A model generated the notes under the pieces. It saw only the letters and a program-made list of their open reading frames with translations. It had not been told where the DNA came from and did not search any database. Below are positions 1 through 64,000 of a stretch of DNA of 64,000 bases, piece by piece (positions within the stretch are counted from its first letter, which is position 1; the number at the start of each line of letters is the position of its first letter). Made by a program: the position numbers and the translations under genes. The stretch lies in the IMG/VR virus record IMGVR_UViG_3300046517_002304, positions 310,001-374,000 of that record; one strand, 5' to 3'.

Positions 1-2
1 AA

Positions 3-146
3 GTATTAGATTATTTATACCTTAACCTCGGCAAGATCGCCAGCAATAGCGGTACAATTCAGTCATCTATCGGAGCCGTTTTTAGGGACTGGGAATATAA
101 AAATTCTGGGGACAAAGGCAGCTACACGCCTAACTACATCCCATAA
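3..146 (+). CDS. 3' end of a gene truncated by the window edge (VLDYLYLNLGK...YTPNYIP*)
   Basis: Only frame open from the edge to TAA at 144-146; not in ORF track. Confidence 0.55.
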   Translation, partial: VLDYLYLNLGKIASNSGTIQSSIGAVFRDWEYKNSGDKGSYTPNYIP

Positions 147-999
147 GCGTAATCGTTCAGTCCACCGATTTCTACTCCACGCTTGCCCCTAATAAGCATC
201 GCTTTCCGCTCTCTCCGCGAAAGGACGGGAACGTAAACTAAAATCCACTCGCCCTTATGGGCTGGTTTTCGCTTTTTGCGTTTTATGATTGGCACGATTC
301 ACCATCCCCACAGAACATTATGGATTAAATATATAGCCAATGCCGGCCCTTCCATTATTAAAAAGAAAAGGCTAATGGTTAGACACCAAGCGTACATGTC
401 TTCATTAATATAATTCAGAGTATTTTCAAACTTATACTTATAATACCATGCCGTAAGAGCAAATAGTGCCGCCACAAAGGCAAATACTATCATTGCTGCA
501 ACTGCTAGTGGCATTGTGGGCGCTGTTCTTCTGCTTGTTTGATCCAAGTAGAGCAATAGCCGATGCTATCATCATCATGCCAGCATGACCGTACTTTGCC
601 AATCCAGTACATCACAAGGATATCACTGGATTGTTTGGCAACAGCTTCGCAATATTGCCAAAAACTCACTTAACTTCCTCTACCAAGAGGATTTCTTCGT
701 CCGGCTGCTCTTCAGTAATTCGATCTCTTGCATGTTTCTTAGACACACACTGGAGAACAAAATACTTGCCGGATTTTGTTTCAATTCGCCAAGGGGCAGA
801 CTTAGAAAGCCCTTCAATGTTAGCCTTCTTGGGTTCCGCTTCAACGGCGACAGGAGCCGCCACCTCAACTGCTTTCTTCTTCATTGTTTTCCTTACATGA
901 ACTTCGGTGCCATTTTCGGTTGTCTGGCTACCAGATGCGGTTTCAGAACCTTTTTTCTTCATCATGTCTTTCTATGGATAACTAAGGTTTGATTTTAAA

Positions 1000-1074
1000 A
1001 ACAATCATTCGGCTAATCCGCAAGTATCCCGGTGTTGCCACCCTGGTTTCACAGAGCTTAACCGAACAATTGTC
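1000..1074 (-). ncRNA. Candidate structured RNA element (17-bp stem closing a 41-nt loop containing a GNRA hairpin)
   Basis: GACAATTGTTCGGTTAA pairs with TTAGCCGAATGATTGTT using four G-U pairs that work only on the - strand; internal GGTG-GCAA-CACC. Confidence 0.45.
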
Positions 1075-1206
1075 TTATGTCTTTTTTGGCTTCGGCCACT
1101 TCAGATCTGCGGAATTCACAACCCCTTTACCCCGCCATTTTCCCTGAAGTCGGTCCCACAGTCGCCACTTGTCTCCATCCCGACGCATAATAAATCTGAT
1201 TTTCAT
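1075..1206 (-). CDS. Small basic hypothetical protein (43 aa, MKIRFIMRRDGDKWRLWD...)
   Basis: ATG directly after the stop of 1208..1519; below the ORF-track cutoff. Confidence 0.5.
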   Translation of the reverse strand: MKIRFIMRRDGDKWRLWDRLQGKWRGKGVVNSADLKWPKPKKT

Positions 1207-2810
1207 CTTACGCCTTCTTCAATCCAGCGCCGGGGGTTTTCTTCTTGGCCGAAAAATGAATTCGGTTACTGTTGTCGTAATGCCATTCGAATCTGGAATC
1301 GCCGCGAACCAGACCCTTCATAGCCCACACCAAATCTTTATCGTCGCAAGAAATGGAAACCATTGAACCGCTGATGAGCGTCTTCAAGTGTTCCGCTGCT
1401 TTGCTTGCGGCAGCATTCTGAGTCGCTTCACGACGACGCTCAAATCCGTCTCGCTTACGCTTCTCTTTATTCCAATCTCCGAGGGAAAACCCTTCAGCGA
1501 AGTTGCCCTTGCCAGCCATTTTAATTTCCTTTAAAAAAGGTTATTGAATTGTTATGAACTAGTATGGATAACTAAATTTCGATAATGTCTACAACAACGT
1601 CTTTTTCATCTAATATCAAAACTAAACATTCGGCATGTTTCTTATATTCATACAAATCTTTGTTATTCAAATTATCATTAGGTTTTTTGCGAACAGTTAG
1701 ATAACCCATTTTAACTAAATACTTTTCGGCTTTACCTACCTTCATTCCGATTGCGTTTGTTGTTTTCATATCTTGATAATTCTTGGGAATGCTTTTAATA
1801 TAACCTTATCAAATGCCTTACAGCAATCTTGCTGCAACCTGTCTATTACGGCATGTCTCCACGCGATATGAGATGGGCTAAGAAGACCCCCTGTAGGAGG
1901 GTCAACCTTATAATGCTTTTTCATACCTTGAAAAAATTGATCTTGCGATAAGCCAGTATCATTGTTCATAGCAACTTCTTGAGTAAATAAACCGCTTCTG
2001 ATATATCGCAATATGAATTCATTTTTAGTCATGGCTTGCTTTCCTTTCGCTCCGTATAACATTTTATCTCACTTACGTCTTGATATAATTTTGTGAATGA
2101 CTCTAATCCATGCTCTTCGCCTTGTGCGTTAATAAGAGCGGCAGCTTTATCGCAAATTACGCCGACTGTGAATCTGTCTCTACCTTCCCCTAAGCAATAG
2201 CACCAAGCACCGACCGCCATCCATTCTGGCTTAGGGCAGTCAGGATATATGTTAATCGTTGTCATGATTACTATTCTTTAAATCCTGTTTGTTTATTCTG
2301 CGGCGTCTTCGGCAGGCTCGCTCATATCTTTTCTTAGCCGCCCTTTTGTGTGCCGCACTTCTGTACCAGCCGCTATATTTTCTTGTGGCGGGATTATCAT
2401 GCCCGGGGCAACACCCGATATCTACCTTAGACAAATCGTCAAGAGCGTATGGTTTCATTTGTAGTCGTCCGGGTTTAACCACTTGCCTTTTCGGATGCGA
2501 TAAATTAAATGCAATACACCACTAAGAATAAATGATCCTATTTCATAAATTGCGATGCCCGCAAATATTAGTAAGAGCCAAAAAAGTGGATTATTTTCGT
2601 CCATTGTTCACCATTGCCAGCGAAGATGCGAAACAAGCCAAGCAACAAATCCAAGAAACGCAATATAACAAACCATGAGTATCACAAACTCAAATGGAGT
2701 TGCTTTCCCATGAGGCGTATCTGGATCACACCTTGAGCAAACCTCACCACGGCGGATTGCTTCGCGCTCTCCCATGTGTCGCTTGCACTGAGGGCAATGA
2801 GTTAGCATAA

Positions 2811-3629
2811 TTAATCGTCCGAACTTCTAAGCTTAGCCAACAGCTTAAGAATTTCCAGATAGAGCCACACAATCGTTAGCATCAATCCGAAAGCCGCATA
2901 CCATTCATACCATCTGGGAGATTTGTTTTCAGCAGCATCCGTGATTATTCCAAAGTCCACAATGAAATTGAGGGCCGCAACAATCACAATCACCACACTA
3001 ATTCCGATTGACAACCAAGAATTGCCGTGGACGATTTCAACGGGAGCGCACCCAAACGCCTGCATAATGATATCAGTAAAATATAACAACAAAATTCCAC
3101 CCATCGCAGACAATAGCCCCACCATAAATCCTTGTGTTGGTCGCAGAATTCCGCTTGTATATAATACTCCCATTACGCCCGCAGTCCCCACAACGCCCGC
3201 CATAGCTTCCATAACGATGCCGGGGTATTGAGTTTCAAATCCCGCTGAGATTGCACCAAGCGCCAATCCTTCCAATGCAGCATAGATGGGAGCAGTAATC
3301 GGAGCGGAGCGTTGATAAAAAATAGTAATCAAGGCAATGACGAATGCTCCAAGGCACCCACCGATTGCCAATCCAATCACATTCGGAGGAAGATCAATTT
3401 GAACTAGCGGCTTTTTGCCGTTCTCATCTGCCGGAGTTTTTTCGGCTTGAATATGAGCATCCTTGAACGCTGCCGAATAACCAGCAGTTGTTTTAATCCA
3501 AGTATAAGAAAACGTGCATGCCATGATAGCAAGTAGAACTAGCGTTTTGAATGCCGCTCCTTGCACCGTAAACACATCTGTCTTCGTCAGTGAACGAGGT
3601 GCCGAACCTGAGAATGCTGGATTTGCCAC
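2811..3629 (-). CDS. Bax inhibitor-1/YccA family multi-pass membrane protein
   Basis: About 7 hydrophobic segments; C-terminal LNFIVDF...EWYAAFGLMLTIVWLYLEILKLL signature. Confidence 0.85.
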   Translation of the reverse strand: MANPAFSGSAPRSLTKTDVFTVQGAAFKTLVLLAIMACTFSYTWIKTTAGYSAAFKDAHIQAEKTPADENGKKPLVQIDLPPNVIGLAIGGCLGAFVIALITIFYQRSAPITAPIYAALEGLALGAISAGFETQYPGIVMEAMAGVVGTAGVMGVLYTSGILRPTQGFMVGLLSAMGGILLLYFTDIIMQAFGCAPVEIVHGNSWLSIGISVVIVIVAALNFIVDFGIITDAAENKSPRWYEWYAAFGLMLTIVWLYLEILKLLAKLRSSDD

Positions 3630-4014
3630 AGTGTTCCTTTCAGGAAGTTTGATTCTTATGGATAACTAAAAAGTGATTTTGATGAATCCATGTTCTGGAA
3701 GTTGCACAGGGTCTTCCTTAATAAATGTTCCGTACTTAAGAACATAATATCCTTCGCCAGTATATTCTACTGGAAGCGACTCGCTATATAAAGTTTTAAA
3801 TGGTCGCGTTACCTTAGCGATTCGTTCCATTTCTGCAAGAGTAAATGTAGATGTCATGCCACCACTCCCATTTCGCGCAAGTTCGCAATGAACATTCCAA
3901 ACAGAACAGCAAATCCGACCGACACAAGTAGTCCAAGCAATCCATTAAGACTAAGCCAAGCCAGCAATGCTGCGGCCATTACTTCCGTCACAATGATTTG
4001 TTTGATGTGTGGTT

Positions 4015-4677
4015 TCATGCAAGCTCAGGATGGTTTTTGTATAGTTCATCCTTGATCTTGGCTAATTCCGTCATTGAAATTTCGTTTGGAAATCTTCCTA
4101 AGACATAACCATCGAAATAATACCGATACTCTGCCTTAGCTTTCATGCCATCGCTAAATACATAACATCCATTAGATTCAGGAAGCAGAACAGATGTTTC
4201 GGCCGGACCATCTGTTCTATGTCGGTTATCTTTATAATACCAACCCTCATGATACGTCCAACAAGAATTAGCAATGTAAGCAGGACCACCGACACGATGC
4301 CGTTGATTAAATTGATACCATTCTTTTGTCCCATTGGGATGGGTTATGGCAGGAAGATCATTATCTCTATGTAAGAGTCCATTTTGATACCACTCTTGAG
4401 TAATTTCATCTTTATATCTTGTAATAACTGCCGGTAAATCATTTTCACTATGCAATTCACCATTAGCATTGAACCACGACTCTTCAATCGCAGAACATCC
4501 CGCATCTTTTATAGTATGACACACATAACCATTTTTGGTTCCGATAACATCTTTTCCGTGTTTAAAATAAACAATTTTATCATCTATCCTTATATCTGCG
4601 AAAAGCTTCGGAAACGAAATCAGGCTTGCCGGAATTAAAGAAGACAATCCAGTGAGAATTTGACGACGATTAAGCAT
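4015..4677 (-). CDS. HRxDGPA-repeat protein with twin-arginine-like N-terminus
   Basis: MLNRRQIL...; LHSENDLPA, LHRDNDLPA, HRVGGPA, HRTDGPA repeats. Confidence 0.75.
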   Translation of the reverse strand: MLNRRQILTGLSSLIPASLISFPKLFADIRIDDKIVYFKHGKDVIGTKNGYVCHTIKDAGCSAIEESWFNANGELHSENDLPAVITRYKDEITQEWYQNGLLHRDNDLPAITHPNGTKEWYQFNQRHRVGGPAYIANSCWTYHEGWYYKDNRHRTDGPAETSVLLPESNGCYVFSDGMKAKAEYRYYFDGYVLGRFPNEISMTELAKIKDELYKNHPELA

Positions 4678-4941
4678 GCTTCTTTCCTCTTTTCATTCTC
4701 CAAGGCTTGTTACCTTGTTCGTTGTTTAATACTTGATGCCCGAAAGGTTTGTTTTCGTCAACAGAGTTAAGATTATAACCACCAGCAAGTGACTCAGCAG
4801 CCTTTAAGGCTATGACTTCGCTACAATAACGCCCTTCACGATCATGCACACCTTCACTGCTAACGGCATATGCATGGTAAATGAATCCATCTGGATCGTT
4901 TGTGCGAATTAATACTTTACCTTTCCACATCAGTTTTTTCC

Positions 4942-5388
4942 TTATGCCAATTCAGGGACATCCATATGACCGACTGCTTCATAGAAAGCAAAAGACCTTC
5001 TGGCGTACCCTATAAAGTGCGGAGGGCTGCGATACCTACTCACGCTATTTGTAATGAATGATTTTTTCGCACCAAACGGCTCAGCTTTTTTAAATAATTT
5101 TCTGCCGATACCCTTACGCCGATGTCTAGTTTTAACATAGACGCCGATATCCAATGCATCGTGGTTATAGAAGTTTCCCAACAGCAAAGCCCCTACTGGG
5201 ATATTACCAATAAACGCCATGGCAATAAAAGATATTCTCTTTCGATCATAGACATGTATTTGATCTAAGGCAAGCGACTTCATCATACCTTGCTTATAAT
5301 ATAATTTGTGTCTTAAAATCAACTTGCAAAAATCTTGAATTTCTTTTTTAGAATTGCGGATTGTAATAATTTTAAGCATATCGGACAC
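4942..5388 (-). CDS. GNAT family N-acetyltransferase
   Basis: Motif A VYVKTRHRRKGIGRKL; C-terminal AFYEAVG. Confidence 0.75.
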   Translation of the reverse strand: MSDMLKIITIRNSKKEIQDFCKLILRHKLYYKQGMMKSLALDQIHVYDRKRISFIAMAFIGNIPVGALLLGNFYNHDALDIGVYVKTRHRRKGIGRKLFKKAEPFGAKKSFITNSVSRYRSPPHFIGYARRSFAFYEAVGHMDVPELA

Positions 5389-5582
5389 TTTCTGGCTTTC
5401 GCTCCATAATTAAAAGACCATTTGAATCATACATCTTAACATGCCAATCCTGGAGATACTGCTCTGCAAAAATTCTTTCAGCATCTTCTTTACGATAACC
5501 ACAGAATCCCCTGCGAATTCCTCTATTGCGGTTATCGTAGCAGTTTACTGTAAAGGTTTCAGCCATACATCATTATGGATAA

Positions 5583-7260
5583 CTAATGAGTAAAAGGCCC
5601 ATGATCGTCATGCCAGTCTTGGTCAATTTGTTGCTGGCTTCTGTTATCGGATGCATAGCGCCTATCTGCATCGTCATCTTCTTTTTTATCTTTATCTGAC
5701 GCAGAAAGTTCTGCCGCCACTTCGCCAAAATCCTTGGCAAATACGCTATCGTCTGAAAGTGCCTTTAATTCTTCATTGGTAAGATCAAATTTCTTTGTTT
5801 TTTCGGCTGCACAATCGTCATCAAAAATATCTTTTTGTGCGGTATCTAACAAGTTATAATCAAACAGTCTGCGAAACATGCCCACCGTTTGGCCCGGCAT
5901 AAAAATTGATTTAACATCATGCTTGACTGCTGTTATCCAAGTGATATCATGGTCCCTTCCATCGGGCCTTAATAAAGCACCAACAGCAACAACATCTAAA
6001 GACGCAAAATTAAGATTATTGCCAGATAACAGCTTCTTAAGTTCTTCTCGGCTATTGGTAAGTTTGCCGATCCAGAAGTCGTAAAGCAATTCTCTGGCTT
6101 CGTCCAGCGTTATGACGAGGACCGATTGTTTAATTGCCATGATTAATATCTTTCCTCAAATTCGCCAAGTGTTCTTCGGCTTTTCCGACAAGGAAGCATC
6201 CTGTTTGGAAGTCCATATTTTTGAAATGCCATTCTTTCAAAATCTCTTAGCCTACTAACTGAACCAGGCGGGTCTAACCAACCCAATTCATTAATGGCTT
6301 GAATTTCTTTATTCATACGATCATTAAAAGCACTATCATAGCTACGCCATGGGCTATATGCTACGTCGGATGCTCTTTTGGCTATTCTTTCTTCATTATG
6401 CTTACTAAGCATTGCCATCAACGGACTGTTCTTAGGTAGCATCGGCCCGTCATTAAGCGGCGCAACTGTTTTATCGTCGTCGCCTAATCCATGAAATTCA
6501 TTATACTTATCAAAAGCATCTCTTTCTTCTGGACTAAGATTATCATAAAACCATAAAGAATGCAAGACTTCGTTATCGCTAGATGCACACCCATAGACTG
6601 CTCTGGCCCCATATTTAGCAGCTACTTCTATTCCAATTCCGATATCGGAATACATATTACACGCTTCGTCATAGCTCATACTAGGAAAATGAGGAATAGA
6701 ATCAATAGTTCCTTCGGCAATTAATTTTTTCAAATGACTAGGATCATTGACAAGAGCATCAAATTGCCAGTCTATTAAGGCAACTCTCATCTCATCAAGC
6801 GTCAGAACGACGATAGGAAAAACTTCAGGCATGATTATGTCACCCCAAAATTTAAATCAACTTCTCCCATACCCTTATTCGCAACTTCAGGTACAGTGGA
6901 CTCTTGTGCATTATTAAGTTGTATATCACCAAAAAGATGCTTAACCTTTTCTTGTTCTTCTTCGCTTAGATGCTTCCATTGCCATACCATTATCATCCCG
7001 CTTCCTGTCCCAATCTGACTAATATAAACCGCTCCAGCTTTATATTGAATTCCATATTTTTCTGCGAGATTGAGGTCTTCGTATTGATCGCAAACTTCTT
7101 TATGAGAAATACTATTAAAGTTACCAAGTCCAGCGATAGTCCCGTCTTTAAGAGATTCCTTGAGATAGTTTCTATCATTTAATAAAGTTTGAGTTCTCCA
7201 CTCAAGGAGTTCTTCCTTGGCTTCTTCAAATGACAGAATGACTATTGGGAAGGCTCTCAT
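5583..7260 (-). CDS. Three tandem paralogous hypothetical proteins (5583-6140, 6143-6832, 6835-7260)
   Basis: Shared N-terminus (V/I)x(I/L)(T/S)xxExxxxLxxW...LxN...LK. Confidence 0.65.
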
Positions 7261-9219
7261 GATGATTTATGGATAACTAATTTGGTATGGATAGCCAGTT
7301 ATTCCTTTGAGGAAATTCTTAGCTTCATTGCCTTGTTCGTATAACTCCGTGCCACTCGTACAAAAGCATCGTAGCGGCATATCTTTTAATTTTTTAAGAG
7401 TATTCATGTGTATAATTCTTACAAATACACAGCGAGACTGATCTTTTTCCAAGAGTTTAAGAACCCACTTGAATTCTTTTTCTACTTGCTTTTCTTTAGC
7501 GGTCATTTCGCAGCAAGCCTATTTTTGATTTCGTAGATAATATTTTCTGGAACCGAAACATATACATGCTGATCGCCCGAACGAAATGGGAAAGCAGCAA
7601 TTCTGTTTTTAAAATCAATATGGGCTATAAATAAATCTGGAGCTGTCAAATCATCTACCGAAATCGTAGCATCAAACTTAGGATGCTTTGATTTCTCAAA
7701 ATTCCAATGACGCTCTTCGGTCATATCGCCGATCTTGAACGCTTGTTCTGTAATCATATTATTCATCCTTATCCCAAACAACCCTATGTCCACCTTCATC
7801 GTCAATCATATAAACTAGTATAAGCTTATCACCAAACTGGGACTTTAATCTTATAATCGCATCAGAATCAGACGATGCACGAACGCAAGGAGGATGCTCA
7901 TCCCACTTGTTAAAAACCGCATAGTAATCAAACTCAGGCATCAAACACGACCGAATCGTTTTCGCCGATTGTCCATAATGTTGCTTTACTTAATAGCTTT
8001 TTAATAGCCGGAACCGGCACTGGCCATGCTCGCATGATTTTAATCATAGTCTTTTTGCCGCTTCCGAAATAGCCGGCAATGCAAAATTTCACAATGTTTG
8101 GAGTGTAGACCATTTCAGTTGATGCGAGTCGGTATGTCATAGTATTTCCTTATGGATAACTAAATCAAGATAGGTTACCTGGCATGCCCTGCACTTTATC
8201 TGCTAAATGGCGAATTGCCTTTTTAACGTCAGATAATTGCGCCATCGTATTATTACATGTTATACAACCTGCAAATTCATTAATTAATTTTACCACATCT
8301 TCTCTAAGAAGATAAACCCCTTCATCTATTGTGTCGGATTTCTTAATATCCAATATCTTCATGGGACAGTAAAACTAAAATCATTTTTCATTGCATGCTC
8401 GCAATATTTTTTGCCAAGGTTTGAACATCACACCGAACATCCGTTTCTTGAGTTGCAGCGAATTCTAATAACAAATCAATAACGTCCATTTCGCAAAGAT
8501 ACTTTCGCCTGCTACCGACTGGATCAAAGCCGTTATCTACCGATACGCCGACGCGCACGCCAACCGGAATTGTTATAGAGCGAACTTTAATCATAATTCA
8601 ATTCCACTTATACCACAAGCATTTCCCATAAATTCTACGTCTAAGCCTTCGCCGACCAATGCCAATATATGCGTGGTCATATTTAATGCGTTGTATCCAG
8701 TAGCGTTCGCCTCCTTGGCTCCATCACGAAAAATGAGATACTCATTGTTTCTTATCGTTACTATATCGTTAGCCCTACATTCAGAAATTTTCACTTCGGT
8801 TCTCCCGTTAAAATCCAGTCAATCTTAGCAGCAGAGATAGCAACTCGGAGTTGTGCTTCTAGCGCTGTGGCCGATGTTGTTTTTCTATTTTTTAAAGCAA
8901 AGACGATTGACAGCAACTCAGCAGCCGAAATATCGCCATCAATTTTAACTCTATATTCTTCACCTGGAATTGGCTTAAGAGTAATCATTGCCACCAACCT
9001 TTATCTTGCGGTTTTCTTCTACTTGCATTTGAACTGCATGATAGCAATTTTTTACGCTATCTTCTCTATCGCAGCCATTGACATGGATTACCGGATTAAT
9101 ATCAAGGCAAACTGCTTCCATGCCGCTAGATAACACTAAAATATGAATTATACTATTCTCAACAACAACATGAACTAAATCACTGTCGTTGTTTAAATCA
9201 ATAATTCTGTTACGAAGCA

Positions 9220-9909
9220 TCACGCAACCTCAACCGAATGACCAAACACGTTTTCGCCGTTCATCTCACGAACGATGTCCCGAACTTCAAATACCCCAAG
9301 GTAAGAGATTTCATTGATGCTGTCACAAGCAACATCTCGGTAAATCACAGTCTTATCAAGACCCTGCCTGCCTTCCGGCTCCGGAGGAATGAAAGCCTCA
9401 ATTTCCGACTTAGGCACTTCTCGGAAATTAGGACTGACGGCAAAGTATTTAGACTTCGGATATCCACAGCAACAGATGGAAAGGTATCTGCGGTAAATGC
9501 CATCCTTATTGGTATGCTCAACCATATAAGGAGTTCCCGCCATCCTCACGCCCCAACTACGAGGCATAGCTTCAAAGTCGGATTCCTTGCCTTCCTTCTT
9601 CAGCCTGCCGTTGACCGCATTTTCATAATTAAAATCAACAATAGCCGTCAAATGAGTCTGCTTTACGATATTCCACTTCTTCTTAGGCTTATCCCAGAAT
9701 GGATTGCCAGTCTTGTGCAGATCCTTTGGAATCGTAGTGAAGTCCAGCCCAAGGACCACGGCTCCCTTGAGGTTTTTATCTGCTCTGTCTTGCATGATAT
9801 CCGCAAGAATTCCACTTACAGATTCAGCAGCATTGTTATAGTATTCTTGATTGTCCGCGTTGTTGCAGACCTCAACAATACTGGCAAGATTCAATTTGGG
9901 ATTGGGCAT
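9220..9909 (-). CDS. Hypothetical protein (229 aa), GC-richer codon usage
   Basis: Long ORF with AAGGAA Shine-Dalgarno and a motif variant at 9931. Confidence 0.7.
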   Translation of the reverse strand: MPNPKLNLASIVEVCNNADNQEYYNNAAESVSGILADIMQDRADKNLKGAVVLGLDFTTIPKDLHKTGNPFWDKPKKKWNIVKQTHLTAIVDFNYENAVNGRLKKEGKESDFEAMPRSWGVRMAGTPYMVEHTNKDGIYRRYLSICCCGYPKSKYFAVSPNFREVPKSEIEAFIPPEPEGRQGLDKTVIYRDVACDSINEISYLGVFEVRDIVREMNGENVFGHSVEVA

Positions 9910-10325
9910 GATTATTCCTTTCGTGAGCGAAATGGATAACTAGTGAAGAAACTCCTGAATGCATCAACTACATGTTTTGTTGTTAGCTGAACAATGTAAA
10001 TCAGTGTATATAAAAGACCGCCAAAGAAATTTTTGCCGAACATTATTCTTCATCCTCTTTTGTGTCTTTGTCCCTGGTTGCTTTCATAGCTAATCTTTTA
10101 GACGGATACTGGCCGTTTGCACAAACAACATAGCGGTGGTCAATTATAAACGAATGCCACGTTTGATTTTTATGTTGAACGACAAACCCTAATCCAGACC
10201 CAGGCGAAGGATTGCCTCTCCAGCTTAGTTGTCTATAAGTTGACAGGATAAAATCATCACGATTCTTCGGAAGATAAGGCTCTTCCGGATCTATTTTAGT
10301 CCATCTGTCCATGGTGTTTTCCTAA

Positions 10326-10661
10326 TTAAGAAATTCCACAAGCATTTAGAAGAAGTTTACGAAGCTCAATCATATTTGATTCGTGGTGTATACCAGATGA
10401 CATCCATTTATTATCGGCGGCATTTGCTATCGCAGATATTAGAACATCGGGAATACCTAATCTTTCACCAACGGACTGGTATGAGCTACATGGCCGATCT
10501 TTCAAGGCAGTTATCGGACAACAACTGCCTCCTTCTTGGAGCGAATTTCTAATAGGGGCCAATTCAGGAAAGGCTACGCCCCCCCATTTCAGGGACGACA
10601 CTCTGACATGCCAATTCCTTTTAGTCTTTCTTAAAGCGGCAATGAATTGTTTAAGATTCAT
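10326..10661 (-). CDS. MNLKQFIA paralogue family, copy 1
   Basis: MNLKQFIA...CPIT...AADN...ELRKLLLNACG. Confidence 0.7.
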   Translation of the reverse strand: MNLKQFIAALRKTKRNWHVRVSSLKWGGVAFPELAPIRNSLQEGGSCCPITALKDRPCSSYQSVGERLGIPDVLISAIANAADNKWMSSGIHHESNMIELRKLLLNACGIS

Positions 10662-11152
10662 ATCGCCGCTCCCGCATACATTGCCGCCGGATTTTTCAGG
10701 AAGTCTTTCATCCTAGCAACAACCATTTGTCTTGTAATAGGTCTTTTAGCATACATTCTTACGCCGAATAAATATTCAACGTCTTCATAGCTTAATTTTA
10801 AAATTTTTGCCAGTGTATACTTGGCTGTTTTCCACGTATCAGGATAAGGAAGATCAGTATTACGAGGCGAAGCGTTAATAGCTTCGTCAAAAGTCATACC
10901 GATTGGAATAACGAATGGCTGGCTCTGAGTAGGATGTGATTCATATTTACATAGATCAGGAAACGCTATAGGCAAATGTCCTCCAACGCACCCAGTTGTG
11001 CCACAACCTTCAGGATTTAACAAATCGCAAAAAGGATCATGTGTTCCACGGTAAGGAACACTCAGCACATAATTCATATCAAAGTGCTTGTCAAGAATTA
11101 TATTCTCAACAAAGCGAATGAGTTGTTTGAATCTGGTCTTATGCATTTTCAT
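10658..11152 (-). CDS. Hypothetical protein with CGTxxCxxGHLP motif (paralogue of 17688-18254)
   Basis: CGTTGCVGGHLPIAFP versus CGTQACAVGHLPLVFP. Confidence 0.65.
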   Translation of the reverse strand: MKMHKTRFKQLIRFVENIILDKHFDMNYVLSVPYRGTHDPFCDLLNPEGCGTTGCVGGHLPIAFPDLCKYESHPTQSQPFVIPIGMTFDEAINASPRNTDLPYPDTWKTAKYTLAKILKLSYEDVEYLFGVRMYAKRPITRQMVVARMKDFLKNPAAMYAGAAI

Positions 11153-11435
11153 TTACTCCACAGGCATCTAGTAAAAGTTTACGGAGTTCAAACATGTTGC
11201 TAGTATGATGACACTCCAATACCATATTGTCAGCAGCGTGAACAATCGCTGTGATTAATACGTTTGGCAATCCAACGGAAATGCCGACTTCATCAAATTG
11301 CTGGCAGTCCGCACCCTGTAGTGATGTAATCGGACAAGAAAAATTATCATCGTCTCTAAGAATACTTTTAACTTTAGAAACATGCCAATGCTTATTGGCA
11401 TTCTTAAGTTCGGCAATGAATTGTTTGAGGTTCAT
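11139..11435 (-). CDS. MNLKQFIA paralogue family, copy 2
   Basis: MNLKQFIA...CPIT...AADN...ELRKLLLDACG. Confidence 0.7.
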   Translation of the reverse strand: MNLKQFIAELKNANKHWHVSKVKSILRDDDNFSCPITSLQGADCQQFDEVGISVGLPNVLITAIVHAADNMVLECHHTSNMFELRKLLLDACGVNENA

Positions 11436-11445
11436 GATTTATTTC

Positions 11446-11862
11446 TTAGTTATCAAACCAGAAGACAATGCGAGAGTCTTCGTAGCCCATCTCCGCAAGG
11501 TCTTCCGCATCATCAGGATATTGCGGGTAATAGTCAATTCTATTTCCGAATAAGTAACCAAACAAAGGTGGATAATTTCGGTATTCTTTAAAGTTTTCGT
11601 ACCAATCTTCTATTTCCCCGGCTTCTTTAGATGACAGCCAAGAATGGTCGTGATAATCTATTGCTTTAAGATCGGCATCAAACTTAGTTGTAAAACTAAG
11701 GTCAGCAGGCAACCCCCTTGGAGGGGCAATGGGTTCCAGCTTTCCTCGTACTCCAGCCATTTTAGAAAATAGAGAATAACTCTGTTCAACACGAGGATGA
11801 TTATAATGGTGCCATGTTCCATTAACTTTAATCTCAACGTGAACGTGAATGTCGCAGCTCAT
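11446..11862 (-). CDS. Phage-type hypothetical protein
   Basis: MxCDIH...RGLPAD...HSWL...RIVFWFDN pattern familiar from phage proteins; motif 11 nt upstream. Confidence 0.6.
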   Translation of the reverse strand: MSCDIHVHVEIKVNGTWHHYNHPRVEQSYSLFSKMAGVRGKLEPIAPPRGLPADLSFTTKFDADLKAIDYHDHSWLSSKEAGEIEDWYENFKEYRNYPPLFGYLFGNRIDYYPQYPDDAEDLAEMGYEDSRIVFWFDN

Positions 11863-12165
11863 TGGCTATTTCCTATGGATAACTAAACCGTCTCCGACCC
11901 CTGTGCAACTATCGGCCTATGCATGTCCGTTTCTTACGCCTGCACACTATTAACATGCACACTTTTTACGGTTTAGCTTTGCTTATTGCTTCGCTTTCGC
12001 TATTAGCCATTCCAGTCCACTTTACGGAATAGCTCATGTCGCCAAGTTGTTTGCGGCAATAGCGGCAACGCGGGAATCTATTTTTGGGAACTGGAGAACG
12101 CCCCCAGTAGTAGGATGCGCAGTCGCAATTAACTCTCAGCACCCAATAATAGAATTTCTTCGTCA

Positions 12166-12354
12166 CTAGGACTTGATGGCTTTATTGACTTCGCTGACAG
12201 TCGTCTTGACTTCGTCTTCAACGCCGCTCAGTCCCTTCTTGAATTGGACAAAGCTGCTGCCGACGCTGCGGGCGATTCCTGGAAGCTTGTTCCCGAACAG
12301 AACTGTCCCGACCAAAAGCACCAGTCCGATTTCCATGTAAGAAATTCCGAAAAT
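12166..12354 (-). CDS. tatA: Twin-arginine translocase subunit TatA (missed by ORF track)
   Basis: (M)FGISYMEIGLVLLVGTVLFGNKLPGIARSVGSSFVQFKKGL...: single TM helix, FG hinge, KLP, amphipathic helix, FKKG. Start at ATT 12354 or ATG 12336. Confidence 0.85.
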   Translation of the reverse strand: MFGISYMEIGLVLLVGTVLFGNKLPGIARSVGSSFVQFKKGLSGVEDEVKTTVSEVNKAIKS

Positions 12355-12416
12355 GATTGCATCTCTCTTTCTTTATTGAGTGATTGAACGCGGGTTTTGT
12401 AATGTATTATGGATAA

Positions 12417-12950
12417 CTAAAGTTTTGAACCAGAAATCATAAACGCAATCGGTAAAGTAAATCTTTTTTTACCGATATCAAGTTTAATTTCCTCGCCTAA
12501 TAAACCATCAATCCATTTCTCATTAAATTGCTGTTCGCTGACAAAAGTGTTTATATCATTTCCCATATAAGAATTTATCACATGATAAAGATCATGGTCA
12601 ACTCCTACAAGATTCATTGCGTGTATACTTAGTTTGCCACACTTATTGCGCTTGGCCACATCACTTTGTTCCGCACCTAAAATAATACAAGTATAATTCT
12701 TAAGCAAATACTTTTTTAAGCTGGCGATTGTTTTTAAGCCATCAATCACAATTACATCATGTTCAATAAACATTGCATTAACAGCGCTATAAAGCTGGCG
12801 AAACTCACGGCTTTCAACTTGACCGCCCATTGCATTTTGGATGCGGTCTATATCTATCGATTTCTCCATACATGCCGCAGCATTATAAATTGCAGTAGGT
12901 ACGCATTCGTATTCTCTACAAGTAGAGCGAATTGTTATATCGGTTCGCAT
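12417..12950 (-). CDS. Putative papain-like (C39-like) cysteine peptidase
   Basis: ECVPTAIYNA (Cys at helix start), HAMNLVG, INS. Confidence 0.4.
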   Translation of the reverse strand: MRTDITIRSTCREYECVPTAIYNAAACMEKSIDIDRIQNAMGGQVESREFRQLYSAVNAMFIEHDVIVIDGLKTIASLKKYLLKNYTCIILGAEQSDVAKRNKCGKLSIHAMNLVGVDHDLYHVINSYMGNDINTFVSEQQFNEKWIDGLLGEEIKLDIGKKRFTLPIAFMISGSKL

Positions 12951-13189
12951 TTAATCTCGGCTTTTGAGATGGCAGCGAGAGTAGATTGCCGTTAGAATAT
13001 GAGTTACAAGATCATTTGGCCCGGCGGTTACAGGAACAAACTTAAGTTTAAATCCTTCTGTGCTTGCTGGCTTACCAGCTACACAGAAATCAAAGTTCCC
13101 GCGACGGCGCAGTTTGCCGAAGCTATCTCGCAACTCATAACGGCCAGTTTGGCCGAATCCCTTTGAATCAGTGGTGGGGAAGATAGCTG

Positions 13190-13756
13190 TCATGACTTAA
13201 AGAACTCAACCAGCGAAGCTTTAACGAATTCATCATTACTTACTTGAACTCCATTAATCCAATATTCTTCTGTACGAGTCCTGGAATCAGGGAGATATAT
13301 TTTTGCAGGTCCGTTAAGGCGATGAAGTTTCCCATTCTGCCACCATGCCGTAAGGCTTTTTGTTTCTACGGCAGGACCACCTATACGGTGAGGTCTTCCA
13401 TGCTGGTACCATTTTTTTTGGAGGATTTCTCCGTCAAGACTCTCTATAAAGGCAGGAGCGCCTGCACAATGCACGCTTCCCGTATCGTCGTAATGTGTTT
13501 CATGAATAAAATCACAGGAATTTCTTATTACTCGCTTCGGCTCACCATTTGAATAAAACCAAGCTTCTTTAAATCTAGTTTTTTTATAAACAACTAGCCC
13601 ATCACAGACCCCGTAAACATTGCCATTTAATTTCCCATACACAATTTCTTCCTTTTTAACTTCTGGTTCAGGGATAACTACCGCTTTAACTTCATTCTTG
13701 CCGAAGAATGAAAGCAAGCCAACGGGAAAAATGCTAAGGAAATTTCTACGCTGCAT
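13190..13756 (-). CDS. Tat-signal HRxDGPA-repeat protein
   Basis: Likely start MQRRNFLSIFPVGLLSFFGKNEVKA; HRIGGPA, LHRLNGPA. Confidence 0.75.
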   Translation of the reverse strand: MQRRNFLSIFPVGLLSFFGKNEVKAVVIPEPEVKKEEIVYGKLNGNVYGVCDGLVVYKKTRFKEAWFYSNGEPKRVIRNSCDFIHETHYDDTGSVHCAGAPAFIESLDGEILQKKWYQHGRPHRIGGPAVETKSLTAWWQNGKLHRLNGPAKIYLPDSRTRTEEYWINGVQVSNDEFVKASLVEFFKS

Positions 13757-14045
13757 TTTTGATTCCCTTAAGACCACAGGCGTCTAAAAGAAGATTGCGA
13801 AGTTCTCTAATGTTCGGATCGTGTTGGCAGTGATTATCGGCCGCTACGACGATTGCCTGTCGTAACTCTTCCGGTATTCCAAGTTTTATACTAATGATAT
13901 ACCAATCACTAAAAGGTTTGTTTTCTAACGATGAAATTGGGCAACAATACTCGTAGTCGCAAGTTCTAATTTTGTTTTCAATTAATGATAATTGCCACTT
14001 TTTATTAGTGGCCTTCAGGGCGGCGATAAATTGTTTGAGGTTCAT
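13746..14045 (-). CDS. MNLKQFIA paralogue family, copy 3
   Basis: Internal Met of ORF 13746..14084 matches the family start. Confidence 0.7.
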   Translation of the reverse strand: MNLKQFIAALKATNKKWQLSLIENKIRTCDYEYCCPISSLENKPFSDWYIISIKLGIPEELRQAIVVAADNHCQHDPNIRELRNLLLDACGLKGIKNAA

Positions 14046-14353
14046 GGTTTTTCGCGTCTCTGAAAATGACCGTTTAAATACCATTCTTTTGTACCGTTTG
14101 CTTGAATTACGGCAGGACCGCCTTTACGGTGAGGCTTACCATGCTTATACCATGCTTGCAAGCCGTCAGAGAAAATTATTGCTGGCCCATCTTCTCTGTG
14201 CAACTCTCCGTCTTCGTCAAACCAGCGTTGAACTCCGTCCTCGTCTACTGAATGAACGATTTTATTTTTTACTTGATGTTCGCTATCCTCAACCGGATGC
14301 TCAAAAGTAAATATCCGAACAGCAAGCAACAAAGAGAAAATGCTCGTTTGCAT
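14042..14353 (-). CDS. HRxDGPA-repeat protein without RR motif
   Basis: LHREDGPA, HRKGGPA; hydrophobic N-terminus. Confidence 0.7.
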   Translation of the reverse strand: MQTSIFSLLLAVRIFTFEHPVEDSEHQVKNKIVHSVDEDGVQRWFDEDGELHREDGPAIIFSDGLQAWYKHGKPHRKGGPAVIQANGTKEWYLNGHFQRREKP

Positions 14354-14380
14354 GTTATCCTCCGAAAAGGATATGGATAA

Positions 14381-15124
14381 CTAAGTTCTCGGACCAAAGT
14401 CGTGAGGGCTGAACATATGCCCGCCTGGACCGTAATCCAAGAGCAGTTGTTCATTATATCGCCTGAGCTTTACCGCATATGCAAGCGGATCTCTAGTTCC
14501 AGTTGCCAATGGGATTCTGTGGTGAATTTTTATTTTTCCATCTTTATCATTATAAAAAATAATATCACCACTATCACACCTAATCTGCGGAATACTCTCA
14601 GCATATGCAATGCAAGGATTAACAGAATGCTCTGATACTGGAACAGCAGGAAGATTATGAACGGCATTCCACCATTCTTCCCGATCCATACATTGACCAT
14701 TTAAAGCATAATAGCAAGTTTTACCGCTCTTCTGAATAACGGCCGGTCCATCTTCTCTGTGTCTAGCCCCATGCTGATAGTAGTGATGGCTATGAGTGCC
14801 ATCAACACATTTAATTATCATGGCCGGATTGTTGTCTCTATGAATAAGTCCATTTTCATCATACCAGCATTCTATAAGCGCTCCCTTTTTATAACGAACA
14901 ATCCCATCCTTAATGCCGATAGTTTCTTTTTCCCCGACAGAGTAAAAAATTCCATCATGGAAGTAAGATGGACTGTCTGCCATGTCGTCGTTTGGATATG
15001 TTGGGATTGGCTCCTCAGTATAAGAATCATCAGGCGATTCTGAGACAGCCGCAACGATAGGCTTAATTAAGCCAACGCTGGCGAACATTGCGGGGATTGC
15101 AGCAAAGAAATTACGTCGCTTCAT
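14381..15124 (-). CDS. Tat-signal HRxDGPA-repeat protein
   Basis: MKRRNFFAAIPAMFASVG...; IHRDNNPA, HREDGPA. Confidence 0.75.
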   Translation of the reverse strand: MKRRNFFAAIPAMFASVGLIKPIVAAVSESPDDSYTEEPIPTYPNDDMADSPSYFHDGIFYSVGEKETIGIKDGIVRYKKGALIECWYDENGLIHRDNNPAMIIKCVDGTHSHHYYQHGARHREDGPAVIQKSGKTCYYALNGQCMDREEWWNAVHNLPAVPVSEHSVNPCIAYAESIPQIRCDSGDIIFYNDKDGKIKIHHRIPLATGTRDPLAYAVKLRRYNEQLLLDYGPGGHMFSPHDFGPRT

Positions 15125-16036
15125 GGTTTATTCCTTAATTGCTCTTTTGAAGATGAAGGTTTTAATATTAGAAGATGTTACTAACGAAGAACTATGTTCA
15201 ACTCTTTCAATACTAACTAGCTCCCATCCATCATTGCCATACTTGTTTAGATACTCCTTTAGCAACCTAGCATCGGCCCCACAACAATCATTCTTTACCA
15301 TGTACTCCCACTTCATGATTGTTCTCCGCAGAAATCAGCGGACATCTTGCTGTCCACCAACTGGAACTAAATGGCTAACCAGAGTAAGCCTTTGTCTATG
15401 CGAAAGCGGCCACACAATTTGATATGTCATACTAAATGAATTATAATTTTGTCCAGAGCAGAAGTCATCACATACATCTTGCCCTTTGTCTCGGAGAATA
15501 AGAAATCGTTCTCCATGGATATCTTCCACAACATCCATAGCTTTACATTCGCGGAGTTTCATTGGCCTTGAATCCTCAATTCCCATTTATTGGGCATTTG
15601 TAGACACGTTTGAATAGGGATGCCATCTATACTATAGGCATGCGGAGAAGCTAAAGTCATACCTCTAATTTCTGTAAATATAAGAAACCAATTATCTCGC
15701 ACAATAATCTGTGAAATACGAACATTTTTCTGCTGGCATTTGGTTATTACTGCCATCATCGCATAAAACGAATCCCTGTTTGAATTTTCCATGATTGCTC
15801 CTTATGGATAACTAAATCAATGAAACTTGTGAAGGATGTACTCCATAAATACTATGCCCTTCAGTATTAGAAATCAACCACTCAGCATTTCTACCCCACC
15901 TTGGATTTTTACTTACTGCTATAAACTCCCCGATAAAATCGTTAAATAATTCTTTATGTCCCATTTCGTCTACGCCAGATACTTTAACTTTCGTGCAGTA
16001 GGCGGGAGGATTTTCCATGATTATTTATGGATAACT

Positions 16037-16070
16037 AAAAATAGCGGTAGGAATTCCTACCGCTATTTTT
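16037..16070. terminator. Intrinsic terminator, perfect 34-bp palindrome
   Basis: AAAAATAGCGGTAGGAATTCCTACCGCTATTTTT downstream of 16093..16377, abutting the motif copy at 16026. Confidence 0.8.
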
Positions 16071-16092
16071 CAAAGTTGCCAATCAACAGCAA

Positions 16093-16377
16093 TTAGTCCT
16101 TCTTGATGGTCCTGGCACCGGCAAGGAACTCCCGCACTTCTTTCGCAGCGTTGCGCATCGCACAACCGAACGCCCAAACCGTAGGCTTCACGTTACGCTT
16201 GTCGTTCTGAAGAATCAGATCGGCAAGCATTTCGGCCTGAGGAGCATTCAGACAAACCGAAACCGTCCCTTGGAACGGCTTCGCGTTGAATGTCCCGGTC
16301 GGCTGGTATTCGGTCTGAGCCACTTCCGTTTCGTCAACCGGCTCACGCTCAATCGGCTGACCATTGAACTGCACCAT
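16093..16377 (-). CDS. Hypothetical protein, probably highly expressed (paralogue of 50477-50776)
   Basis: AAGGAG SD, own motif and terminator, GC-rich codons; NxxQAExLxxLIL...PxV(W/F)AF shared. Confidence 0.7.
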   Translation of the reverse strand: MVQFNGQPIEREPVDETEVAQTEYQPTGTFNAKPFQGTVSVCLNAPQAEMLADLILQNDKRNVKPTVWAFGCAMRNAAKEVREFLAGARTIKKD

Positions 16378-17687
16378 TGTCGCATCTCCTTAAGTAAAAA
16401 AAGTTTTTTTCAATTAGTTAAGGCTTATTGCCTAACTTTCCGAAGTCTTATGGATAACTAAAAATCGTTCGGGCCACTTTAACTGTTGGAGCAATATTTC
16501 CGGCTAGCAGGATCAGCTCTCGTTTCCTTCTGCATACCCCTTGTGAGGGCGTGAATCCATGCAGAGAGATGTGCGTGACGCACCACCGGACGATTGTAGT
16601 TTATCTATCTCGGGTAAAAGCCAATCTAAATAACATTTGCTAATCTGCCTATTGGCGTACCAATACGCGCCTACAAACATAATTGCACCAAGCCAATTTT
16701 CTAAACCAAACCGTTTCTCCACATAATGGCCTATGCATCCTGCTGCAAGAATATTAGCTATAAGCCATTTAACAGCGAAGCGAATAATTAAAAACCATAA
16801 AGCTTTATTCGTGCTTGCACTTGCACTCTTCAAAGATTGTTCGGGTATGTCCATCGGCAGCAAATATCTCCCAAAATTCCTTCGCATTGATGCGTTTGAA
16901 TATGAGCGTTCCTTTATGAAGCTTACTGCCCGAATGCAGAACAGCTTTCTTCAAGTCCTTGGTGTGCTTTTGCTCTTTAGCCCAATTATGCATTATTAGG
17001 ATTGCTCCGTTATAGCAAAAACCCCATCTTTCCATGCCACATTGTCTGTAGGAAACTTACCATAAATCCAATTATTATAAGCCGCATCCCAATCAGGGGA
17101 CTTATTTGTAATAATTATCGTTGGAGTTTCTCCACCGAATTCACTACAGTTTTGTAATTTGATTACTTTGTATGCCATTATACGCTCACCTTTCGGAAAT
17201 CTTCAGGAATCACAGAACCTTCAATCATAGGATCTGAAAGCCATGCGCCTTTGATTGTTTTATAACCAAGCCTAGTGTGCAAAGCATACATTTCCGCATA
17301 ATACTTAAACTGCTCAAACGAATCATAATTTTTCTGAAGGCGGCAACGCCAGCCAGTAATCCCAGATTTGCACTTTACACGTTTCATGATGCTCCCATAT
17401 GGATAACTAAAAACCCCACACCGAAACCAGCATGGGGCCATATGATATGATTGTCGGCCTTATTCATCATCGCCGTCAAGAGTCCATCCGGGCGGCTTCC
17501 ATTCATCGCCTTCAATGCGACCAAACCCACCGGCAAAACCATGCCGACCATTTCCAAAATTGTTATTATTGTTTCTATAATTCTCTGATGTTCTGACTGT
17601 TGCGTCAGCGTAATGATTCATTACGATAGCCGTCAAAATACAGCCGCCGATAAATGCAACAAGAGCAGTTATGATTATTGTCATATA

Positions 17688-18254
17688 TTAGTGCCGTTCT
17701 GGCCGATTGAGTGAGTCAGGAAAAAACTCCCCTTTGGTAAACTTATAATACATGGGAGCCATCTTACCGGCAACAAAATCACGAATCCTGTCTGCTACAA
17801 TATGAGGATTTCTAGCGTTGCCACTAGGATAATGACTTTCCACAAACAGATATTGAGCATCTTCTTCTGTAATTTCAAAGAATTTAGCAGCAACTTTGCG
17901 GGAATGTTTCCATCTAAAATATAGATCAGAAACATCTACGTCTTTTATGTCTTCGCCGATAAACTTAACAAAATAAACGCCCTTGTCGCGCTGATGATTC
18001 TTGAGTGGGTTTTTGCACTCATACTCAAAAACTTTCGGAAAAACTAACGGCAAATGACCAACAGCACAAGCTTGTGTGCCGCATTCATTGACGATAGGTT
18101 CGTCCAGCTCACGAGGGATACCAAAAACCAAGTTATGTAAATTAAACCTTGCTTGAATTACTTTAGTGTCAAGATAATCCGCAAATATGAGTAAGTTCTG
18201 ATCTGCTTCTGGACTTCTGGTGTTCATTTGCACCCTATCTTTGCCATGCAGCAA
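17688..18254 (-). CDS. Hypothetical protein with CGTxxCxxGHLP motif
   Basis: Paralogue of 10658-11152. Confidence 0.65.
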   Translation of the reverse strand: MLHGKDRVQMNTRSPEADQNLLIFADYLDTKVIQARFNLHNLVFGIPRELDEPIVNECGTQACAVGHLPLVFPKVFEYECKNPLKNHQRDKGVYFVKFIGEDIKDVDVSDLYFRWKHSRKVAAKFFEITEEDAQYLFVESHYPSGNARNPHIVADRIRDFVAGKMAPMYYKFTKGEFFPDSLNRPERH

Positions 18255-21009
18255 ATAGCCGCCAACGCGACGAAAGGAGTTAGCCAGCTTTGGCCAAGGT
18301 AAGCAAGCGCAAGGATTGTAGCATCACCGATACACATAATTAGCAAAATGCAAATAACTGATGTCAAGTTATTTTTACTCATGTTCATTCCAAACTCGCT
18401 TAATGTCTTCCCACATAATTTTAAAAACCCAATAAATCAATAGAGCGAAAACTAAAAGGGTGGCGACATCATCAAACGTCGGATTAAGGCTACACATCTT
18501 TTTAGCCTTTAAGAACAAAATAAAGACCACATAAGCTACGAATATCTTCAGCATTTCTCCGATAGATTTTAATCTTGACTTCCAGTTAAATTTCATGTCA
18601 TCCGCCCAAGTTTGGGTTATGTGGCTTCTGGTAAAACTTAGTTTGATCGCCGGACTCAACAATCGTATAATTAACTCTTGTCTTAGTAATCATTCCCATG
18701 CCGCCACGATGACTGGTTTTGAGCTGCTTCAGCCTGGCTCTGACATTAGCATAAGAATCTGTCATTAGGACTCTCTGCTTACCCTTACGATGCTCAATCA
18801 GGTCGTAGAGTTGTTTCATAACTAACTCCCCATGCTGAATTTGTAGACCCACACATCTTCCCAATGACCATCAAGCCTGACGTTCTCTAAAAATACATGA
18901 TGATAATCACCCGTAGCCCTAATCATTTCTTCTGCAAACACACAAATTTGTAGCCACGTAGGACTAAAGGCTACTTCGCTTTTATAATTTCCTTCATCTG
19001 ATTTTTGGACAAACTGAACCTTACCGACAACAGGAACGTCATCCAGATTATCTATAGGAACATCGTTTGCATCGCTCTTATACGCAGAATAAAATACATG
19101 CACGAGGCCGCCAACTTGTGATGAAACAATATCATGAACTCTTTTCCTAATATCTACATACGCATCCCTAGATTGCGTTGCTATTTTTTCATGTTCTTTT
19201 TGCTCTTTTTTAGTGTGAAGAGCATGCCCTTCATCATCACAAGCGCGAACAACCGTGTTCGGGGTCATATAAGTTAAAGTATACTCGGGACCAAGAACTG
19301 GCATACTGGCCGGATTACGGCGAGGTGCCGCAGGAACAAGCCTACGATAAAGAATATCATTGCGGCGAAAAAATCCTTTGGGCTGGATTTCCGCAAGCGA
19401 AACTATAACTTGTTCTTTATTCATGATTGGTCGCCTTATCTGTCATACGATTAAATTCTATTTGAGTCTCAACTTCGCTTAATAAAACATCCAAAGATGA
19501 ATCTTTGCTAGAAATTAAAAATCCACTAATTAATTGCTCTAAATGAACCAGAGTCATTCTCCTAGGCCATGTTCTCTTAAGAAACAGCAATTCGGTTAAA
19601 CAGCCGTCACAAATAAAACGAGATTGACCAAAGATAGTCTTCTCGCATAGGATTTTTTGACAATCCCCTCTGTCACACTTGCGAAGGCCCATCCTTTAAT
19701 ATCCAGTCAGCACAAGTTTTTCAAATTCCACCTTGAACTCCACTCCGGTTTCATTGTCTTTAATAACGCAATCATTTTCATACAGAGTAGAGATGTTTCC
19801 TTCAATGAAGGTCGGCGTACTCGCCCCGTTAAGGAAAAGATAGCAGGCAACTTGATTTCCAACTTTAAACATAGCGTTTACTTTGGCTTTCTGAAATGAG
19901 AAGTATCGGAGATCCATGTCTTATTCCGGCAATTCTGCAAGGATCGCGTAATAGTTAATCGTATATTCGTCAGCATTCTTCTTTGGAAGATTTGCCATAC
20001 AGAATCCGTAAGTTCCGCGACACATAAGCCTACCATCGGGATTTCTTAATTCCCAACGGCCCGAACCGTCATATCCCATTGGCTTACTCGGCGGAATTCT
20101 TGGTTTAATGCTCATGGTCGCTTATGGATAACTAGTTTATTTTCCCAATTTGCCCATTTACTATATGCATTATAAATTCTATGCTTTGCAGCAATCAAAT
20201 AATGAATACAAAATGAAACGGCGAAAGGCGAACATAAGTAGGCTATTTGCTCATTGCTTACGTCATTCCTTGTCAGAAGCGCCAGCACGATTAAAATTGC
20301 TCCAGCGATTGTCATCGGGAGCAAAACTCTCTTATTGAAATCGGCTTCTTCCATGATTAGTCTCCGTAAAGGTCTGATGCAGTGATTGCGAGCACGATTC
20401 CGAAAAGTATAACTCCCACATAATCATGCTTATATAACGATGAACACAGGCAGATAGCCGAAAGCACAGCGATTAATTTAGCTTTAAAGTTTTTCATTAT
20501 GGACACGACTTTTCGGCAATGCAAGTGCCTGGCGGAGGAATCGTCAAGGGATTATTGACCATCCCACGACGCTTTTTCTTGAATTCAAATCGTTTTTTGT
20601 TACTAATTTCAAATTGATGTGACAAAACTACGTCAGAACTAGCGGCGGAAATATTCCCATGAATAAGGTGAGTCGCAAGACGAACATCGGACAAATCAAA
20701 GCCATAATCAAGCAGTTGCCTTAAATGCTGCTCAACTAAATTTGAGATTTCGTGGGCGAAATCATTCGTAGGCTGATGAACGATATTACCGTATTCATTT
20801 GAAATTTTCATGATGATGTCTTATGGATAACTATTCGCTGACACTCGGCAAGCCATATTGCCGCCGGAAATAGTTAATATGAGCAAGTTGAACCTGTGTT
20901 CTTTTCACTGGAGTTCCGTCAAGGCACTTATTTTCGCTGTCAGGAATGTGAGCATTAATACGTTTAATTTCTTCGGCAGGGAGCTGAGGGCATCGCGTTA
21001 CATTGCTTT

Positions 21010-21489
21010 TCATGATTGATCCTTATATAGAACTAATTCGTAATTCCAGCCGGCATCCCCCCATTTTTGGATTATACTTTGAGTAAATCCAAACTTCTCA
21101 TATAAATGAATGGCGACCTGATTGGTTTTACGAACATCTAAATGTATTGACTTACAGCCATCTTCTTTTGCTACTTTAATTAAAGAACCAAGTAATAGAT
21201 TGCCATATCCTTTATTTCTATATTGTTCTTTAATATAAAGTCCGTGTAGCTTAACTACACCATCTGGCCAGTATGCTAATGATCCATCCCCGAAATTATC
21301 TTTATCTGTAAAAAGAATAAAACGTTTGCCAGTTAATTGAATTCTAGCATCAACTTTATCGGCACCACTATAAATTACAGGATTTATTTTTTCATCAGAC
21401 CCAACTATTTCTGCCTCCCCGATAGGAGCATCATTTATAAAGAATCTAAAATTTCTTTTAAACAATAAGAAGGTTGGATGGGTGCTCAT
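21010..21489 (-). CDS. GNAT family N-acetyltransferase (RimI-like)
   Basis: LYIKEQYRNKGYGNLLL; LDVRKTNQVAIHLYEKFGF. Confidence 0.85.
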   Translation of the reverse strand: MSTHPTFLLFKRNFRFFINDAPIGEAEIVGSDEKINPVIYSGADKVDARIQLTGKRFILFTDKDNFGDGSLAYWPDGVVKLHGLYIKEQYRNKGYGNLLLGSLIKVAKEDGCKSIHLDVRKTNQVAIHLYEKFGFTQSIIQKWGDAGWNYELVLYKDQS

Positions 21490-21806
21490 TTTCCGTAGGC
21501 GATTTCCAGAACTTCAAATGCTGCACAGACCTCTACGAATCTGTCGTTGGATTCTTTGGAATTACCGTTGCGGTCAGGATGGTACTTGCCCACAAGCTTT
21601 TTATAAGCCTTCTTAATTTCATCCCATGTAGGCTTGCCACGCAATCCCAAGACTTCAATCGGGTTTAGCTCGCCGACGACTTCTCGGGCAACATCAACAC
21701 CCATCCTATCGTGGAAGCATGCTCGCCATTGTGCGGCATCACCATATCCCTCAATTTCAGGACTATAGGTTTTATACCCATCAAGGATGCCGCGCTTTTT
21801 AGCCAT
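21486..21806 (-). CDS. J-domain (DnaJ-like) co-chaperone
   Basis: EVLGL...EIKKAYKKLVGKYHPDRN...FVEVCAAFEVL with HPD motif. Confidence 0.9.
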   Translation of the reverse strand: MAKKRGILDGYKTYSPEIEGYGDAAQWRACFHDRMGVDVAREVVGELNPIEVLGLRGKPTWDEIKKAYKKLVGKYHPDRNGNSKESNDRFVEVCAAFEVLEIAYGK

Positions 21807-22045
21807 TACGCTATTTTCGCCTCGTATGGCTTTTCAAAACCTGGAAGACCAAGCGCCTTCAAGTGCTTGCAATGTCGGTGAATTTTCCAACCGGGGCAGG
21901 AGCAAGCGAAATGTCGCTTCTGAATATTTTGAGAAACAATGTAAACCCTGTTAGATGTTTCTGAACGAATCTCCATACGATTCGTCCATTGCCCATTATC
22001 GGGCAACGCCAGAGTACCAGCAGGTTTTCGGATTAGGTTTGCCAT
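21806..22045 (-). CDS. SWIM-type zinc finger protein
   Basis: YIVS...CSCPGW...HCKHL. Confidence 0.7.
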   Translation of the reverse strand: MANLIRKPAGTLALPDNGQWTNRMEIRSETSNRVYIVSQNIQKRHFACSCPGWKIHRHCKHLKALGLPGFEKPYEAKIA

Positions 22046-22075
22046 GATGTTCCTTTATGGATAACTAAAAATCAG

Positions 22076-22212
22076 TGGAGGTGCTGAGGAGTGACCTCAG
22101 GTCCAGTCAAGTGCTATCAATTATCAGAAGTCGTTTTTAAGGCGTTTTTCTTCTTTCCATCTACCACGATGGGATAATTGGGGTTCACCGCTGTCGATTC
22201 ACATTCACCCCC
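22076..22212 (-). ncRNA. Miniature tmRNA-like RNA (137 nt)
   Basis: 5' GGGGGTG...GAATCGACAG and 3' CTGGAC-CTGAG(GTCACTC)CTCAG-CACCTCC-A; acceptor stem with G3-U70 and discriminator A; motif 15 nt upstream. Confidence 0.7.
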
Positions 22213-22820
22213 AAATCATTTTATGTTTATGGATAACTAATAATCCCTATGATTAAAAGGATCTATCCGAGACATATGCCCCACCAAAAAATAAACCAGG
22301 ATAGCCCACGGCACCACGATAGACACGGTTACGCCGCAGAGTGCCGCTCCTAGCCATTCGCCGCAACCAGCAGCCTTAAGTGCCCCAACGTACAGCCAAT
22401 CTAAAAATTTGCCATACCAAATTGTCAAGTAAATCATTAATGAAATAAATGGCCCAAGTAGTACGAAAAAGGTGATATTCTTGCCCTTTTGTGTGCTGAC
22501 GAATGAACCGAAAAATTCAAACAATTCGCCGAACATGATTATCTCCTTAAAGAGTTGCTCTGCTACCGCCAAGTCCGCTAGGACATTCCCCGCCTCTTGA
22601 ACAATAATACATCATATTTTTATACAAGCAAAGTCCACAGGCCGAACAATTTCCAACAACAGGATTAGGTGATTTGTCTTGATATGGCCATTTAGAATGG
22701 CCGTCATGATCTGGATTAATAGCGGGAGGCCACGTTCCAAAATCGCTCTTAGGTACAGCATTTCGCTTAGCGATATCATCAGATGATTTAAATTTATCAC
22801 TGATATTTTGGATTACATTC

Positions 22821-25073
22821 TTAAGCCACGCCATTAGGTTTCTCCTCAGGTATTTTTGATTCAGACATTTTTTTCTTACCAATTATCAACGCAACCTCTT
22901 TATGAATATCCCCCAATAATTCTTGCAGGTTCTCAATCTCTGAAGACTTGCAAATCTTGGTATGATCGATACTATCGCAGATACTAGGCTTAGGGCAGCC
23001 CTTATTAAAATAAGCAAATGCAGAGACTTCGTAGTCGCTACTTTGTACCACAACACAATCCTTCTCTAGTGTTATGAGAAAACGAGTCCAACGCATTTTT
23101 TTATCTGACACTCTCCAATGAGGAATTCCATTAGGCTTGGCAATACGATTCCACTCATAAAGATATTTGTTTTCTTGAGTAATCTCAGGAGGGACCACAG
23201 CCAAAACAACGGCCGGTGGGGAATTCTTGTTAAGTTTCGGAAACTCAAAATCATCTATTTCATCAGAAACTTCGCCGATTAAACTAACAATAGCCTCGCC
23301 TCTTTTATAATAACCACCAACATCGTATCCTGCTTCTTGAAACTTTTCAAGTCTAATTCTGCAAGAGTTATTTAGAGCATCCAAGAAAATTCGCATGCCT
23401 ACGGCGTCCAAAACACGGCCAATAATTTTCTCTGTCTCATTATAAATTGCAGTTTCTTTGTCTGCTTCACTCTGTTCCGCCAACACACCCGCTTTTAAAA
23501 CAGGATCTTTCTCCATCTTATCACGAATTACTTCAGCAAAGTTATCCGTGGTTTTTTTGGCGTTAGTCATTTCAGGAGCAACTATCTGCACAAAAGATGT
23601 GATCTGTGTCAACAAGGCTTTTGACATCTGGATATCAGAAAAATTAATTCCTATCTGACCATCAATAATGTGACGTATGTAATACGCAATATCTTGATCA
23701 AAATTTACAGTACGAACCATTTTACTTCTTATAAATTTAATAGATATACATTTTAACTTTTCATCTAGAGATATATCCACTAATCCATCGTGGTTATCCT
23801 CATTGTAAATTCGCCAATAACTAACTTCAGGCGCAGGTACATTATAATATTCCCAATAATACTTATGTTTCTTTTTAGCATTGGCTTTAAAAATTTCAGA
23901 TGCTTTTTTCTCAATGTCCTTTGTCAAACTGTCAAAATTATTGATGTCCATAGGAGGACAAACGCCAGTATGTCTAATTGACATGTAAATATCGTTTATT
24001 AAATCATCGTTAAATGTTATTAACGATATTTGTTTTCCGCCCCAATGGGCGATTTCAATCGCTTCGTTATTATAGATTGATAAAGATAATATGGGAGTAT
24101 CCTTAGACAATATTTTCCAGTAATCATTGTCTTCTCTGGTTTTAGGACAATACTGCCAAGTATATTTGTGAGCACTTGTAATGGTTTTTTCGTTTTGCAT
24201 CTTCTGGTTCTCAACAAATCTCTTATTACAACTCTCTGTTATTACAGTGATTGCATCCGCCCCATCTTCTACCCTAACTTTTTGTGGTGCGCCAAGGAAT
24301 CCGTTAACGATTTCTCCTACCATATTTTCAATACTAAGAAGTAGCCCATCGAGGCTCTCAACATTATGAAAATCATATCCTTTAGATGCAAGAGCATCAC
24401 ATATATTTTCGTGCAAAGCTGCTCCGAACCTTATTTTTTTCATATCTATAACATTTATATTTTGTAAAAATGAAAAGACTATAGAAATTAGTGAAGGGTG
24501 CCAGTTGGCATTATCGCTTTTCCCGCCATCTATAGCGATAGATACAGCCGGCGTGTATACTACATCCCTTACCTGCCAATGAGAAGATCCTGCATCATCG
24601 ATATGATGAACCCAATTATACCGTTTAGTGTTTTCTTCCTGCTTATGAGTGTTGATTGTATGCGCAAGTTCAACAGCAGAAGGATTGCTTTTCGCTGCAT
24701 TGGCTTGAACTGGTTTACTTTTAACCTTAGTTTTTGTTCTCGCAACCTTGGCCATAGTCTTTACGGGTGCAATCATGGCCGCCGCCTTCGCTTTAATATC
24801 GTCAAACATGTCAACAATTCCAGCCACAGAATCAATTTTACATTTTTTAAGATGTGAGAATACCATCTGTCCTAATCCGCCATTGAAAATTTCAGATAAC
24901 ATCGTAGCTCCAACTACTCTTAAGGCATAATCTCTAACAACTATCCTATGGCCCAAAGCCATAGGATCTTTCTCTATACTCAAACTGACTGCCGGTGATG
25001 GACGACTATGTAAAACAATCTCCCATAAATCACTGCCATCACGACAAGAGGTATATCGCCATTCTTTTGTCAT
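22821..25073 (-). CDS. Large protein with about five degenerate internal domain repeats
   Basis: Recurrent (K/R)YxW...(H/Y)W(R/K/Q)(I/V)...P.(V/L)S(L/I).I; likely start MTKEWRY. Confidence 0.7.
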   Translation of the reverse strand: MTKEWRYTSCRDGSDLWEIVLHSRPSPAVSLSIEKDPMALGHRIVVRDYALRVVGATMLSEIFNGGLGQMVFSHLKKCKIDSVAGIVDMFDDIKAKAAAMIAPVKTMAKVARTKTKVKSKPVQANAAKSNPSAVELAHTINTHKQEENTKRYNWVHHIDDAGSSHWQVRDVVYTPAVSIAIDGGKSDNANWHPSLISIVFSFLQNINVIDMKKIRFGAALHENICDALASKGYDFHNVESLDGLLLSIENMVGEIVNGFLGAPQKVRVEDGADAITVITESCNKRFVENQKMQNEKTITSAHKYTWQYCPKTREDNDYWKILSKDTPILSLSIYNNEAIEIAHWGGKQISLITFNDDLINDIYMSIRHTGVCPPMDINNFDSLTKDIEKKASEIFKANAKKKHKYYWEYYNVPAPEVSYWRIYNEDNHDGLVDISLDEKLKCISIKFIRSKMVRTVNFDQDIAYYIRHIIDGQIGINFSDIQMSKALLTQITSFVQIVAPEMTNAKKTTDNFAEVIRDKMEKDPVLKAGVLAEQSEADKETAIYNETEKIIGRVLDAVGMRIFLDALNNSCRIRLEKFQEAGYDVGGYYKRGEAIVSLIGEVSDEIDDFEFPKLNKNSPPAVVLAVVPPEITQENKYLYEWNRIAKPNGIPHWRVSDKKMRWTRFLITLEKDCVVVQSSDYEVSAFAYFNKGCPKPSICDSIDHTKICKSSEIENLQELLGDIHKEVALIIGKKKMSESKIPEEKPNGVA

Positions 25074-25074
25074 T

Positions 25075-25518
25075 TCACTTACCAAATCTACGAGCAAGGT
25101 CTTCGTAAAGATACTGAATATCTTCCTTAGTCTCATACGCCTTATCAAAAGGCAGCTTAGGGTAAAACTTACGCATTTCCTTCATACCCCATTTATCAAC
25201 CCATCGCTCTGCTTTTAACGCTACTTTCTTGACAAGGTAATAACTTTCGTCTCGGTGGTAATTATACCACAAATCATTAAAAATGCAATGCAAATGTCCA
25301 AGTTCATGGAAAAGAGTGGATATTAAAATAGATAGATGTTTACGGCGATTCTTCGGATCAAAGAAGATATTGTCAACAAGCTTGGAATTGATTGTTATAT
25401 GGCGAGTATGTCCATTTGCTTCAGCAGAAAAATCAATACTCTTATTAAAATTTACCCGACATGCCCCATACATTTTGGCAAGCCGCTTCATTTCCTGAAT
25501 TAACTTTTTTCGGTCCAT
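25075..25518 (-). CDS. Putative zinc metallopeptidase (HExxH)
   Basis: STLFHELGHLH with downstream AE. Confidence 0.55.
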   Translation of the reverse strand: MDRKKLIQEMKRLAKMYGACRVNFNKSIDFSAEANGHTRHITINSKLVDNIFFDPKNRRKHLSILISTLFHELGHLHCIFNDLWYNYHRDESYYLVKKVALKAERWVDKWGMKEMRKFYPKLPFDKAYETKEDIQYLYEDLARRFGK

Positions 25519-26625
25519 GATAGGATTTTATGGATAACTAAGATATCATAGTGACCAAATGAGTATTCCGCCAATTGTTAGAGCGCTCATCTTCCAGGCG
25601 AAGCTAATAGTTCTAGAGAAACGCTGCTGATCGCTTACAGAAGGAACAAAGCGAAGCAATAACCAATCAAAAGCGCATCCATACATTCCGCCCAATAAAA
25701 CAAAAGAAAAGAACCATGTTACAATACATTGCATTGCCTCTAAAACAGTTGCCATGCATTCAATTATCATTAAAGCAACCAATACGCAAGATGGGCCAGT
25801 GGTGTTATTTTTAAGGAGAACTTCGCCATCCTTGCGATATGCTGTTCGTCCCACTCTATCATACCTATCGATGATAAAAACATAGTTATCAACATTCCAA
25901 ATAAGAATACATAACAGGCATAAACTCCTGTCATAAGTAAAAATTTTAAGAGCCATTCTATGGCTACGGCGTCAATCATAGTTGGCTCAAAATCCTACCA
26001 GTCATCCAAGCTACACACATATAAAAAATATGAACTCTTGGGTTTTCCTTGGCATCTTTATTGATAGTGAAGTAAACCAATAACACGCTCGTTAAAAGAC
26101 CTGTAAGAAAAATTTCTTTACCCATGATTTCGCCTTTATTGGTCTAGTTCCAGAATTTATGGCCGCAAACATCACACATATGCAAACTATAATAGATTTG
26201 TATATCTCCGAATGTTCCCGCCTTTGATTCTTGTCTATGTTTGATAATCGTTGTTGAATTGTGTGATATATGACACCAGATCGGCATCCATGTAATAGCC
26301 GAAATAACTCTCCAGATTGTCTTGAAAAGCTTGGTCATTTATTTCTAGTTCGGTTTTTGAATTTTCTAGTTCGGAACTCACCTTGGAAGAATAGCCATGT
26401 TAAATGATATGGCAGCAAATCCTTAACAACATGATAATCGTGAAGTAGATTGTCCTTCGGTGTATACCAGCACAGATGAGGCATCCATGAATTTTTAGGA
26501 AATAACAGCTTAAGCCTGCCGCAAAAACGGTGGCGAAACATGATAACAATTAAACCAATTAAACAATTCCCGTACTTCATGGCATTTCTCCTTAATGCTC
26601 AATCGTTCCATCCATATTTAATTAA

Positions 26626-27024
26626 CTAATCATAATAAATTTCTGATACAATTTTCTCTTTGCCGTCATGATAATCTTCAATATAAATTTTGATAGAAAC
26701 ATCTTTAATCTCTAAAGAAAATATACGATGATATTTGCCTCTCTTTTCAGAATCAGTGGCATTCCTGTATTTATGCTGAAAATGGGTAAGGCAAGCGATT
26801 AAATCATGGTCAGAGCGAAGTGCGATACTATCATTATCTGGAAATGAATAATGGTCGCCGCTACCATATACTTGAAATTGATGGTCGTTTTTATTTTTAG
26901 GCCAATCTTTGTGCGTTCCCACCTTCCAGCATCTATTAGCCTTAAGCCATTCGGCCATCTCTTGGTTAATAGAGAATCCACCAAATTTAGTGTTGATAAT
27001 TATTCTTGTTGAAAGGGATTCCAT
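26626..27024 (-). CDS. Phage-type hypothetical protein
   Basis: IIINTKFGGFSI...RSDHDLI...IEDYHDGKE pattern. Confidence 0.55.
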   Translation of the reverse strand: MESLSTRIIINTKFGGFSINQEMAEWLKANRCWKVGTHKDWPKNKNDHQFQVYGSGDHYSFPDNDSIALRSDHDLIACLTHFQHKYRNATDSEKRGKYHRIFSLEIKDVSIKIYIEDYHDGKEKIVSEIYYD

Positions 27025-30000
27025 GATTACACCAGCACATAGTAATTTTTGGGGCGAACAGCAAAAACATAAGGCTCACTAAGAAAGTCATCTTGGTTTG
27101 CATTAAACAATGCTTCGGCAACTTTTTCTGCATCTTTTTTATTCTGGAACAAAAGCGGAATATCATCATCGAACATATCAGTATCTAAAAATTTAAATTT
27201 AAATTTTTTGGGACTTGTATACTTCATCAAGTATTCATGGGAACCGCCATCATAAATTACATATTGATTCTTACTCGCCATAATCTTCCTCCGGTATATT
27301 CTGGGGACAACTTTTGTACTTACACTCATTGTTCTTATATTCCTTACTGCCGCAATCGGGACACTCATCATCAAACAAAATCCCGCATTTCTCTTCAAGC
27401 AATTTCTCAAAACATTCCGCAATTACCTTGCGGGTTTCTTCTCGCTCTTGGCAAAAATGTGCTTCAATGTTATCGGGGATTGATGGAAAATCAATCGTTC
27501 CGGTGCAGCCAGAAAGGCCAACGGAGGAATCGCCGGAGGTATGAATGAATATTTTCATGTCAGCGCCTTATGGATAACTAAATGGCTACAAAAATCAATC
27601 CAAAAATCACCAAGACCGTACCGACAACAAAACAGAAGTCTAAATCTCTTGTTCTATACGCTGCTGATTTATAAAATGAATACGCTGCACCGAATAAGCA
27701 TTTAATAAGAACTAGAAATGACATAGCAAATTCCTTTAGTTGTTTGGCATAGCGACAAACAATTTTGCAAGTCCATCCATAAAAGTTTCGGTATACCTAG
27801 TAATATCCTCAGGAATACCTGCAAGAAGGCAATCTGTCTGGTGGTCTTGTGTATGATAGTTGGTAAGTGCTTGATTAATAAAAGCATTGTGCTGCGCGAG
27901 AAGACGATTCACAATTTCAAGCTTTTGTTCAGTACTCATTTTTCACCACTTTAGGGAAATTTCTTTAACTTGAACCGTCTCAAGCCGGATGTCTTCAGTC
28001 GCGGTTGTTGCCAGTAAGGGATCAAGCAACAAATCATCGGCATCTTCTTTTTCGTCTAATCCGTAAGTTATCGGATTATTAACGCAGTGAAGGGGTTGCC
28101 ATCCACTAGAAGTCCACACAACATTTTCTTGACTGTGCCCGGCGTCGGCAACAATTATTAGTCTTTTTATTTGTGGCATTAGAACAAATCCTTCCAGCGA
28201 ACATGGCGATTATGGTGCGTCATCATATGGCGGTCAAAACCGCTCACAAAAGAAATTGCGAACATCGTTAGTCCTATAAAACAAATTCCTTGAATACCCA
28301 TTAAGATCAGCATTTTTATTCCTTAAACGGCTACAGGCTCTTCGGAGGATTCTTCATCTTCGCAGATAATACCATGGCAGGTTCCATCAGAAAAAAGTAA
28401 GAACAAACAGGACTGGTAACCAATTCCATCCGTGTAGATGGTAGTGCTTACAACAGCCTGAATGTTTTTTCCTACTGTCCTTGCCAACTTAATCTGCCTG
28501 TACTTCGGCAATTCCATTTTGCCAGAAACCAACTTCAGATCAGAGGAATTAATCTTATTCCCCTTGGCGTCTACGATGACGACAAGTTTCTTTTCTGGAT
28601 TTGGCGTAATCCAAGTAGATTTATCCCAGCCCATCATTTGCTTTCGTTCTTAGATCTTTTTTCGTACCACGAAACGACGCGAGGATCAACCCACTCAACC
28701 TTCTTCCGCAACTGCTTCAATGCATCCTTAGCTGTAATCTCGCCAAGTCGCACAGCAGAACGAAAGCCAGTAGACTTGGCCTTCGGCGCTTCCTTCACCA
28801 CTTCGGTAACGGGTTCAGCAGTAGTAACAACGTCAGACTTTTTTGCTTTTCGGGGCATTGTATGCTTTCAGGTGGTCAGATGGAACTCGTATCGAGACAA
28901 ATTTTGCTTTTTTTCTAAATTCTACAAGACTCCAAGAAATACCTTTTCTCCATTCCTGCCTCATAACCACACCGTTCATTCCCCATAGTGATGGGTACTG
29001 AAGTGCTACTTTTACCTTAACCCCTTTGCCTATCATAAACGGATGTTGCGGAAGAGCATTAACGACCTTTTGAAACTCTCCGTTTTTCACACAAGAAACA
29101 CAACCGAATAATGGTCTACTACGCTTGTCTGGTCTATTGTCGCGTTTAAACGCAACTGCTGCATTTTTCGCTAAAACTCTTTCGCCACATGATGCACACT
29201 TTGCCATATAACCCTATGGATAACTAAAGACTCTCTTGGTATTCACGCAAGGCATTTCTGAAAAGAACAAATCTCTCATACATGATTATCAAAGACTGTT
29301 TAGGCATCCATTGCAGTCTTTTCTTCTTGTCATAATAAGAGTGAATAAGATGTTCTGTTTCTTGGATTTGCGTTAAATAAGTGCCGCATCTTGCCTTGAT
29401 CGGCCAGATCGGATGGTTCATCGCGGCATCTACCTCTAAATTAATCAATAAATTAGACAAGCGATTCTTTTGTTCGACGGCTGCGAAAACGACTAACTGA
29501 AAGTCCTCCTTGCCAGGCAAATAGTGTATTAAGGTATGCAGATTAGCATCAATAATTGCAAGTTCATGCGCACCCTTCCAGTAAAAGGCGCGAGTTTTAT
29601 CAATGACTTCTTCTTGTTTTTTAGACATGGTTGCCGACTAGCGCCACAAAAAATTGACAATTATCTCGGGCCATGTACTCATGTATGTATCATAAATCCA
29701 TATCGCACCACATACGCCGACACAAGCGCACATCAAGAATAAACGAGGCATTTTTTTAGCCTGTTCGTCAAAGGTTAATGACATACAAGCAATAAAGCAA
29801 TACGCAATAACGGCAAACATTTGCTGAAATGTGCTACTCATCTGTTGGCCTATCTACAAAAAAGGATTTTCCGCTTTCACAGACATAAATCTTTTGCTGA
29901 TTAAAAACCTTACAAGCATCCGTCAACAAACTTTTAAATGCCTTAAGTTTTGATTTCACGATACTCACATACAACACTCTACTGACATCCCATATCACAG

Positions 30001-31113
30001 ACCCCGCGTCAGATTTCCAGGTTCCCCGAACTTTGCCGGCGTAGGTTTCGCCTCCAGCTATATCCCTAAGCTTACCGCGAAACCGATCAAAATCGCTTTC
30101 ATCGTCCAGCGAATTTTTGCTACCGTTTATCGGAATTAGTATTCTATATTCGGTCATGGTGAGTGATAAGGGATAACTAACGCCCCTCAATTTTCTCCGC
30201 GATTACTGACATCCACATAATAAGACACTGGCACAAATACCCAACTCCTGCAAGAGGCCAGCCAAAAATAGACCTGATGCACTTAAGCATCCATTGTGTA
30301 TCTTTCGGATAATTGACTAACCATCCACCAGAACCAACGAAAATCCCACCAGTGAATAGAAATAAAATCATGAGAATATAAAATGGAAGAGCTAGTGCTT
30401 TTCTTACGTATTGCATTTTTTAGCTCGTCAGTTTGTAGCCATTTTTTTCAAGAAGCCATTTCAGATCATACGAATCAACCGACTGCTCCGCTGCATAGGT
30501 TTTAACCGTTAACTTATTGTCGTAATCCCAAAAATCCTTCATGAACCCAAGCTCAATACCATTGAGTTCAATAGTTGTGTATTTTGCCCAACCACCGAAA
30601 GGAAGCTTTCTTTTCGCTCCTTCTCGGATATGCAATTCGGTAAGTTTAATTGGTTTCATGATGGGTCTTTATGGATAACTAATTTGGGGTCTGGTTCTCT
30701 AACCCACTCTATGGCTATTCGTCCTCACAGAGAATTTCACCATCCATAATTTCTATTTTTTCGTTACAAAAACAACATTCGCAAGTATACAAAACAGATA
30801 CATTGTTTTCATAAATTGATATCTTATTTAATGTCCCACCATTATGCGGGCATTTATGAGACTTAAGCCAACCTCGTATCATGTCCTGCTCTTTTTCAGG
30901 AAATAAATTATTGGTGCTCATTCGGCACTTCCAGTTAGAATAGAGAAGTCTTTAGGCAGATTAAATTCTTCTGCCGTATCTTTGCTTGGCGATGTTATGC
31001 CGGAAATGTTAACGAGTAATCCATGATCGGCAAACGCGCTAGGAAGCACGTAGAGAATCGCCGGACCATCCAGATTAGCATCTGGAATCGCATTGGCCGC
31101 GTCCCGCAGTTGC

Positions 31114-31719
31114 CTAAGAGTGATATTTTTTAACATATATCGCGGCCTTAATATGTGCTCGCTGTAGTTCAGTTAATTGATGCTGCGTATCAAGAATGGC
31201 CTGTAAATGATCTATATCACAGTCCACCAATCGCTTCCATCGGAAGTGCTCTTTGCCGCTCTTTCCGTAGGTTCCCCACAATTTAAACCCATTTTCATCT
31301 ACGTAAAATCCATCTACAACACGAAAAGGTTGCGCGGAATCATCTTCCTCTATTTCTTTAACTGGCGACTCTATTTTCACGCTAAGATGTTCAGGAAGTT
31401 CTGGAAACTTAATTGGTTGCCAGCAAATAACCGATCCATCTGGAAACGAACCCCATGACGACGAACGCCAGTGCATATTTTCATAACGTCCTTTACGAAC
31501 ATATGGTAAGTCTACATTTTCCGTATTGTGTTTAACAACTATAAAGCACTCTTCTTTATTGTCTGGCAATTCATCCTTGCAATAAATCCAGTCATCATTG
31601 CTAATTTCTGGAATATCCACTTTTACTTTAGGAGTATCGGCATTATTAGCCTTGCAGCCCCCAATAAATGGAAGCAGACCAGCCAACGGAAGCGATGATA
31701 GAAAATTTCTGCGTTTCAT
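31114..31719 (-). CDS. Tat-signal lipoprotein-like protein with DUF551-like domain
   Basis: MKRRNFLSSLPLAGLLPFIGG-C; WIYCKDELP...VICWQPI. Confidence 0.6.
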   Translation of the reverse strand: MKRRNFLSSLPLAGLLPFIGGCKANNADTPKVKVDIPEISNDDWIYCKDELPDNKEECFIVVKHNTENVDLPYVRKGRYENMHWRSSSWGSFPDGSVICWQPIKFPELPEHLSVKIESPVKEIEEDDSAQPFRVVDGFYVDENGFKLWGTYGKSGKEHFRWKRLVDCDIDHLQAILDTQHQLTELQRAHIKAAIYVKKYHS

Positions 31720-32651
31720 GATTTCTTGACATCCTTAACGAGTTCAGCCGCCTTCTCAATCAAGAAGACGTTTGGAGCTACGTAAGCTTTAAGCGCTGCC
31801 TTAGACGAAGAAAGGCCATTGGTTATGCAGATGGGGAATACTGCGGCAAAACTAATAACAAGAATTACAACAGAAATAATACCCTTTGCAAATCCAGTAT
31901 CGCTTACCCATTCGGACAACCATGCTTTTTTAACAATAAAATAAATCGCTACAACAGCAGCGGTAAAAAAGAATAAACAAAAACTTGCCTGCAAACAATT
32001 TGACCATATTTCCCAAGTAATAAACTGTTGGACGGTTTCTGGGATTTTATCCTCAGCGAACTCCGCTCCTTTCTTGCCGATAACTTCAAGATAGTCCAGA
32101 TACTTAACAAGCCGAACCTTAATTTCCTCGTTCATAGTACTCCTCAATTTTCTTGTTAGAAAGATTGTCTGCGATTGACCTTAATAATTCTTTTTCAGAT
32201 GTTAATATCAAAATTTTATCACCGTCAATTAAACGATAGAACACGAAGCTCTCTTCGCCTATATTAACGCCAGGAAAAACTCTCTTAGACTGCATCTTTT
32301 CAACGGCTTCAATAATCAAATGATTAAGAGCAAACTTACCATATCCAATAGTGGATAGATGGAGAGTTTCCTTAAAAATAGTAGGCAGTAATTCAAGGAC
32401 TGCCTTATGTACTTTTTCAATCGGCGTCATGTTTTACTTTAAAGAAGAGCAGCAAGCTTTTTAAGCTGGGAAACAGTGATATATGAATCGTTATCATCCG
32501 GTTCGATATAACATTTATCACCGACTTTAACCTCAGAAAAAGAATCGTCGGCATCTTTCCAAATAAATGATTCGTCAATCAAATAAATTCTTTGACCATG
32601 CTTAACAGCATATGTTAAGCCGAATCTAGCTATAGCGGTGCCATTCATTTT

Positions 32652-33379
32652 TCACCAAGAGATTGAGTAAACTTGCGTCTGGCTTTCGTCATCAGGCGTT
32701 TTATATACATGCAAACCATTGTCTTTAAGCATCTTCACTACAGCATCATTATAAAGATAAAAACCACTCACAGAATTCTCTTGTGTTATGGCATAATCTA
32801 TAAGATTAGAAATAATTCCAATACACAGTTTGGTATCATCATCTTCTGGAAGAACAGAGATATTTGTAAGTAAATCAGCTAAATTCATGACCACTTAACC
32901 ATTGTGCCGTATTTTTTAACATTAATAACAAGACCCTCAAACTGGAGAGAGTTTGTTTCTTTGTCTCCAATTTTTTGCTCTAGCTCAGTGAAATTCTGTC
33001 CAGTAGATGCACAAGAAAACAAAATAGACACTGTGCCAAGCAAGGACTTCAAGTCCGGGTTGTCCTTTGATTCTTTGCTTATTTTTCGGAGTAAATCGGC
33101 CAAATTCATAGTTCGGCAATTATAGCAGAATAAATGGTTCTGTCAATCCCAAGAAAGAGTGTATGACTGTTTATTTTCATCAAATACCGGCGGGGAAATT
33201 CTAACTCCTTCGTCAACTAACATATCATATACTTTACGGGATGCGATATACATATCTGTAGCAAGCATGCCATTTGCAGAATACTGAATAAGCACGCCAG
33301 CAATTTTATTGAACACTTGAATATCCTTTTCATCTTCGTGAAGATGACTCAATTTTTTTAAATAGTCTGCCATCTTCAT
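32652..33379 (-). CDS. Three tandem small paralogues (32652-32894, 32885-33109, 33143-33379)
   Basis: MNLADLL/MKMADYL N-termini, L...G(L/V) core, C-terminal W. Confidence 0.6.
33119..33146 (-). promoter_or_regulatory. Consensus sigma70-type promoter
   Basis: TTGACA-16 nt-TATAAT with extended TG, 9 nt before ATG 33109. Confidence 0.65.
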
Positions 33380-33821
33380 GGTCAGCCTCGTTTGCTATTC
33401 TGTATTTCGGCAACAGCCCTTTTGTAAACATCTGTATTATGGTCAATAGGATGCTTTTTGTGTCCATGAACGTCCAGGGACACAAACGCCAGTGTTCCCA
33501 CCACTAAAATCAAACAGCAAATGAAAAAAGTGATTGCCATGATGGTCCTTTATGAGGATTTTCTGCCGATATAGGTATAAGAAAAAAATGCATAGATGAA
33601 TATAGCCAGCAAAACGTCCTTCCATGGATGAAAGAAGAACGCCGCAGCGAAATCACCAACAACAAATAATCCTAAAATAATAGAAATAAAGAATCCTGAC
33701 GGATTACACCCCGGCTCCAAACCGCCCTTCATAAGCGAAGGGTAAAAAACTCCCAAAAAGGCAGTAGGGAGTAATCCAATCATAGAAAGAGCCAACAAAA
33801 TTTGCATAGCTATTGGTCCCA

Positions 33822-34445
33822 TCATTCATCTCCTTCAACTGAAGCAAGTTCTTCCTCGGCAGTTGCTTTTTCCATGAATTTTTCGTCTTCCGCTACAACG
33901 TCTTCGTCGGTCTTGACGTTTTGGTATGGTCTAGACAACCACCAAGCACAACTCAAATCGCTGCATTTTCTAACTTCTTGAGTCTGAAAACTTGTACACA
34001 TAAGACAATTCAGTTTCTTAGAAGCATTTGTGCTGCCTTTAACAACAAGATCAACAAGAGGCAAGTACTGTTGCTTGTTATGCGAAACACAAACCTGCTT
34101 CATTGCACTGACGGCGGCATTGTATTTCGGATTTTTCTTAAACTTTTCGCCTCTACTTTTACGGTCTTTCCTTCCGTCAAGCATCGCCTGCTTATGCTCT
34201 GGCGACATTTTCACGCCAGCAGCACGACCACGCTTACCGGGAACCGTCTTTACCACAATCTTCCAATCACGGATTCGCAGCAACACAACCGAAAAAGTAA
34301 TCGGCTTAGGAGGCGACATTTTATTATAAATGTCGGCCACCTTTGTGGCCAAAATACTGTTATTCGCAAGACCACCATTTGCTTCAGCAGAAGTAATGGC
34401 AGCTTCAAATTTCTTTCGATCAACAGGGATTACGGCTCGGCTCAT
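33822..34445 (-). CDS. Basic hypothetical protein with C-terminal Cys cluster
   Basis: KRGR AT-hook-like stretch; CLMC...C....CAWW. Confidence 0.55.
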   Translation of the reverse strand: MSRAVIPVDRKKFEAAITSAEANGGLANNSILATKVADIYNKMSPPKPITFSVVLLRIRDWKIVVKTVPGKRGRAAGVKMSPEHKQAMLDGRKDRKSRGEKFKKNPKYNAAVSAMKQVCVSHNKQQYLPLVDLVVKGSTNASKKLNCLMCTSFQTQEVRKCSDLSCAWWLSRPYQNVKTDEDVVAEDEKFMEKATAEEELASVEGDE

Positions 34446-34690
34446 GATTGTTCCTTTATTGGAAGATTATGCCGTGATATGGATAACTATTATTACATCC
34501 AATACCAGCAAGCACCACAGACAACTAAAATAGTTGTAATCAGTCCAATCAATGCACAGGTAGCCAGTCCGCATCCATCCCGACTCTCAATCGGAACAAA
34601 TACGCTTATCAACATTGTTGGTAGAAAACCAACGGCTAGGAAAAAATACCACAACGGTGTCAAGATAAAATTAGCGATGAATCCCATGAT

Positions 34691-35209
34691 TTACTCCAAG
34701 TTGATTGTTAGCCCCATTGATTGCATTTTAAGCAACGCCTCCGCATTACCCATTGCATCATCAACGGGATGATGCGTATGTTTGGTTTTTCGTAAATGCT
34801 TGCAGTTAACAAACATGCTCTTGGCCATTCCCTTATAAAGAGAATTAAGGTTGGTTGACGAATGGCCGAATGGATTGCTTCCAAGAATATCATGAAAATA
34901 ATAATTAACAAACTGCCAGTCAAATCCGTTGTTATCAGAAATAAATCTCGGATGCTCTTTATTGTGGGCCTTGATCCATTCTGCAAATGCCTTCATACCA
35001 AAAACCGCACCAGGGAAAGTCAGCGTTTTCTCTCTGGTTAAGCCACTAACGGCCAATGCTTCTGGAACAAACTTATCTGAAATTGGACAAAACTCAGCAT
35101 AAAAAGTTTTGTCCAACTTTGAATCAACTAAAACCGCACCAAGTTGCACCATGGAGTATAATCCAGGTGCCGGGCCGTCTGATTCAATGTCAACCATTAT
35201 CCAAGACAT
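34691..35209 (-). CDS. DEDD(h) 3'-5' exonuclease (Rv2179c/RNase AS-like)
   Basis: VDIESDG, NNGFDWQF, HHPVDDA. Confidence 0.8.
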   Translation of the reverse strand: MSWIMVDIESDGPAPGLYSMVQLGAVLVDSKLDKTFYAEFCPISDKFVPEALAVSGLTREKTLTFPGAVFGMKAFAEWIKAHNKEHPRFISDNNGFDWQFVNYYFHDILGSNPFGHSSTNLNSLYKGMAKSMFVNCKHLRKTKHTHHPVDDAMGNAEALLKMQSMGLTINLE

Positions 35210-35395
35210 TTTCTACATCCTTATCATGTATGTGAGTGTTAGAAACAGTATCAAGAATCCCACAAACCCAGATGCAATAACATCATTATTTTCCACGGTC
35301 TGAATTCGGAACAAAGTGAAAAACAAATGCACCGGCAATAGTCCCACAAGAATGCACGGCAATACCAAGCATGTTATTAAATACACTAAAAACTC

Positions 35396-36151
35396 CTAAA
35401 CAAAAACCAAACGGCTAATCCAAAAACAATGATACAATAAAACATAAATTCGGGAGAGAATCTTTGTGCAATCCACATTGCGATGATTGAAAGTTTTTTT
35501 AGCATGATTTCGTTCCCAAAATTGAGTCCATTGATCCGTATAAACTCGTTTTAATTCTTCTCTATAAGCTTGAGTTTTAATTTTAAACATCTTAAGATGA
35601 TGGCCAGAACCAATCTTGGCTACAATGCCTTCGGGAATTCTTGTTTTAACCGGATACTTTGACTCAATACTGAACGTTCCATCTTGAACTGATTTAATAA
35701 ATTCTTGATTTAGATTGCCGACATAAACCAATTCCGCTACAGGCATTCCTCCGAATACATCGTGAAACTCTTTCGGGGAAACAAAACCCTTTTTGTGAAC
35801 ATTAACATCAAACATAACCACATCATACTTCTTATCAGGCAGATGACTACCGGCAAAAGAACCATCACCAAAAAACTCTCCATAAACGGTTATACTTTGT
35901 GCTCCACGAAATAGTTTTTCTTTCTTAAAAATACGGTGTAATTCATCTGCATGTTTATTAAGAAATAAGGGAATCGCTGGACCATAAATCGGTTCATTTT
36001 CATCCATAAGACGATGTCTTAAACCAAATTTATAAAAACCATTTCTTGGCGACCATTCATATCTGGTTGAACTACCGTCCATTTTAATCGTCGCGTAGCA
36101 AAAAGCATGCTCGGCCTTAGACGAACCAGCGATAGACGGGTACTCTTTCAC
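35396..36151 (-). CDS. RNA ligase-like nucleotidyltransferase
   Basis: YPSI, motif I KMDGS, YGEFFG, FDV, EGIVAK, FKIK. Confidence 0.7.
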   Translation of the reverse strand: MKEYPSIAGSSKAEHAFCYATIKMDGSSTRYEWSPRNGFYKFGLRHRLMDENEPIYGPAIPLFLNKHADELHRIFKKEKLFRGAQSITVYGEFFGDGSFAGSHLPDKKYDVVMFDVNVHKKGFVSPKEFHDVFGGMPVAELVYVGNLNQEFIKSVQDGTFSIESKYPVKTRIPEGIVAKIGSGHHLKMFKIKTQAYREELKRVYTDQWTQFWERNHAKKTFNHRNVDCTKILSRIYVLLYHCFWISRLVFV

Positions 36152-36395
36152 GGCTTCACATCCGAATTTGCATCGGGCGATGTTCTGGCTTCATGGCTTT
36201 CTTTATTCTTCCAAATGTATTTGGCGCGCTTTAAATCACGCAGCAATTGTTTGGCGATTGTCTTTTCATCCTTAGTATAAAAATGTTCGTTATACATCAG
36301 CATATCTTTCAGCGCCCTTTTAATAATGTTCTTTTCGATATTATAGATATACTGAAATCTAGATAACCGAGGACGGCGGGGTTTGCTTTCAGGGG

Positions 36396-38199
36396 TCATT
36401 CTATGTTCGCTTCTTTAACGGCAAGTAGCAATGTTTCTGATTCATTGATCCAGGATATTTTTAATTTCTTAATCTCTTCCTTTAAACAATATTTTAAAGA
36501 GGCCGTACGATCAATGAACCCGCTTAATGATGAACGCTGGCAATCTAATCCTATAGAAATAAATTGACTGCTGTATCTTAAATTAATGTATAATTTGCCA
36601 AGCATGTAAGTATATTCGCCAATATTTTTGAACCCGATTGAAATAAGATAATTTTTATTATGCTTTTCCATAACTACACTTTCGGTATTTGACTAATGGC
36701 ACTAACTAAATCATCTATGCTAGCCAAAATTCTAATGCGTAAATTTTTAACAGTATCTTTAACAAATGTCGGACTAATTGGTTCCTTAGTAGAAAAAGCG
36801 CCACTTTGAACTGGTTTATCCCCCGCAAATAGATAAACATACCCGAAGTTTAATGTATGAGTTGCCAGATCAAACCGAACACTATTCTTAGTATAACAAA
36901 GAGTCCCTGTTTTTTTAAACCCTAAGTCTATTAACTGCTTTACTATTTCTTCCATTACAATTTTGCCTCACTAATAGCATCAACTACTGTGCCAAATTCA
37001 CTGACATGCACATTAATATGATTACGATGATAGGACTTCCAAGCAGGCAAAAACCCAAGCCCTACTAAATAATCATTAATTTCTTTCATTATAACCTCAA
37101 AACGACGGAGAGTTCTGAATAGTCTCTATAGTTTTAGCAACAGAGTTTAACGTTTCTAATTTTATTTTTTTAATAAACTCCGGAAGCATTTCACGAAATA
37201 CGCTTTTGCAGTTAATTACTCTTGAAGCCGTGATCACTCCAACGCCATCTTTTAAATAAATCATTCCTTCATCTTTACCCCACCCGAGGTTAACAAGCAT
37301 GCTTCCTTTTTGGAACGAATAGGTGCCCGTTTTAGTAAAACCCACTTCAATTAAATATTGGATGTTATCTTCCACAATTACCTCACATAAGAATCAAAAA
37401 TTTGCCATTTACCATTTATAAACTTGCCGTATATCGCTTTTTCATCTGTTCCTTCGCACTCAGCAAAAAATCTAGGACAATCAGCAGCATACAAAGTTTT
37501 GTTTAAGACCTTAAAAGGACGTAAACCAAGACAAGATGTATTGCGCTTATCATCCACCCATATAATATCACCTACGTTTACTTTTGTGATTAACTCCCTT
37601 TCAAGAGAATATTTAAATATCATAATTAGACAATCGCATTAAGTGCCGCAAGTTTAGATTTATGAGTGCTTAACTTTTTTTCGTGATCGGCTATAAGTGC
37701 GTCAAAGTCCTTGAGATAGATACATGACATTTCCGATTCTGTTCCATCTATAAACTTCACAAGAACATTTCTGGTAGGATAACGCGATTCGCTAATGGAA
37801 AGTTCTTTTATAATTTTACCAGGACATTGTGCTCTAAATGCCGTATAAACCAATTTTCCGATTAAATTAGATGTGCCACTGTAGTCAATGCATTTAGCCA
37901 TGATTATTTCCCTGTTAAAATACCGGTGACCTTCGGACCATTTCCACAATTTTTGCAGATTCACCAAGACATCGCAACTTTACCTGTTTGTACCACACGG
38001 CAAAATATGCCCGCAAACTATCTTCTGATGAAAATGTTATCATTCCCATTCGCCGATTATCTTCAGTGTAAAGATACATACATCCAGTATATTCTCCCCA
38101 ATGCAAAGTAACAGATAAATTATCTAGTTGGTAAGTACCACTAGATCCGGGCACCAATTTAAATCCTAATTCCTTCAAATACGCAATATTGTCTTCCAT
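36396..38199 (-). CDS. Cluster containing four MExxIxYLxxxGF paralogues (36396-36671, 36674-36955, 37097-37375, 37915-38199)
   Basis: Shared N-terminus and C-terminal amphipathic helix; further copies at 53304, 53914 and possibly 63128. Confidence 0.6.
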
Positions 38200-38950
38200 A
38201 TTATTTCTTAGAAAGCTGCTGAATTCCTTCGGTCTGCATCTGGATTTGCTGTTGTTTTTCAGCAAAATCTCGTTCCTTCTTAGCATCAGCCCATAAAATC
38301 AATGTCATCAAAGACGCCAGCATAGCGAATATTACGATGCTATCAAAGATGCTTTTCTTGATTTCAGTCATTTCTTCTATCTCTAGCTATTTTAGAGTTA
38401 GGAAAACACGAGTCCAAATGTTCATTAATAGCCTTTTCATAATCATTGACAGCAACAGTCAGTTTGTACACCAAGTTACCAGTTTTTTCCTCCGCAATTT
38501 CCGCCGCACGATCTTCAACTTGCCGATCAAAATCACTATGAATACGATGCAATAATTCTTTAAAAGAAAATTCCAGTCCATTGATTTTTAAACTGACTTC
38601 CAACGGTTCGCCAGGAACATGGTTCAGGCTTTTATTCAAGCCATCTGATGTTCTTTGTGCAAGTATAGCACACAAAGCCCATTCTGTCAATGGATCTGCC
38701 GTCGCAGCGGCACGGTCAAATTTTATTTGTTCTGACATGATTTTACCAATTAACCAAAATTGTTATATGCTGGAAAAGCCATATTAGGCCACCAAGAGCG
38801 ACAGGAATTGCTCCCAAGCTACAGAAAACCTCTAAGAAAAACTCTCCGTCAAACGATTCTGGACAACGACGATATTGGTATAATGCAACCAATCCGCCAA
38901 TCACCCATAAACAAATAGATGCCATAAGAAACCAGTTCATTTTCACATCC

Positions 38951-39328
38951 CTAGTAGAGTTTTAAATGCTTTGTGAACGGGTCAATTTTCTCTGCATAGT
39001 CTGGCCCGATAGCCAAACAAGTTTTTGTAGGAACTCCATGAAATTCAGTCAACCCGCTGTCAGTAATAAGATAAACTTCAATTCCGGCATCCTTTACTTT
39101 CTGATACAACTCTAACATCTCTTGTTCGGAATCTATCTGTAAAACAATTTTGGGGAAATGGTTCTCCAGCCAAAACTTCTGAACATCGGTATAACTGGAC
39201 GTATTATTTTTAAAATCAGAATGCGCTCGGATAAACGCCATTACTGCATGGGACAATTGTGCAAATTCTTTTCCTTTACGTACCTTCAGATCATTACGGA
39301 TAACTATACTTTGTTTTATTTTTGACAT
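38951..39328 (-). CDS. pth2: Peptidyl-tRNA hydrolase, Pth2 family
   Basis: KQSIVIRNDL...KGKEFAQLSHA...KIVL...DSGLTEF...TCLAIGP...HLKLY. Confidence 0.92.
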   Translation of the reverse strand: MSKIKQSIVIRNDLKVRKGKEFAQLSHAVMAFIRAHSDFKNNTSSYTDVQKFWLENHFPKIVLQIDSEQEMLELYQKVKDAGIEVYLITDSGLTEFHGVPTKTCLAIGPDYAEKIDPFTKHLKLY

Positions 39329-39397
39329 TTTTTTCTATGGATAACTAAAAACGACACTATCTTATGTTTAACCTAGTTTATATAATAAGGAAATACA

Positions 39398-39697
39398 ATG
39401 GCAATTACAGCAATCAAGCCGTGCGGAAACCAAATTTTGATCGAACTTCTAACTGAAAACGAACTAATGAATACCACTCTATTCGTTCCAGAAGGCTCCC
39501 AGGGCGCTGGTTCGGCTCCACAGGGAGTTGTCCTAGACTTTGGTCCACAGTTTGACGGAGCAAAGTGGGGCGTTCAGAAGGGCGATAGAGTTATTGTGCA
39601 GGGAACTTTTATTCCAGTGCCCAAGGTAGGGAACGGCCACCGGGCCATGGGATTAACCGAGTTTCAGCACATCAAGGCTGTTCTAGTTGAAGGCTAA
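39398..39697 (+). CDS. groES: GroES/Cpn10-like co-chaperonin
   Basis: IKPCGNQILIE...LFVP...QGVVLDFGP...VQKGDRVI...IKAVL; AAGGA SD and TATAAT upstream. Confidence 0.8.
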   Translation: MAITAIKPCGNQILIELLTENELMNTTLFVPEGSQGAGSAPQGVVLDFGPQFDGAKWGVQKGDRVIVQGTFIPVPKVGNGHRAMGLTEFQHIKAVLVEG

Positions 39698-40249
39698 CGC
39701 TCTTTGCACTTCAGAAGCAAAAAATCTGGTCATATGTTTACGGACTTTTATATGATCCATGCCTACATCACTGCATAGCATGATGTAGGCAATTGCTTTT
39801 TCTATGTCGTCGTTATACTTTTTACAAGCATCATACATAATCTTCGCCGTATCTTCGTCTAAATCATCTTTTGCATGATTGCACAGAGCACACATTGTCT
39901 GCATGTTAGAAAGATCGTCTTTTCCGCCGCAACTGGCTGGAAGTATATGATCTTTCGTTATTAAAATATATTTATCCTTCGGTGTTTTATGATATAAGTT
40001 AAAATGTGCTCGGCCAGTTGATTCATATGGGCGCTGAAGAATAAAAATATTACCAACTACTCCGCATCGCACGCAAGATAGGCTTTTAATAAAGGTTCGA
40101 TATCTCATTGAGAACATTTTAACTTTAAACGTTTGCTCTCCTACTTTATACTCTTTATCCGTATCCGAAACGTACGGCAAAACAGCATCAATGGCAAATT
40201 CGCCAAAGGTTTGATTAGATTGCCAAGTGTCTATCAATGACATCCCCAT
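39683..40249 (-). CDS. HNH endonuclease
   Basis: CVRCG...TKDHILPASCGGKDDLSNMQTMCALCNHAK. Confidence 0.85.
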   Translation of the reverse strand: MGMSLIDTWQSNQTFGEFAIDAVLPYVSDTDKEYKVGEQTFKVKMFSMRYRTFIKSLSCVRCGVVGNIFILQRPYESTGRAHFNLYHKTPKDKYILITKDHILPASCGGKDDLSNMQTMCALCNHAKDDLDEDTAKIMYDACKKYNDDIEKAIAYIMLCSDVGMDHIKVRKHMTRFFASEVQRALAFN

Positions 40250-40689
40250 TATCGCATCCTGAAATCAAAATAAAAGATAGCGGTGTAGTAGAGACAAAGG
40301 AAGTGAATAAATTGATCAAACCCAACCGTGGTAAAGAACCAATATTTATTATCGCTTTGCCACAACTTGGCAGTTAGCCTACTGGTAATAGCATCAGTGA
40401 TAAAGTGTAATATCCAGTTTGCTATACAAAAAGCCAGTAACATACGCGAATCAAGCTCCTCCGCATAGGAAAACTGTCTTATAATAAAAAGTCCTACGCC
40501 TAAGATACACGTATAAATAGAAACATGAGCGCACAAAGTCGCCAGCCCCTTGCTTTTATTCTCTGCCAGATACCGTCCTTGACACACAAAATCTCCGATA
40601 AAGTGGAGTAGCATAATTAAAGCAAATCCACCATTGAAGATATACAGCATATCTTCCAGGTGAAATTTCCAAAGGTCAATTATTGACAT
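40249..40689 (-). CDS. DUF3307-like membrane protein
   Basis: HFIGDFVCQ...K...HVSIY...HFITD...DQFIH. Confidence 0.75.
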   Translation of the reverse strand: MSIIDLWKFHLEDMLYIFNGGFALIMLLHFIGDFVCQGRYLAENKSKGLATLCAHVSIYTCILGVGLFIIRQFSYAEELDSRMLLAFCIANWILHFITDAITSRLTAKLWQSDNKYWFFTTVGFDQFIHFLCLYYTAIFYFDFRMR

Positions 40690-41313
40690 TATGATAGCTC
40701 CTGTTTATTATTATTTAAGTACATTCTAGCTTTTCCTTTACGGATAACTAAATCTTTATCCCAGATATTGCCCATATAAATTCCTGGTAAATCTTTCTTA
40801 AATGCTGTTAATAAGTATCCATAATTATTAATGCCAGTAATTCTTGCGCGGATGTAATGACCAAACGTCATTGCATAATTATGATCCACATGAACATGAT
40901 CGCCTACTTTAAAATTAGCCGTTGTCTTATCCATTACCTTATCGCCTGTTTGGTTCCAACGCTTATGAATGGATACCCGCCCATAATATAAACATAGCCA
41001 ACTTCATCATGAGTTAACTGAGTAATCTGCGTACCATAAGCAACGTCAGCATCAACAATGGTATCATTAGTTAACTTGGCTTTATTAATTTTCTTTTCAT
41101 CTGCCGGAATGACAAGCCGTATATGAAACCAATAACCATACATAGTTGAATGTTTTAATTCAATAGATTGAAGTTCATAATGTCCGTCGTCTATTAAGAT
41201 GTTTTCTCCCCTGGTGTTTACATATACTTTCCCTGGAGCATCATGGTGGAATCTCCAAAAAATAAACGTAAGAATAAAAACGGCAATGAATAGTTTTTTC
41301 ATGATGATTTTCC

Positions 41314-42384
41314 TTAGTTACTCCAGTTAGATGGGACACTACTCTTAACTGCTTCAATCAAAAATGGAGTAGGGTCCAAAAGATTATCTGGCTGATCTTC
41401 ATCTAATCCCCAACTAATGCTCTTAGTGGTTCCGTGAGCATACAGTTCTATATGAAGCATTGATGTAGAATGATACGGAATATCGCTTCTTTTTTTACTA
41501 TCTTTAAGTACTGGTTTAACAAAGCCAATCATTTCGTTCTTCTGAACTACTCGTCCGACCGTAATACCTGGGTTTTCTGTTATTTCACCATAATTGATAA
41601 CACCAGTTGCGCCAGCAACCAACACAGATCGGGTATTATTCCACCATGGCGACCCCGCTTTCTCGCCTGTGAAATCTTCAACGGCAACCACAACGCCTCT
41701 CTCCATAGCAAAAACGTGCGCATCCTTACTGCAATAAAGATCAACTCCAGTATGATGGTCATATTTACGAGCTACACCGAATGCGCCTGGATGTTTGCCT
41801 GTCGGGATAAATTTACTTTTAAGTATAGAGTAATGATATACTGGATATCTCCATACAAAGAATCGCTTAACAGAATCAACAATGTCAGAAATTTCTGTCA
41901 TTCCTCCCACGCCAACATCGCCACAAACCAATTCTTTAAGAACTGGTTGCCAAATGGTCAAATGAGGAACGTGGCGCTGTACGATGCTGATATGCTCCAT
42001 GGTAATAGGATGTTCCCACATTGCGGTATTAGCCGCAGGAGCAAGTACGATAGGCTTAGTGCGGTCCCATGCCCTATAGATACTGGTCAGAAGATTATCG
42101 CAGATACCATTAGCAAATTTAGCCAAGGTATTCATGCTAAGCGGAGCTATAACCAGCACATCCGCTTTTCTTCTAAGATCTATATGGAGTACGCTTTGAT
42201 GAGAATTCCAACAATCCCATTCAGAAGCATCATCAAAAATCGTGCCGAAATATTCAGGCAGAGTAAACCGCTTCGCGGATTCTGTGAAGACAACGTCAAC
42301 ATGGCCAATTTCTGAAAGTTCTCTCTTGATTTTTGGACCAAGAGTTGCTGCCACACTGCCAGTTATGCCAAGGAGGATATTCAT
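41314..42384 (-). CDS. coaC: Phosphopantothenoylcysteine decarboxylase (HFCD flavoprotein) fused to an M23 peptidase-like domain
   Basis: GITGSVAA, HIDL...APLSMNTLAKFANGICDNLLT, PAANTAMW, LVCGDVG; C-terminal HTGVD...MLHIEL...DPTPFL. Confidence 0.85.
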   Translation of the reverse strand: MNILLGITGSVAATLGPKIKRELSEIGHVDVVFTESAKRFTLPEYFGTIFDDASEWDCWNSHQSVLHIDLRRKADVLVIAPLSMNTLAKFANGICDNLLTSIYRAWDRTKPIVLAPAANTAMWEHPITMEHISIVQRHVPHLTIWQPVLKELVCGDVGVGGMTEISDIVDSVKRFFVWRYPVYHYSILKSKFIPTGKHPGAFGVARKYDHHTGVDLYCSKDAHVFAMERGVVVAVEDFTGEKAGSPWWNNTRSVLVAGATGVINYGEITENPGITVGRVVQKNEMIGFVKPVLKDSKKRSDIPYHSTSMLHIELYAHGTTKSISWGLDEDQPDNLLDPTPFLIEAVKSSVPSNWSN

Positions 42385-42386
42385 GA

Positions 42387-43103
42387 TTAGTAGTATCCTT
42401 CAATGATATCAATTAAGCCTGCTGCATTATAAATGGGTAAAGAGTGCTTCAGAAAAAACGGCTCTTTATTCGGCCTAACAACCGTCAAATTATGATTTCC
42501 ACTTTTTATTTCATTAAGGAGATTACCAACACACATATCGGCATTAGTAGATTGGATCTGTTTTTCACAAGCTTCAATCAGATACTTCTGCGAAACATCC
42601 GTCAGAAGTTTAAATCCGACAAGCAATGCAAACGGACACCATTTTTTAACCAGCTTAATAATCTTGGTTGTCTTCTTAAGACTTATAATTAACTCCTCTT
42701 CATTGGAGCTAATCTTCCCATTGGATGGAACGGGCGCATAATCACTGACTGCCGCAGCCAGTATGATTACATCTGGTTCGTATTCGCCACAAGAATATCC
42801 TTTAACCTTATCAAAGTAATCGTTGTAGTCTACGTACTCAACACCATCGTATTGCTTAGAATAGCTGTTATAATTCTCAAGCATTTCATATACATTATCT
42901 TCTGCTTCAATTCCTTTTGTAGCATCAATGCGTTTAGAGAATGGAGTATCGGAGCCTTTGGCATAAATGAAAACAACTTCATGGCCAGCTTTCATAGCGG
43001 CCAGAGCAAGGATAGAGCCAAATCGGCCAGTAGAATTGTTGCCGATATGACGCACATCATCAATGGGCGCTTTGGTGCCACCGGAGGTTATGAGAAATTT
43101 CAT
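42387..43103 (-). CDS. coaB: Phosphopantothenate-cysteine ligase
   Basis: LITSGGTKAPIDDVRHIGNNSTGRFG, AAAVSDY, KISS, LVGFKL. Confidence 0.9.
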   Translation of the reverse strand: MKFLITSGGTKAPIDDVRHIGNNSTGRFGSILALAAMKAGHEVVFIYAKGSDTPFSKRIDATKGIEAEDNVYEMLENYNSYSKQYDGVEYVDYNDYFDKVKGYSCGEYEPDVIILAAAVSDYAPVPSNGKISSNEEELIISLKKTTKIIKLVKKWCPFALLVGFKLLTDVSQKYLIEACEKQIQSTNADMCVGNLLNEIKSGNHNLTVVRPNKEPFFLKHSLPIYNAAGLIDIIEGYY

Positions 43104-45493
43104 GATTTTGGCCTAGCTTTCAGACATGCTTTTACAGCATCAGGACGAACGTAATCATAATGCACAGATTTACCCATTATGTTTTTTGACGGATCAGTAC
43201 CTTCACGATGGCACTCCCAATCCCACAATCGTTCTGATCGCCGACTATAAAAAATTATCCAATGATATGGGGTGTCAACAAATTCTTGTGCTGGACGCAT
43301 GATGCTCTCTTATGGATAACTAAAACCATCCTACTTCTTCGTCTTCTGGTACTTGGAAATGACAAAACTGACTTGGCATACCATTCTTATAAACTTGAAG
43401 CACCATTGCCGCCCATCTATGATAATCTTGGCTGGACTTAAGCCATTTATGGATAGTTTTATAATCCATATTTAGATCGTCATCTTTCGCTTGCTCCAAT
43501 AACTCTATGCATCTATTATACTGATCGATAAAAGCCGGCTTGAAATATTCTCTAGCGGCTTCTATTTCTTCTGGCGTCCAGTTAGGCATTATTTTTTAAT
43601 TTTAATAATCCTTTTTCGGTAATGACAAAATCCCCGCGACAACCACAAGGGCATCCATCAACTAGCCCTCTTTTTATCATAGATTTCATTTTGGCTAAGA
43701 CAAGTTTTCCAGAGGCGTCAACCGGCATTGCATGCGAAACAGAATCGGGAAACTGCATGCCAAACCAATTGTGCCATTTAGTAGGGTTCTTGGCCAAGAA
43801 TTGTAAGATAGGAAGATCAGGAATATCTTTACATTGCATAATAAACCCTACGGATAACTAAATCCCCTTCATTAACAGGCTGGCGTCTTCGCCGCGCTCC
43901 ATTAATTCTTGTCTTACCCCGTTGCGAAATTTAACTCTGGATGGGATTTTAGATTTGATTGGGTATATGGCGGATAGGTAGCCGACAAGTTCATCGGTAT
44001 CGGTTCTTGATATATCAATGTCTGATATGAAATGGTCTAAAGATTCCATGTCATTGCTTTTTATAAAACCGGCAACAAAATTAATAATCTTGCTCGTTTT
44101 AGGACTAACTGCTTTTTTAATGCGTATAAGACTTACACACTGTACAAAGCCTCTAATAATTAAAAAGGAAATAGTTAAGATAAACGTAATGGCACTAGTA
44201 ATTTCCCATGACTTTGTCCATTTATTCAGCGCTAATATCAGTACGCAAATAAATGTTATTAGTACGATCAGATCATCAATCTTGATCTTTTTCATTCTTT
44301 TCTTTGATAAATATAGTTTTTATGCGGATCATATTCCCCGATAACATCATCCCAGTTGTATTTCCAGAACTGAGCGGCCATAACCATAATGTTTAACTTG
44401 GCGTATCCTAATAATGCATAATTAAGATAATTCGTGGTGTTATCTTTTTCCATCAGATTAAGAATATATCCACTAGCCATCCAAAATCGGTGAAGAATAA
44501 AATAAACACTAAGAATGATTAAAAATACCATTTCATTGTCCCAGGTAAAGTTCAGAGGATGGAAAGTAATTCTTAGCGACAGCAAATAAAATCACTATCG
44601 CAATAACAATTAAAACTGCCGGGAAAAGGCAGCAAGACAAATCAGACAGGATAGATTTAATAAGTTTCATTTGAATTTTTTACTTCCAGTTTAAAAGAAC
44701 TCAGCCACATTGGCTCAGATGCAAATTTAAGATAACAAAAATAAAGCAAACACAAAACTTTAAAATTAGAACTATAAAGTATCTGGGTGCTTCCTTTTAT
44801 TGGTGCCCATCCTAGATATTCGGCTGTTACAGAATACATTAGTCTTTATACATGCCTGTTTTTAGATACGTGTGAGTCGGAATATTAGAATCAACCAAAG
44901 TATACATCGTCGGTGGATTACCTTGAAATTCCCCTACTTTGGCCGCATCCCATAAAAGAGACGATGTATCACCGCCAGAGATTTTAACATCAAATTTAAT
45001 GTCGTTTTTCTTGATCAACTCAGTCTTACATCCATGTTTTGCGCATAGCTTCACAAATTCATTCAAGGCATCTTGTAAGGGCATATTATAACGACCGACC
45101 TCAATTGGGTCGGAATTGTGGTGATTGTATGTGTATACTGAAATCATTTAATTATACCATTTATTCCTTGATCGTGACCTGATTGCCGGTAAACGAAAGG
45201 TTAAGGTCTGTAGGAGATTGACCATTTGGATTATAGTGTAATCGCCACGTAAAATCATTTTGTAAATTTGGTTTGTCAAAAAGTTGCTGTGAGCTAAGCT
45301 GACCTATCGCATTAATAATATTTAATTTAAAATCCCTTGCTCTATTGGTAGGATCATCAAAGTAAAAAACTACGCTATCAGCATATCTGGCAACTTGCGT
45401 AACATGAATATTATGAACCCTGCACAATTCCCCGAATAATTGTTCGGCATGACTTAAGTTAGCGCTCATCTTTATCTTTCTTAATGAGAAAAT

Positions 45494-45787
45494 CTATTTC
45501 AATAAGTTTTGAGGAATTTCCATATCAAAACTAAATTGTTCCACTAGCAGTCCTTTGTCAAATGCTAGCGCAAATCGGGCTGCTGTACCTGGTAGAGAAA
45601 GACAAGCTAAAGTACGACCATCAACATCGTCAACTAAGATAGTGGCTACAGCAACCAAAACATGCAAGTTTGGTTTTAGAATACTATTAAGCGCTAATGC
45701 GATAGGACACTTATCACACTTTTTTTGCTCACCATTGCTGATATGCTCATGAGAAACCTTGACATTTGTCATTTTGATAGAACTCAT
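45494..45787 (-). CDS. Hypothetical protein (paralogue of 58722-58988)
   Basis: HIxxG...CPxALA...F...F(D/E) shared. Confidence 0.6.
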   Translation of the reverse strand: MSSIKMTNVKVSHEHISNGEQKKCDKCPIALALNSILKPNLHVLVAVATILVDDVDGRTLACLSLPGTAARFALAFDKGLLVEQFSFDMEIPQNLLK

Positions 45788-45813
45788 TTTTAATCTTTCT
45801 AAAATTTAAGACC

Positions 45814-45860
45814 TAGATGCATCTGCTCAGAAAGGAGGTTTGGATTGCTGTAAGCATCTA
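45814..45860 (-). repeat. CAGCAA-loop hairpin, copy A
   Basis: TAGATGC-TTACAGCAATCCAAA...AT-GCATCTA. Confidence 0.75.
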
Positions 45861-46063
45861 TTGTTTCGTTAGTTAGCCATCTGAATGATGGCTTCTCTTA
45901 ATTCTTTTGCCCTAAGATTAGCTAAATCTCTATCTTCGGCACAAGAACAATCATTTCCCATATCTCTTAGTAATTCTATTACATCATCTGACCTGATGTA
46001 TGCAGAACCACCAATTTCACGCATTCTAAATGTCCAATTGACTAATGGCATGATTCTTTTCCT

Positions 46064-47533
46064 TTACGCCGAAATTTCGGCGTACCTTTCATTGTTAAGA
46101 ACTTCCAGCATAGACTCATACGGAGTCACGGAAATTCCGCCAAGCAAATACTTCAAAATGACTGGCGAACAGCCGCTCACAAGATAAGTTCCACGCTCGT
46201 CCTTCTTCACCGGAACGCCCTTCTCCGGAGTTGCATTCACGTTCCAGAAAACAAGCTTCGGCATTTCATAACCGCTTTGCTCGTACTTCTGCTTAATAAC
46301 TTCAAAATTAGTTTTATCATTATCTCTGCATGCAACATCAAACTGCATGTCGGAAATAATGTAAAGCACATTCGGCATTTGATGCAAAGGAACATTATTC
46401 TCCACCGCAGTAGAGAGAACCACATCAAACACCGCTTGCAGGTTAGTGTTCTGATTCCAGTCAGCACGACGCAAGTTAGCGTCCTTTTCCTTCAACGTCT
46501 TGCCCTTCAACTTCTGCAAAGACGGTCGGTTAGAAAAAGTAATGAAAGCATCCTTGAATGCACCCTGATTGCGCTCCGCAAAGTAGATTGCCAGTGAAGT
46601 GCAAACATCCAAAGGATTTCCGTTCATGCTACCGCTAACGTCAGCGATAACAAGACCATTATGCGGATTATCCTTAAGATAATCAGGAAGCGCCTTCCAC
46701 TGCAACTCTAAGGACCGAGCCTGTTGCTCATCGGAATATCTAATGGCCTTTATAATATCATAAGGATAAAGAGTTCCTGCCTTAATTTCAGCTTCGCCCT
46801 TTTCCACTTTTTCCAAGTATTCGGTATATCTCTCACCGTCATGCTTATGAAATGCCGTTCGGTAAATCATGCTTGCACGACTAGGAACACGCTCATAGTT
46901 AATGGCGTCCCATTTTCCTGCACACATATTCTTCTCAACAATATTAATGCGGGTTCGCAGACCAACCAGCATCTTGCGGTATTCCTTCGCAGAATATCCA
47001 AGGCGATTTGACAGGAAATTCGCCAGTTGAACCGTCTTTTTGCTGCTGGTGTTGTTGGACGGCATCCACTTACCAAGCAACGAAACTTCTCCGCTGCTGG
47101 AAAGGTCGGCATTCAACTGCTTAGAAATAAATTCAAGTACCGCCTGTTCACATGGCGTACCAATCAAACAAAACAAGTCATCCCATCGTCCGAAATGAGG
47201 AATGTGCTTGATGTTTTTAAGAACAGCTTCCTTATGATTATTAGCAAGGAACGTCAAAAGACGACGAACTACATCGCGTTCGCCTTGCCCACCACGAATA
47301 TCGCGGAAGTGAAGCAGACATCGCAATGCTAGAGTATTGTCCTCTGAAAATGCTCTACCGAACAGATGTTCAACACTTTCCCAATTACCTTTTAGGGAAG
47401 AACGACAAGCCGCACCCATCGCATAGAAGTCTAGCAAATCAGACTTCGTAGACTTGAGCGTCTTGGCTCCGTTCGCAGTTTCAGTGGTATTGAGGCTATC
47501 CTCAAGGTTATTTACGAATGTATTTTCGTCCAT
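46064..47533 (-). CDS. DUF2828 family TROVE/Ro60-like protein with C-terminal vWA domain
   Basis: TANGA, RDIRGGQGER, FGRWDDL, GKWMP, INYERVPS, MIDAS DVSGSM, ISDMQFD, VFWNV. Confidence 0.85.
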   Translation of the reverse strand: MDENTFVNNLEDSLNTTETANGAKTLKSTKSDLLDFYAMGAACRSSLKGNWESVEHLFGRAFSEDNTLALRCLLHFRDIRGGQGERDVVRRLLTFLANNHKEAVLKNIKHIPHFGRWDDLFCLIGTPCEQAVLEFISKQLNADLSSSGEVSLLGKWMPSNNTSSKKTVQLANFLSNRLGYSAKEYRKMLVGLRTRINIVEKNMCAGKWDAINYERVPSRASMIYRTAFHKHDGERYTEYLEKVEKGEAEIKAGTLYPYDIIKAIRYSDEQQARSLELQWKALPDYLKDNPHNGLVIADVSGSMNGNPLDVCTSLAIYFAERNQGAFKDAFITFSNRPSLQKLKGKTLKEKDANLRRADWNQNTNLQAVFDVVLSTAVENNVPLHQMPNVLYIISDMQFDVACRDNDKTNFEVIKQKYEQSGYEMPKLVFWNVNATPEKGVPVKKDERGTYLVSGCSPVILKYLLGGISVTPYESMLEVLNNERYAEISA

Positions 47534-47575
47534 CGTATGCCCTTTCTATGTTTTGAGATTTTGTAATATGGGTAA

Positions 47576-47974
47576 CTAAGAATGATGAAGGTTGTTAAAT
47601 TCTTCTTCGGTAATGTGCCTTGTAACTGGATAGGCGTTTACGTAAAGTGGTTGCCCAAGAAAATTTTGGTAGTAAGATTTATACCCTATGCCATTATAAT
47701 ACCATCGTTGAACACCGCCACACGCAGAAGAATAAATAGCAGGCAAATCATCATCACAATGAATTTGGCCTTCTTTGTTAAAATAAGTCTTTTCCACCGA
47801 GCATTTTTGCCAAACTACAATTCCATCACGAACGCAATAAGTCATTTCCCCTCTTTTAAACTTAATAAACTTAGATTTCTTGGCAAGAATCTCTGGCTTA
47901 CTTTCCGCCTTTGCAAATGGCAAGAAAGAAAGCAATCCAGCAGGAATGAATGCAAGGAAATTACGTCGCAGCAT
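47576..47974 (-). CDS. Tat-signal HRxDGPA-family protein (single repeat)
   Basis: MLRRNFLAFIPAGLLSFLPFAKA-E; IHCDDDLPA. Confidence 0.7.
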   Translation of the reverse strand: MLRRNFLAFIPAGLLSFLPFAKAESKPEILAKKSKFIKFKRGEMTYCVRDGIVVWQKCSVEKTYFNKEGQIHCDDDLPAIYSSACGGVQRWYYNGIGYKSYYQNFLGQPLYVNAYPVTRHITEEEFNNLHHS

Positions 47975-47996
47975 TTGATTGTTCCTGAAAATTAAC

Positions 47997-48038
47997 GAGA
48001 TTCATTTTTGCGTAAAGCTTTGTTGCTGTTAGAATCTC
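47997..48038 (-). repeat. CAGCAA-loop hairpin, copy B (directly 3' of the tRNA)
   Basis: GAGATTC-TAACAGCAA...AT-GAATCTC. Confidence 0.65.
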
Positions 48039-48041
48039 AAA

Positions 48042-48116
48042 TGGCTGTGGTCAGATTTGAACTGACGATCTCAAGGTTATGGGCCTCGCGGGGACTCCAG
48101 GCTCCCCCACACAGCG
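48042..48116 (-). tRNA. tRNA-Met(CAT), initiator-like, CCA not encoded
   Basis: Acceptor CGCTGTG/CACAGCC (1:72 mismatch), D arm GGGG/CCCC, anticodon arm CGAGG-CCCATAA-CCTTG, T arm GTCAG-TTCAAAT-CTGAC. Confidence 0.9.
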
Positions 48117-48151
48117 GCATGCTTACTTTTTTTCTAAAAAGTAAGAAAAAT

Positions 48152-48203
48152 CAAGATGCATCTTCTTCACCAATGGAATTTTGGATTGCTGCAAGCACCT
48201 TTG
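48152..48203 (-). repeat. CAGCAA-loop hairpin, copy C
   Basis: AAGGTGC-TTGCAGCAATCCAAAATTCCATTGG...AT-GCATCTT. Confidence 0.75.
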
Positions 48204-48211
48204 TGAACACA

Positions 48212-48240
48212 TATATAGCAAAAAAGTAGAAAAAAGTCAA
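48212..48240 (-). promoter_or_regulatory. Sigma70-like promoter for the hairpin C / tRNA / hairpin B transcript
   Basis: TTGACT-17 nt-TATATA with extended TG. Confidence 0.55.
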
Positions 48241-48242
48241 GA

Positions 48243-48815
48243 CTAAATCGGCGGTCCAGAATTAGCGTAATAGTAACTCAAAGCCGCTTGGTAAGTAGTG
48301 CTCGCATCTTGATAGCGGGCCTGAGCCGTATCATAATCTGGTACAGCGGTGACGGTCCATAGGTCGGTGGCATTGTTAAAGTAAATTACTGCATCAGCAT
48401 ACTGAGGAGTATTCGGATACTGCGGAAACCACAGTCCATTACCGGCAATATAATTTCCATCGCCACGTAATTTATAATACTCTCCGAGATCCCAAAAAGT
48501 ATCTCCGGTTTGAAAATATCCGTTGCCACTAGCGATTAAGTTATTATAAGTAGCCTTCATATCATCCGACCATCTAGTCGGGGCCGATGGCAATGCTGCC
48601 TTATCATTCAAGGCGTCTTGCCAGGCATAACCAGCCTCGCCTCTCGCTGCTGCAACTGCCATTGATGCATTATTTGCAGCAGACAATGCCTGAGTTTGGG
48701 CTGTGGTCGGTTGATTCGGTTGCCCGCCACCCGGAGGACCGCCGCCATACTGAGCAAATGCGCTTGTCTGAGCCAACATCAAAACAACAAACGCCATCAG
48801 TTTTGTTTTCATCAT
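48243..48815 (-). CDS. Secreted Ala/Tyr-rich helical protein
   Basis: Likely start MMKTKLMAFVVLMLAQTSAFA-Q (Sec signal, AFA); resembles 48936-49457. Confidence 0.7.
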   Translation of the reverse strand: MMKTKLMAFVVLMLAQTSAFAQYGGGPPGGGQPNQPTTAQTQALSAANNASMAVAAARGEAGYAWQDALNDKAALPSAPTRWSDDMKATYNNLIASGNGYFQTGDTFWDLGEYYKLRGDGNYIAGNGLWFPQYPNTPQYADAVIYFNNATDLWTVTAVPDYDTAQARYQDASTTYQAALSYYYANSGPPI

Positions 48816-48841
48816 TTTCCTTCTCAGGTTAGAATTTAAAA

Positions 48842-48910
48842 TAAAAAACAAAAGACGCATCCTCTTCGCCAATGGAATTTTGGATTGCTGTAAGCATCTT
48901 TTGTTTTTTA
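48842..48910 (-). repeat. CAGCAA-loop hairpin, copy D (long stem, U-tail)
   Basis: TAAAAAACAAAAGATGC-TTACAGCAATCCAAAATTCCATTGG...AT-GCGTCTTTTGTTTTTTA. Confidence 0.75.
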
Positions 48911-48935
48911 GAAAATCATTTCAAATCTACGGCGA

Positions 48936-49457
48936 TTAGTTATAGCTATAAAAGTACCAAGCGTACCAGTATGCCATATATGCGCTGGTATAATTGCCTT
49001 TAGCTGCTTGCCAGTAGCTTTTAGCATTATTGGTATTATTAACGAAATACCCACTGGCCAAATTAGCGTCCGCTTTACACGCCGCCCAAAGCTGGAAGTT
49101 ATACTCGCTAACGGCTTGGTTGTACCAAGTAAGACCTGAATCGTACTCCGTTCCTGCATCTACATCATTAAAAACGCCGTCTACAACCAGAGAATCTCCC
49201 GTAGCGATATACCCGTTATAGGCATCAATTTGCCACTGCTGCCAACCACTTTTAATTCCCGGAAGACCAGCCTTAAATTCGGTAGCTGCTGTGGCTTCGG
49301 CGGCGGAATCAGCCTCGGCCGTTTCGGCTTGTCCCTTCAAAATTTCAGCGGTAGTTTTTGCAACACCAGCATCGTACTGGTCATCCGCTACTACATAACT
49401 ACACATTCCCAACGCCAAGACTAACGTTGCCAAAACTCCAGCCATTTTGTTCATCAT
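48936..49457 (-). CDS. Secreted Ala/Tyr-rich helical protein
   Basis: AAGGAG SD; MMNKMAGVLATLVLALGMCSYVVA-D signal; YNxxIAxG shared with neighbour. Confidence 0.7.
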   Translation of the reverse strand: MMNKMAGVLATLVLALGMCSYVVADDQYDAGVAKTTAEILKGQAETAEADSAAEATAATEFKAGLPGIKSGWQQWQIDAYNGYIATGDSLVVDGVFNDVDAGTEYDSGLTWYNQAVSEYNFQLWAACKADANLASGYFVNNTNNAKSYWQAAKGNYTSAYMAYWYAWYFYSYN

Positions 49458-49497
49458 CTCAATTCTCCTTGTGAAGTGGGTAAAATTTACGACCGTT

Positions 49498-49526
49498 TTT
49501 ATAACAAAAAAGTAATCGGCTGTCAA
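49498..49526 (-). promoter_or_regulatory. Sigma70-like promoter
   Basis: TTGACA-17 nt-TATAAA with extended TG. Confidence 0.6.
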
Positions 49527-49862
49527 TAAGTCTAGGCAGATTTCTTGGCAGGACTTGAATCGTGCCATTTTATGATGGCTTTGACAGCAGCATTAATCAT
49601 ATCTTTTTTACTACTAAAATCTTTTTCCCAAAACATTCCGATGAAAAGTTTCCCGGGGGAATTCTTTTGAATTACATAGGCATTAAACGGGTTGACATCT
49701 GCTTTGAGCGATTCATGCTCAATGCTACCGATCAAAACGCTGTCGCGGTAAACCTGTTCAATATAAGATGTGCCTTCTTGCGTCCCTTGAACATTAACGG
49801 CTGGCATGGCGTTTTCCTTTGAGGAAAGATGGTTTTCTAACTCGCTTATGGATAACTAAATT

Positions 49863-50465
49863 TTAAACAAAACCTCGCGCCTTGCACGGTGCAATCAATT
49901 CGCGAAATGATTCAAGATCACACACAAAAAACCTATGACCTTTATAAAACCACTGTGTAAACGCCGGAAACTTATCGTCTTCTATTGCAGGCCCATCTTC
50001 ACGATGTCTGTTGCCATTGAAATACCATTCTCTTACTCCACATGGGTCAACAATCGCTGGCCCATCTTCACGATGACATATGCCATTTTTGAGCCACTCT
50101 TTCCTGCCGTCAGAATGAATAACGGCCGGGCCATTATCTCGGTGGCACACTCCATTTTTAAACCATGAACAATAACCGTCACGCCTCATTATTGCAGGCA
50201 AATCACCGTCTCTGTGAATTTGTCCTTTTTTATTATAAAAAGTAATTTCGCCCCTAACGGTGCTTTCTATGGTCTTATAAACCACTCCATCTACCGCACA
50301 TAAAATTAAATCGCCAAGCATAACTGAATCTGGAATAGCAGAAACAGCATCAAGCGCAACATTCATTTCGCCAAATTCAACGTGAGCATCTTCTGCCTTA
50401 ACCTTAAAAGACAGCATGCCAATCAACGCCGAGGGTATAAAGGAAAGTAGAGTTCTTCTCTTCAT
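49863..50465 (-). CDS. Tat-signal HRxDGPA-repeat protein
   Basis: MKRRTLLSFIPSALIGMLSFKVKA-E; four repeats. Confidence 0.75.
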   Translation of the reverse strand: MKRRTLLSFIPSALIGMLSFKVKAEDAHVEFGEMNVALDAVSAIPDSVMLGDLILCAVDGVVYKTIESTVRGEITFYNKKGQIHRDGDLPAIMRRDGYCSWFKNGVCHRDNGPAVIHSDGRKEWLKNGICHREDGPAIVDPCGVREWYFNGNRHREDGPAIEDDKFPAFTQWFYKGHRFFVCDLESFRELIAPCKARGFV

Positions 50466-50892
50466 GATTTTGCTCCTTATGCCACTTCGGCAGATTTTTT
50501 GACGATCTTGTTCTTGCGACCAGACTGCTTGAAACTCTTGGACGCCTTCAACTGTTTTTCAAGTTGCTTGGCAAAAGCAAATACAGACGGAGGCAACTTG
50601 CCGCCTACCGTACTATTCGGATCGTCATAGCCGTCAAAGGCTATGCTCATTAATTCCAGCGCTTCTGGATGATCGGCCAAATCAAGAATTAAATTTGTAA
50701 GTAATTCTGCTTGTTCAGAATTCATTACACAGGTAATGTCAAAGCCAACGCTTACGTTAAATGCAGGAGTTCTCATTTTCTATCCTCTAGTTGCCTTATG
50801 AAGTTTGCGTGAAGTTATGTTAAGATGGGTTATATAAGCACTATGGATAACTAAGAAAATTGATGCATCATAGATGCGACAATTGCTTCATG

Positions 50893-51519
50893 TTACTTAA
50901 CATCTTGCAAATAACGCTGAGTTTCAGCATCAATTCTTCCTTGTCTTGGAGTATTATCTTTATGATCCCATAACCATTTATGAGCAGGAATTCTAAAATC
51001 ATACTGTTCTTCATTTATTCCATATCCATAAAGATACCATGCCCGCCAGCCGGTTGTTGGGCTTGTAATGGCCGGGCCATCTTCACGATGACGCTCGCCG
51101 TTCTGATACCAAAATTCATCGCCACAGCTATAATAATGAGCGGGTCCACCATCACGATGCCTCTCGCCATTTTTATACCACACAAACTCGCCCCATCCAA
51201 ATTCAATAGCCGGACCATCTTCCCTGTGTCGTATTCCGTTAATAAACCATTCTTTGCTACCTTGCCAACCCTCTACCGCCGGACCATCATTTCTGTGAAG
51301 TTCTCCGGAAGAATTATAGTAACGCTTTGTACCGTAACGGTCAGTGCGACAACCACTCCCCCATCCAGGTGGTATTTCAGAATGAGTTAATTTAATAACG
51401 AAATTATCCGCCTTAGTAATTGATTCCGGCGCAACTTCAGTTGCTTTAGTTTCTTTCACAGAGAAGAAACCGGCAAACAGGCCAGCAGGAATTAATCCAA
51501 GGAAATTTCTACGCTTCAT
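50893..51519 (-). CDS. Tat-signal HRxDGPA-repeat protein
   Basis: MKRRNFLGLIPAGLFAGFFSVKETKA-T; four repeats. Confidence 0.75.
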   Translation of the reverse strand: MKRRNFLGLIPAGLFAGFFSVKETKATEVAPESITKADNFVIKLTHSEIPPGWGSGCRTDRYGTKRYYNSSGELHRNDGPAVEGWQGSKEWFINGIRHREDGPAIEFGWGEFVWYKNGERHRDGGPAHYYSCGDEFWYQNGERHREDGPAITSPTTGWRAWYLYGYGINEEQYDFRIPAHKWLWDHKDNTPRQGRIDAETQRYLQDVK

Positions 51520-52002
51520 TTTAGCACCAAAGCCAGGTCAAATGTCCGAAATCAACTACTGGATCGGCTCCAGCTTCTTGTAGTTTTTTAATATCGTCCG
51601 CAAATGTAGCTCTAAAAATTTCAATTTCATCTGTCATATTAATGTCTGTCAAAGACTTGTATTTGATATCATAATTTCCAACATTACGAGCACTCCATGC
51701 ATTCTTTTTATTGTAAAGAGCAAAAGATACCTTATTGCGATTATCTTCTACAAAATAGAATTTATCTACTCCTAGCAATTCATTAAAATTAATAAGCACC
51801 ATTTCTTCAACGGCAATAGCAATAATTAAACTACCGCAACTCCGACAAAATTTACCAACATCTTCTCCCCAATGATGAAGAGATGGTTGTTTTTTATACT
51901 TATCGCACACTGCATTATTACAAGCATTAATTTGCCTTAGTGATGGACGCACCACCTGTTTAAGCTTAATATATGGACCAACGTATGAAAAGTAATCAGC
52001 GC

Positions 52003-52389
52003 TCATTTCATCTCCTTCAGTTTTTCTGCTGCCGCTTGATCAAATGAATAATAATTACAAGTTAATTCTTCTCCTGCCTTGATATCTCTTGCAGCAATTC
52101 CTAGTATGGAATCAAACGAATAAAGAATATTAGGATCATCTGAATGATTGCAGAACTTATCATTATCTCCCGGAAGATAATAAACGTCATCATGTAAAAA
52201 TGCATATGCTCTTACATGATCCGAAGCCGCAGGCGGGACAAACTCCGTATCCAACTCAATTTTAGGAATCATATTATCAAACTTAGTATCTAATTTAGAT
52301 ACAACTGTATCCTTAGGAATATCATGAACCGCAAACAATCCAAGTCCATGAATTTTGGATGCGGCTATATGCGTATCAACTAACAGCAT
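52003..52389 (-). CDS. SET-domain protein (putative lysine methyltransferase)
   Basis: SKIHGLGLFA..DIPK, FCNHSDDPN, AARDIKAGEELTCNY. Confidence 0.9.
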   Translation of the reverse strand: MLLVDTHIAASKIHGLGLFAVHDIPKDTVVSKLDTKFDNMIPKIELDTEFVPPAASDHVRAYAFLHDDVYYLPGDNDKFCNHSDDPNILYSFDSILGIAARDIKAGEELTCNYYSFDQAAAEKLKEMK

Positions 52390-54219
52390 TATTGTAATTC
52401 CTTTTTAAGGAGTTCGGCAACATCATATAAATCAGGTATTTCCATGCCGTCTTTTACCTGAACCGTATGTACTGCGATATAATAATTAACATTTTGAGTG
52501 TACCAGATATTATGGTCTGGACTTTCAGCTTCCATTAAATGTTCGTCTGATAACTCTACGCCAGTATTCTCTTTAATAAATGCAAAAGCATCTTTTAATT
52601 TAATAAAGAATCTAATGGCATGACCTTCAACCCCGTTGATCGTCCGTGGTGAATACAATGCGCCATAAATATTCATGGTGATTTCGCCTTTACTTCTTTT
52701 GCCTGTACTTCGGCCCAATACATCTGACTATTAGTGCTCCAAGACTTTAGCTCAGAACTACTTGAATTTATATCATACGATGAAATATCAACATCTGTAT
52801 TTTGATTTATAAAATCCAAAGCATCCTGCAAATCTTCAAACAACCCTGTATCCATTGGACCATCATGAATCTGACCATATTGGGCCATAAGAACAATCAT
52901 GGAACACTTTCAAAGTAAGTGGGGTTAATCGGATGATATGAAGTAACCAGTCGTCTTAAGTTTCTTAAAATACGATCTATGTCGGGCTGGGAGCCGCCGG
53001 CTTTTTGTATGTTTGCTCCGATGATATCTGTTATCTGATCGATACTAAAGCCATAACTGTACAAAATCCGGCAGTCGCTCTCAACATTTGCCAAAAAACG
53101 CTTAGTCTTGCGTTCGTCAAGTTTGTTTTTAATCCAAGAAATCATCTATTTATTTCCGTGTTATTGCCAATGCTAGTGCTATGAACACTCCAAGTCCAGC
53201 GCCCCAATATGCCATTCCAAATAAATCGCCAAATACACTAAACATAGAAACACATCCCAGTAAAACTGCTAAATTTACAATTAATTTGTCGTCGTTGCTC
53301 ATTTTAGAAATCCGTAGGGATAGTAGAAATACTTGCTAGCCTATTCTCAATATCTGCTAGTAGATGTTTTTTGAATACCTTAACAATTTGAAGAAAATCA
53401 CTTTTATTAAACTGTTGAGCTACATTAACTTTCTGTCCATGTAGCGTATTTCCATTATTAACAAAATATAAATACCAATACATTGCAGAAGTAGGCTTGT
53501 ATATTTTAAAACTTTTGCACACGCTAGAATACATTGCGCATGCGGTAGACGAAATCTTTGCAGTTTCGTCTACCTCAAACCCAACGCTTTTTAAAAATTC
53601 AATTTCATTTTCCATAAAACCCTTCAATCGTCAAACTTAATAAGGTAATCGCCGGCCTTCAGCTTACCTCTGAAACACAGGTCGTTCAACAAGTCCTCAA
53701 AAATATCACGAACATTATCCATTTCTTCGCCCTTTGCCTGAAGCTCAGCCACAATAGCATCGTCTAATTTCTCTGACGAAACAGACTCCTCTATCATGTT
53801 ATCGTCTTGCATAATCATATATGGAATATTAAAATCTACTCCATAAACTTCTTCAAAAAGTCTGCTCAAATTACAGGCATCGTATCTGATGAGCTTGGCC
53901 ATTTTGGGTTCCTTTATCTTGGGATTAGAGTAATCAGACCGATTAAATCATCAGTAAATTCTAACAAATCAATAATTATTTGTTTAACGATTGGGGAAAA
54001 TTCATTTCTTAAACTGGCAATCGGCAACTCACGCTTGAAATCTCTCATAAGTGCTGCATGTTTAAACCGCAAAACCCATCTATGATAGCTGCCGTCATCC
54101 AACTTCCAAGTATGGATGTTTATATTTTTACATGCTCCACTCTGAAAAGACTCAAATATTCCCTCGGAATTATCAACCATCCCAATTTCTTTTAAATATA
54201 AAATGTCGTCTTCCATGAG

Positions 54220-55041
54220 TCAAACCTTATGCACTTTATTTTCGTATAGGTAGTATACAGGAACTGGGAACTTCTGTCTAGACAGAAATTGATGAATTTC
54301 GTCCAAAGCATACCTGATTGAAATATGGTACAGGAACAAAGCATCAATCCTTTTATTTTTAATAACTTCCATTACACCATCAAAAGACGAATGAACATCG
54401 TATTTGATATCGTTTTTGTTTAAAAACGTACATTCATGGCAGAAAATACCACCGTCATACTCACCGTACTTGTCCAACGGAACCGTATCGCCTGAATACG
54501 TAAGCAATCCATGCTTGTAATCATTCGTAATCGGCGTTCCAGACTGCTTAAGTCTAATGATTTCGTCTACAGGAGCACAGCTATATTCTTCCTTTAACTT
54601 TCTGCGAACCTCGAATAACTGAAATCCAAGCGTAAGCGCGCCTTCAATATGCCTGCCTGGGAAACAATATACATATAGGTTTCTTCCTACTTCAACAACC
54701 TGATGTGCATCTACGGCAATCCACTCAATCTGGAATTGCGTATTATTGATTTCCTGCTCAAGATAAACCTTCATCTTAATAACACCCAAACTGCCCTTGG
54801 GATAAATAATTCTAAGAGGCTTATTGTTGTGGCCCTTACCAAATTCTCTTGCGTGAAAGAAACTTGGAAGACCAGATATATGATCTAAGTGACCATGAGA
54901 CAGCAGAATCGTTTCAACAGCGAAAATGCGTTCTTTAAGATTAAATGCGCACCCTTCGCCGCAATCAAAGAGGATACGGCTTGGCTGATGAAAAAGCCAC
55001 GTAGCATAGCCAGCCAATGAGCAACCTTCAAGATTCAGCAT
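54220..55041 (-). CDS. rnz: RNase Z-like metallo-beta-lactamase fold hydrolase
   Basis: FDCGEG, SHGHLDH, YSGDT, HECTF, HSS, HISIRY. Confidence 0.8.
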   Translation of the reverse strand: MLNLEGCSLAGYATWLFHQPSRILFDCGEGCAFNLKERIFAVETILLSHGHLDHISGLPSFFHAREFGKGHNNKPLRIIYPKGSLGVIKMKVYLEQEINNTQFQIEWIAVDAHQVVEVGRNLYVYCFPGRHIEGALTLGFQLFEVRRKLKEEYSCAPVDEIIRLKQSGTPITNDYKHGLLTYSGDTVPLDKYGEYDGGIFCHECTFLNKNDIKYDVHSSFDGVMEVIKNKRIDALFLYHISIRYALDEIHQFLSRQKFPVPVYYLYENKVHKV

Positions 55042-55988
55042 TTGTTTTTATGGATAACTATTTTGTTAGTTTTTAAATCCATGCTCATTAAGGATGTGCA
55101 TGGACCAACTATTTTCACTTTAGGATTATATACAATGCCTTTGCATTGTGTATATAAAAGCTTATCGTTCTCCCAATATTCCTTAACACCATTACTCCAC
55201 TCTACTGCCGGACCACCCACTCTATGCTGCAATCCATGTTTATGCCATGCCTTATATCCGCCCCTCATAATTACGGCAGGGCCGTCTTCTCGGTGTAAAT
55301 TACCATGAAAATACCATTCTTTCGTTCCATTGGTGTATTCGCAAGCCGGACCGGCTGCTCTATGTGGTTTATTATTAAAATACCAAATATTAGTTCCGTT
55401 TTCTTCCTCAATCGCCGGACCATCCTCACGATGAAGCATTCCGAGCTGCATCCACCTTTTTTGTCCGGATGCATATATTATGGCTGGACCTCCTATCCGA
55501 TGACACTGCCCATGATTCATCCAAGTAGTAGAAGATGGATTGATACGAGCAGGCCCATCTTCCCGATGGTATCTGCCATCTTCATCAAACCAAGACTCTT
55601 CATCATAATGTCCGCTTAACTTAAAATACCTTTTCTTTCCATTTATAAAACCGATTTTAATATCTTGACGACTTGAATCAGAATATTCTACATACTCCAT
55701 ATATTCTTTTTGTTCAGGCAATCCAAGCTTCTCTACATTAATGCCGCAAGTATAGATGAAATTTATAAGTTTATTTCTAAAGAAAGCCGAATCCTTAATA
55801 TCAAACTGTTCTTCGGCAGATTTCATAAACTCTTCATCGCACTCCTGTTTTTGAGTAAAAGCATAAACATTCTTAATATAAGAAATATAAAGCTTATCCT
55901 TCTTCGTGAAAGATTCCTTATCCACTCCTGTAGAAAGGAATGAAAGAAAGCCGGTCGGCAACAGTGAGAGGAAACTTCTTCGTAGCAT
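55035..55988 (-). CDS. Tat-signal HRxDGPA-repeat protein (six repeats)
   Basis: Likely start MLRRSFLSLLPTGFLSFL; HREDGPA/HRIGGPA/HRAAGPA/HRVGGPA. Confidence 0.75.
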   Translation of the reverse strand: MLRRSFLSLLPTGFLSFLSTGVDKESFTKKDKLYISYIKNVYAFTQKQECDEEFMKSAEEQFDIKDSAFFRNKLINFIYTCGINVEKLGLPEQKEYMEYVEYSDSSRQDIKIGFINGKKRYFKLSGHYDEESWFDEDGRYHREDGPARINPSSTTWMNHGQCHRIGGPAIIYASGQKRWMQLGMLHREDGPAIEEENGTNIWYFNNKPHRAAGPACEYTNGTKEWYFHGNLHREDGPAVIMRGGYKAWHKHGLQHRVGGPAVEWSNGVKEYWENDKLLYTQCKGIVYNPKVKIVGPCTSLMSMDLKTNKIVIHKNKC

Positions 55989-56159
55989 GATTAGCCTTTG
56001 TCTAGAATCCCGCAAGCATTAGATTCATAACCACAACATAAAAATCATTGTTAGCAGGTTGACAATCTGGATTGTCCGGACGAGCAAATGGATTATCCCA
56101 ATCGCGCACGATCAATGTGCAGTCTGCACCAGTAATCGGTTCGCCAAAAAGTATGATGC

Positions 56160-57059
56160 TCATGCGGGGACTTCGCTGGTTTTTCTTTTTAACAAAGCAT
56201 GAAACAAAAAAGCCGTCCTATTACTAATAGACTTTCTTGCTTCCTTGCTCATAACAATTTCGCCTTCGGCCTCCCTGGATACATCTTCCAACATAGCTTT
56301 GACTACATCTGCTGTTCCAGAAACCCCTATATCCTGGGGCAGCTTATCAAGCACATGACGCAATCTTTCCTCTACTACCCATTCTTCCGCTATAGCTCTT
56401 GCGTCATCAAGAACTTGAACATCGGCATCATTTACTTCACGAGGAGTTTTAGTTTCCATAAACTCTTTGCGCTTATGCTTACAAATAATTCTACCGCCAT
56501 TATTAAGAGTGCATTCCACGATGGGTCGTAAGACAACTCCCTCTCTGATATGATTGTCTCCCATGCCATTTTTAATAGCCTGAGTAGACGGCCTATCGCG
56601 TTCCGCGTCTATAGCTTCAAGAGTAGCCGGAATCTTCGCATAATCAACAAAATCTAATCCTAGTTTGCTACAAACATCATGAGCGTTAACAACAGACAGC
56701 CAAACTTCATCGTGTTGGCCATCGGCAGTGAAGGAAACCTTAACGTCAAATCCAGCAAACCTAAGATGCGGCCCATACCAAGCAGACATGCCCATCAGCT
56801 TTCCGCCATATGCTTCCCCAAAAACAGTACAGTCTCGGTCGGGAAACATTTCCAAAAACTTAGCGAGCAAGGTTGGCTGGTCAAATAATTTTAAGAAATT
56901 AACATGATTCGCACCACCAGAAGAAAAATGAATTTTCTTTTCAGCGAATTTCCAAGATAAATGACTCGAAGTCCCGTGAATTTTTTCGAGTGAAAATAAT
57001 TCCTTAAACATAAGGACGGTTGTGTCCTTATAAAGGTTAGAAATATGCATGAACCCCAT
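56160..57059 (-). CDS. ATP-dependent RNA ligase (Rnl2-like)
   Basis: Motif I EKIHGTS, FGEAYG, FDV, EGVVLRP, KHK...F.E; C-terminal RLRHVLDK helical domain. Confidence 0.8.
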   Translation of the reverse strand: MGFMHISNLYKDTTVLMFKELFSLEKIHGTSSHLSWKFAEKKIHFSSGGANHVNFLKLFDQPTLLAKFLEMFPDRDCTVFGEAYGGKLMGMSAWYGPHLRFAGFDVKVSFTADGQHDEVWLSVVNAHDVCSKLGLDFVDYAKIPATLEAIDAERDRPSTQAIKNGMGDNHIREGVVLRPIVECTLNNGGRIICKHKRKEFMETKTPREVNDADVQVLDDARAIAEEWVVEERLRHVLDKLPQDIGVSGTADVVKAMLEDVSREAEGEIVMSKEARKSISNRTAFLFHALLKRKTSEVPA

Positions 57060-59182
57060 GGATTATTCTCTCAAGTATAGTAAAGTTCGTTCAGTCTGTC
57101 ATATACTTCTTTTTCTTGATATACTTCATCATGAATAGAATCTTCATCCTCATACACACCATCTTCTGTTTCGTCTTCATCTTCATTTTCTAAGAGAGCT
57201 TCATATTTTTGTTTAATTTCCTGCTGAAGCTTCTCAAGACCAAGCAAATACTCAAGCTCAGCCTGCAAAAGAAGACGGCAGTTATGTTCAGTCTGGCCAC
57301 GACAATAGCCACGATCAATGCCAACTACTTCATCGTCTCTGGCGTCAATCAATCCGAAATGAATTTTAGGCTTATCGCTCATGATTTGATCCTTTGTAAT
57401 GGCGCACCGCAATTTTTGCATCTAAGATTTAAAAAATCCATCGTTCGTAATTGCTGTCTGCAATATGGGCAAAGAATGGCTTTTTTCGTGAAGGTTACTG
57501 GCTTTAATGTAGTTCTACCCATTGTTATACCTTATTAAAAGTAATTTGAAAATGTGTGAGATACCGATCTGCTGGCATACAAGTTTTCCACCCTACATTC
57601 TTGAATTGTTCTAGGGCTAATCTAACAGTATCATAATCATAATTACGTGTACGCATAATATATGGCGGCTGCTGCGATGCAGGAAACGACCGCAGCCGTG
57701 CATCTATCTCGCTCACAAGCCTTCTAATAAGCCATTCACGATGAGCATTATCGCCCATATACTTGGTTCCCCACTCATACGGCTGAGTGCCCATTTCAGA
57801 TGGCTTAATAAGATTCATACTTTTTCTTTCAGCATTTTTAGTTTAAATTTAGCCTTATCATACTTTGCCTTTGTCCCGGCATACTCTTCGGCAGAAACAT
57901 TAGCTTTATAATTAACTGAATCAAGCCGCTTCTTGAGGAAGGCGACATATCCTTCCTCCAATTCAACAGCGGATTTATGATGTTCTTTTTTCATTGCATT
58001 TCACTAAGAGTAAAAAATGCATCGCCAACTTTGCTGATGAGATAATGAGCTAATTGTTTTCGTTGCCAGATACTCATACCGGCAATTTCATCCCCTAATT
58101 TTTGAATATCATCGCCGTCAAAAGACGTTCCAATGACAGGATTATTAGGAGGAGGATTGAGCGCCTCTAATGTTTCAGGCATTGCCAAACTCAGAATCAT
58201 CTTTGTCATCGGGACCATAGGTATTTCTAAACTTGCATAATTTAGTAATCACTTTTGCACACGACATATAGGCCAATGCCGTTAGAACAATTATCCACAA
58301 ACAAGCAGAAGGAATGAAAGTAATAGGAGAAATAATCCAAAGAAAAATCAACATCCCCCGACGCTTAAGGCATTCTTCATTCTTGTCTATAAAGTAATTA
58401 TAGAAATACAGCATTCCTAACAACAGATAGGAAATGATGACGTATTTCATCACAAAATCGGCACTAATGTACATGATTGTTCCTTTAGGGTGATGCTTTA
58501 TGGATAACTATTATTGCTTGGAATGCTCAAAATGCTTATCGTGTGATTCAAAGCAATGAAAAACGTAAGGTAGATTTGTATTTTCATTTAATTGATCGAA
58601 ATGAATCTCGTTGAGATTTTCCAGTCTGATTCTTCGCATGATAGGCTACATTCATCTTGATGTTCGCATTCTTTGCTTAATTTTTAAAAGCCGTCCAGTT
58701 TTTAGACTAGCTTACGTTGTTTTAGATTAGCTCAACTTCTATCGGCTGAACTTCGATTCTATTTTCAAAATCAGCCATAAACCTTCTAAGAACTCTGGGT
58801 GTCACGAATTGCTTTTCGTCTATCTGAATATAAAATCCACCAGCGAAAATCTTAGTCCCTTTCGGAACTACGTCCTTAATTGCCAAGGCAGTAGGACAAG
58901 TACTGGTCCCTCTTCTGCTGCCTTTAGCGATATGTTTTTCTGTGATGGAGAATTTCATGCTTGTCGCCATGCCCGAAAATGAATCCAACTAGCCATTCTA
59001 AAAATGGCATACGGCAGGATAAACGGAAACGTAACAGGCGAAAGAATAAAAAATCTAGCCCATTGATCTTCATTTTTGGCACAGCCACTTCTGTAGGCCG
59101 AAAGCCAAATTAAGCCGCATACAATGTAAGAAATAACAAAGTAGTATGGATCGCAGTAGACCTCAATTTTCGGCATCATGAT

Positions 59183-59551
59183 TTACTCCTTATCTCTCAA
59201 GGCTTCTACAAGGCATTTTGCTGTTGCTTGATTAGTGGCGCATGGCAAATTAGAGATATCCACGATTCTTAAAAAAGCGCTTACGTCATGTTCGTGAGGC
59301 TGAGGCGACATATGGTCCCGGAAAAAAAATACAGCATCTAGCTCTTTACGACTAGCCATTGCAGCCAAAACAATATCCCCTCCCAATGGACCATGCTCCA
59401 CTTTTTCACAGCTAATACCATATCGGACTAAAACATCGCCGGTGCTCCTAGTTGCAATAAGTTGATGCTTTGCAAAAAATGGACTGTGAAACATAACAAA
59501 TTGCAACAATGCCTCTTTCATTCCATCATGAGCAACAACTGCGATTTTCAT
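59183..59551 (-). CDS. mgsA: Methylglyoxal synthase
   Basis: IAVVAHDGMK, ATRSTG, GPLGGD, FFRD...PHEHDVSAFLRI, ATNQATA; ATGA overlap with the upstream gene. Confidence 0.9.
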   Translation of the reverse strand: MKIAVVAHDGMKEALLQFVMFHSPFFAKHQLIATRSTGDVLVRYGISCEKVEHGPLGGDIVLAAMASRKELDAVFFFRDHMSPQPHEHDVSAFLRIVDISNLPCATNQATAKCLVEALRDKE

Positions 59552-60069
59552 ATCCCTTCTCCGAAATGAATTTGCTGCGCAATTAAATTTTTTCTTCCCT
59601 CGTTTCGCAAATCCATCCACATACAACCTACAACATTTTTGCCGAACCATTCACCATTAATAAATGCAGCTCCCCAAAACAAGCCTCTTCCACATTTTTG
59701 AATATTCTTTACTCTATTTGTACAATCTTCGATAATTATGGAATCGCCGGTTGCTTCCAGCCATTCATTTAAGTGATGGTGTTGACTTAATTTTAATCTC
59801 ATCCCTAATTTCATATTCCATAAATCTACAGCGCCCATCGGCTCAACAACCATTTTGTCCGCATTGCGTTTGGCTACAAACTTAACGGCCATTGGCGAAC
59901 GCTGTGCAACTATCTCTTTTTTAATATTTTCGTCAGCGAAACGAAGCCACTGAAACAAATGCTCATTCGTTCTGAAAGTGATGCCTTCATGAACAATCGG
60001 GAAGCCAGACATATTCCCCAACCAACCATTGGGAAGCTTGGATTTCGTAAATGTGGTGAAGGTTGGCAT
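59548..60069 (-). CDS. NADAR (YbiA-like) family protein
   Basis: WLGNM, FRTNEHLFQWLRF, M...MRLKLSQH...L.ATG..IIIED...FWG...GKNVVGCMWMDLR. Confidence 0.85.
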   Translation of the reverse strand: MPTFTTFTKSKLPNGWLGNMSGFPIVHEGITFRTNEHLFQWLRFADENIKKEIVAQRSPMAVKFVAKRNADKMVVEPMGAVDLWNMKLGMRLKLSQHHHLNEWLEATGDSIIIEDCTNRVKNIQKCGRGLFWGAAFINGEWFGKNVVGCMWMDLRNEGRKNLIAQQIHFGEGI

Positions 60070-61186
60070 GGATTCCTATGGATAACTAATTATTTCTTAG
60101 CAGTAGGAATTTCAATCAGCCGAACGCTGTCCCACGAATCAGGAACAAACCAAGAAATGAAAAATCGCTTGTTGTTGATGTGATATGTTGCGATTTCCTG
60201 ATTTTTCTCAGCCACCTTTCCAAGAATACTGGACGCGGCAGGAGAAGTTGGATCAACTTTACTTAAATCAGAGCGAAGCTGTTCAATAGCGGCTTGTTCG
60301 CCCGTAAAATTAATCTGTTCCACACCGCCTATTATACAGGCAAAAAACAATACAAGGCATATAACACAAGTGAAAAGAATTTCGCCTTCTGTGAAGTCTT
60401 TCATGGTTTCACTTTCTGATTGATTGGTCTATGATTGTTTGGATGAATTTATATAAGCAAATACAAAAACCAGCAAACCAAATCATGGCTATAATACCCT
60501 CCAGACAAAACCATCCCATCTCTTCTGCTAAAATAAAACTCATAACTTTTACCTTTCCTTTACCGGAGTATCTTTGACCTTGCTGATTTCCAAGTCAAGC
60601 AAATCCGCAAGCTTCCTTAAATGATCCGATGACATTATGGCCCCAGACAACTGGAATGTTGCCGAATTAGTGTAGGAACACAAGGTTAATTCTTGCGTAA
60701 TAAAAACATCACGGTCACCGTCTATCAGCGGAAGAGTCTCGTGAATATCGGTAGTTAAAATTAACTGTTCCCCCCCGTTTGATGTTTTATTAAAGGCATA
60801 AGACAATCTTTTTTTTACTACTGATGGCATTTTTTACCTTTCGCTCCAAGGTGATGGATGAACACAATCATTGCAACCGGCGCAATAAACGCCATTTTTA
60901 TTGTTCCCGCCAAAATAACCGCAATCATCAAACTGAAGATTAATCTTCCCGCAATGACCGCAAGGCGTTAGATTCGCATCATATTCGCACGCTCTAACTA
61001 AATAATATATCTCGCCATTAACTGCATAATCTCCAACATATCCTAATAAAAAATCTGGACTTACATTTGTGTTAAAGTTTTTTTCTACACATTGAATTGA
61101 GCGTTCTCTAATTAAGTTCCTAAGCTGATATACTGTCATCCCCCAATACCTAGCAATAGAATCAAAGCATTTCTTATCTTTTTTAC

Positions 61187-61978
61187 TTAACTTATTGAAG
61201 TGCATATGAATTCCCTACGCAATTCTAGAACTACATCTTTGACTTCTTGACCATTGATAATAATTAATTGCTTTCTGAAAAACTCAACTGCTGCACCAAT
61301 CGCTGGCCCTACGCGGTCAATTAATATCTTGTCTAAAATTGAAGACTTAATCTGTTCTTTAATTTGCTCTTTTGCTATACTTGTTTTCGGAATAAACTGC
61401 TCTAAAAAAGTTCTTTCGTTCTTTAATCTTATCAGATTATATCTACCCAAATATTTTCTCGGCACTAATGATGCTTCTCTATTTAAGCCTATATGCTTTT
61501 TCACAACTTCAATAACGACTTCATCTGTAATTGGATGTATATTTTGTTGCTGGCAATCCGATAATATCAACCTAAGTAATCCAAGACAACTCGCCCTATG
61601 CATCATTGCGTCTTGTATTATAATTCTTATCTTTTCTATAAGAGATAAGTCTTTTCCTATACACTCCAATAATTGCCCGCCGAATGATCGTAAATTTTTA
61701 ATATAGTAGCTTAACTTCTCGTCTTCCTCTTCCGCCCTACGTGAGTTACACTTTCTACAAGATAATACTGTTCTAGGCTCCCATGTCGGATTTGGCTTTA
61801 AGCGCTTGGCAAAGTTTAATCTTGAATTCAAGTGGTCAATAGTAGCGTCCTGCTCTTGTCTATTAATTTCTTTTGCGAGACTTGGCCTTAATGTGGTTGG
61901 CTTTTCACACCAATGACAACGCGGATCTAGTCGGTGTAAGCGCTCTAAACGCCTGCGGAGTCGGCGACTTTGGTGCAT
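61187..61978 (-). CDS. HNH endonuclease domain fused to a YqeY/GatB-like helical domain
   Basis: CHWC...ATIDHL...VLSCRKCN; then LLRLILSD...TDEVVIEVVKK...E..FLEQFIPK...GPAIG...NGQEVKDVV. Confidence 0.6.
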   Translation of the reverse strand: MHQSRRLRRRLERLHRLDPRCHWCEKPTTLRPSLAKEINRQEQDATIDHLNSRLNFAKRLKPNPTWEPRTVLSCRKCNSRRAEEEDEKLSYYIKNLRSFGGQLLECIGKDLSLIEKIRIIIQDAMMHRASCLGLLRLILSDCQQQNIHPITDEVVIEVVKKHIGLNREASLVPRKYLGRYNLIRLKNERTFLEQFIPKTSIAKEQIKEQIKSSILDKILIDRVGPAIGAAVEFFRKQLIIINGQEVKDVVLELRREFICTSIS

Positions 61979-64000
61979 TCTGCTGGTTCCGGTATATCAA
62001 TGCTTTCATCCGTAAAATCTTCTATGTCAAAGTCAGCCTTCAACGCCTTGCCTCTTGATGACAACCATACTACCACATCTTTGTTATCTTGTGGATTTTT
62101 TTTAGTGTTATAAAACCTCATCCAAAATCTATCCTTGCCCATTCGCTCCATGTGAAACGAACATCTAGAAGCAGAATCAGATACAACAATTTCGTCTAAA
62201 TCACCGTGCTTATCAAGACGGATTAATAGATTACCGACCCTTATTTCTTTTGTCATTATTTTTCTTACCTTTAATTGGTTTTTTAACGGGCGGCTTTCTA
62301 GGGGCTGCCGGCCTTCTAGACCCACCATGAAACATATTAAATAAATCATTATAAGTCATATACGTTATTCCTTCTGACTGACGGGGAGCCTCAGCCTGCT
62401 GTACTCCTCCTTCGCCAGACTCGCGCTCTTCTGCTGCTTGCATGCCCCGCTCAAAATCGGAAGCTTGCTGTGCTGGAGCTGATCTACGTTGGTCGGTCTT
62501 CTTTGGTGTATTCCCATTAATCATGACATTTACATACTCTGTTGATAACTTCTTAACGTCAATTACGCGAGTGTCAACCGAAAACACCCAAGGCTCATTG
62601 TAGTATTGCCCTCCACCATTAACATGCAATCGCACTGCAATGAAAGGCAGTTCAATCGCCTTAATTTCCATTACAGATCCATATAATCCAGTATCGTTGT
62701 TGGTAGCAGTAATAAACATGCCAACGTCTAAATCGTCGGCGCGAGTGATGAACGGACTTGACATTATTCTCTCCTCAGGAGCAATGATTCTACCTTGCAC
62801 TTCAAGGCATCAACCTCTTCCACATGCTCAAGATGATACTTCTTCATCAAGTGAGAAATCTGGTTGACGGCCGCAGTGTTATGGCAGTTTCTTTCAAGAA
62901 ATTCCAATGCAACTAAGGCAAGGGAAACTTCTTTTCTATTGAACTTCATTATTAGTGCCTGAGTTCCTCAAAGGAAATATAAAGTGCAGCAATAATGCAG
63001 GAAATAGCCGGGATAAGACATTCGGTATTTCCACTGCTAACCATAATCATACATCTCGTAAACGAGATGCCTAAAAAAACTAAAAGTAAAGTGCGGAAAA
63101 AGGCATGCGAAAGTCGTAGAAAGGTTTTCATGATGGTTCCTTATGGATAACTAAGTTTCGAAAGGATGTTAAAATTTGATCATATTCATACGTAGCCGAA
63201 TTTCTTTCACTGTTTACCCATTCCGTAACCCACTGAATGGCCTTCGCCATATTCTCTTCTGTGATTGCGTCATAAGTCACCCAGCCATACTCGTCATCTA
63301 TCGTATAGCCAAACTCATGCCCATAATACGTTCTGCAAAATTTAAACTCAGCAATACTGTTATGGTGATACAAGCCTTTTTGATGCTTATCAGGAGTAAA
63401 CCCCCACTTAGTTAAGAAATCATGATCTGCTTGTGAAATGCCTTCTGGTAGATTCATGATTTCGCATTCCACAAAGAATTTTCAATGCAGGCTAATTCTT
63501 CGACGGCTCTTTTATGATGTAGAAGAATTTCATTAGTATCATAAAGGCAGGATTTCATGATTTGCCTGATTGCCCAAGCTACGGTGCGACTGGTAATTTT
63601 TCTTATAAAAGTATTTACTTTGGGAAATTCTGGTGAATAATAATCAAGACAAAAGTATTCTTCTTCCCAATGCTGGCACGCAAAATGCATGCCTTTAATA
63701 GTTTTATGTCTGATGTTTATAACCTTAATGTCAGCATCAGGCAGGCCGACCTCATCATTCTTATAAAGATAAATTGGATCACCAAATCCAAACTTATGCA
63801 GAATAGCAATTTGTCTGCTGGTAAGCTTCTTCACTGTATCTCTACCCCGTTACGGAGCCACAAATTCCACTGAATCATTTCTAATCGTCTTTTGCGGATA
63901 CGACGATATTCTTCTCTGGTAATCAGATCATCGCTTTTCATAAAACGATGAACATAACAATCTCGTAGCACGGTTCTATCCGCTATATCAAGACGGGTGT

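What the first reader, a model, noticed from the sequence alone, without database searches (positions are those of the whole stretch)
41314..43103. Split coaB/coaC pair with CoaC fused to an M23 peptidase-like domain
Seen: coaB then a single 356-aa ORF with a CoaC half (catalytic His and Cys regions present) and an M23-like half (HxxxD present; the second motif reads MLHIEL rather than HxH). Established: most bacteria fuse CoaBC, and M23 domains cut or bind peptidoglycan. A cytoplasmic CoA enzyme joined to such a domain is unexpected, and CoA synthesis genes are unusual phage cargo to my knowledge. Inference: auxiliary CoA supply or repair, or a chance fusion.
Basis: partly seen in the sequence, partly recalled or inferred. 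Interest (0 to 1): 0.6.

Follow-up and report, generated by a model that had tools for sequence, protein, structure and literature searches.

The report
Phage CoaB plus CoaC–M23-like fusion module
A 511-kb phage carries two coenzyme-A pathway enzymes, one of them permanently fused to an unusual zinc-site "M23" domain, and this three-part set recurs in many huge phages, which points to an uncharacterised viral use of the 4'-phosphopantetheine branch of metabolism.

Summary
Window 42387-43103(-) encodes a 238-aa CoaB. Window 41314-42384(-) encodes one 356-aa protein with a CoaC half (residues 1-176) and an M23-fold half (177-356).

The fusion is neither chance nor an assembly artefact:
- The identical ORF was assembled in at least 8 contigs.
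- At least 118 protein clusters (42-56% identity) have the same architecture, on phage contigs up to 622 kb and in a 735-kb phage.
- coaB is almost always adjacent.
- Where coaC is unfused, a stand-alone copy of the same M23-like protein lies in an M23-coaB-coaC cluster.

The CoaC half is eukaryote-type, about 50% identical to vertebrate PPCDC, and keeps its catalytic His, Asn and Cys.

The M23 half keeps the three zinc ligands (H211, D215, H311). Both catalytic histidines are replaced, by E267 and M309, and these are fixed in 288 of 289 relatives. It has no export signal, and its PA5oct homologue is probably not in the virion.

The host genome of the window is a complete phage record that encodes no other CoA step.

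Best reading: a phage module that makes 4'-phosphopantetheine, coupled to a cytoplasmic zinc amidase-like domain of unknown substrate. It is probably not a murein hydrolase. I rate it a new variant of known kinds, of moderate to high interest.

The parts
42387..43103 (-). coaB: phosphopantothenate--cysteine ligase (PPCS), 238 aa, monofunctional type
   Evidence: PF04127 at 6.9e-31. NF005231 at 4e-40 and TIGR02114 at 7.5e-35, both below their equivalog cut-offs. The closest solved relative is S. pneumoniae 2gk4 (2.6e-27), followed by human PPCS 1p9o (1.3e-15). The SGGT, NNSTG, AAAVSDY and KISS motifs are present.
41857..42384 (-). CoaC half (residues 1-176) of the 356-aa fusion: eukaryote-type phosphopantothenoylcysteine decarboxylase
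   Evidence: PF02441 at 1.9e-33. Human PPCDC 1qzu matches at 9.6e-50 and AtHAL3a at 9.5e-41, against bacterial CoaBC 6tgv at 9.4e-19. The nearest named relatives are vertebrate PPCDC at 47-52% identity.
42184..42186 (-). CoaC catalytic His67
   Evidence: Invariant in 118 fusion proteins. It aligns to the conserved His of human PPCDC. Codon verified.
42016..42039 (-). CoaC PxMNxxMW-type motif (reads PAANTAMW here)
   Evidence: N119 and M122 are invariant and W123 nearly so. Translation verified.
41923..41925 (-). CoaC Cys154 in the (A/V)CGD clamp
   Evidence: C154, G158 and G160 are invariant in 118 fusion proteins. Codon verified.
41317..41856 (-). M23/LytM-fold domain (residues 177-356), a divergent cytoplasmic variant
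   Evidence: AF2 model with pLDDT 93.7. VIA-align Z 14.3 to StM23 9gy1 and LECT2 5b0h, and 14.1 to EnvC LytM. Foldseek probability 1.00 to many M23 structures. PF01551 scores 22.8 bits, below the gathering cut-off.
41740..41754 (-). HxxxD zinc-ligand motif (H211, D215)
   Evidence: Aligned with HRGVD of E. coli MepM. H211 is present in 289/289 and D215 in 288/289 relatives.
41584..41592 (-). YGE: E267 replaces the catalytic His of the canonical Y-x-H-L motif
   Evidence: Aligned with YMHL of MepM and YAHL of zoocin A. E267 is present in 288/289 and Y265 in 289/289 relatives.
41446..41460 (-). MLHIE: M309 replaces the first His of HxH; H311 (third zinc ligand) and E313 are kept
   Evidence: Aligned with HLHYE of MepM. 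M309 is present in 288/289, H311 in 288/289 and E313 in 281/289 relatives.

Best explanation
This is a conserved three-part module of huge (jumbo and mega) phages, expressed in the host cytoplasm.

CoaB ligates L-cysteine to 4'-phosphopantothenate. The eukaryote-type CoaC half decarboxylates the product to 4'-phosphopantetheine. Both roles are inferred from intact, strongly conserved catalytic motifs.

The C-terminal half is a true M23/LytM fold that keeps its zinc site. Its two catalytic histidines have been exchanged for an invariant Glu and Met. It is functionally coupled to CoaB/CoaC, as shown by recurrent fusion and by conserved gene clustering.

I take this domain to be a cytoplasmic zinc-dependent hydrolase or binder of a small amide or thiol compound from this branch of metabolism, and not a peptidoglycan hydrolase. 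My favoured specific guess, at roughly 30%, is that it acts on CoaC's product, 4'-phosphopantetheine. The reasons are that it is always fused to CoaC and never to CoaB in the loci examined, and that the phage encodes no later CoA step.
For: Shown:
- The ORFs and domains are as described.
- The identical fused ORF occurs in at least 8 independent contigs.
- At least 118 fused homologues exist at 42-56% identity over about 97% of the length, on contigs up to 622 kb. The same fusion plus coaB is present in the 735-kb phage LR756501.
- coaB is adjacent in L005, L006 and L008 and in nearly all of about 25 IMG/VR loci. Gene order is coaB then fusion in most, and fusion then coaB in L003, L031 and L045.
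- Nine loci carry three separate genes in the order M23-like, coaB, coaC.
- No other neighbouring gene is conserved.
- In the M23-domain tree the fused rows are not one clade. At least 3 label changes are forced, so the link has survived several fusion or fission events.
- CoaC residues H67, N119 and C154 are invariant. The CoaC half is about 50% identical to human PPCDC.
- The M23 fold scores Z 14.3.
- The zinc triad plus E267, M309, R206 and Y265 are each fixed in at least 288 of 289 family members.
- The full-length AF2 model has pLDDT 95 and pTM 0.88, which suggests a fixed orientation between the two domains.
- The phage genome is complete (direct terminal repeats). No match to Pfam's PanK type I or III, CoaE or PP-binding (carrier-protein) families was found. 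The only cytidylyltransferase hit is an HldE-like protein.
- The PA5oct M23 protein, probably the homologue, was not detected in virions (PMC7318152).

Inferred: enzymatic activity of all three parts, cytoplasmic location, and the identity of the M23-like domain's substrate.
Against: - No activity was measured for any of the three parts.
- CoaB and CoaC score below NCBIfam equivalog cut-offs.
- The CoaBC steps are not usually thought to limit CoA synthesis in bacteria (my background knowledge), so a plain 'CoA boost' is not an obvious benefit.
- Stand-alone M23-like genes occur in complete jumbo phages that have no coaB or coaC (PA5oct, XacN1). The domain therefore does not need phage CoaBC.
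- Nine phage loci have coaB-coaC with no M23-like gene within 6 kb.
- Endolysins also lack signal peptides, so a cytoplasmic location alone does not exclude a lytic role. There are weak PHROG 'endolysin' matches.
- The complex test between the two halves gave no verdict.
Confidence: 0.55

Rival explanations
1. The M23-like half is non-catalytic. It would be a zinc-stabilised binding, scaffolding or regulatory module, comparable to LECT2 or to the LytM domains of EnvC and NlpD. It might hold CoaC together with CoaB or with a host protein, replacing the covalent CoaB-CoaC link of bacterial CoaBC.
For: Both canonical catalytic histidines are missing. LECT2 and the EnvC LytM domain are among the top structural matches (Z 14.3 and 14.1), and LECT2 shares the N-terminal G-x-[FY]-G/S-x-x-R...H-x-G-V-D motif. 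A pTM of 0.88 suggests rigid packing on CoaC. The phage CoaB and CoaC are separate polypeptides.
Against: EnvC-type activators have lost the zinc ligands, whereas here the ligands and a Glu at the catalytic position are fixed in 288-289 of 289 sequences. That pattern is typical of an active site. Stand-alone copies exist in phages with no CoaB or CoaC to scaffold. The complex test gave no verdict.
Confidence: 0.2
2. The M23-like half is a genuine peptidoglycan hydrolase, such as an endolysin or lysis accessory that waits in the cytoplasm for a holin. Its fusion to CoaC would then only be a co-expression accident that became fixed.
For: The fold is M23. The zinc ligands are intact. There are weak PHROG endolysin matches. 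The PA5oct paper lists its M23 protein among murein hydrolases. M23 endolysins exist, for example LysTt72 8s3m and phage 2638A 6yj1, which appear in the match lists.
Against: Both catalytic histidines are replaced in every member. No cell-wall-binding domain is present. The link to coaB/coaC is kept through fusion, fission and gene reordering, which is hard to explain for a lysin. Other fusion partners are a NUDIX hydrolase and unknown cytoplasmic-looking domains, with no lysis modules among them. No holin or spanin context is conserved.
Confidence: 0.1
3. The M23-like half works upstream, as a cytoplasmic peptidase that frees cysteine from small thiol peptides such as Cys-Gly or other glutathione-derived peptides. 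It would feed CoaB during infection.
For: CoaB needs free cysteine. From background knowledge, M23 enzymes prefer bonds next to Gly or Ala. A related phage contig that carries an orphan M23-like gene also encodes glutathionylspermidine synthase next to a DFP-like ligase, about 37 kb from the M23-like gene.
Against: The domain is fused to CoaC and never to CoaB in the roughly 28 fused loci examined. There is no direct evidence for any peptide substrate.
Confidence: 0.1
4. The fusion is an assembly, frameshift or chance artefact, or the pair modifies peptides in the manner of a lantibiotic LanD enzyme and does not act on pantothenate derivatives.
For: One relative (L062) has the two halves in overlapping ORFs in different frames. 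EpiD and MrsD appear as distant matches of the CoaC half (1.3e-13 to 2.2e-06).
Against: The ORF is identical in at least 8 independent contigs, and there are at least 118 fused homologues. The CoaC half is far closer to genuine PPCDC (9.6e-50) than to EpiD, and it keeps the Cys that EpiD-type enzymes lack (the latter point is background knowledge). No precursor-peptide or other RiPP gene is conserved nearby.
Confidence: 0.03

Closest known systems
Bacterial bifunctional CoaBC (Dfp), e.g. E. coli, M. smegmatis 6tgv
   Same: It has the same two catalytic domains (Flavoprotein PF02441 and DFP PF04127) and presumably carries out the same two reactions.
   Different: Here the two enzymes are separate genes, usually in the order coaB then coaC. 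The CoaC half is much closer to eukaryotic PPCDC (9.6e-50) than to bacterial CoaBC (9.4e-19). CoaC also carries an extra M23-fold domain.
Eukaryotic monofunctional PPCDC (human 1qzu, Arabidopsis AtHAL3a 1e20/1mvl) and PPCS (human 1p9o)
   Same: The CoaC half is about 50% identical over 175 residues and shares the His, PxMNxxMW-type and CGD motifs. It is monofunctional and split from PPCS.
   Different: The gene is phage-encoded, has a C-terminal M23-like domain, and pairs with a CoaB that most resembles the Streptococcus-type enzyme 2gk4.
Active M23 metallopeptidases (LytM, lysostaphin, MepM, zoocin A, StM23)
   Same: Same fold (Z 12.6-14.3). The HxxxD motif and the final His zinc ligand are the same.
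   Different: The catalytic His of Y-x-H-L is Glu, and the first His of HxH is Met, in essentially all members. There is no signal peptide or wall-binding domain. The domain is fused or clustered with cytoplasmic cofactor enzymes.
LECT2 (vertebrate M23-fold zinc protein without known protease activity)
   Same: It is the joint best structural match (Z 14.3, 131 of 133 residues aligned, 25% identity). It shares the N-terminal motif before HxGVD. From background knowledge, it keeps its zinc site while lacking the full catalytic set.
   Different: LECT2 is a secreted signalling ligand. The phage family has an invariant Glu at the catalytic position and a metabolic gene context.
Degenerate LytM domains (EnvC, NlpD, DipM, SpoIIQ)
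   Same: M23 fold without the canonical catalytic histidines.
   Different: From background knowledge, those domains have lost zinc ligands and act in the periplasm as amidase activators. The phage domain keeps all three ligands.
Avipoxvirus 'HAL3 domain' proteins
   Same: They are virus-encoded, stand-alone, eukaryote-type PPCDC homologues, 46-53% identical to the phage CoaC half.
   Different: They belong to animal viruses and have no M23-like domain and no adjacent coaB. They were not analysed further here.

Membership tests
PPCDC / CoaC (HFCD flavoproteins) | Flavoprotein (PF02441) domain above the Pfam threshold | tested here: met
   115.8 bits against a 22.7-bit cut-off, residues 1-174.
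PPCDC / CoaC (HFCD flavoproteins) | Catalytic His, PxMNxxMW Asn motif and the Cys of the substrate clamp | tested here: met
   H67, N119, M122 and C154 are invariant in 118 fusion proteins. The window protein reads PAANTAMW, with one Met replaced by Ala. The alignment to human PPCDC covers all of these motifs.
PPCDC / CoaC (HFCD flavoproteins) | Score above NCBIfam equivalog cut-offs (bacterial models TIGR02113, TIGR00521) | tested here: not met
   109.5 bits against 261.4, and 127 bits against 219.7. This is consistent with a eukaryote-type sequence, not a bacterial one.
PPCDC / CoaC (HFCD flavoproteins) | FMN-dependent decarboxylation of 4'-phosphopantothenoylcysteine | not testable with these tools
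   This needs an enzyme assay or complementation.
PPCS / CoaB | DFP (PF04127) domain above threshold and conserved nucleotide/substrate motifs | tested here: met
   107.9 bits against a 22-bit cut-off. The protein aligns end to end with S. pneumoniae 2gk4, including the SGGT..ID.VR, STG, KISS and GFKLL motifs.
PPCS / CoaB | Score above NCBIfam equivalog cut-offs (NF005231, TIGR02114) | tested here: not met
   138 bits against 265, and 120.7 bits against 217.2.
Peptidase M23 (MEROPS M23, PF01551) | M23/LytM fold | tested here: met
   Model pLDDT 93.7. Z 11-14.3 to more than 20 M23 structures, against Z 6 or below for other folds.
Peptidase M23 (MEROPS M23, PF01551) | Pfam gathering score | tested here: not met
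   22.8 bits against 28.7 for the window protein. Several relatives pass at 29-40 bits.
Peptidase M23 (MEROPS M23, PF01551) | HxxxD zinc motif and the last His of HxH | tested here: met
   H211, D215 and H311 align with the MepM ligands and are conserved in at least 288 of 289 relatives.
Peptidase M23 (MEROPS M23, PF01551) | Two catalytic histidines (Y-x-H-L and the first His of HxH) | tested here: not met
   They are replaced by E267 and M309, each in 288/289 relatives.
Peptidase M23 (MEROPS M23, PF01551) | Access to murein (signal peptide, wall-binding domain or virion association) | tested here: inconclusive
   No wall-binding domain was found. The N-terminus is the CoaC Rossmann fold. The PA5oct M23 protein, probably the homologue, was not found in virions. 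No signal-peptide predictor was run, and holin-dependent release cannot be excluded.
Degenerate LytM activator domains (EnvC/NlpD type) | Loss of zinc ligands | tested here: not met
   All three ligands are retained.
LECT2-like M23-fold proteins | M23 fold with a zinc site but an incomplete catalytic set, plus sequence relatedness | tested here: inconclusive
   Z 14.3 at 25% identity. The profile E-value is 4.4e-4, over the N-terminal 42 residues only. Common descent beyond the M23 superfamily is not shown.

The most novel reading that the evidence does not exclude
The three parts form a closed catalytic cycle and not a CoA supply line. CoaB loads cysteine onto 4'-phosphopantothenate and CoaC decarboxylates it. 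The M23-like zinc amidase then cleaves the beta-alanyl-cysteamine bond of 4'-phosphopantetheine, releasing cysteamine and regenerating 4'-phosphopantothenate.

The module would therefore be a carrier-based cysteine decarboxylase that gives huge phages a thiol amine (or, after oxidation, the diamine cystamine) for redox control, DNA charge neutralisation or a modification.

Orphan copies and the NUDIX fusion would do the same from the host's 4'-phosphopantetheine or CoA.
Probability: 0.15. Interest if true: 0.85.

Novelty: new variant of a known kind. Interest (0 to 1): 0.62.

Why it matters
Each component belongs to a known superfamily, but the combination appears not to have been described.

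- **An unrecognised M23 subfamily.** It is virus-dominated and consists mostly of 160-aa proteins found in jumbo phages, including cultured ones such as PA5oct, XacN1 and RAS14. It keeps the zinc site and carries a fixed Glu/Met replacement of the catalytic histidines.
- **A genetic tie to the middle CoA steps.** This subfamily is repeatedly linked to the two middle steps of CoA synthesis.
- **Several testable questions follow:**
  - Why do huge phages carry exactly these two steps and none of the others?
  - What does a cytoplasmic M23 fold do?
  - How did a eukaryote-type PPCDC come to be shared by phages, avipoxviruses and animals?
- **Annotation.** Hundreds of 'peptidase M23 / murein hydrolase' labels in jumbo-phage genomes may be wrong.

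If the domain turns out to act on 4'-phosphopantetheine, it would be a new enzyme activity for the M23 fold and a new kind of viral metabolic reprogramming.

Tried and rejected
- **DNA similarity.** blastn of the region against 50,697 phage records gave no match.
- **PHROGs.** Only weak 'endolysin' hits, E about 1e-3. I judged these uninformative beyond confirming the fold.
- **Reads at the junction.** I substituted independent assemblies.
- **Complex test.** Complex prediction with the CoaC half against the M23 half scored 0.00 and returned 'no answer'. It counts neither for nor against binding.
- **Genome-contig scan.** The first scan with the 66-sequence alignment failed because no stretch was conserved enough. 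Repeating it with 19 sequences found only MAG contigs (Myxococcota, Gemmatimonadota, Patescibacteria, Verrucomicrobiota) with no coaB or coaC nearby. These contigs give no reliable host assignment.
- **Further conserved neighbours.** All-against-all clustering of ORFs in 56 loci found none beyond coaB, coaC and the M23-like gene.
- **Rest of the CoA pathway in the phage genome.** CoaE, PanK types I and III and PP-binding (the acyl/peptidyl carrier-protein family) gave no match. The type II PanK search is uninformative because its control did not ring. The single cytidylyltransferase hit is a PfkB-cytidylyltransferase, HldE-like, and not CoaD.
- **NUDIX fusion.** I considered whether the NUDIX domain of P0219 is a CoA pyrophosphatase. 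By eye its sequence shows only the generic Nudix box, so it supports nothing.
- **Literature.** Five searches found no paper on a Flavoprotein-M23 fusion or on phage coaB/coaC. They found only virome surveys that list coaD/coaE, or 'four of five steps', as auxiliary genes.
- **Human and animal sequences.** No contig taken for human was handled. Vertebrate PPCDC proteins appear only as rows and were not fetched. The avipoxvirus loci returned passed through the batch scripts (ORF calling, domain search and clustering), and four proteins from four of them were Pfam-scanned. They were then set aside.
Full report
**Where the window lies.** The window is bases 310001-374000 of a 511,233-bp IMG/VR virus record with direct terminal repeats, rated 100% complete. 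Coding is almost entirely on the minus strand, GC is about 40% and GC skew is uniformly negative. Neighbouring genes are typical jumbo-phage cargo: PTH2 peptidyl-tRNA hydrolase, a Cpn10-like gene, an HNH endonuclease, DUF3307, a DUF2828/DUF7788 vWA protein and a tRNA-Met.

**The observation.**
- The two ORFs are exactly as described. coaB is at 42387-43103(-), 238 aa. A single uninterrupted 356-aa ORF is at 41314-42384(-).
- The coaB stop and the next ATG are 2 nt apart, with GAAGGA just upstream. This is compatible with coupled translation.
- Pfam gives DFP (6.9e-31) for the first protein. For the second it gives Flavoprotein (residues 1-174, 1.9e-33) plus Peptidase_M23 (residues 210-318, 22.8 bits, under the 28.7-bit cut-off).
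- NCBIfam places both enzymes nearest the coaB_strep, coaC_strep and coaBC models, but well below the equivalog cut-offs.
- The motif codons were verified: HTGVD, YGE, MLHIE, PAANTAMW, C154 and H67.

**Is the fusion real?**
- The identical 356-aa protein was called on at least 8 contigs from at least 6 samples or assemblies, always in the same gene context.
- A word-indexed search returned 1078 proteins at E <= 1e-3. Nearly all of the best 120 cover about 95-100% of the query at 42-56% identity, and most carry both Pfam domains. Their contigs reach 622, 361, 355, 344, 342 and 263 kb.
- The 735-kb uncultured phage LR756501 has a 369-aa fusion (35% identity) followed by coaB.
- The ESM Atlas has a 'Flavoprotein/Peptidase family M23' cluster whose members of known taxonomy are all viral.
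It fails for the window and for at least 118 relatives. One relative (L062) has the halves in two overlapping frames.

**The link to CoaB/CoaC goes beyond the fusion.**
- I fetched 51 IMG/VR loci and four other loci. I scored their ORFs with HMMs for the CoaC half and the M23 half, and with an iterative search seeded with the window's CoaB.
- *Arrangement A:* coaB then coaC::M23. This is the window and about 20 loci. The genes are often overlapping or abutting, and sometimes 0.3-2 kb apart.
- *Arrangement B:* coaC::M23 then coaB (L003, L031, L045).
- *Arrangement C:* three separate genes, M23-like, coaB, coaC, often overlapping (L036, L042, L047, L049-L051, L053, L056, L059).
- *Arrangement D:* coaB then coaC with no M23-like gene within 6 kb (nine loci).
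- *Arrangement E:* orphan M23-like genes (L043, L044, L048, L063).
- All-against-all clustering found no other conserved neighbour. The surrounding genes in L005, L006 and L008 are unrelated to each other.
- A maximum-likelihood tree of 53 M23 domains shows cluster C as one clade (100/99). Orphans L043, L044 and L048 nest inside a fused clade. The 'fused' label needs at least 3 changes on well-supported branches (midpoint root only).
- The association has therefore persisted through fusion, fission and gene reordering. That is the classical signature of a functional link.

**The two CoA enzymes.**
- In 118 fusion proteins the CoaC half keeps H67, N119, M122, C154, G158 and G160 invariant. From the PPCDC literature (background knowledge), these are the catalytic His, the PxMNxxMW motif and the Cys of the substrate clamp.
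- Unexpectedly, the best solved relatives are human PPCDC (9.6e-50, about 50% identity by my count of the printed alignment) and Arabidopsis HAL3a (9.5e-41). Bacterial CoaBC scores only 9.4e-19 and EpiD 1.3e-13.
- A domain-only search confirms this. Apart from unnamed metagenomic proteins, presumably phage, the nearest named proteins are vertebrate PPCDCs at 47-52% identity, plus an avipoxvirus 'HAL3 domain protein'. The only bacterial label among the best 120 is an unclassified '[bacterium]' MAG flavoprotein.
- CoaB aligns end to end with the monofunctional S. pneumoniae protein 2gk4 (2.6e-27). Human PPCS comes next (1.3e-15).
- The pair therefore does not look like a split copy of the host-type CoaBC.

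**The rest of the pathway is absent.** The complete phage genome gave no match for CoaE, PP-binding (the acyl/peptidyl carrier-protein family), or PanK types I and III. The type II PanK search had a silent control. The one cytidylyltransferase hit is a PfkB-cytidylyltransferase next to an RGP-family gene, so it is HldE-like and not CoaD. Two NUDIX genes lie elsewhere in the genome.

**The M23-like half.**
- With 66 stand-alone homologues as the alignment, AlphaFold2 gives pLDDT 93.7 and pTM 0.90.
- Foldseek and VIA-align both return only M23/LytM structures at the top. StM23 9gy1 and LECT2 5b0h score Z 14.3, EnvC LytM 14.1, lysostaphin 13.2 and LytM 12.6. The next fold, PTS EIIA, scores Z 6.
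- Alignment with E. coli MepM (fetched) places H211 and D215 on the HxxxD ligands and H311 on the second His of HxH. E267 falls on the His of Y-x-H-L and M309 on the first His of HxH. The profile alignment to zoocin A gives the same E-for-H match.
- Across 289 family members, fused and stand-alone, the counts are: H211 289, D215 288, H311 288, E267 288, M309 288, R206 289, Y265 289 and E313 281.
- This is not a decaying active site. It is a fixed alternative, with the zinc triad kept and a carboxylate where the general-base histidine normally sits. From background knowledge, a Glu general base is the norm in other zinc hydrolases, including the LAS-family dipeptidase VanX, which works on a small cytoplasmic substrate.
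- The full-length model built with 118 fusion proteins has pLDDT 95 and pTM 0.88. That is high for two domains and suggests a defined mutual orientation. I could not inspect the coordinates, and the two-chain complex test gave no verdict.

**Distribution of the M23-like family.**
- Stand-alone proteins of about 160 aa are common: 169 clusters at E <= 1e-3, on contigs up to 723 kb.
- They occur in cultured jumbo phages, including PA5oct and its relatives, XacN1, and Stenotrophomonas phages RAS14 and CM1, at 42-55% identity. There they are annotated 'peptidase M23' or hypothetical.
- The complete PA5oct and XacN1 genomes have no DFP or Flavoprotein gene.
- The PA5oct study lists its M23 protein (103-aa domain at residues 30-133, which fits this gene) as not detected in the virion by mass spectrometry (PMC7318152). 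The match between that paper's gp441 and the RefSeq gene is my inference.
- Other architectures are NUDIX-M23 (P0219), a weak DUF433 match in a C-terminal extension, and unknown N- or C-terminal extensions. None has a wall-binding domain.
- Atlas clusters of the family are mostly viral.
- In species-representative genomes the family appears only in MAG contigs from Myxococcota, Gemmatimonadota, Patescibacteria and Verrucomicrobiota, without coaB or coaC nearby.

**How it most likely works.**
- *Shown:* three conserved parts; intact motifs in all three; genetic linkage by fusion and by clustering; the M23 fold with a modified but fixed metal site; and no other CoA step in the genome.
- *Inferred:* CoaB and CoaC together make 4'-phosphopantetheine in the infected cell. 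The M23-like domain is a cytoplasmic zinc-dependent hydrolase or binder acting on a small amide or thiol compound of this pathway.
- I favour a role downstream of CoaC, with 4'-phosphopantetheine as substrate or ligand, at about 30%. The partner in every fusion examined is CoaC and never CoaB. The thiol of the product is a natural zinc ligand. A module that stops at 4'-phosphopantetheine and is not accompanied by CoaD or CoaE looks as if that compound, or something made from it, is the goal.
- The boldest version is a closed cycle in which the amidase releases cysteamine and regenerates 4'-phosphopantothenate, at about 15%.
- The rivals are a non-catalytic scaffold or regulator (20%), a murein hydrolase (10%), an upstream cysteine-releasing peptidase (10%), and an artefact or peptide-modifying system (3% or less).

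**Novelty.**
- Virome surveys have listed CoA genes as auxiliary genes: coaD and coaE in snow viromes (PMC11097641), and 'four of the five steps' in drinking-water viromes (10.1101/2021.10.07.463401).
- I found no paper that mentions a Flavoprotein-M23 fusion, a phage coaB/coaC module, or this M23 subfamily. The library searched is limited to open-access papers and bioRxiv.
- I rate the finding a new variant of known kinds. The enzymes are familiar. The Glu/Met M23 subfamily and its coupling to PPCS/PPCDC are not.

**Limits.** There are no activity data and no read-level or transcript data. I had no access to model coordinates and there is no rooted phylogeny. The counts of fused homologues are lower bounds, taken from the best 120 rows of one search.

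Noticed in passing
L035, L037, L041, L046, L057, L058 (IMG/VR records of 188-360 kb): These 'viral contigs' with a stand-alone 174-184-aa CoaC-like gene appear to be avipoxvirus genomes. Four of the six (L035, L041, L046, L058) were Pfam-scanned and have poxvirus F11, G5, Ser/Thr kinase or L1R/F9L neighbours; the other two share the same gene clusters. Their HAL3-like PPCDC is 46-53% identical to the phage CoaC half, so eukaryote-type PPCDC has been captured by both animal viruses and huge phages. Beyond the batch scripts and that Pfam scan, nothing further was done with them.
   Followed up: partly
window 38951-39328 (-): A PTH2-type (archaeal/eukaryotic-type) peptidyl-tRNA hydrolase, 125 aa, PF01981 at 5.6e-33, lies 2 kb from the module. 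This is another eukaryote/archaea-flavoured gene in this phage.
   Followed up: no
window 39398-39697 (+): This is the only gene found on the plus strand in this stretch. It is a weak Cpn10/GroES-like protein (99 aa, PF00166 at 9.8e-4, below the cut-off).
   Followed up: no
window 46064-47533 (-): A 489-aa DUF2828/DUF7788 protein with a vWA-like domain (5.9e-50 and 4.4e-41). The function of this family in phages is unknown.
   Followed up: no
window 39683-40689 (-): An HNH endonuclease (188 aa) and a DUF3307 membrane protein (146 aa) lie directly downstream of the module. Both are conserved in the near-identical contigs but not in other phages.
   Followed up: no
window 48042-48116 (-): A single tRNA-Met (CAT) gene.
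   Followed up: no
L070 1369-3772 (G001, a phage fragment with an orphan M23-like gene): A glutathionylspermidine synthase gene (PF03738 at 6.7e-145) overlaps the start of a 427-aa protein with a weak DFP/CoaB-like domain (32.7 bits). This suggests thiol-peptide/polyamine ligase chemistry in a related phage. The pair lies about 37 kb from the M23-like gene.
   Followed up: partly
G000:C1:509082-511161 (L010 456-2535): Near the genome end there is a PfkB-cytidylyltransferase (HldE-like, 387 aa) next to a 'reversibly glycosylated polypeptide' family protein (PF03214 at 2.3e-40). This looks like a sugar-nucleotide module, not CoaD.
   Followed up: partly
L062 5995-7052: In this one relative the CoaC and M23 halves lie in two overlapping ORFs in different frames. 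This is either a real fission or a sequencing frameshift.
   Followed up: no
P0219 (314 aa, JGI metagenome): A NUDIX hydrolase fused N-terminally to the same M23-like domain. This is a second fusion to a cytoplasmic nucleotide/cofactor enzyme. The NUDIX substrate is unknown.
   Followed up: partly
L008 1740-2906: An IS605 OrfB/TnpB (Cas12f-like) gene lies 2.4 kb upstream of the module in a 263-kb phage contig.
   Followed up: no

What the first reader, a model, noticed from the sequence alone, without database searches (positions are those of the whole stretch)
45814..48910. Four CAGCAA-loop RNA hairpins around a Ro60-like DUF2828 gene and a tRNA: candidate RNP or regulon
Seen: four elements (45814, 47997, 48152, 48842) share stem-T(T/A)(A/G)CAGCAA-variable-AT-stem. 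Stems differ but keep pairing (TAGATGC/GCATCTA, GAGATTC/GAATCTC, AAGGTGC/GCATCTT, AAGATGC/GCGTCTT), with G-U pairs on the - strand. I noticed them only in this 3-kb stretch. Copies C and B bracket the tRNA behind their own promoter. Established: TROVE+vWA Ro60 proteins bind Y RNAs encoded nearby and are linked to RNA repair. Inference: these hairpins are RNA ligands or autoregulatory sites for the DUF2828 protein, a Y-RNA analogue.
Basis: partly seen in the sequence, partly recalled or inferred. Interest (0 to 1): 0.78.

Follow-up and report, generated by a model that had tools for sequence, protein, structure and literature searches.

The report
Y-RNA-like hairpins beside phage Ro60-like gene
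Four small RNA hairpins with a shared CAGCAA loop motif sit around a Ro60-like (DUF2828) gene in a 511-kb soil phage, and the same kind of hairpin turns up beside DUF2828 genes in very different phages, so they are most likely the so far unidentified Y-RNA-like partners of this widespread phage protein.

Summary
Four minus-strand hairpins (A 45814-45860, B 47997-48038, C 48153-48201, D 48852-48900) share a 7-bp stem, a 5' loop motif U(U/A)(A/G)CAGCAA and a 3' loop end AU. They are the only copies in the whole 511-kb phage genome. A covariance model built from these four alone finds further copies in 12 DUF2828 loci from unrelated phages. All 25 lie on the gene's strand and 24 lie within about 500 nt of the gene. 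In reverse, 41 of 111 viral loci that match a generic hairpin pattern carry a DUF2828 gene. All seven stem pairs covary. In some phages the same stem plus CAGCAA encloses a tRNA-like domain that weakly matches Rfam YrlA. The predicted DUF2828 structure matches Ro60 structures over its full length and keeps an intact MIDAS motif. Best reading: these are minimal Y-RNA-like ligands of a divergent phage Ro60, and copies C and B are probably released by processing of the flanking tRNA. Binding was not tested. A cis-regulatory role remains possible in this genome. The RNA family matched nothing in Rfam 15 or in the papers I searched. I rate it a new variant of a known kind.

The parts
48846..48906 (-). 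Hairpin D. The core 7-bp stem and 35-nt loop span 48852-48900, and the stem extends to 13 bp. The loop starts UUACAGCAAUCCAAA and ends GAU. It lies 34 nt upstream of the ATG at 48815.
48212..48240 (-). Sigma-70-like promoter candidate: TTGACT, 17 nt, TATATA. A start here would put the transcript's 5' end a few nt before hairpin C.
   Evidence: Read from the sequence. Not called by the consensus scan, so weak.
48153..48201 (-). Hairpin C. Stem AAGGUGC/GCAUCUU with one G-U pair. The loop starts UUGCAGCAAUCCAAA.
48122..48145 (-). Small 10-bp hairpin between C and the tRNA. Role unknown; possibly part of the C-containing small RNA.
48042..48116 (-). tRNA-Met(cat), atypical: 43.9 bits in Rfam, C33 instead of U33, and a C1xC72 mismatch. 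It is flanked by C and B and is a likely processing handle.
47997..48038 (-). Hairpin B, the most divergent copy. Stem GAGAUUC/GAAUCUC, 28-nt loop starting UAACAGCAAC. It begins 3 nt after the tRNA's 3' end and lies 22 nt upstream of the ATG at 47974.
46064..47533 (-). Gene for a 489-aa DUF2828 + DUF7788 (vWA) protein of PHROG 850 ('RNA-binding protein'). It has a predicted Ro60 fold with an invariant MIDAS motif (D298, S300, S302, T363, D395).
45814..45860 (-). Hairpin A. Stem UAGAUGC/GCAUCUA, 33-nt loop starting UUACAGCAAUCCAAAC. It lies 204 nt downstream of the DUF2828 stop codon and 26 nt upstream of the ATG at 45787.

Best explanation
The four hairpins are members of a conserved phage RNA family that travels with DUF2828 genes. 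DUF2828 is a divergent Ro60 protein: a TROVE-like HEAT-repeat ring plus a vWA domain with a MIDAS motif.

Each unit is a short basal stem followed on its 5' side by (N1-4)CAGCAA, then a variable insert, an A-rich 3' loop side, and the return strand (consensus AAGAUnn ... nnAUCUUGU). I read stem plus CAGCAA as the protein's recognition module. By position it corresponds to the GNCGAA motif of bacterial YrlA and the CGAA motif of the Yrl1/Yrl2 hairpins bound by Thermus phage phiLo Ro60.

In some phages the variable insert is a tRNA-like domain, giving a YrlA-like unit. In this megaphage all four units are minimal, tRNA-less versions.

They are transcribed on the minus strand with the surrounding genes. 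C and B flank a tRNA, so cleavage by RNase P at the tRNA's 5' end and by the 3' tRNA-processing enzymes would free them as small RNAs. The resulting RNPs would act in RNA surveillance, repair or counter-defence during infection.

Shown: the family exists, its stems covary, it is linked to DUF2828 by position and strand, and the protein has the Ro60 fold. Inferred: binding, processing and function.
For: (1) Forward test. Model R1, built from the four window copies only, finds 25 further matches (E up to 1.5) in 12 DUF2828 loci. The loci come from Listeria, Enterococcus, Bacillus, Synechococcus, Vibrio, Campylobacter, Sinorhizobium and Mycobacterium phages and from metagenome contigs. All 25 are on the gene's strand and 24 lie within about 500 nt of the gene. 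The refined model R2 gives 38 of 38 matches on the gene's strand.

(2) Control. In 847 kb of unrelated viral loci that even carry the exact 15-mer loop motif, only 4 matches of 17.4 bits or more lie away from a DUF2828 gene. Three of the 117 loci found with that 15-mer turned out to carry a DUF2828 homologue.

(3) Reverse test. 41 of 111 IMG/VR loci matching AAGATG-N2-4-CAGCAA-N18-48-CATCTTG carry a DUF2828 homologue. All 48 pattern matches in those loci are on the gene's strand.

(4) Model-free test. CAGCAA occurs at 1.81 per kb in the 700-nt flanks on the gene's strand and at 0.29 per kb elsewhere. 35 of 38 flank copies are closed by a perfect 7-bp stem, against 19 of 57 elsewhere (Fisher 5e-9). 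The stem sequences are very diverse.

(5) Covariation. 99.5% of cells are paired, and all 7 pairs change on both sides.

(6) Link to YrlA. L147 3772-3885 and L146 3749-3866 have the same stem plus CAGCAA around a tRNA-like domain that matches Rfam YrlA at 40-43 bits. There are further sub-threshold YrlA matches beside the gene in L150 and L153.

(7) Protein fold. The AlphaFold2 model has pLDDT 91. Its 13 best PDB matches are all Ro60 proteins, aligned over the full length at TM 0.47-0.62: Xenopus, human, Deinococcus Rsr and phiLo phage Ro60. The MIDAS residues are invariant.

(8) Precedent. The phage phiLo Ro60 binds hairpins with a stem that flanks a bulge carrying CGAA, encoded upstream of its gene (PMC12135203). 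Bacterial Y RNAs lie within 4 kb of rsr on the same strand (PMC4201824).
Against: No binding, expression or processing data exist. No RNA run holding this phage was listed. Complex prediction gives no verdict for a protein-RNA pair.

The window hairpins match no Rfam family and lack both the tRNA-like domain and the GNCGAA motif of YrlA.

They are not thermodynamically remarkable.

In this genome the copies are dispersed, and A, B and D each sit 22-34 nt upstream of a start codon, which also fits a cis role.

Alignment A5 is fitted to the model, so its pair counts lean towards the structure.

No close relative of this phage is available. The nearest DUF2828 homologue is 55% identical, and the other soil runs hold an identical sequence.
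Confidence: 0.7

Rival explanations
1. Cis-acting operators. The same protein, or another factor, binds the hairpins within 5' UTRs to control translation or stability of the downstream genes. This would be a small regulon that includes autoregulation, and no free small RNAs would be made.
For: In the window, A, B and D end 26, 22 and 34 nt before start codons. In several phages a copy abuts or overlaps the DUF2828 start codon: L144 1955-2000 against a start at 2008, L152 2960-3004 against 2998, L156 2945-2983 against 2998, and L007 1762-1797 against 1807.
Against: Other phages carry tandem arrays of 4-5 units, including YrlA-like units (L146, L147). Some copies lie between tRNA genes, far from any start codon (L149, and L151 with other Ounavirinae). 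Some copies lie downstream of the gene (L001, L148, L150). In the window, C precedes a tRNA, not an ORF. The two roles do not exclude each other.
Confidence: 0.2
2. Generic intergenic RNA elements with no tie to DUF2828: terminators, RNase processing or stability hairpins, or tRNA-spacer structures.
For: D is followed by a U-rich tract, and all four copies are intergenic. The copies often sit in tRNA clusters.
Against: Loops of 28-35 nt do not fit intrinsic terminators, and the scan calls none at these sites. The loop motif is conserved across phyla. The elements track DUF2828 even in loci without any tRNA (L142, L144, L146, L147, L152). The other three tRNA genes of this genome have none.
Confidence: 0.05
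3. A short leader peptide. The conserved ATG/GTG-CTT-RCA-GCA-ATC-CAA frame (MLTAIQ...) would explain the conservation of the 5' loop.
For: Three of the five C/D differences are synonymous third positions in that frame, and a fourth changes ATG to GTG (read).
Against: A loses the frame through a 2-nt deletion. B has no start codon. In other phages the stem preceding CAGCAA is variable and holds no start codon.
Confidence: 0.02
4. DNA-level sites: operators or phage-specific promoters recognised as double-stranded DNA.
For: The stems form inverted repeats, and the elements are intergenic.
Against: The strand bias is strict: 25 of 25, 38 of 38 and 48 of 48 matches lie on the gene's strand. G-U pairs are valid only on the transcribed strand. 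The stems covary in sequence instead of being conserved, as half-sites would be.
Confidence: 0.03

Closest known systems
Yrl1/Yrl2 hairpins of Thermus phage phiLo Ro60 (NAR 2025, PMC12135203; PDB 9KOP, 9L5Y)
   Same: Small phage-encoded hairpins next to a phage Ro60 gene. A terminal 5'-3' stem flanks a large bulge or loop, with a short purine-rich motif just after the 5' strand (CGAA at nt 8-11 of Yrl2). There are one or two hairpins per RNA. The phiLo protein is among the best structural matches of the window protein.
   Different: The motif is CAGCAA, not CGAA. The partner protein belongs to DUF2828/DUF7788 and has no sequence-level match to any PDB Ro60. Copies number up to 4-5 per locus and are often embedded in tRNA clusters. 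Binding is shown for phiLo and not here.
Bacterial and mycobacteriophage YrlA/YrlB (Rfam RF02553; Chen et al. 2014, PMC4201824)
   Same: Encoded within 4 kb of the Ro60 orthologue on the same strand. There are several Y RNAs per locus. One class carries a tRNA-like domain, and units of that class in L146, L147, L150 and L153 match RF02553 below threshold. [quoted passage not shown]
   Different: The window hairpins have no tRNA-like domain, no GNCGAAN0-1G motif and no Rfam match. The 2014 survey started from proteins annotated with a TROVE domain. The window's DUF2828 protein does not match Pfam TROVE.
Metazoan and Deinococcus Y RNAs with Ro60/Rsr
   Same: The general logic is the same: a ring-shaped Ro60 plus small RNAs whose terminal stem carries the binding site and whose loop recruits or gates partners.
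   Different: Size (about 50 nt against 80-130 nt), binding sequence (GGUCCGA bulged helix) and organism.
Bas63 gp130 (PhageMaP preprint, 10.1101/2024.10.10.617714)
   Same: A Ro60-like protein of a Felix O1-like phage, encoded directly upstream of the tRNA genes. That is the position of the DUF2828 gene in REP7 and other Ounavirinae. The preprint reports it as a counter to the Ppl defence system, and its authors guessed that some 'tRNAs' are Y RNAs.
   Different: No partner RNA was identified there. Here, conserved UUACAGCAA hairpins are found between the first tRNA genes of Ounavirinae. I did not check directly that gp130 is a DUF2828 protein.

Membership tests
Ro60 / TROVE-vWA proteins (for the 489-aa protein) | HEAT-repeat ring plus C-terminal vWA fold | tested here: met
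   AlphaFold2 model with pLDDT 91 and pTM 0.89. The 13 best Foldseek PDB matches are all Ro60 proteins, aligned over the full length, TM 0.47-0.62, E 6.5e-9 to 2.6e-4.
Ro60 / TROVE-vWA proteins (for the 489-aa protein) | Sequence match to Pfam TROVE or to solved Ro60 proteins | tested here: not met
   Pfam gives DUF2828, DUF7788 and a weak VWA_2 only. phmmer against PDB sequences finds no Ro60. The protein is a structural homologue only.
Ro60 / TROVE-vWA proteins (for the 489-aa protein) | MIDAS motif (DxSxS ... T ... D) in the vWA domain | tested here: met
   D298, S300, S302, T363 and D395 are invariant in 41 homologues.
Ro60 / TROVE-vWA proteins (for the 489-aa protein) | Binds Y RNAs | not testable with these tools
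   Complex prediction gives no verdict for a protein-RNA pair.
YrlA (Rfam RF02553) | Score at or above the gathering threshold (69 bits) | tested here: not met
   No YrlA match in window 45700-49000 at E up to 1. Related large units in other phages reach 35-47 bits.
YrlA (Rfam RF02553) | tRNA-like domain (T arm and D arm) inside the RNA | tested here: not met
   The window loops are 28-35 nt with no such arms. The domain is present in larger units of the same family in L146 and L147.
YrlA (Rfam RF02553) | GNCGAAN0-1G motif near the 5' end | tested here: not met
   The motif here is CAGCAA. In the cmscan alignment of L147, CAGCAAUG lies opposite GGCGAAUG of the consensus, but the stem register differs, so the correspondence is positional only.
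YrlA (Rfam RF02553) | Encoded within 4 kb of the Ro60 orthologue on the same strand | tested here: met
   A lies 204 nt downstream of the gene. B, C and D lie 464, 620 and 1319 nt upstream. All are on the minus strand.
phiLo-type Yrl hairpins | Terminal stem flanking a large bulge or loop that starts with a short conserved purine-rich motif | tested here: met
   7-bp stem, 1-4 nt, then CAGCAA. The motif sequence differs (CGAA in phiLo).
Intrinsic terminators | G+C-rich stem, loop of 3-8 nt, U tract | tested here: not met
   Loops are 28-35 nt. No terminator-like site was called at A-D.

The most novel reading that the evidence does not exclude
CAGCAA hairpins are an unrecognised and very widespread class of minimal phage Y RNAs. 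They would be the dedicated partners of the DUF2828 branch of Ro60, which has 710 phage records and more than 7,000 protein clusters at 90% identity. They would be made in tandem arrays or between tRNA genes and released by tRNA-processing enzymes. The resulting RNP would be what lets phages such as Felix O1-like Bas63 counter a host defence (Ppl) or repair or shield RNA during infection.
Probability: 0.45. Interest if true: 0.85.

Novelty: new variant of a known kind. Interest (0 to 1): 0.72.

Why it matters
DUF2828 proteins are common in large phages. These include laboratory and applied models: Felix O1-like coliphages and Salmonella phages, Listeria P100/A511-like phages, Enterococcus and Staphylococcus phages, KVP40-like vibriophages, cyanophages and cluster L mycobacteriophages.

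One member of a Felix O1-like phage has been reported to counter a defence system, but no partner RNA was known.

A defined hairpin of about 50 nt with a six-base motif gives a concrete ligand to test. It would extend Ro60-Y RNA biology to a protein branch that sequence profiles do not label as TROVE. It also suggests that some inter-tRNA spacers of phage tRNA clusters encode functional small RNAs.

Tried and rejected
- **Close relatives of this phage.** I found none. megablast against the phage collection gave nothing. The nearest DUF2828 homologue is 55% identical. Other soil and rhizosphere runs hold the identical sequence with no variants in the hairpins. Covariation therefore had to come from distant phages.
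- **Exact-pattern scan of metagenome contigs.** It gave 14 hits, about what chance predicts. Eleven belong to one coding family. L126 lies inside a long ORF of a contig whose other four ORFs have no match in this genome, so I left it as chance or inconclusive.
- **The 15-mer scan of viral contigs.** Most hits were chance, but three loci later proved to carry DUF2828.
- **RNA runs.** None was listed.
- **Complex prediction.** It was not folded, so it is not evidence either way.
- **Small-ORF reading of the loop.** Rejected (see rivals).
- **A conserved small protein downstream of DUF2828.** None is shared across phages.
- **The window tRNA as a disguised YrlA.** It has the normal arm order and no YrlA match. 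It is not especially similar to tRNA-Met genes near DUF2828 genes in other phages.
- **Bas63 record.** My guessed accession was another phage. The link to gp130 rests on synteny in other Ounavirinae.
Full report
**Setting.** The window is positions 310001-374000 of a single 511,233-bp IMG/VR virus record with direct terminal repeats. The record has 39% G+C and four tRNA genes. The same sequence is held by soil and rhizosphere metagenome runs. Almost all genes in the window read on the minus strand.

**Checking the observation.** Read on the minus strand, the four elements are:
- A, 45814-45860
- B, 47997-48038
- C, 48153-48201

Each has a 7-bp stem; D's extends to 13 bp. Each loop is 28-35 nt, begins U(U/A)(A/G)CAGCAA and ends AU. 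A, C and D share UURCAGCAAUCCAAA. C and D are about 90% identical throughout. B is the divergent copy.

C and D each carry one G-U pair that is valid only on the minus strand. On the plus strand C does not fold as a hairpin, and D folds 2.9 kcal/mol less well.

CAGCAATCCAAA occurs three times in the genome, all here. Two covariance models find only these four copies in 511 kb. A loose scan for stem-NNN-CAGCAA gives 27 hits genome-wide, against 8-24 (mean about 15) in Markov-generated controls, and only this cluster stands out. Folding energies are ordinary for A and C, so the evidence is conservation and not stability.

**Context.** In transcription order, right to left, the region holds:
- a secreted-looking paralogue (48936-49568)
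- D
- a second paralogue (48243-48815)
- a promoter-like TTGACT-17-TATATA, not called by the scan
- C
- a 10-bp hairpin (48122-48145)
- tRNA-Met(cat) at 48042-48116
- B
- a 132-aa protein (47576-47974)
- the DUF2828 gene (46064-47533)
- a 60-aa ORF
- A
- a 97-aa ORF

The 489-aa protein matches Pfam DUF2828 and DUF7788 and PHROG 850, 'RNA-binding protein'. The tRNA scores only 43.9 bits and has C33 and a C1xC72 mismatch.

**The decisive evidence is comparative.** No close relative of the phage exists in the collections, so I fetched DUF2828 loci from distant phages and metagenome contigs.

- **Forward test.** Model R1, built from the four window copies alone, gave 25 matches in 12 such loci. 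All are on the gene's strand. 24 lie within about 500 nt of the gene's ends, and the exception heads the adjacent tRNA array of a Bacillus phage. With about 7% of strand positions in those flanks, this cannot be chance.
- **Refined model.** R2 raised this to 38 of 38 matches on the gene's strand.
- **Control.** In 847 kb of unrelated viral loci that all contain the exact 15-mer, only four matches of comparable score lie away from a DUF2828 gene. Three of the 117 15-mer loci carry a DUF2828 homologue.
- **Reverse test.** 41 of these carry a DUF2828 homologue in the fetched stretch, and all 48 pattern matches in them are on the gene's strand.
- **Model-free test.** CAGCAA is six times denser in the 700-nt flanks on the gene's strand. 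35 of 38 such copies are closed by a perfect 7-bp stem, against 19 of 57 elsewhere (Fisher 5e-9). The stems are highly varied: AGAUGAU, AGGUGGU, AAGACAC, GAGGCUC, UGGUCAC, AGACCAA and others.
- **Covariation.** On the model-fitted alignment, 99.5% of cells pair and all seven pairs show double-sided changes.

**Anatomy of the family.** The consensus is (U)AAAGAUnn, 1-4 nt, CAGCAA(Y)(M)AAA, a variable insert, an A-rich run, then nnAUCUUGU.

L146 shows four tandem units ending 14 nt before the DUF2828 start codon. The second unit has the same stem and CAGCAA around a tRNA-like domain that matches Rfam YrlA at 43 bits. L147 is alike. L150 (mycobacteriophage JoeDirt) and L153 (Enterococcus phage) also have sub-threshold YrlA matches beside the gene.

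So the family has large YrlA-like members and minimal members that share one basal module. The window has only minimal ones.

In Ounavirinae, two UUACAGCAA hairpins lie between the first tRNA genes after the DUF2828 gene. Stems and motif are conserved while the middle of the loop is replaced. Apart from YrlA for the large units, no Rfam 15 family matches these elements.

**The protein.** Sequence methods do not connect it to Ro60. The AlphaFold2 model (pLDDT 91) has Ro60 structures as its 13 best PDB matches over the full length. These include Deinococcus Rsr and the Thermus phage phiLo Ro60. The vWA MIDAS residues are invariant.

**How it most likely works.** By analogy with Ro60-Y RNA systems, the stem plus CAGCAA is the protein's binding module.
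- Bacterial YrlA carries GNCGAAN0-1G near its 5' end and lies within 4 kb of rsr on the same strand (PMC4201824).
- The phiLo Ro60 binds hairpins in which a stem flanks a bulge carrying CGAA, and mutating CGAA weakens binding three- to four-fold (PMC12135203).

Here C would start a transcript and B follows the tRNA by 3 nt, so tRNA processing would release them. A and D would need other cleavages or may stay in cis.

As for function, Aravind's group notes TROVE proteins among jumbo-phage RNA-repair genes (PMC7824862). RNA-ligase genes lie close to the DUF2828 gene in P100 and XbC2 and about 10 kb away in this window. A preprint reports that the Ro60-like gp130 of Felix O1-like Bas63, directly upstream of its tRNAs, counters the Ppl defence (10.1101/2024.10.10.617714).

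All of this is inference. No binding or expression data exist.

**Rivals.** A cis-operator role is the serious one, because A, B and D precede start codons by 22-34 nt and some phages have a copy at the DUF2828 ribosome-binding site. Tandem arrays, inter-tRNA copies and downstream copies argue for free RNAs, and both roles may hold. Terminators, DNA sites and a leader peptide are disfavoured by loop size, strict strandedness, G-U pairs, covarying stems and loss of frame.

**Novelty and verdict.** Ro60-Y RNA pairs are known in phages too: mycobacteriophage YrlA and phiLo Yrl1/2. Three things appear undescribed in Rfam 15 and in the papers I could search:
- the CAGCAA hairpin family
- its minimal form in tandem or inter-tRNA arrays
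- its tie to the DUF2828 branch

I rate it a new variant of a known kind. Binding remains to be shown.

Noticed in passing
window, e.g. 49847-49859, 43311-43323 and about 25 further sites; genome 278-406 kb: The motif TTAGTTATCCATA occurs 35 times on the minus strand (once on the plus strand). In the copies examined it ends about 10 nt before a start codon, next to the ribosome-binding site. It is a candidate phage-specific promoter. None lies between 43323 and 49859, so the four hairpins may share one transcription unit.
   Followed up: partly
L147 2607-2809: A match to bacterial RNase P RNA class A (67 bits, below the gathering score of 100, E about 1e-18) in a phage contig, just upstream of the Y-like hairpin array and DUF2828 gene. 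It may be a reduced phage-encoded RNase P RNA.
   Followed up: no
L151 4729-4799 and 4896-4958; same places in L270-L274: Felix O1-like phages (Ounavirinae) carry two conserved UUACAGCAA hairpins between tRNA-Glu and tRNA-Met and between tRNA-Met and tRNA-Asn, right after the DUF2828 gene. An outer 2-3 bp helix covaries (A-U to G-C in phage mio).
   Followed up: partly
window 48042-48116 (-): tRNA-Met(cat) with C33 instead of the near-universal U33, a C1xC72 mismatch and a low Rfam score (43.9 bits). It may be an initiator-like or non-canonical tRNA.
   Followed up: partly
DUF2828 loci L148, L149, L151, L153, L154, L157, L001: DUF2828 genes sit next to phage tRNA clusters on the same strand in many unrelated phages. 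Cyanophage B23 has a 110-nt 'tRNA-OTHER' flanked by the hairpins.
   Followed up: partly
window 13298-14866, 49980-51321, 55200-55592: Several paralogous genes are built of 23-residue (69-nt) repeats of MORN/YwqK type. At least five related genes share a similar N-terminal, signal-peptide-like segment.
   Followed up: no
window 35396-36151, 56160-57059, 54220-55041, 61187-61978: Two RNA-ligase-family genes, a metallo-beta-lactamase-fold gene and a YqeY-like gene lie within about 15 kb of the hairpins. This looks like an RNA-metabolism neighbourhood.
   Followed up: no
window 41314-43103 (-): Split CoaBC-like genes: a Flavoprotein domain fused to a weak Peptidase_M23 match, followed by a separate DFP-domain gene.
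   Followed up: no
L154 1459-2010: A ROOL RNA match (86 bits, just below the gathering score) in Listeria phage P100plus, between tRNA genes and about 1 kb upstream of the DUF2828 gene.
   Followed up: no
L126 2737-2782 (-): A near-copy of the hairpin, including GAUGC ... GCGUCUUUU, lies inside the first 25 codons of a long ORF in a contig whose other ORFs have no match in this genome. It may be chance or a diverged copy; I could not tell.
   Followed up: partly
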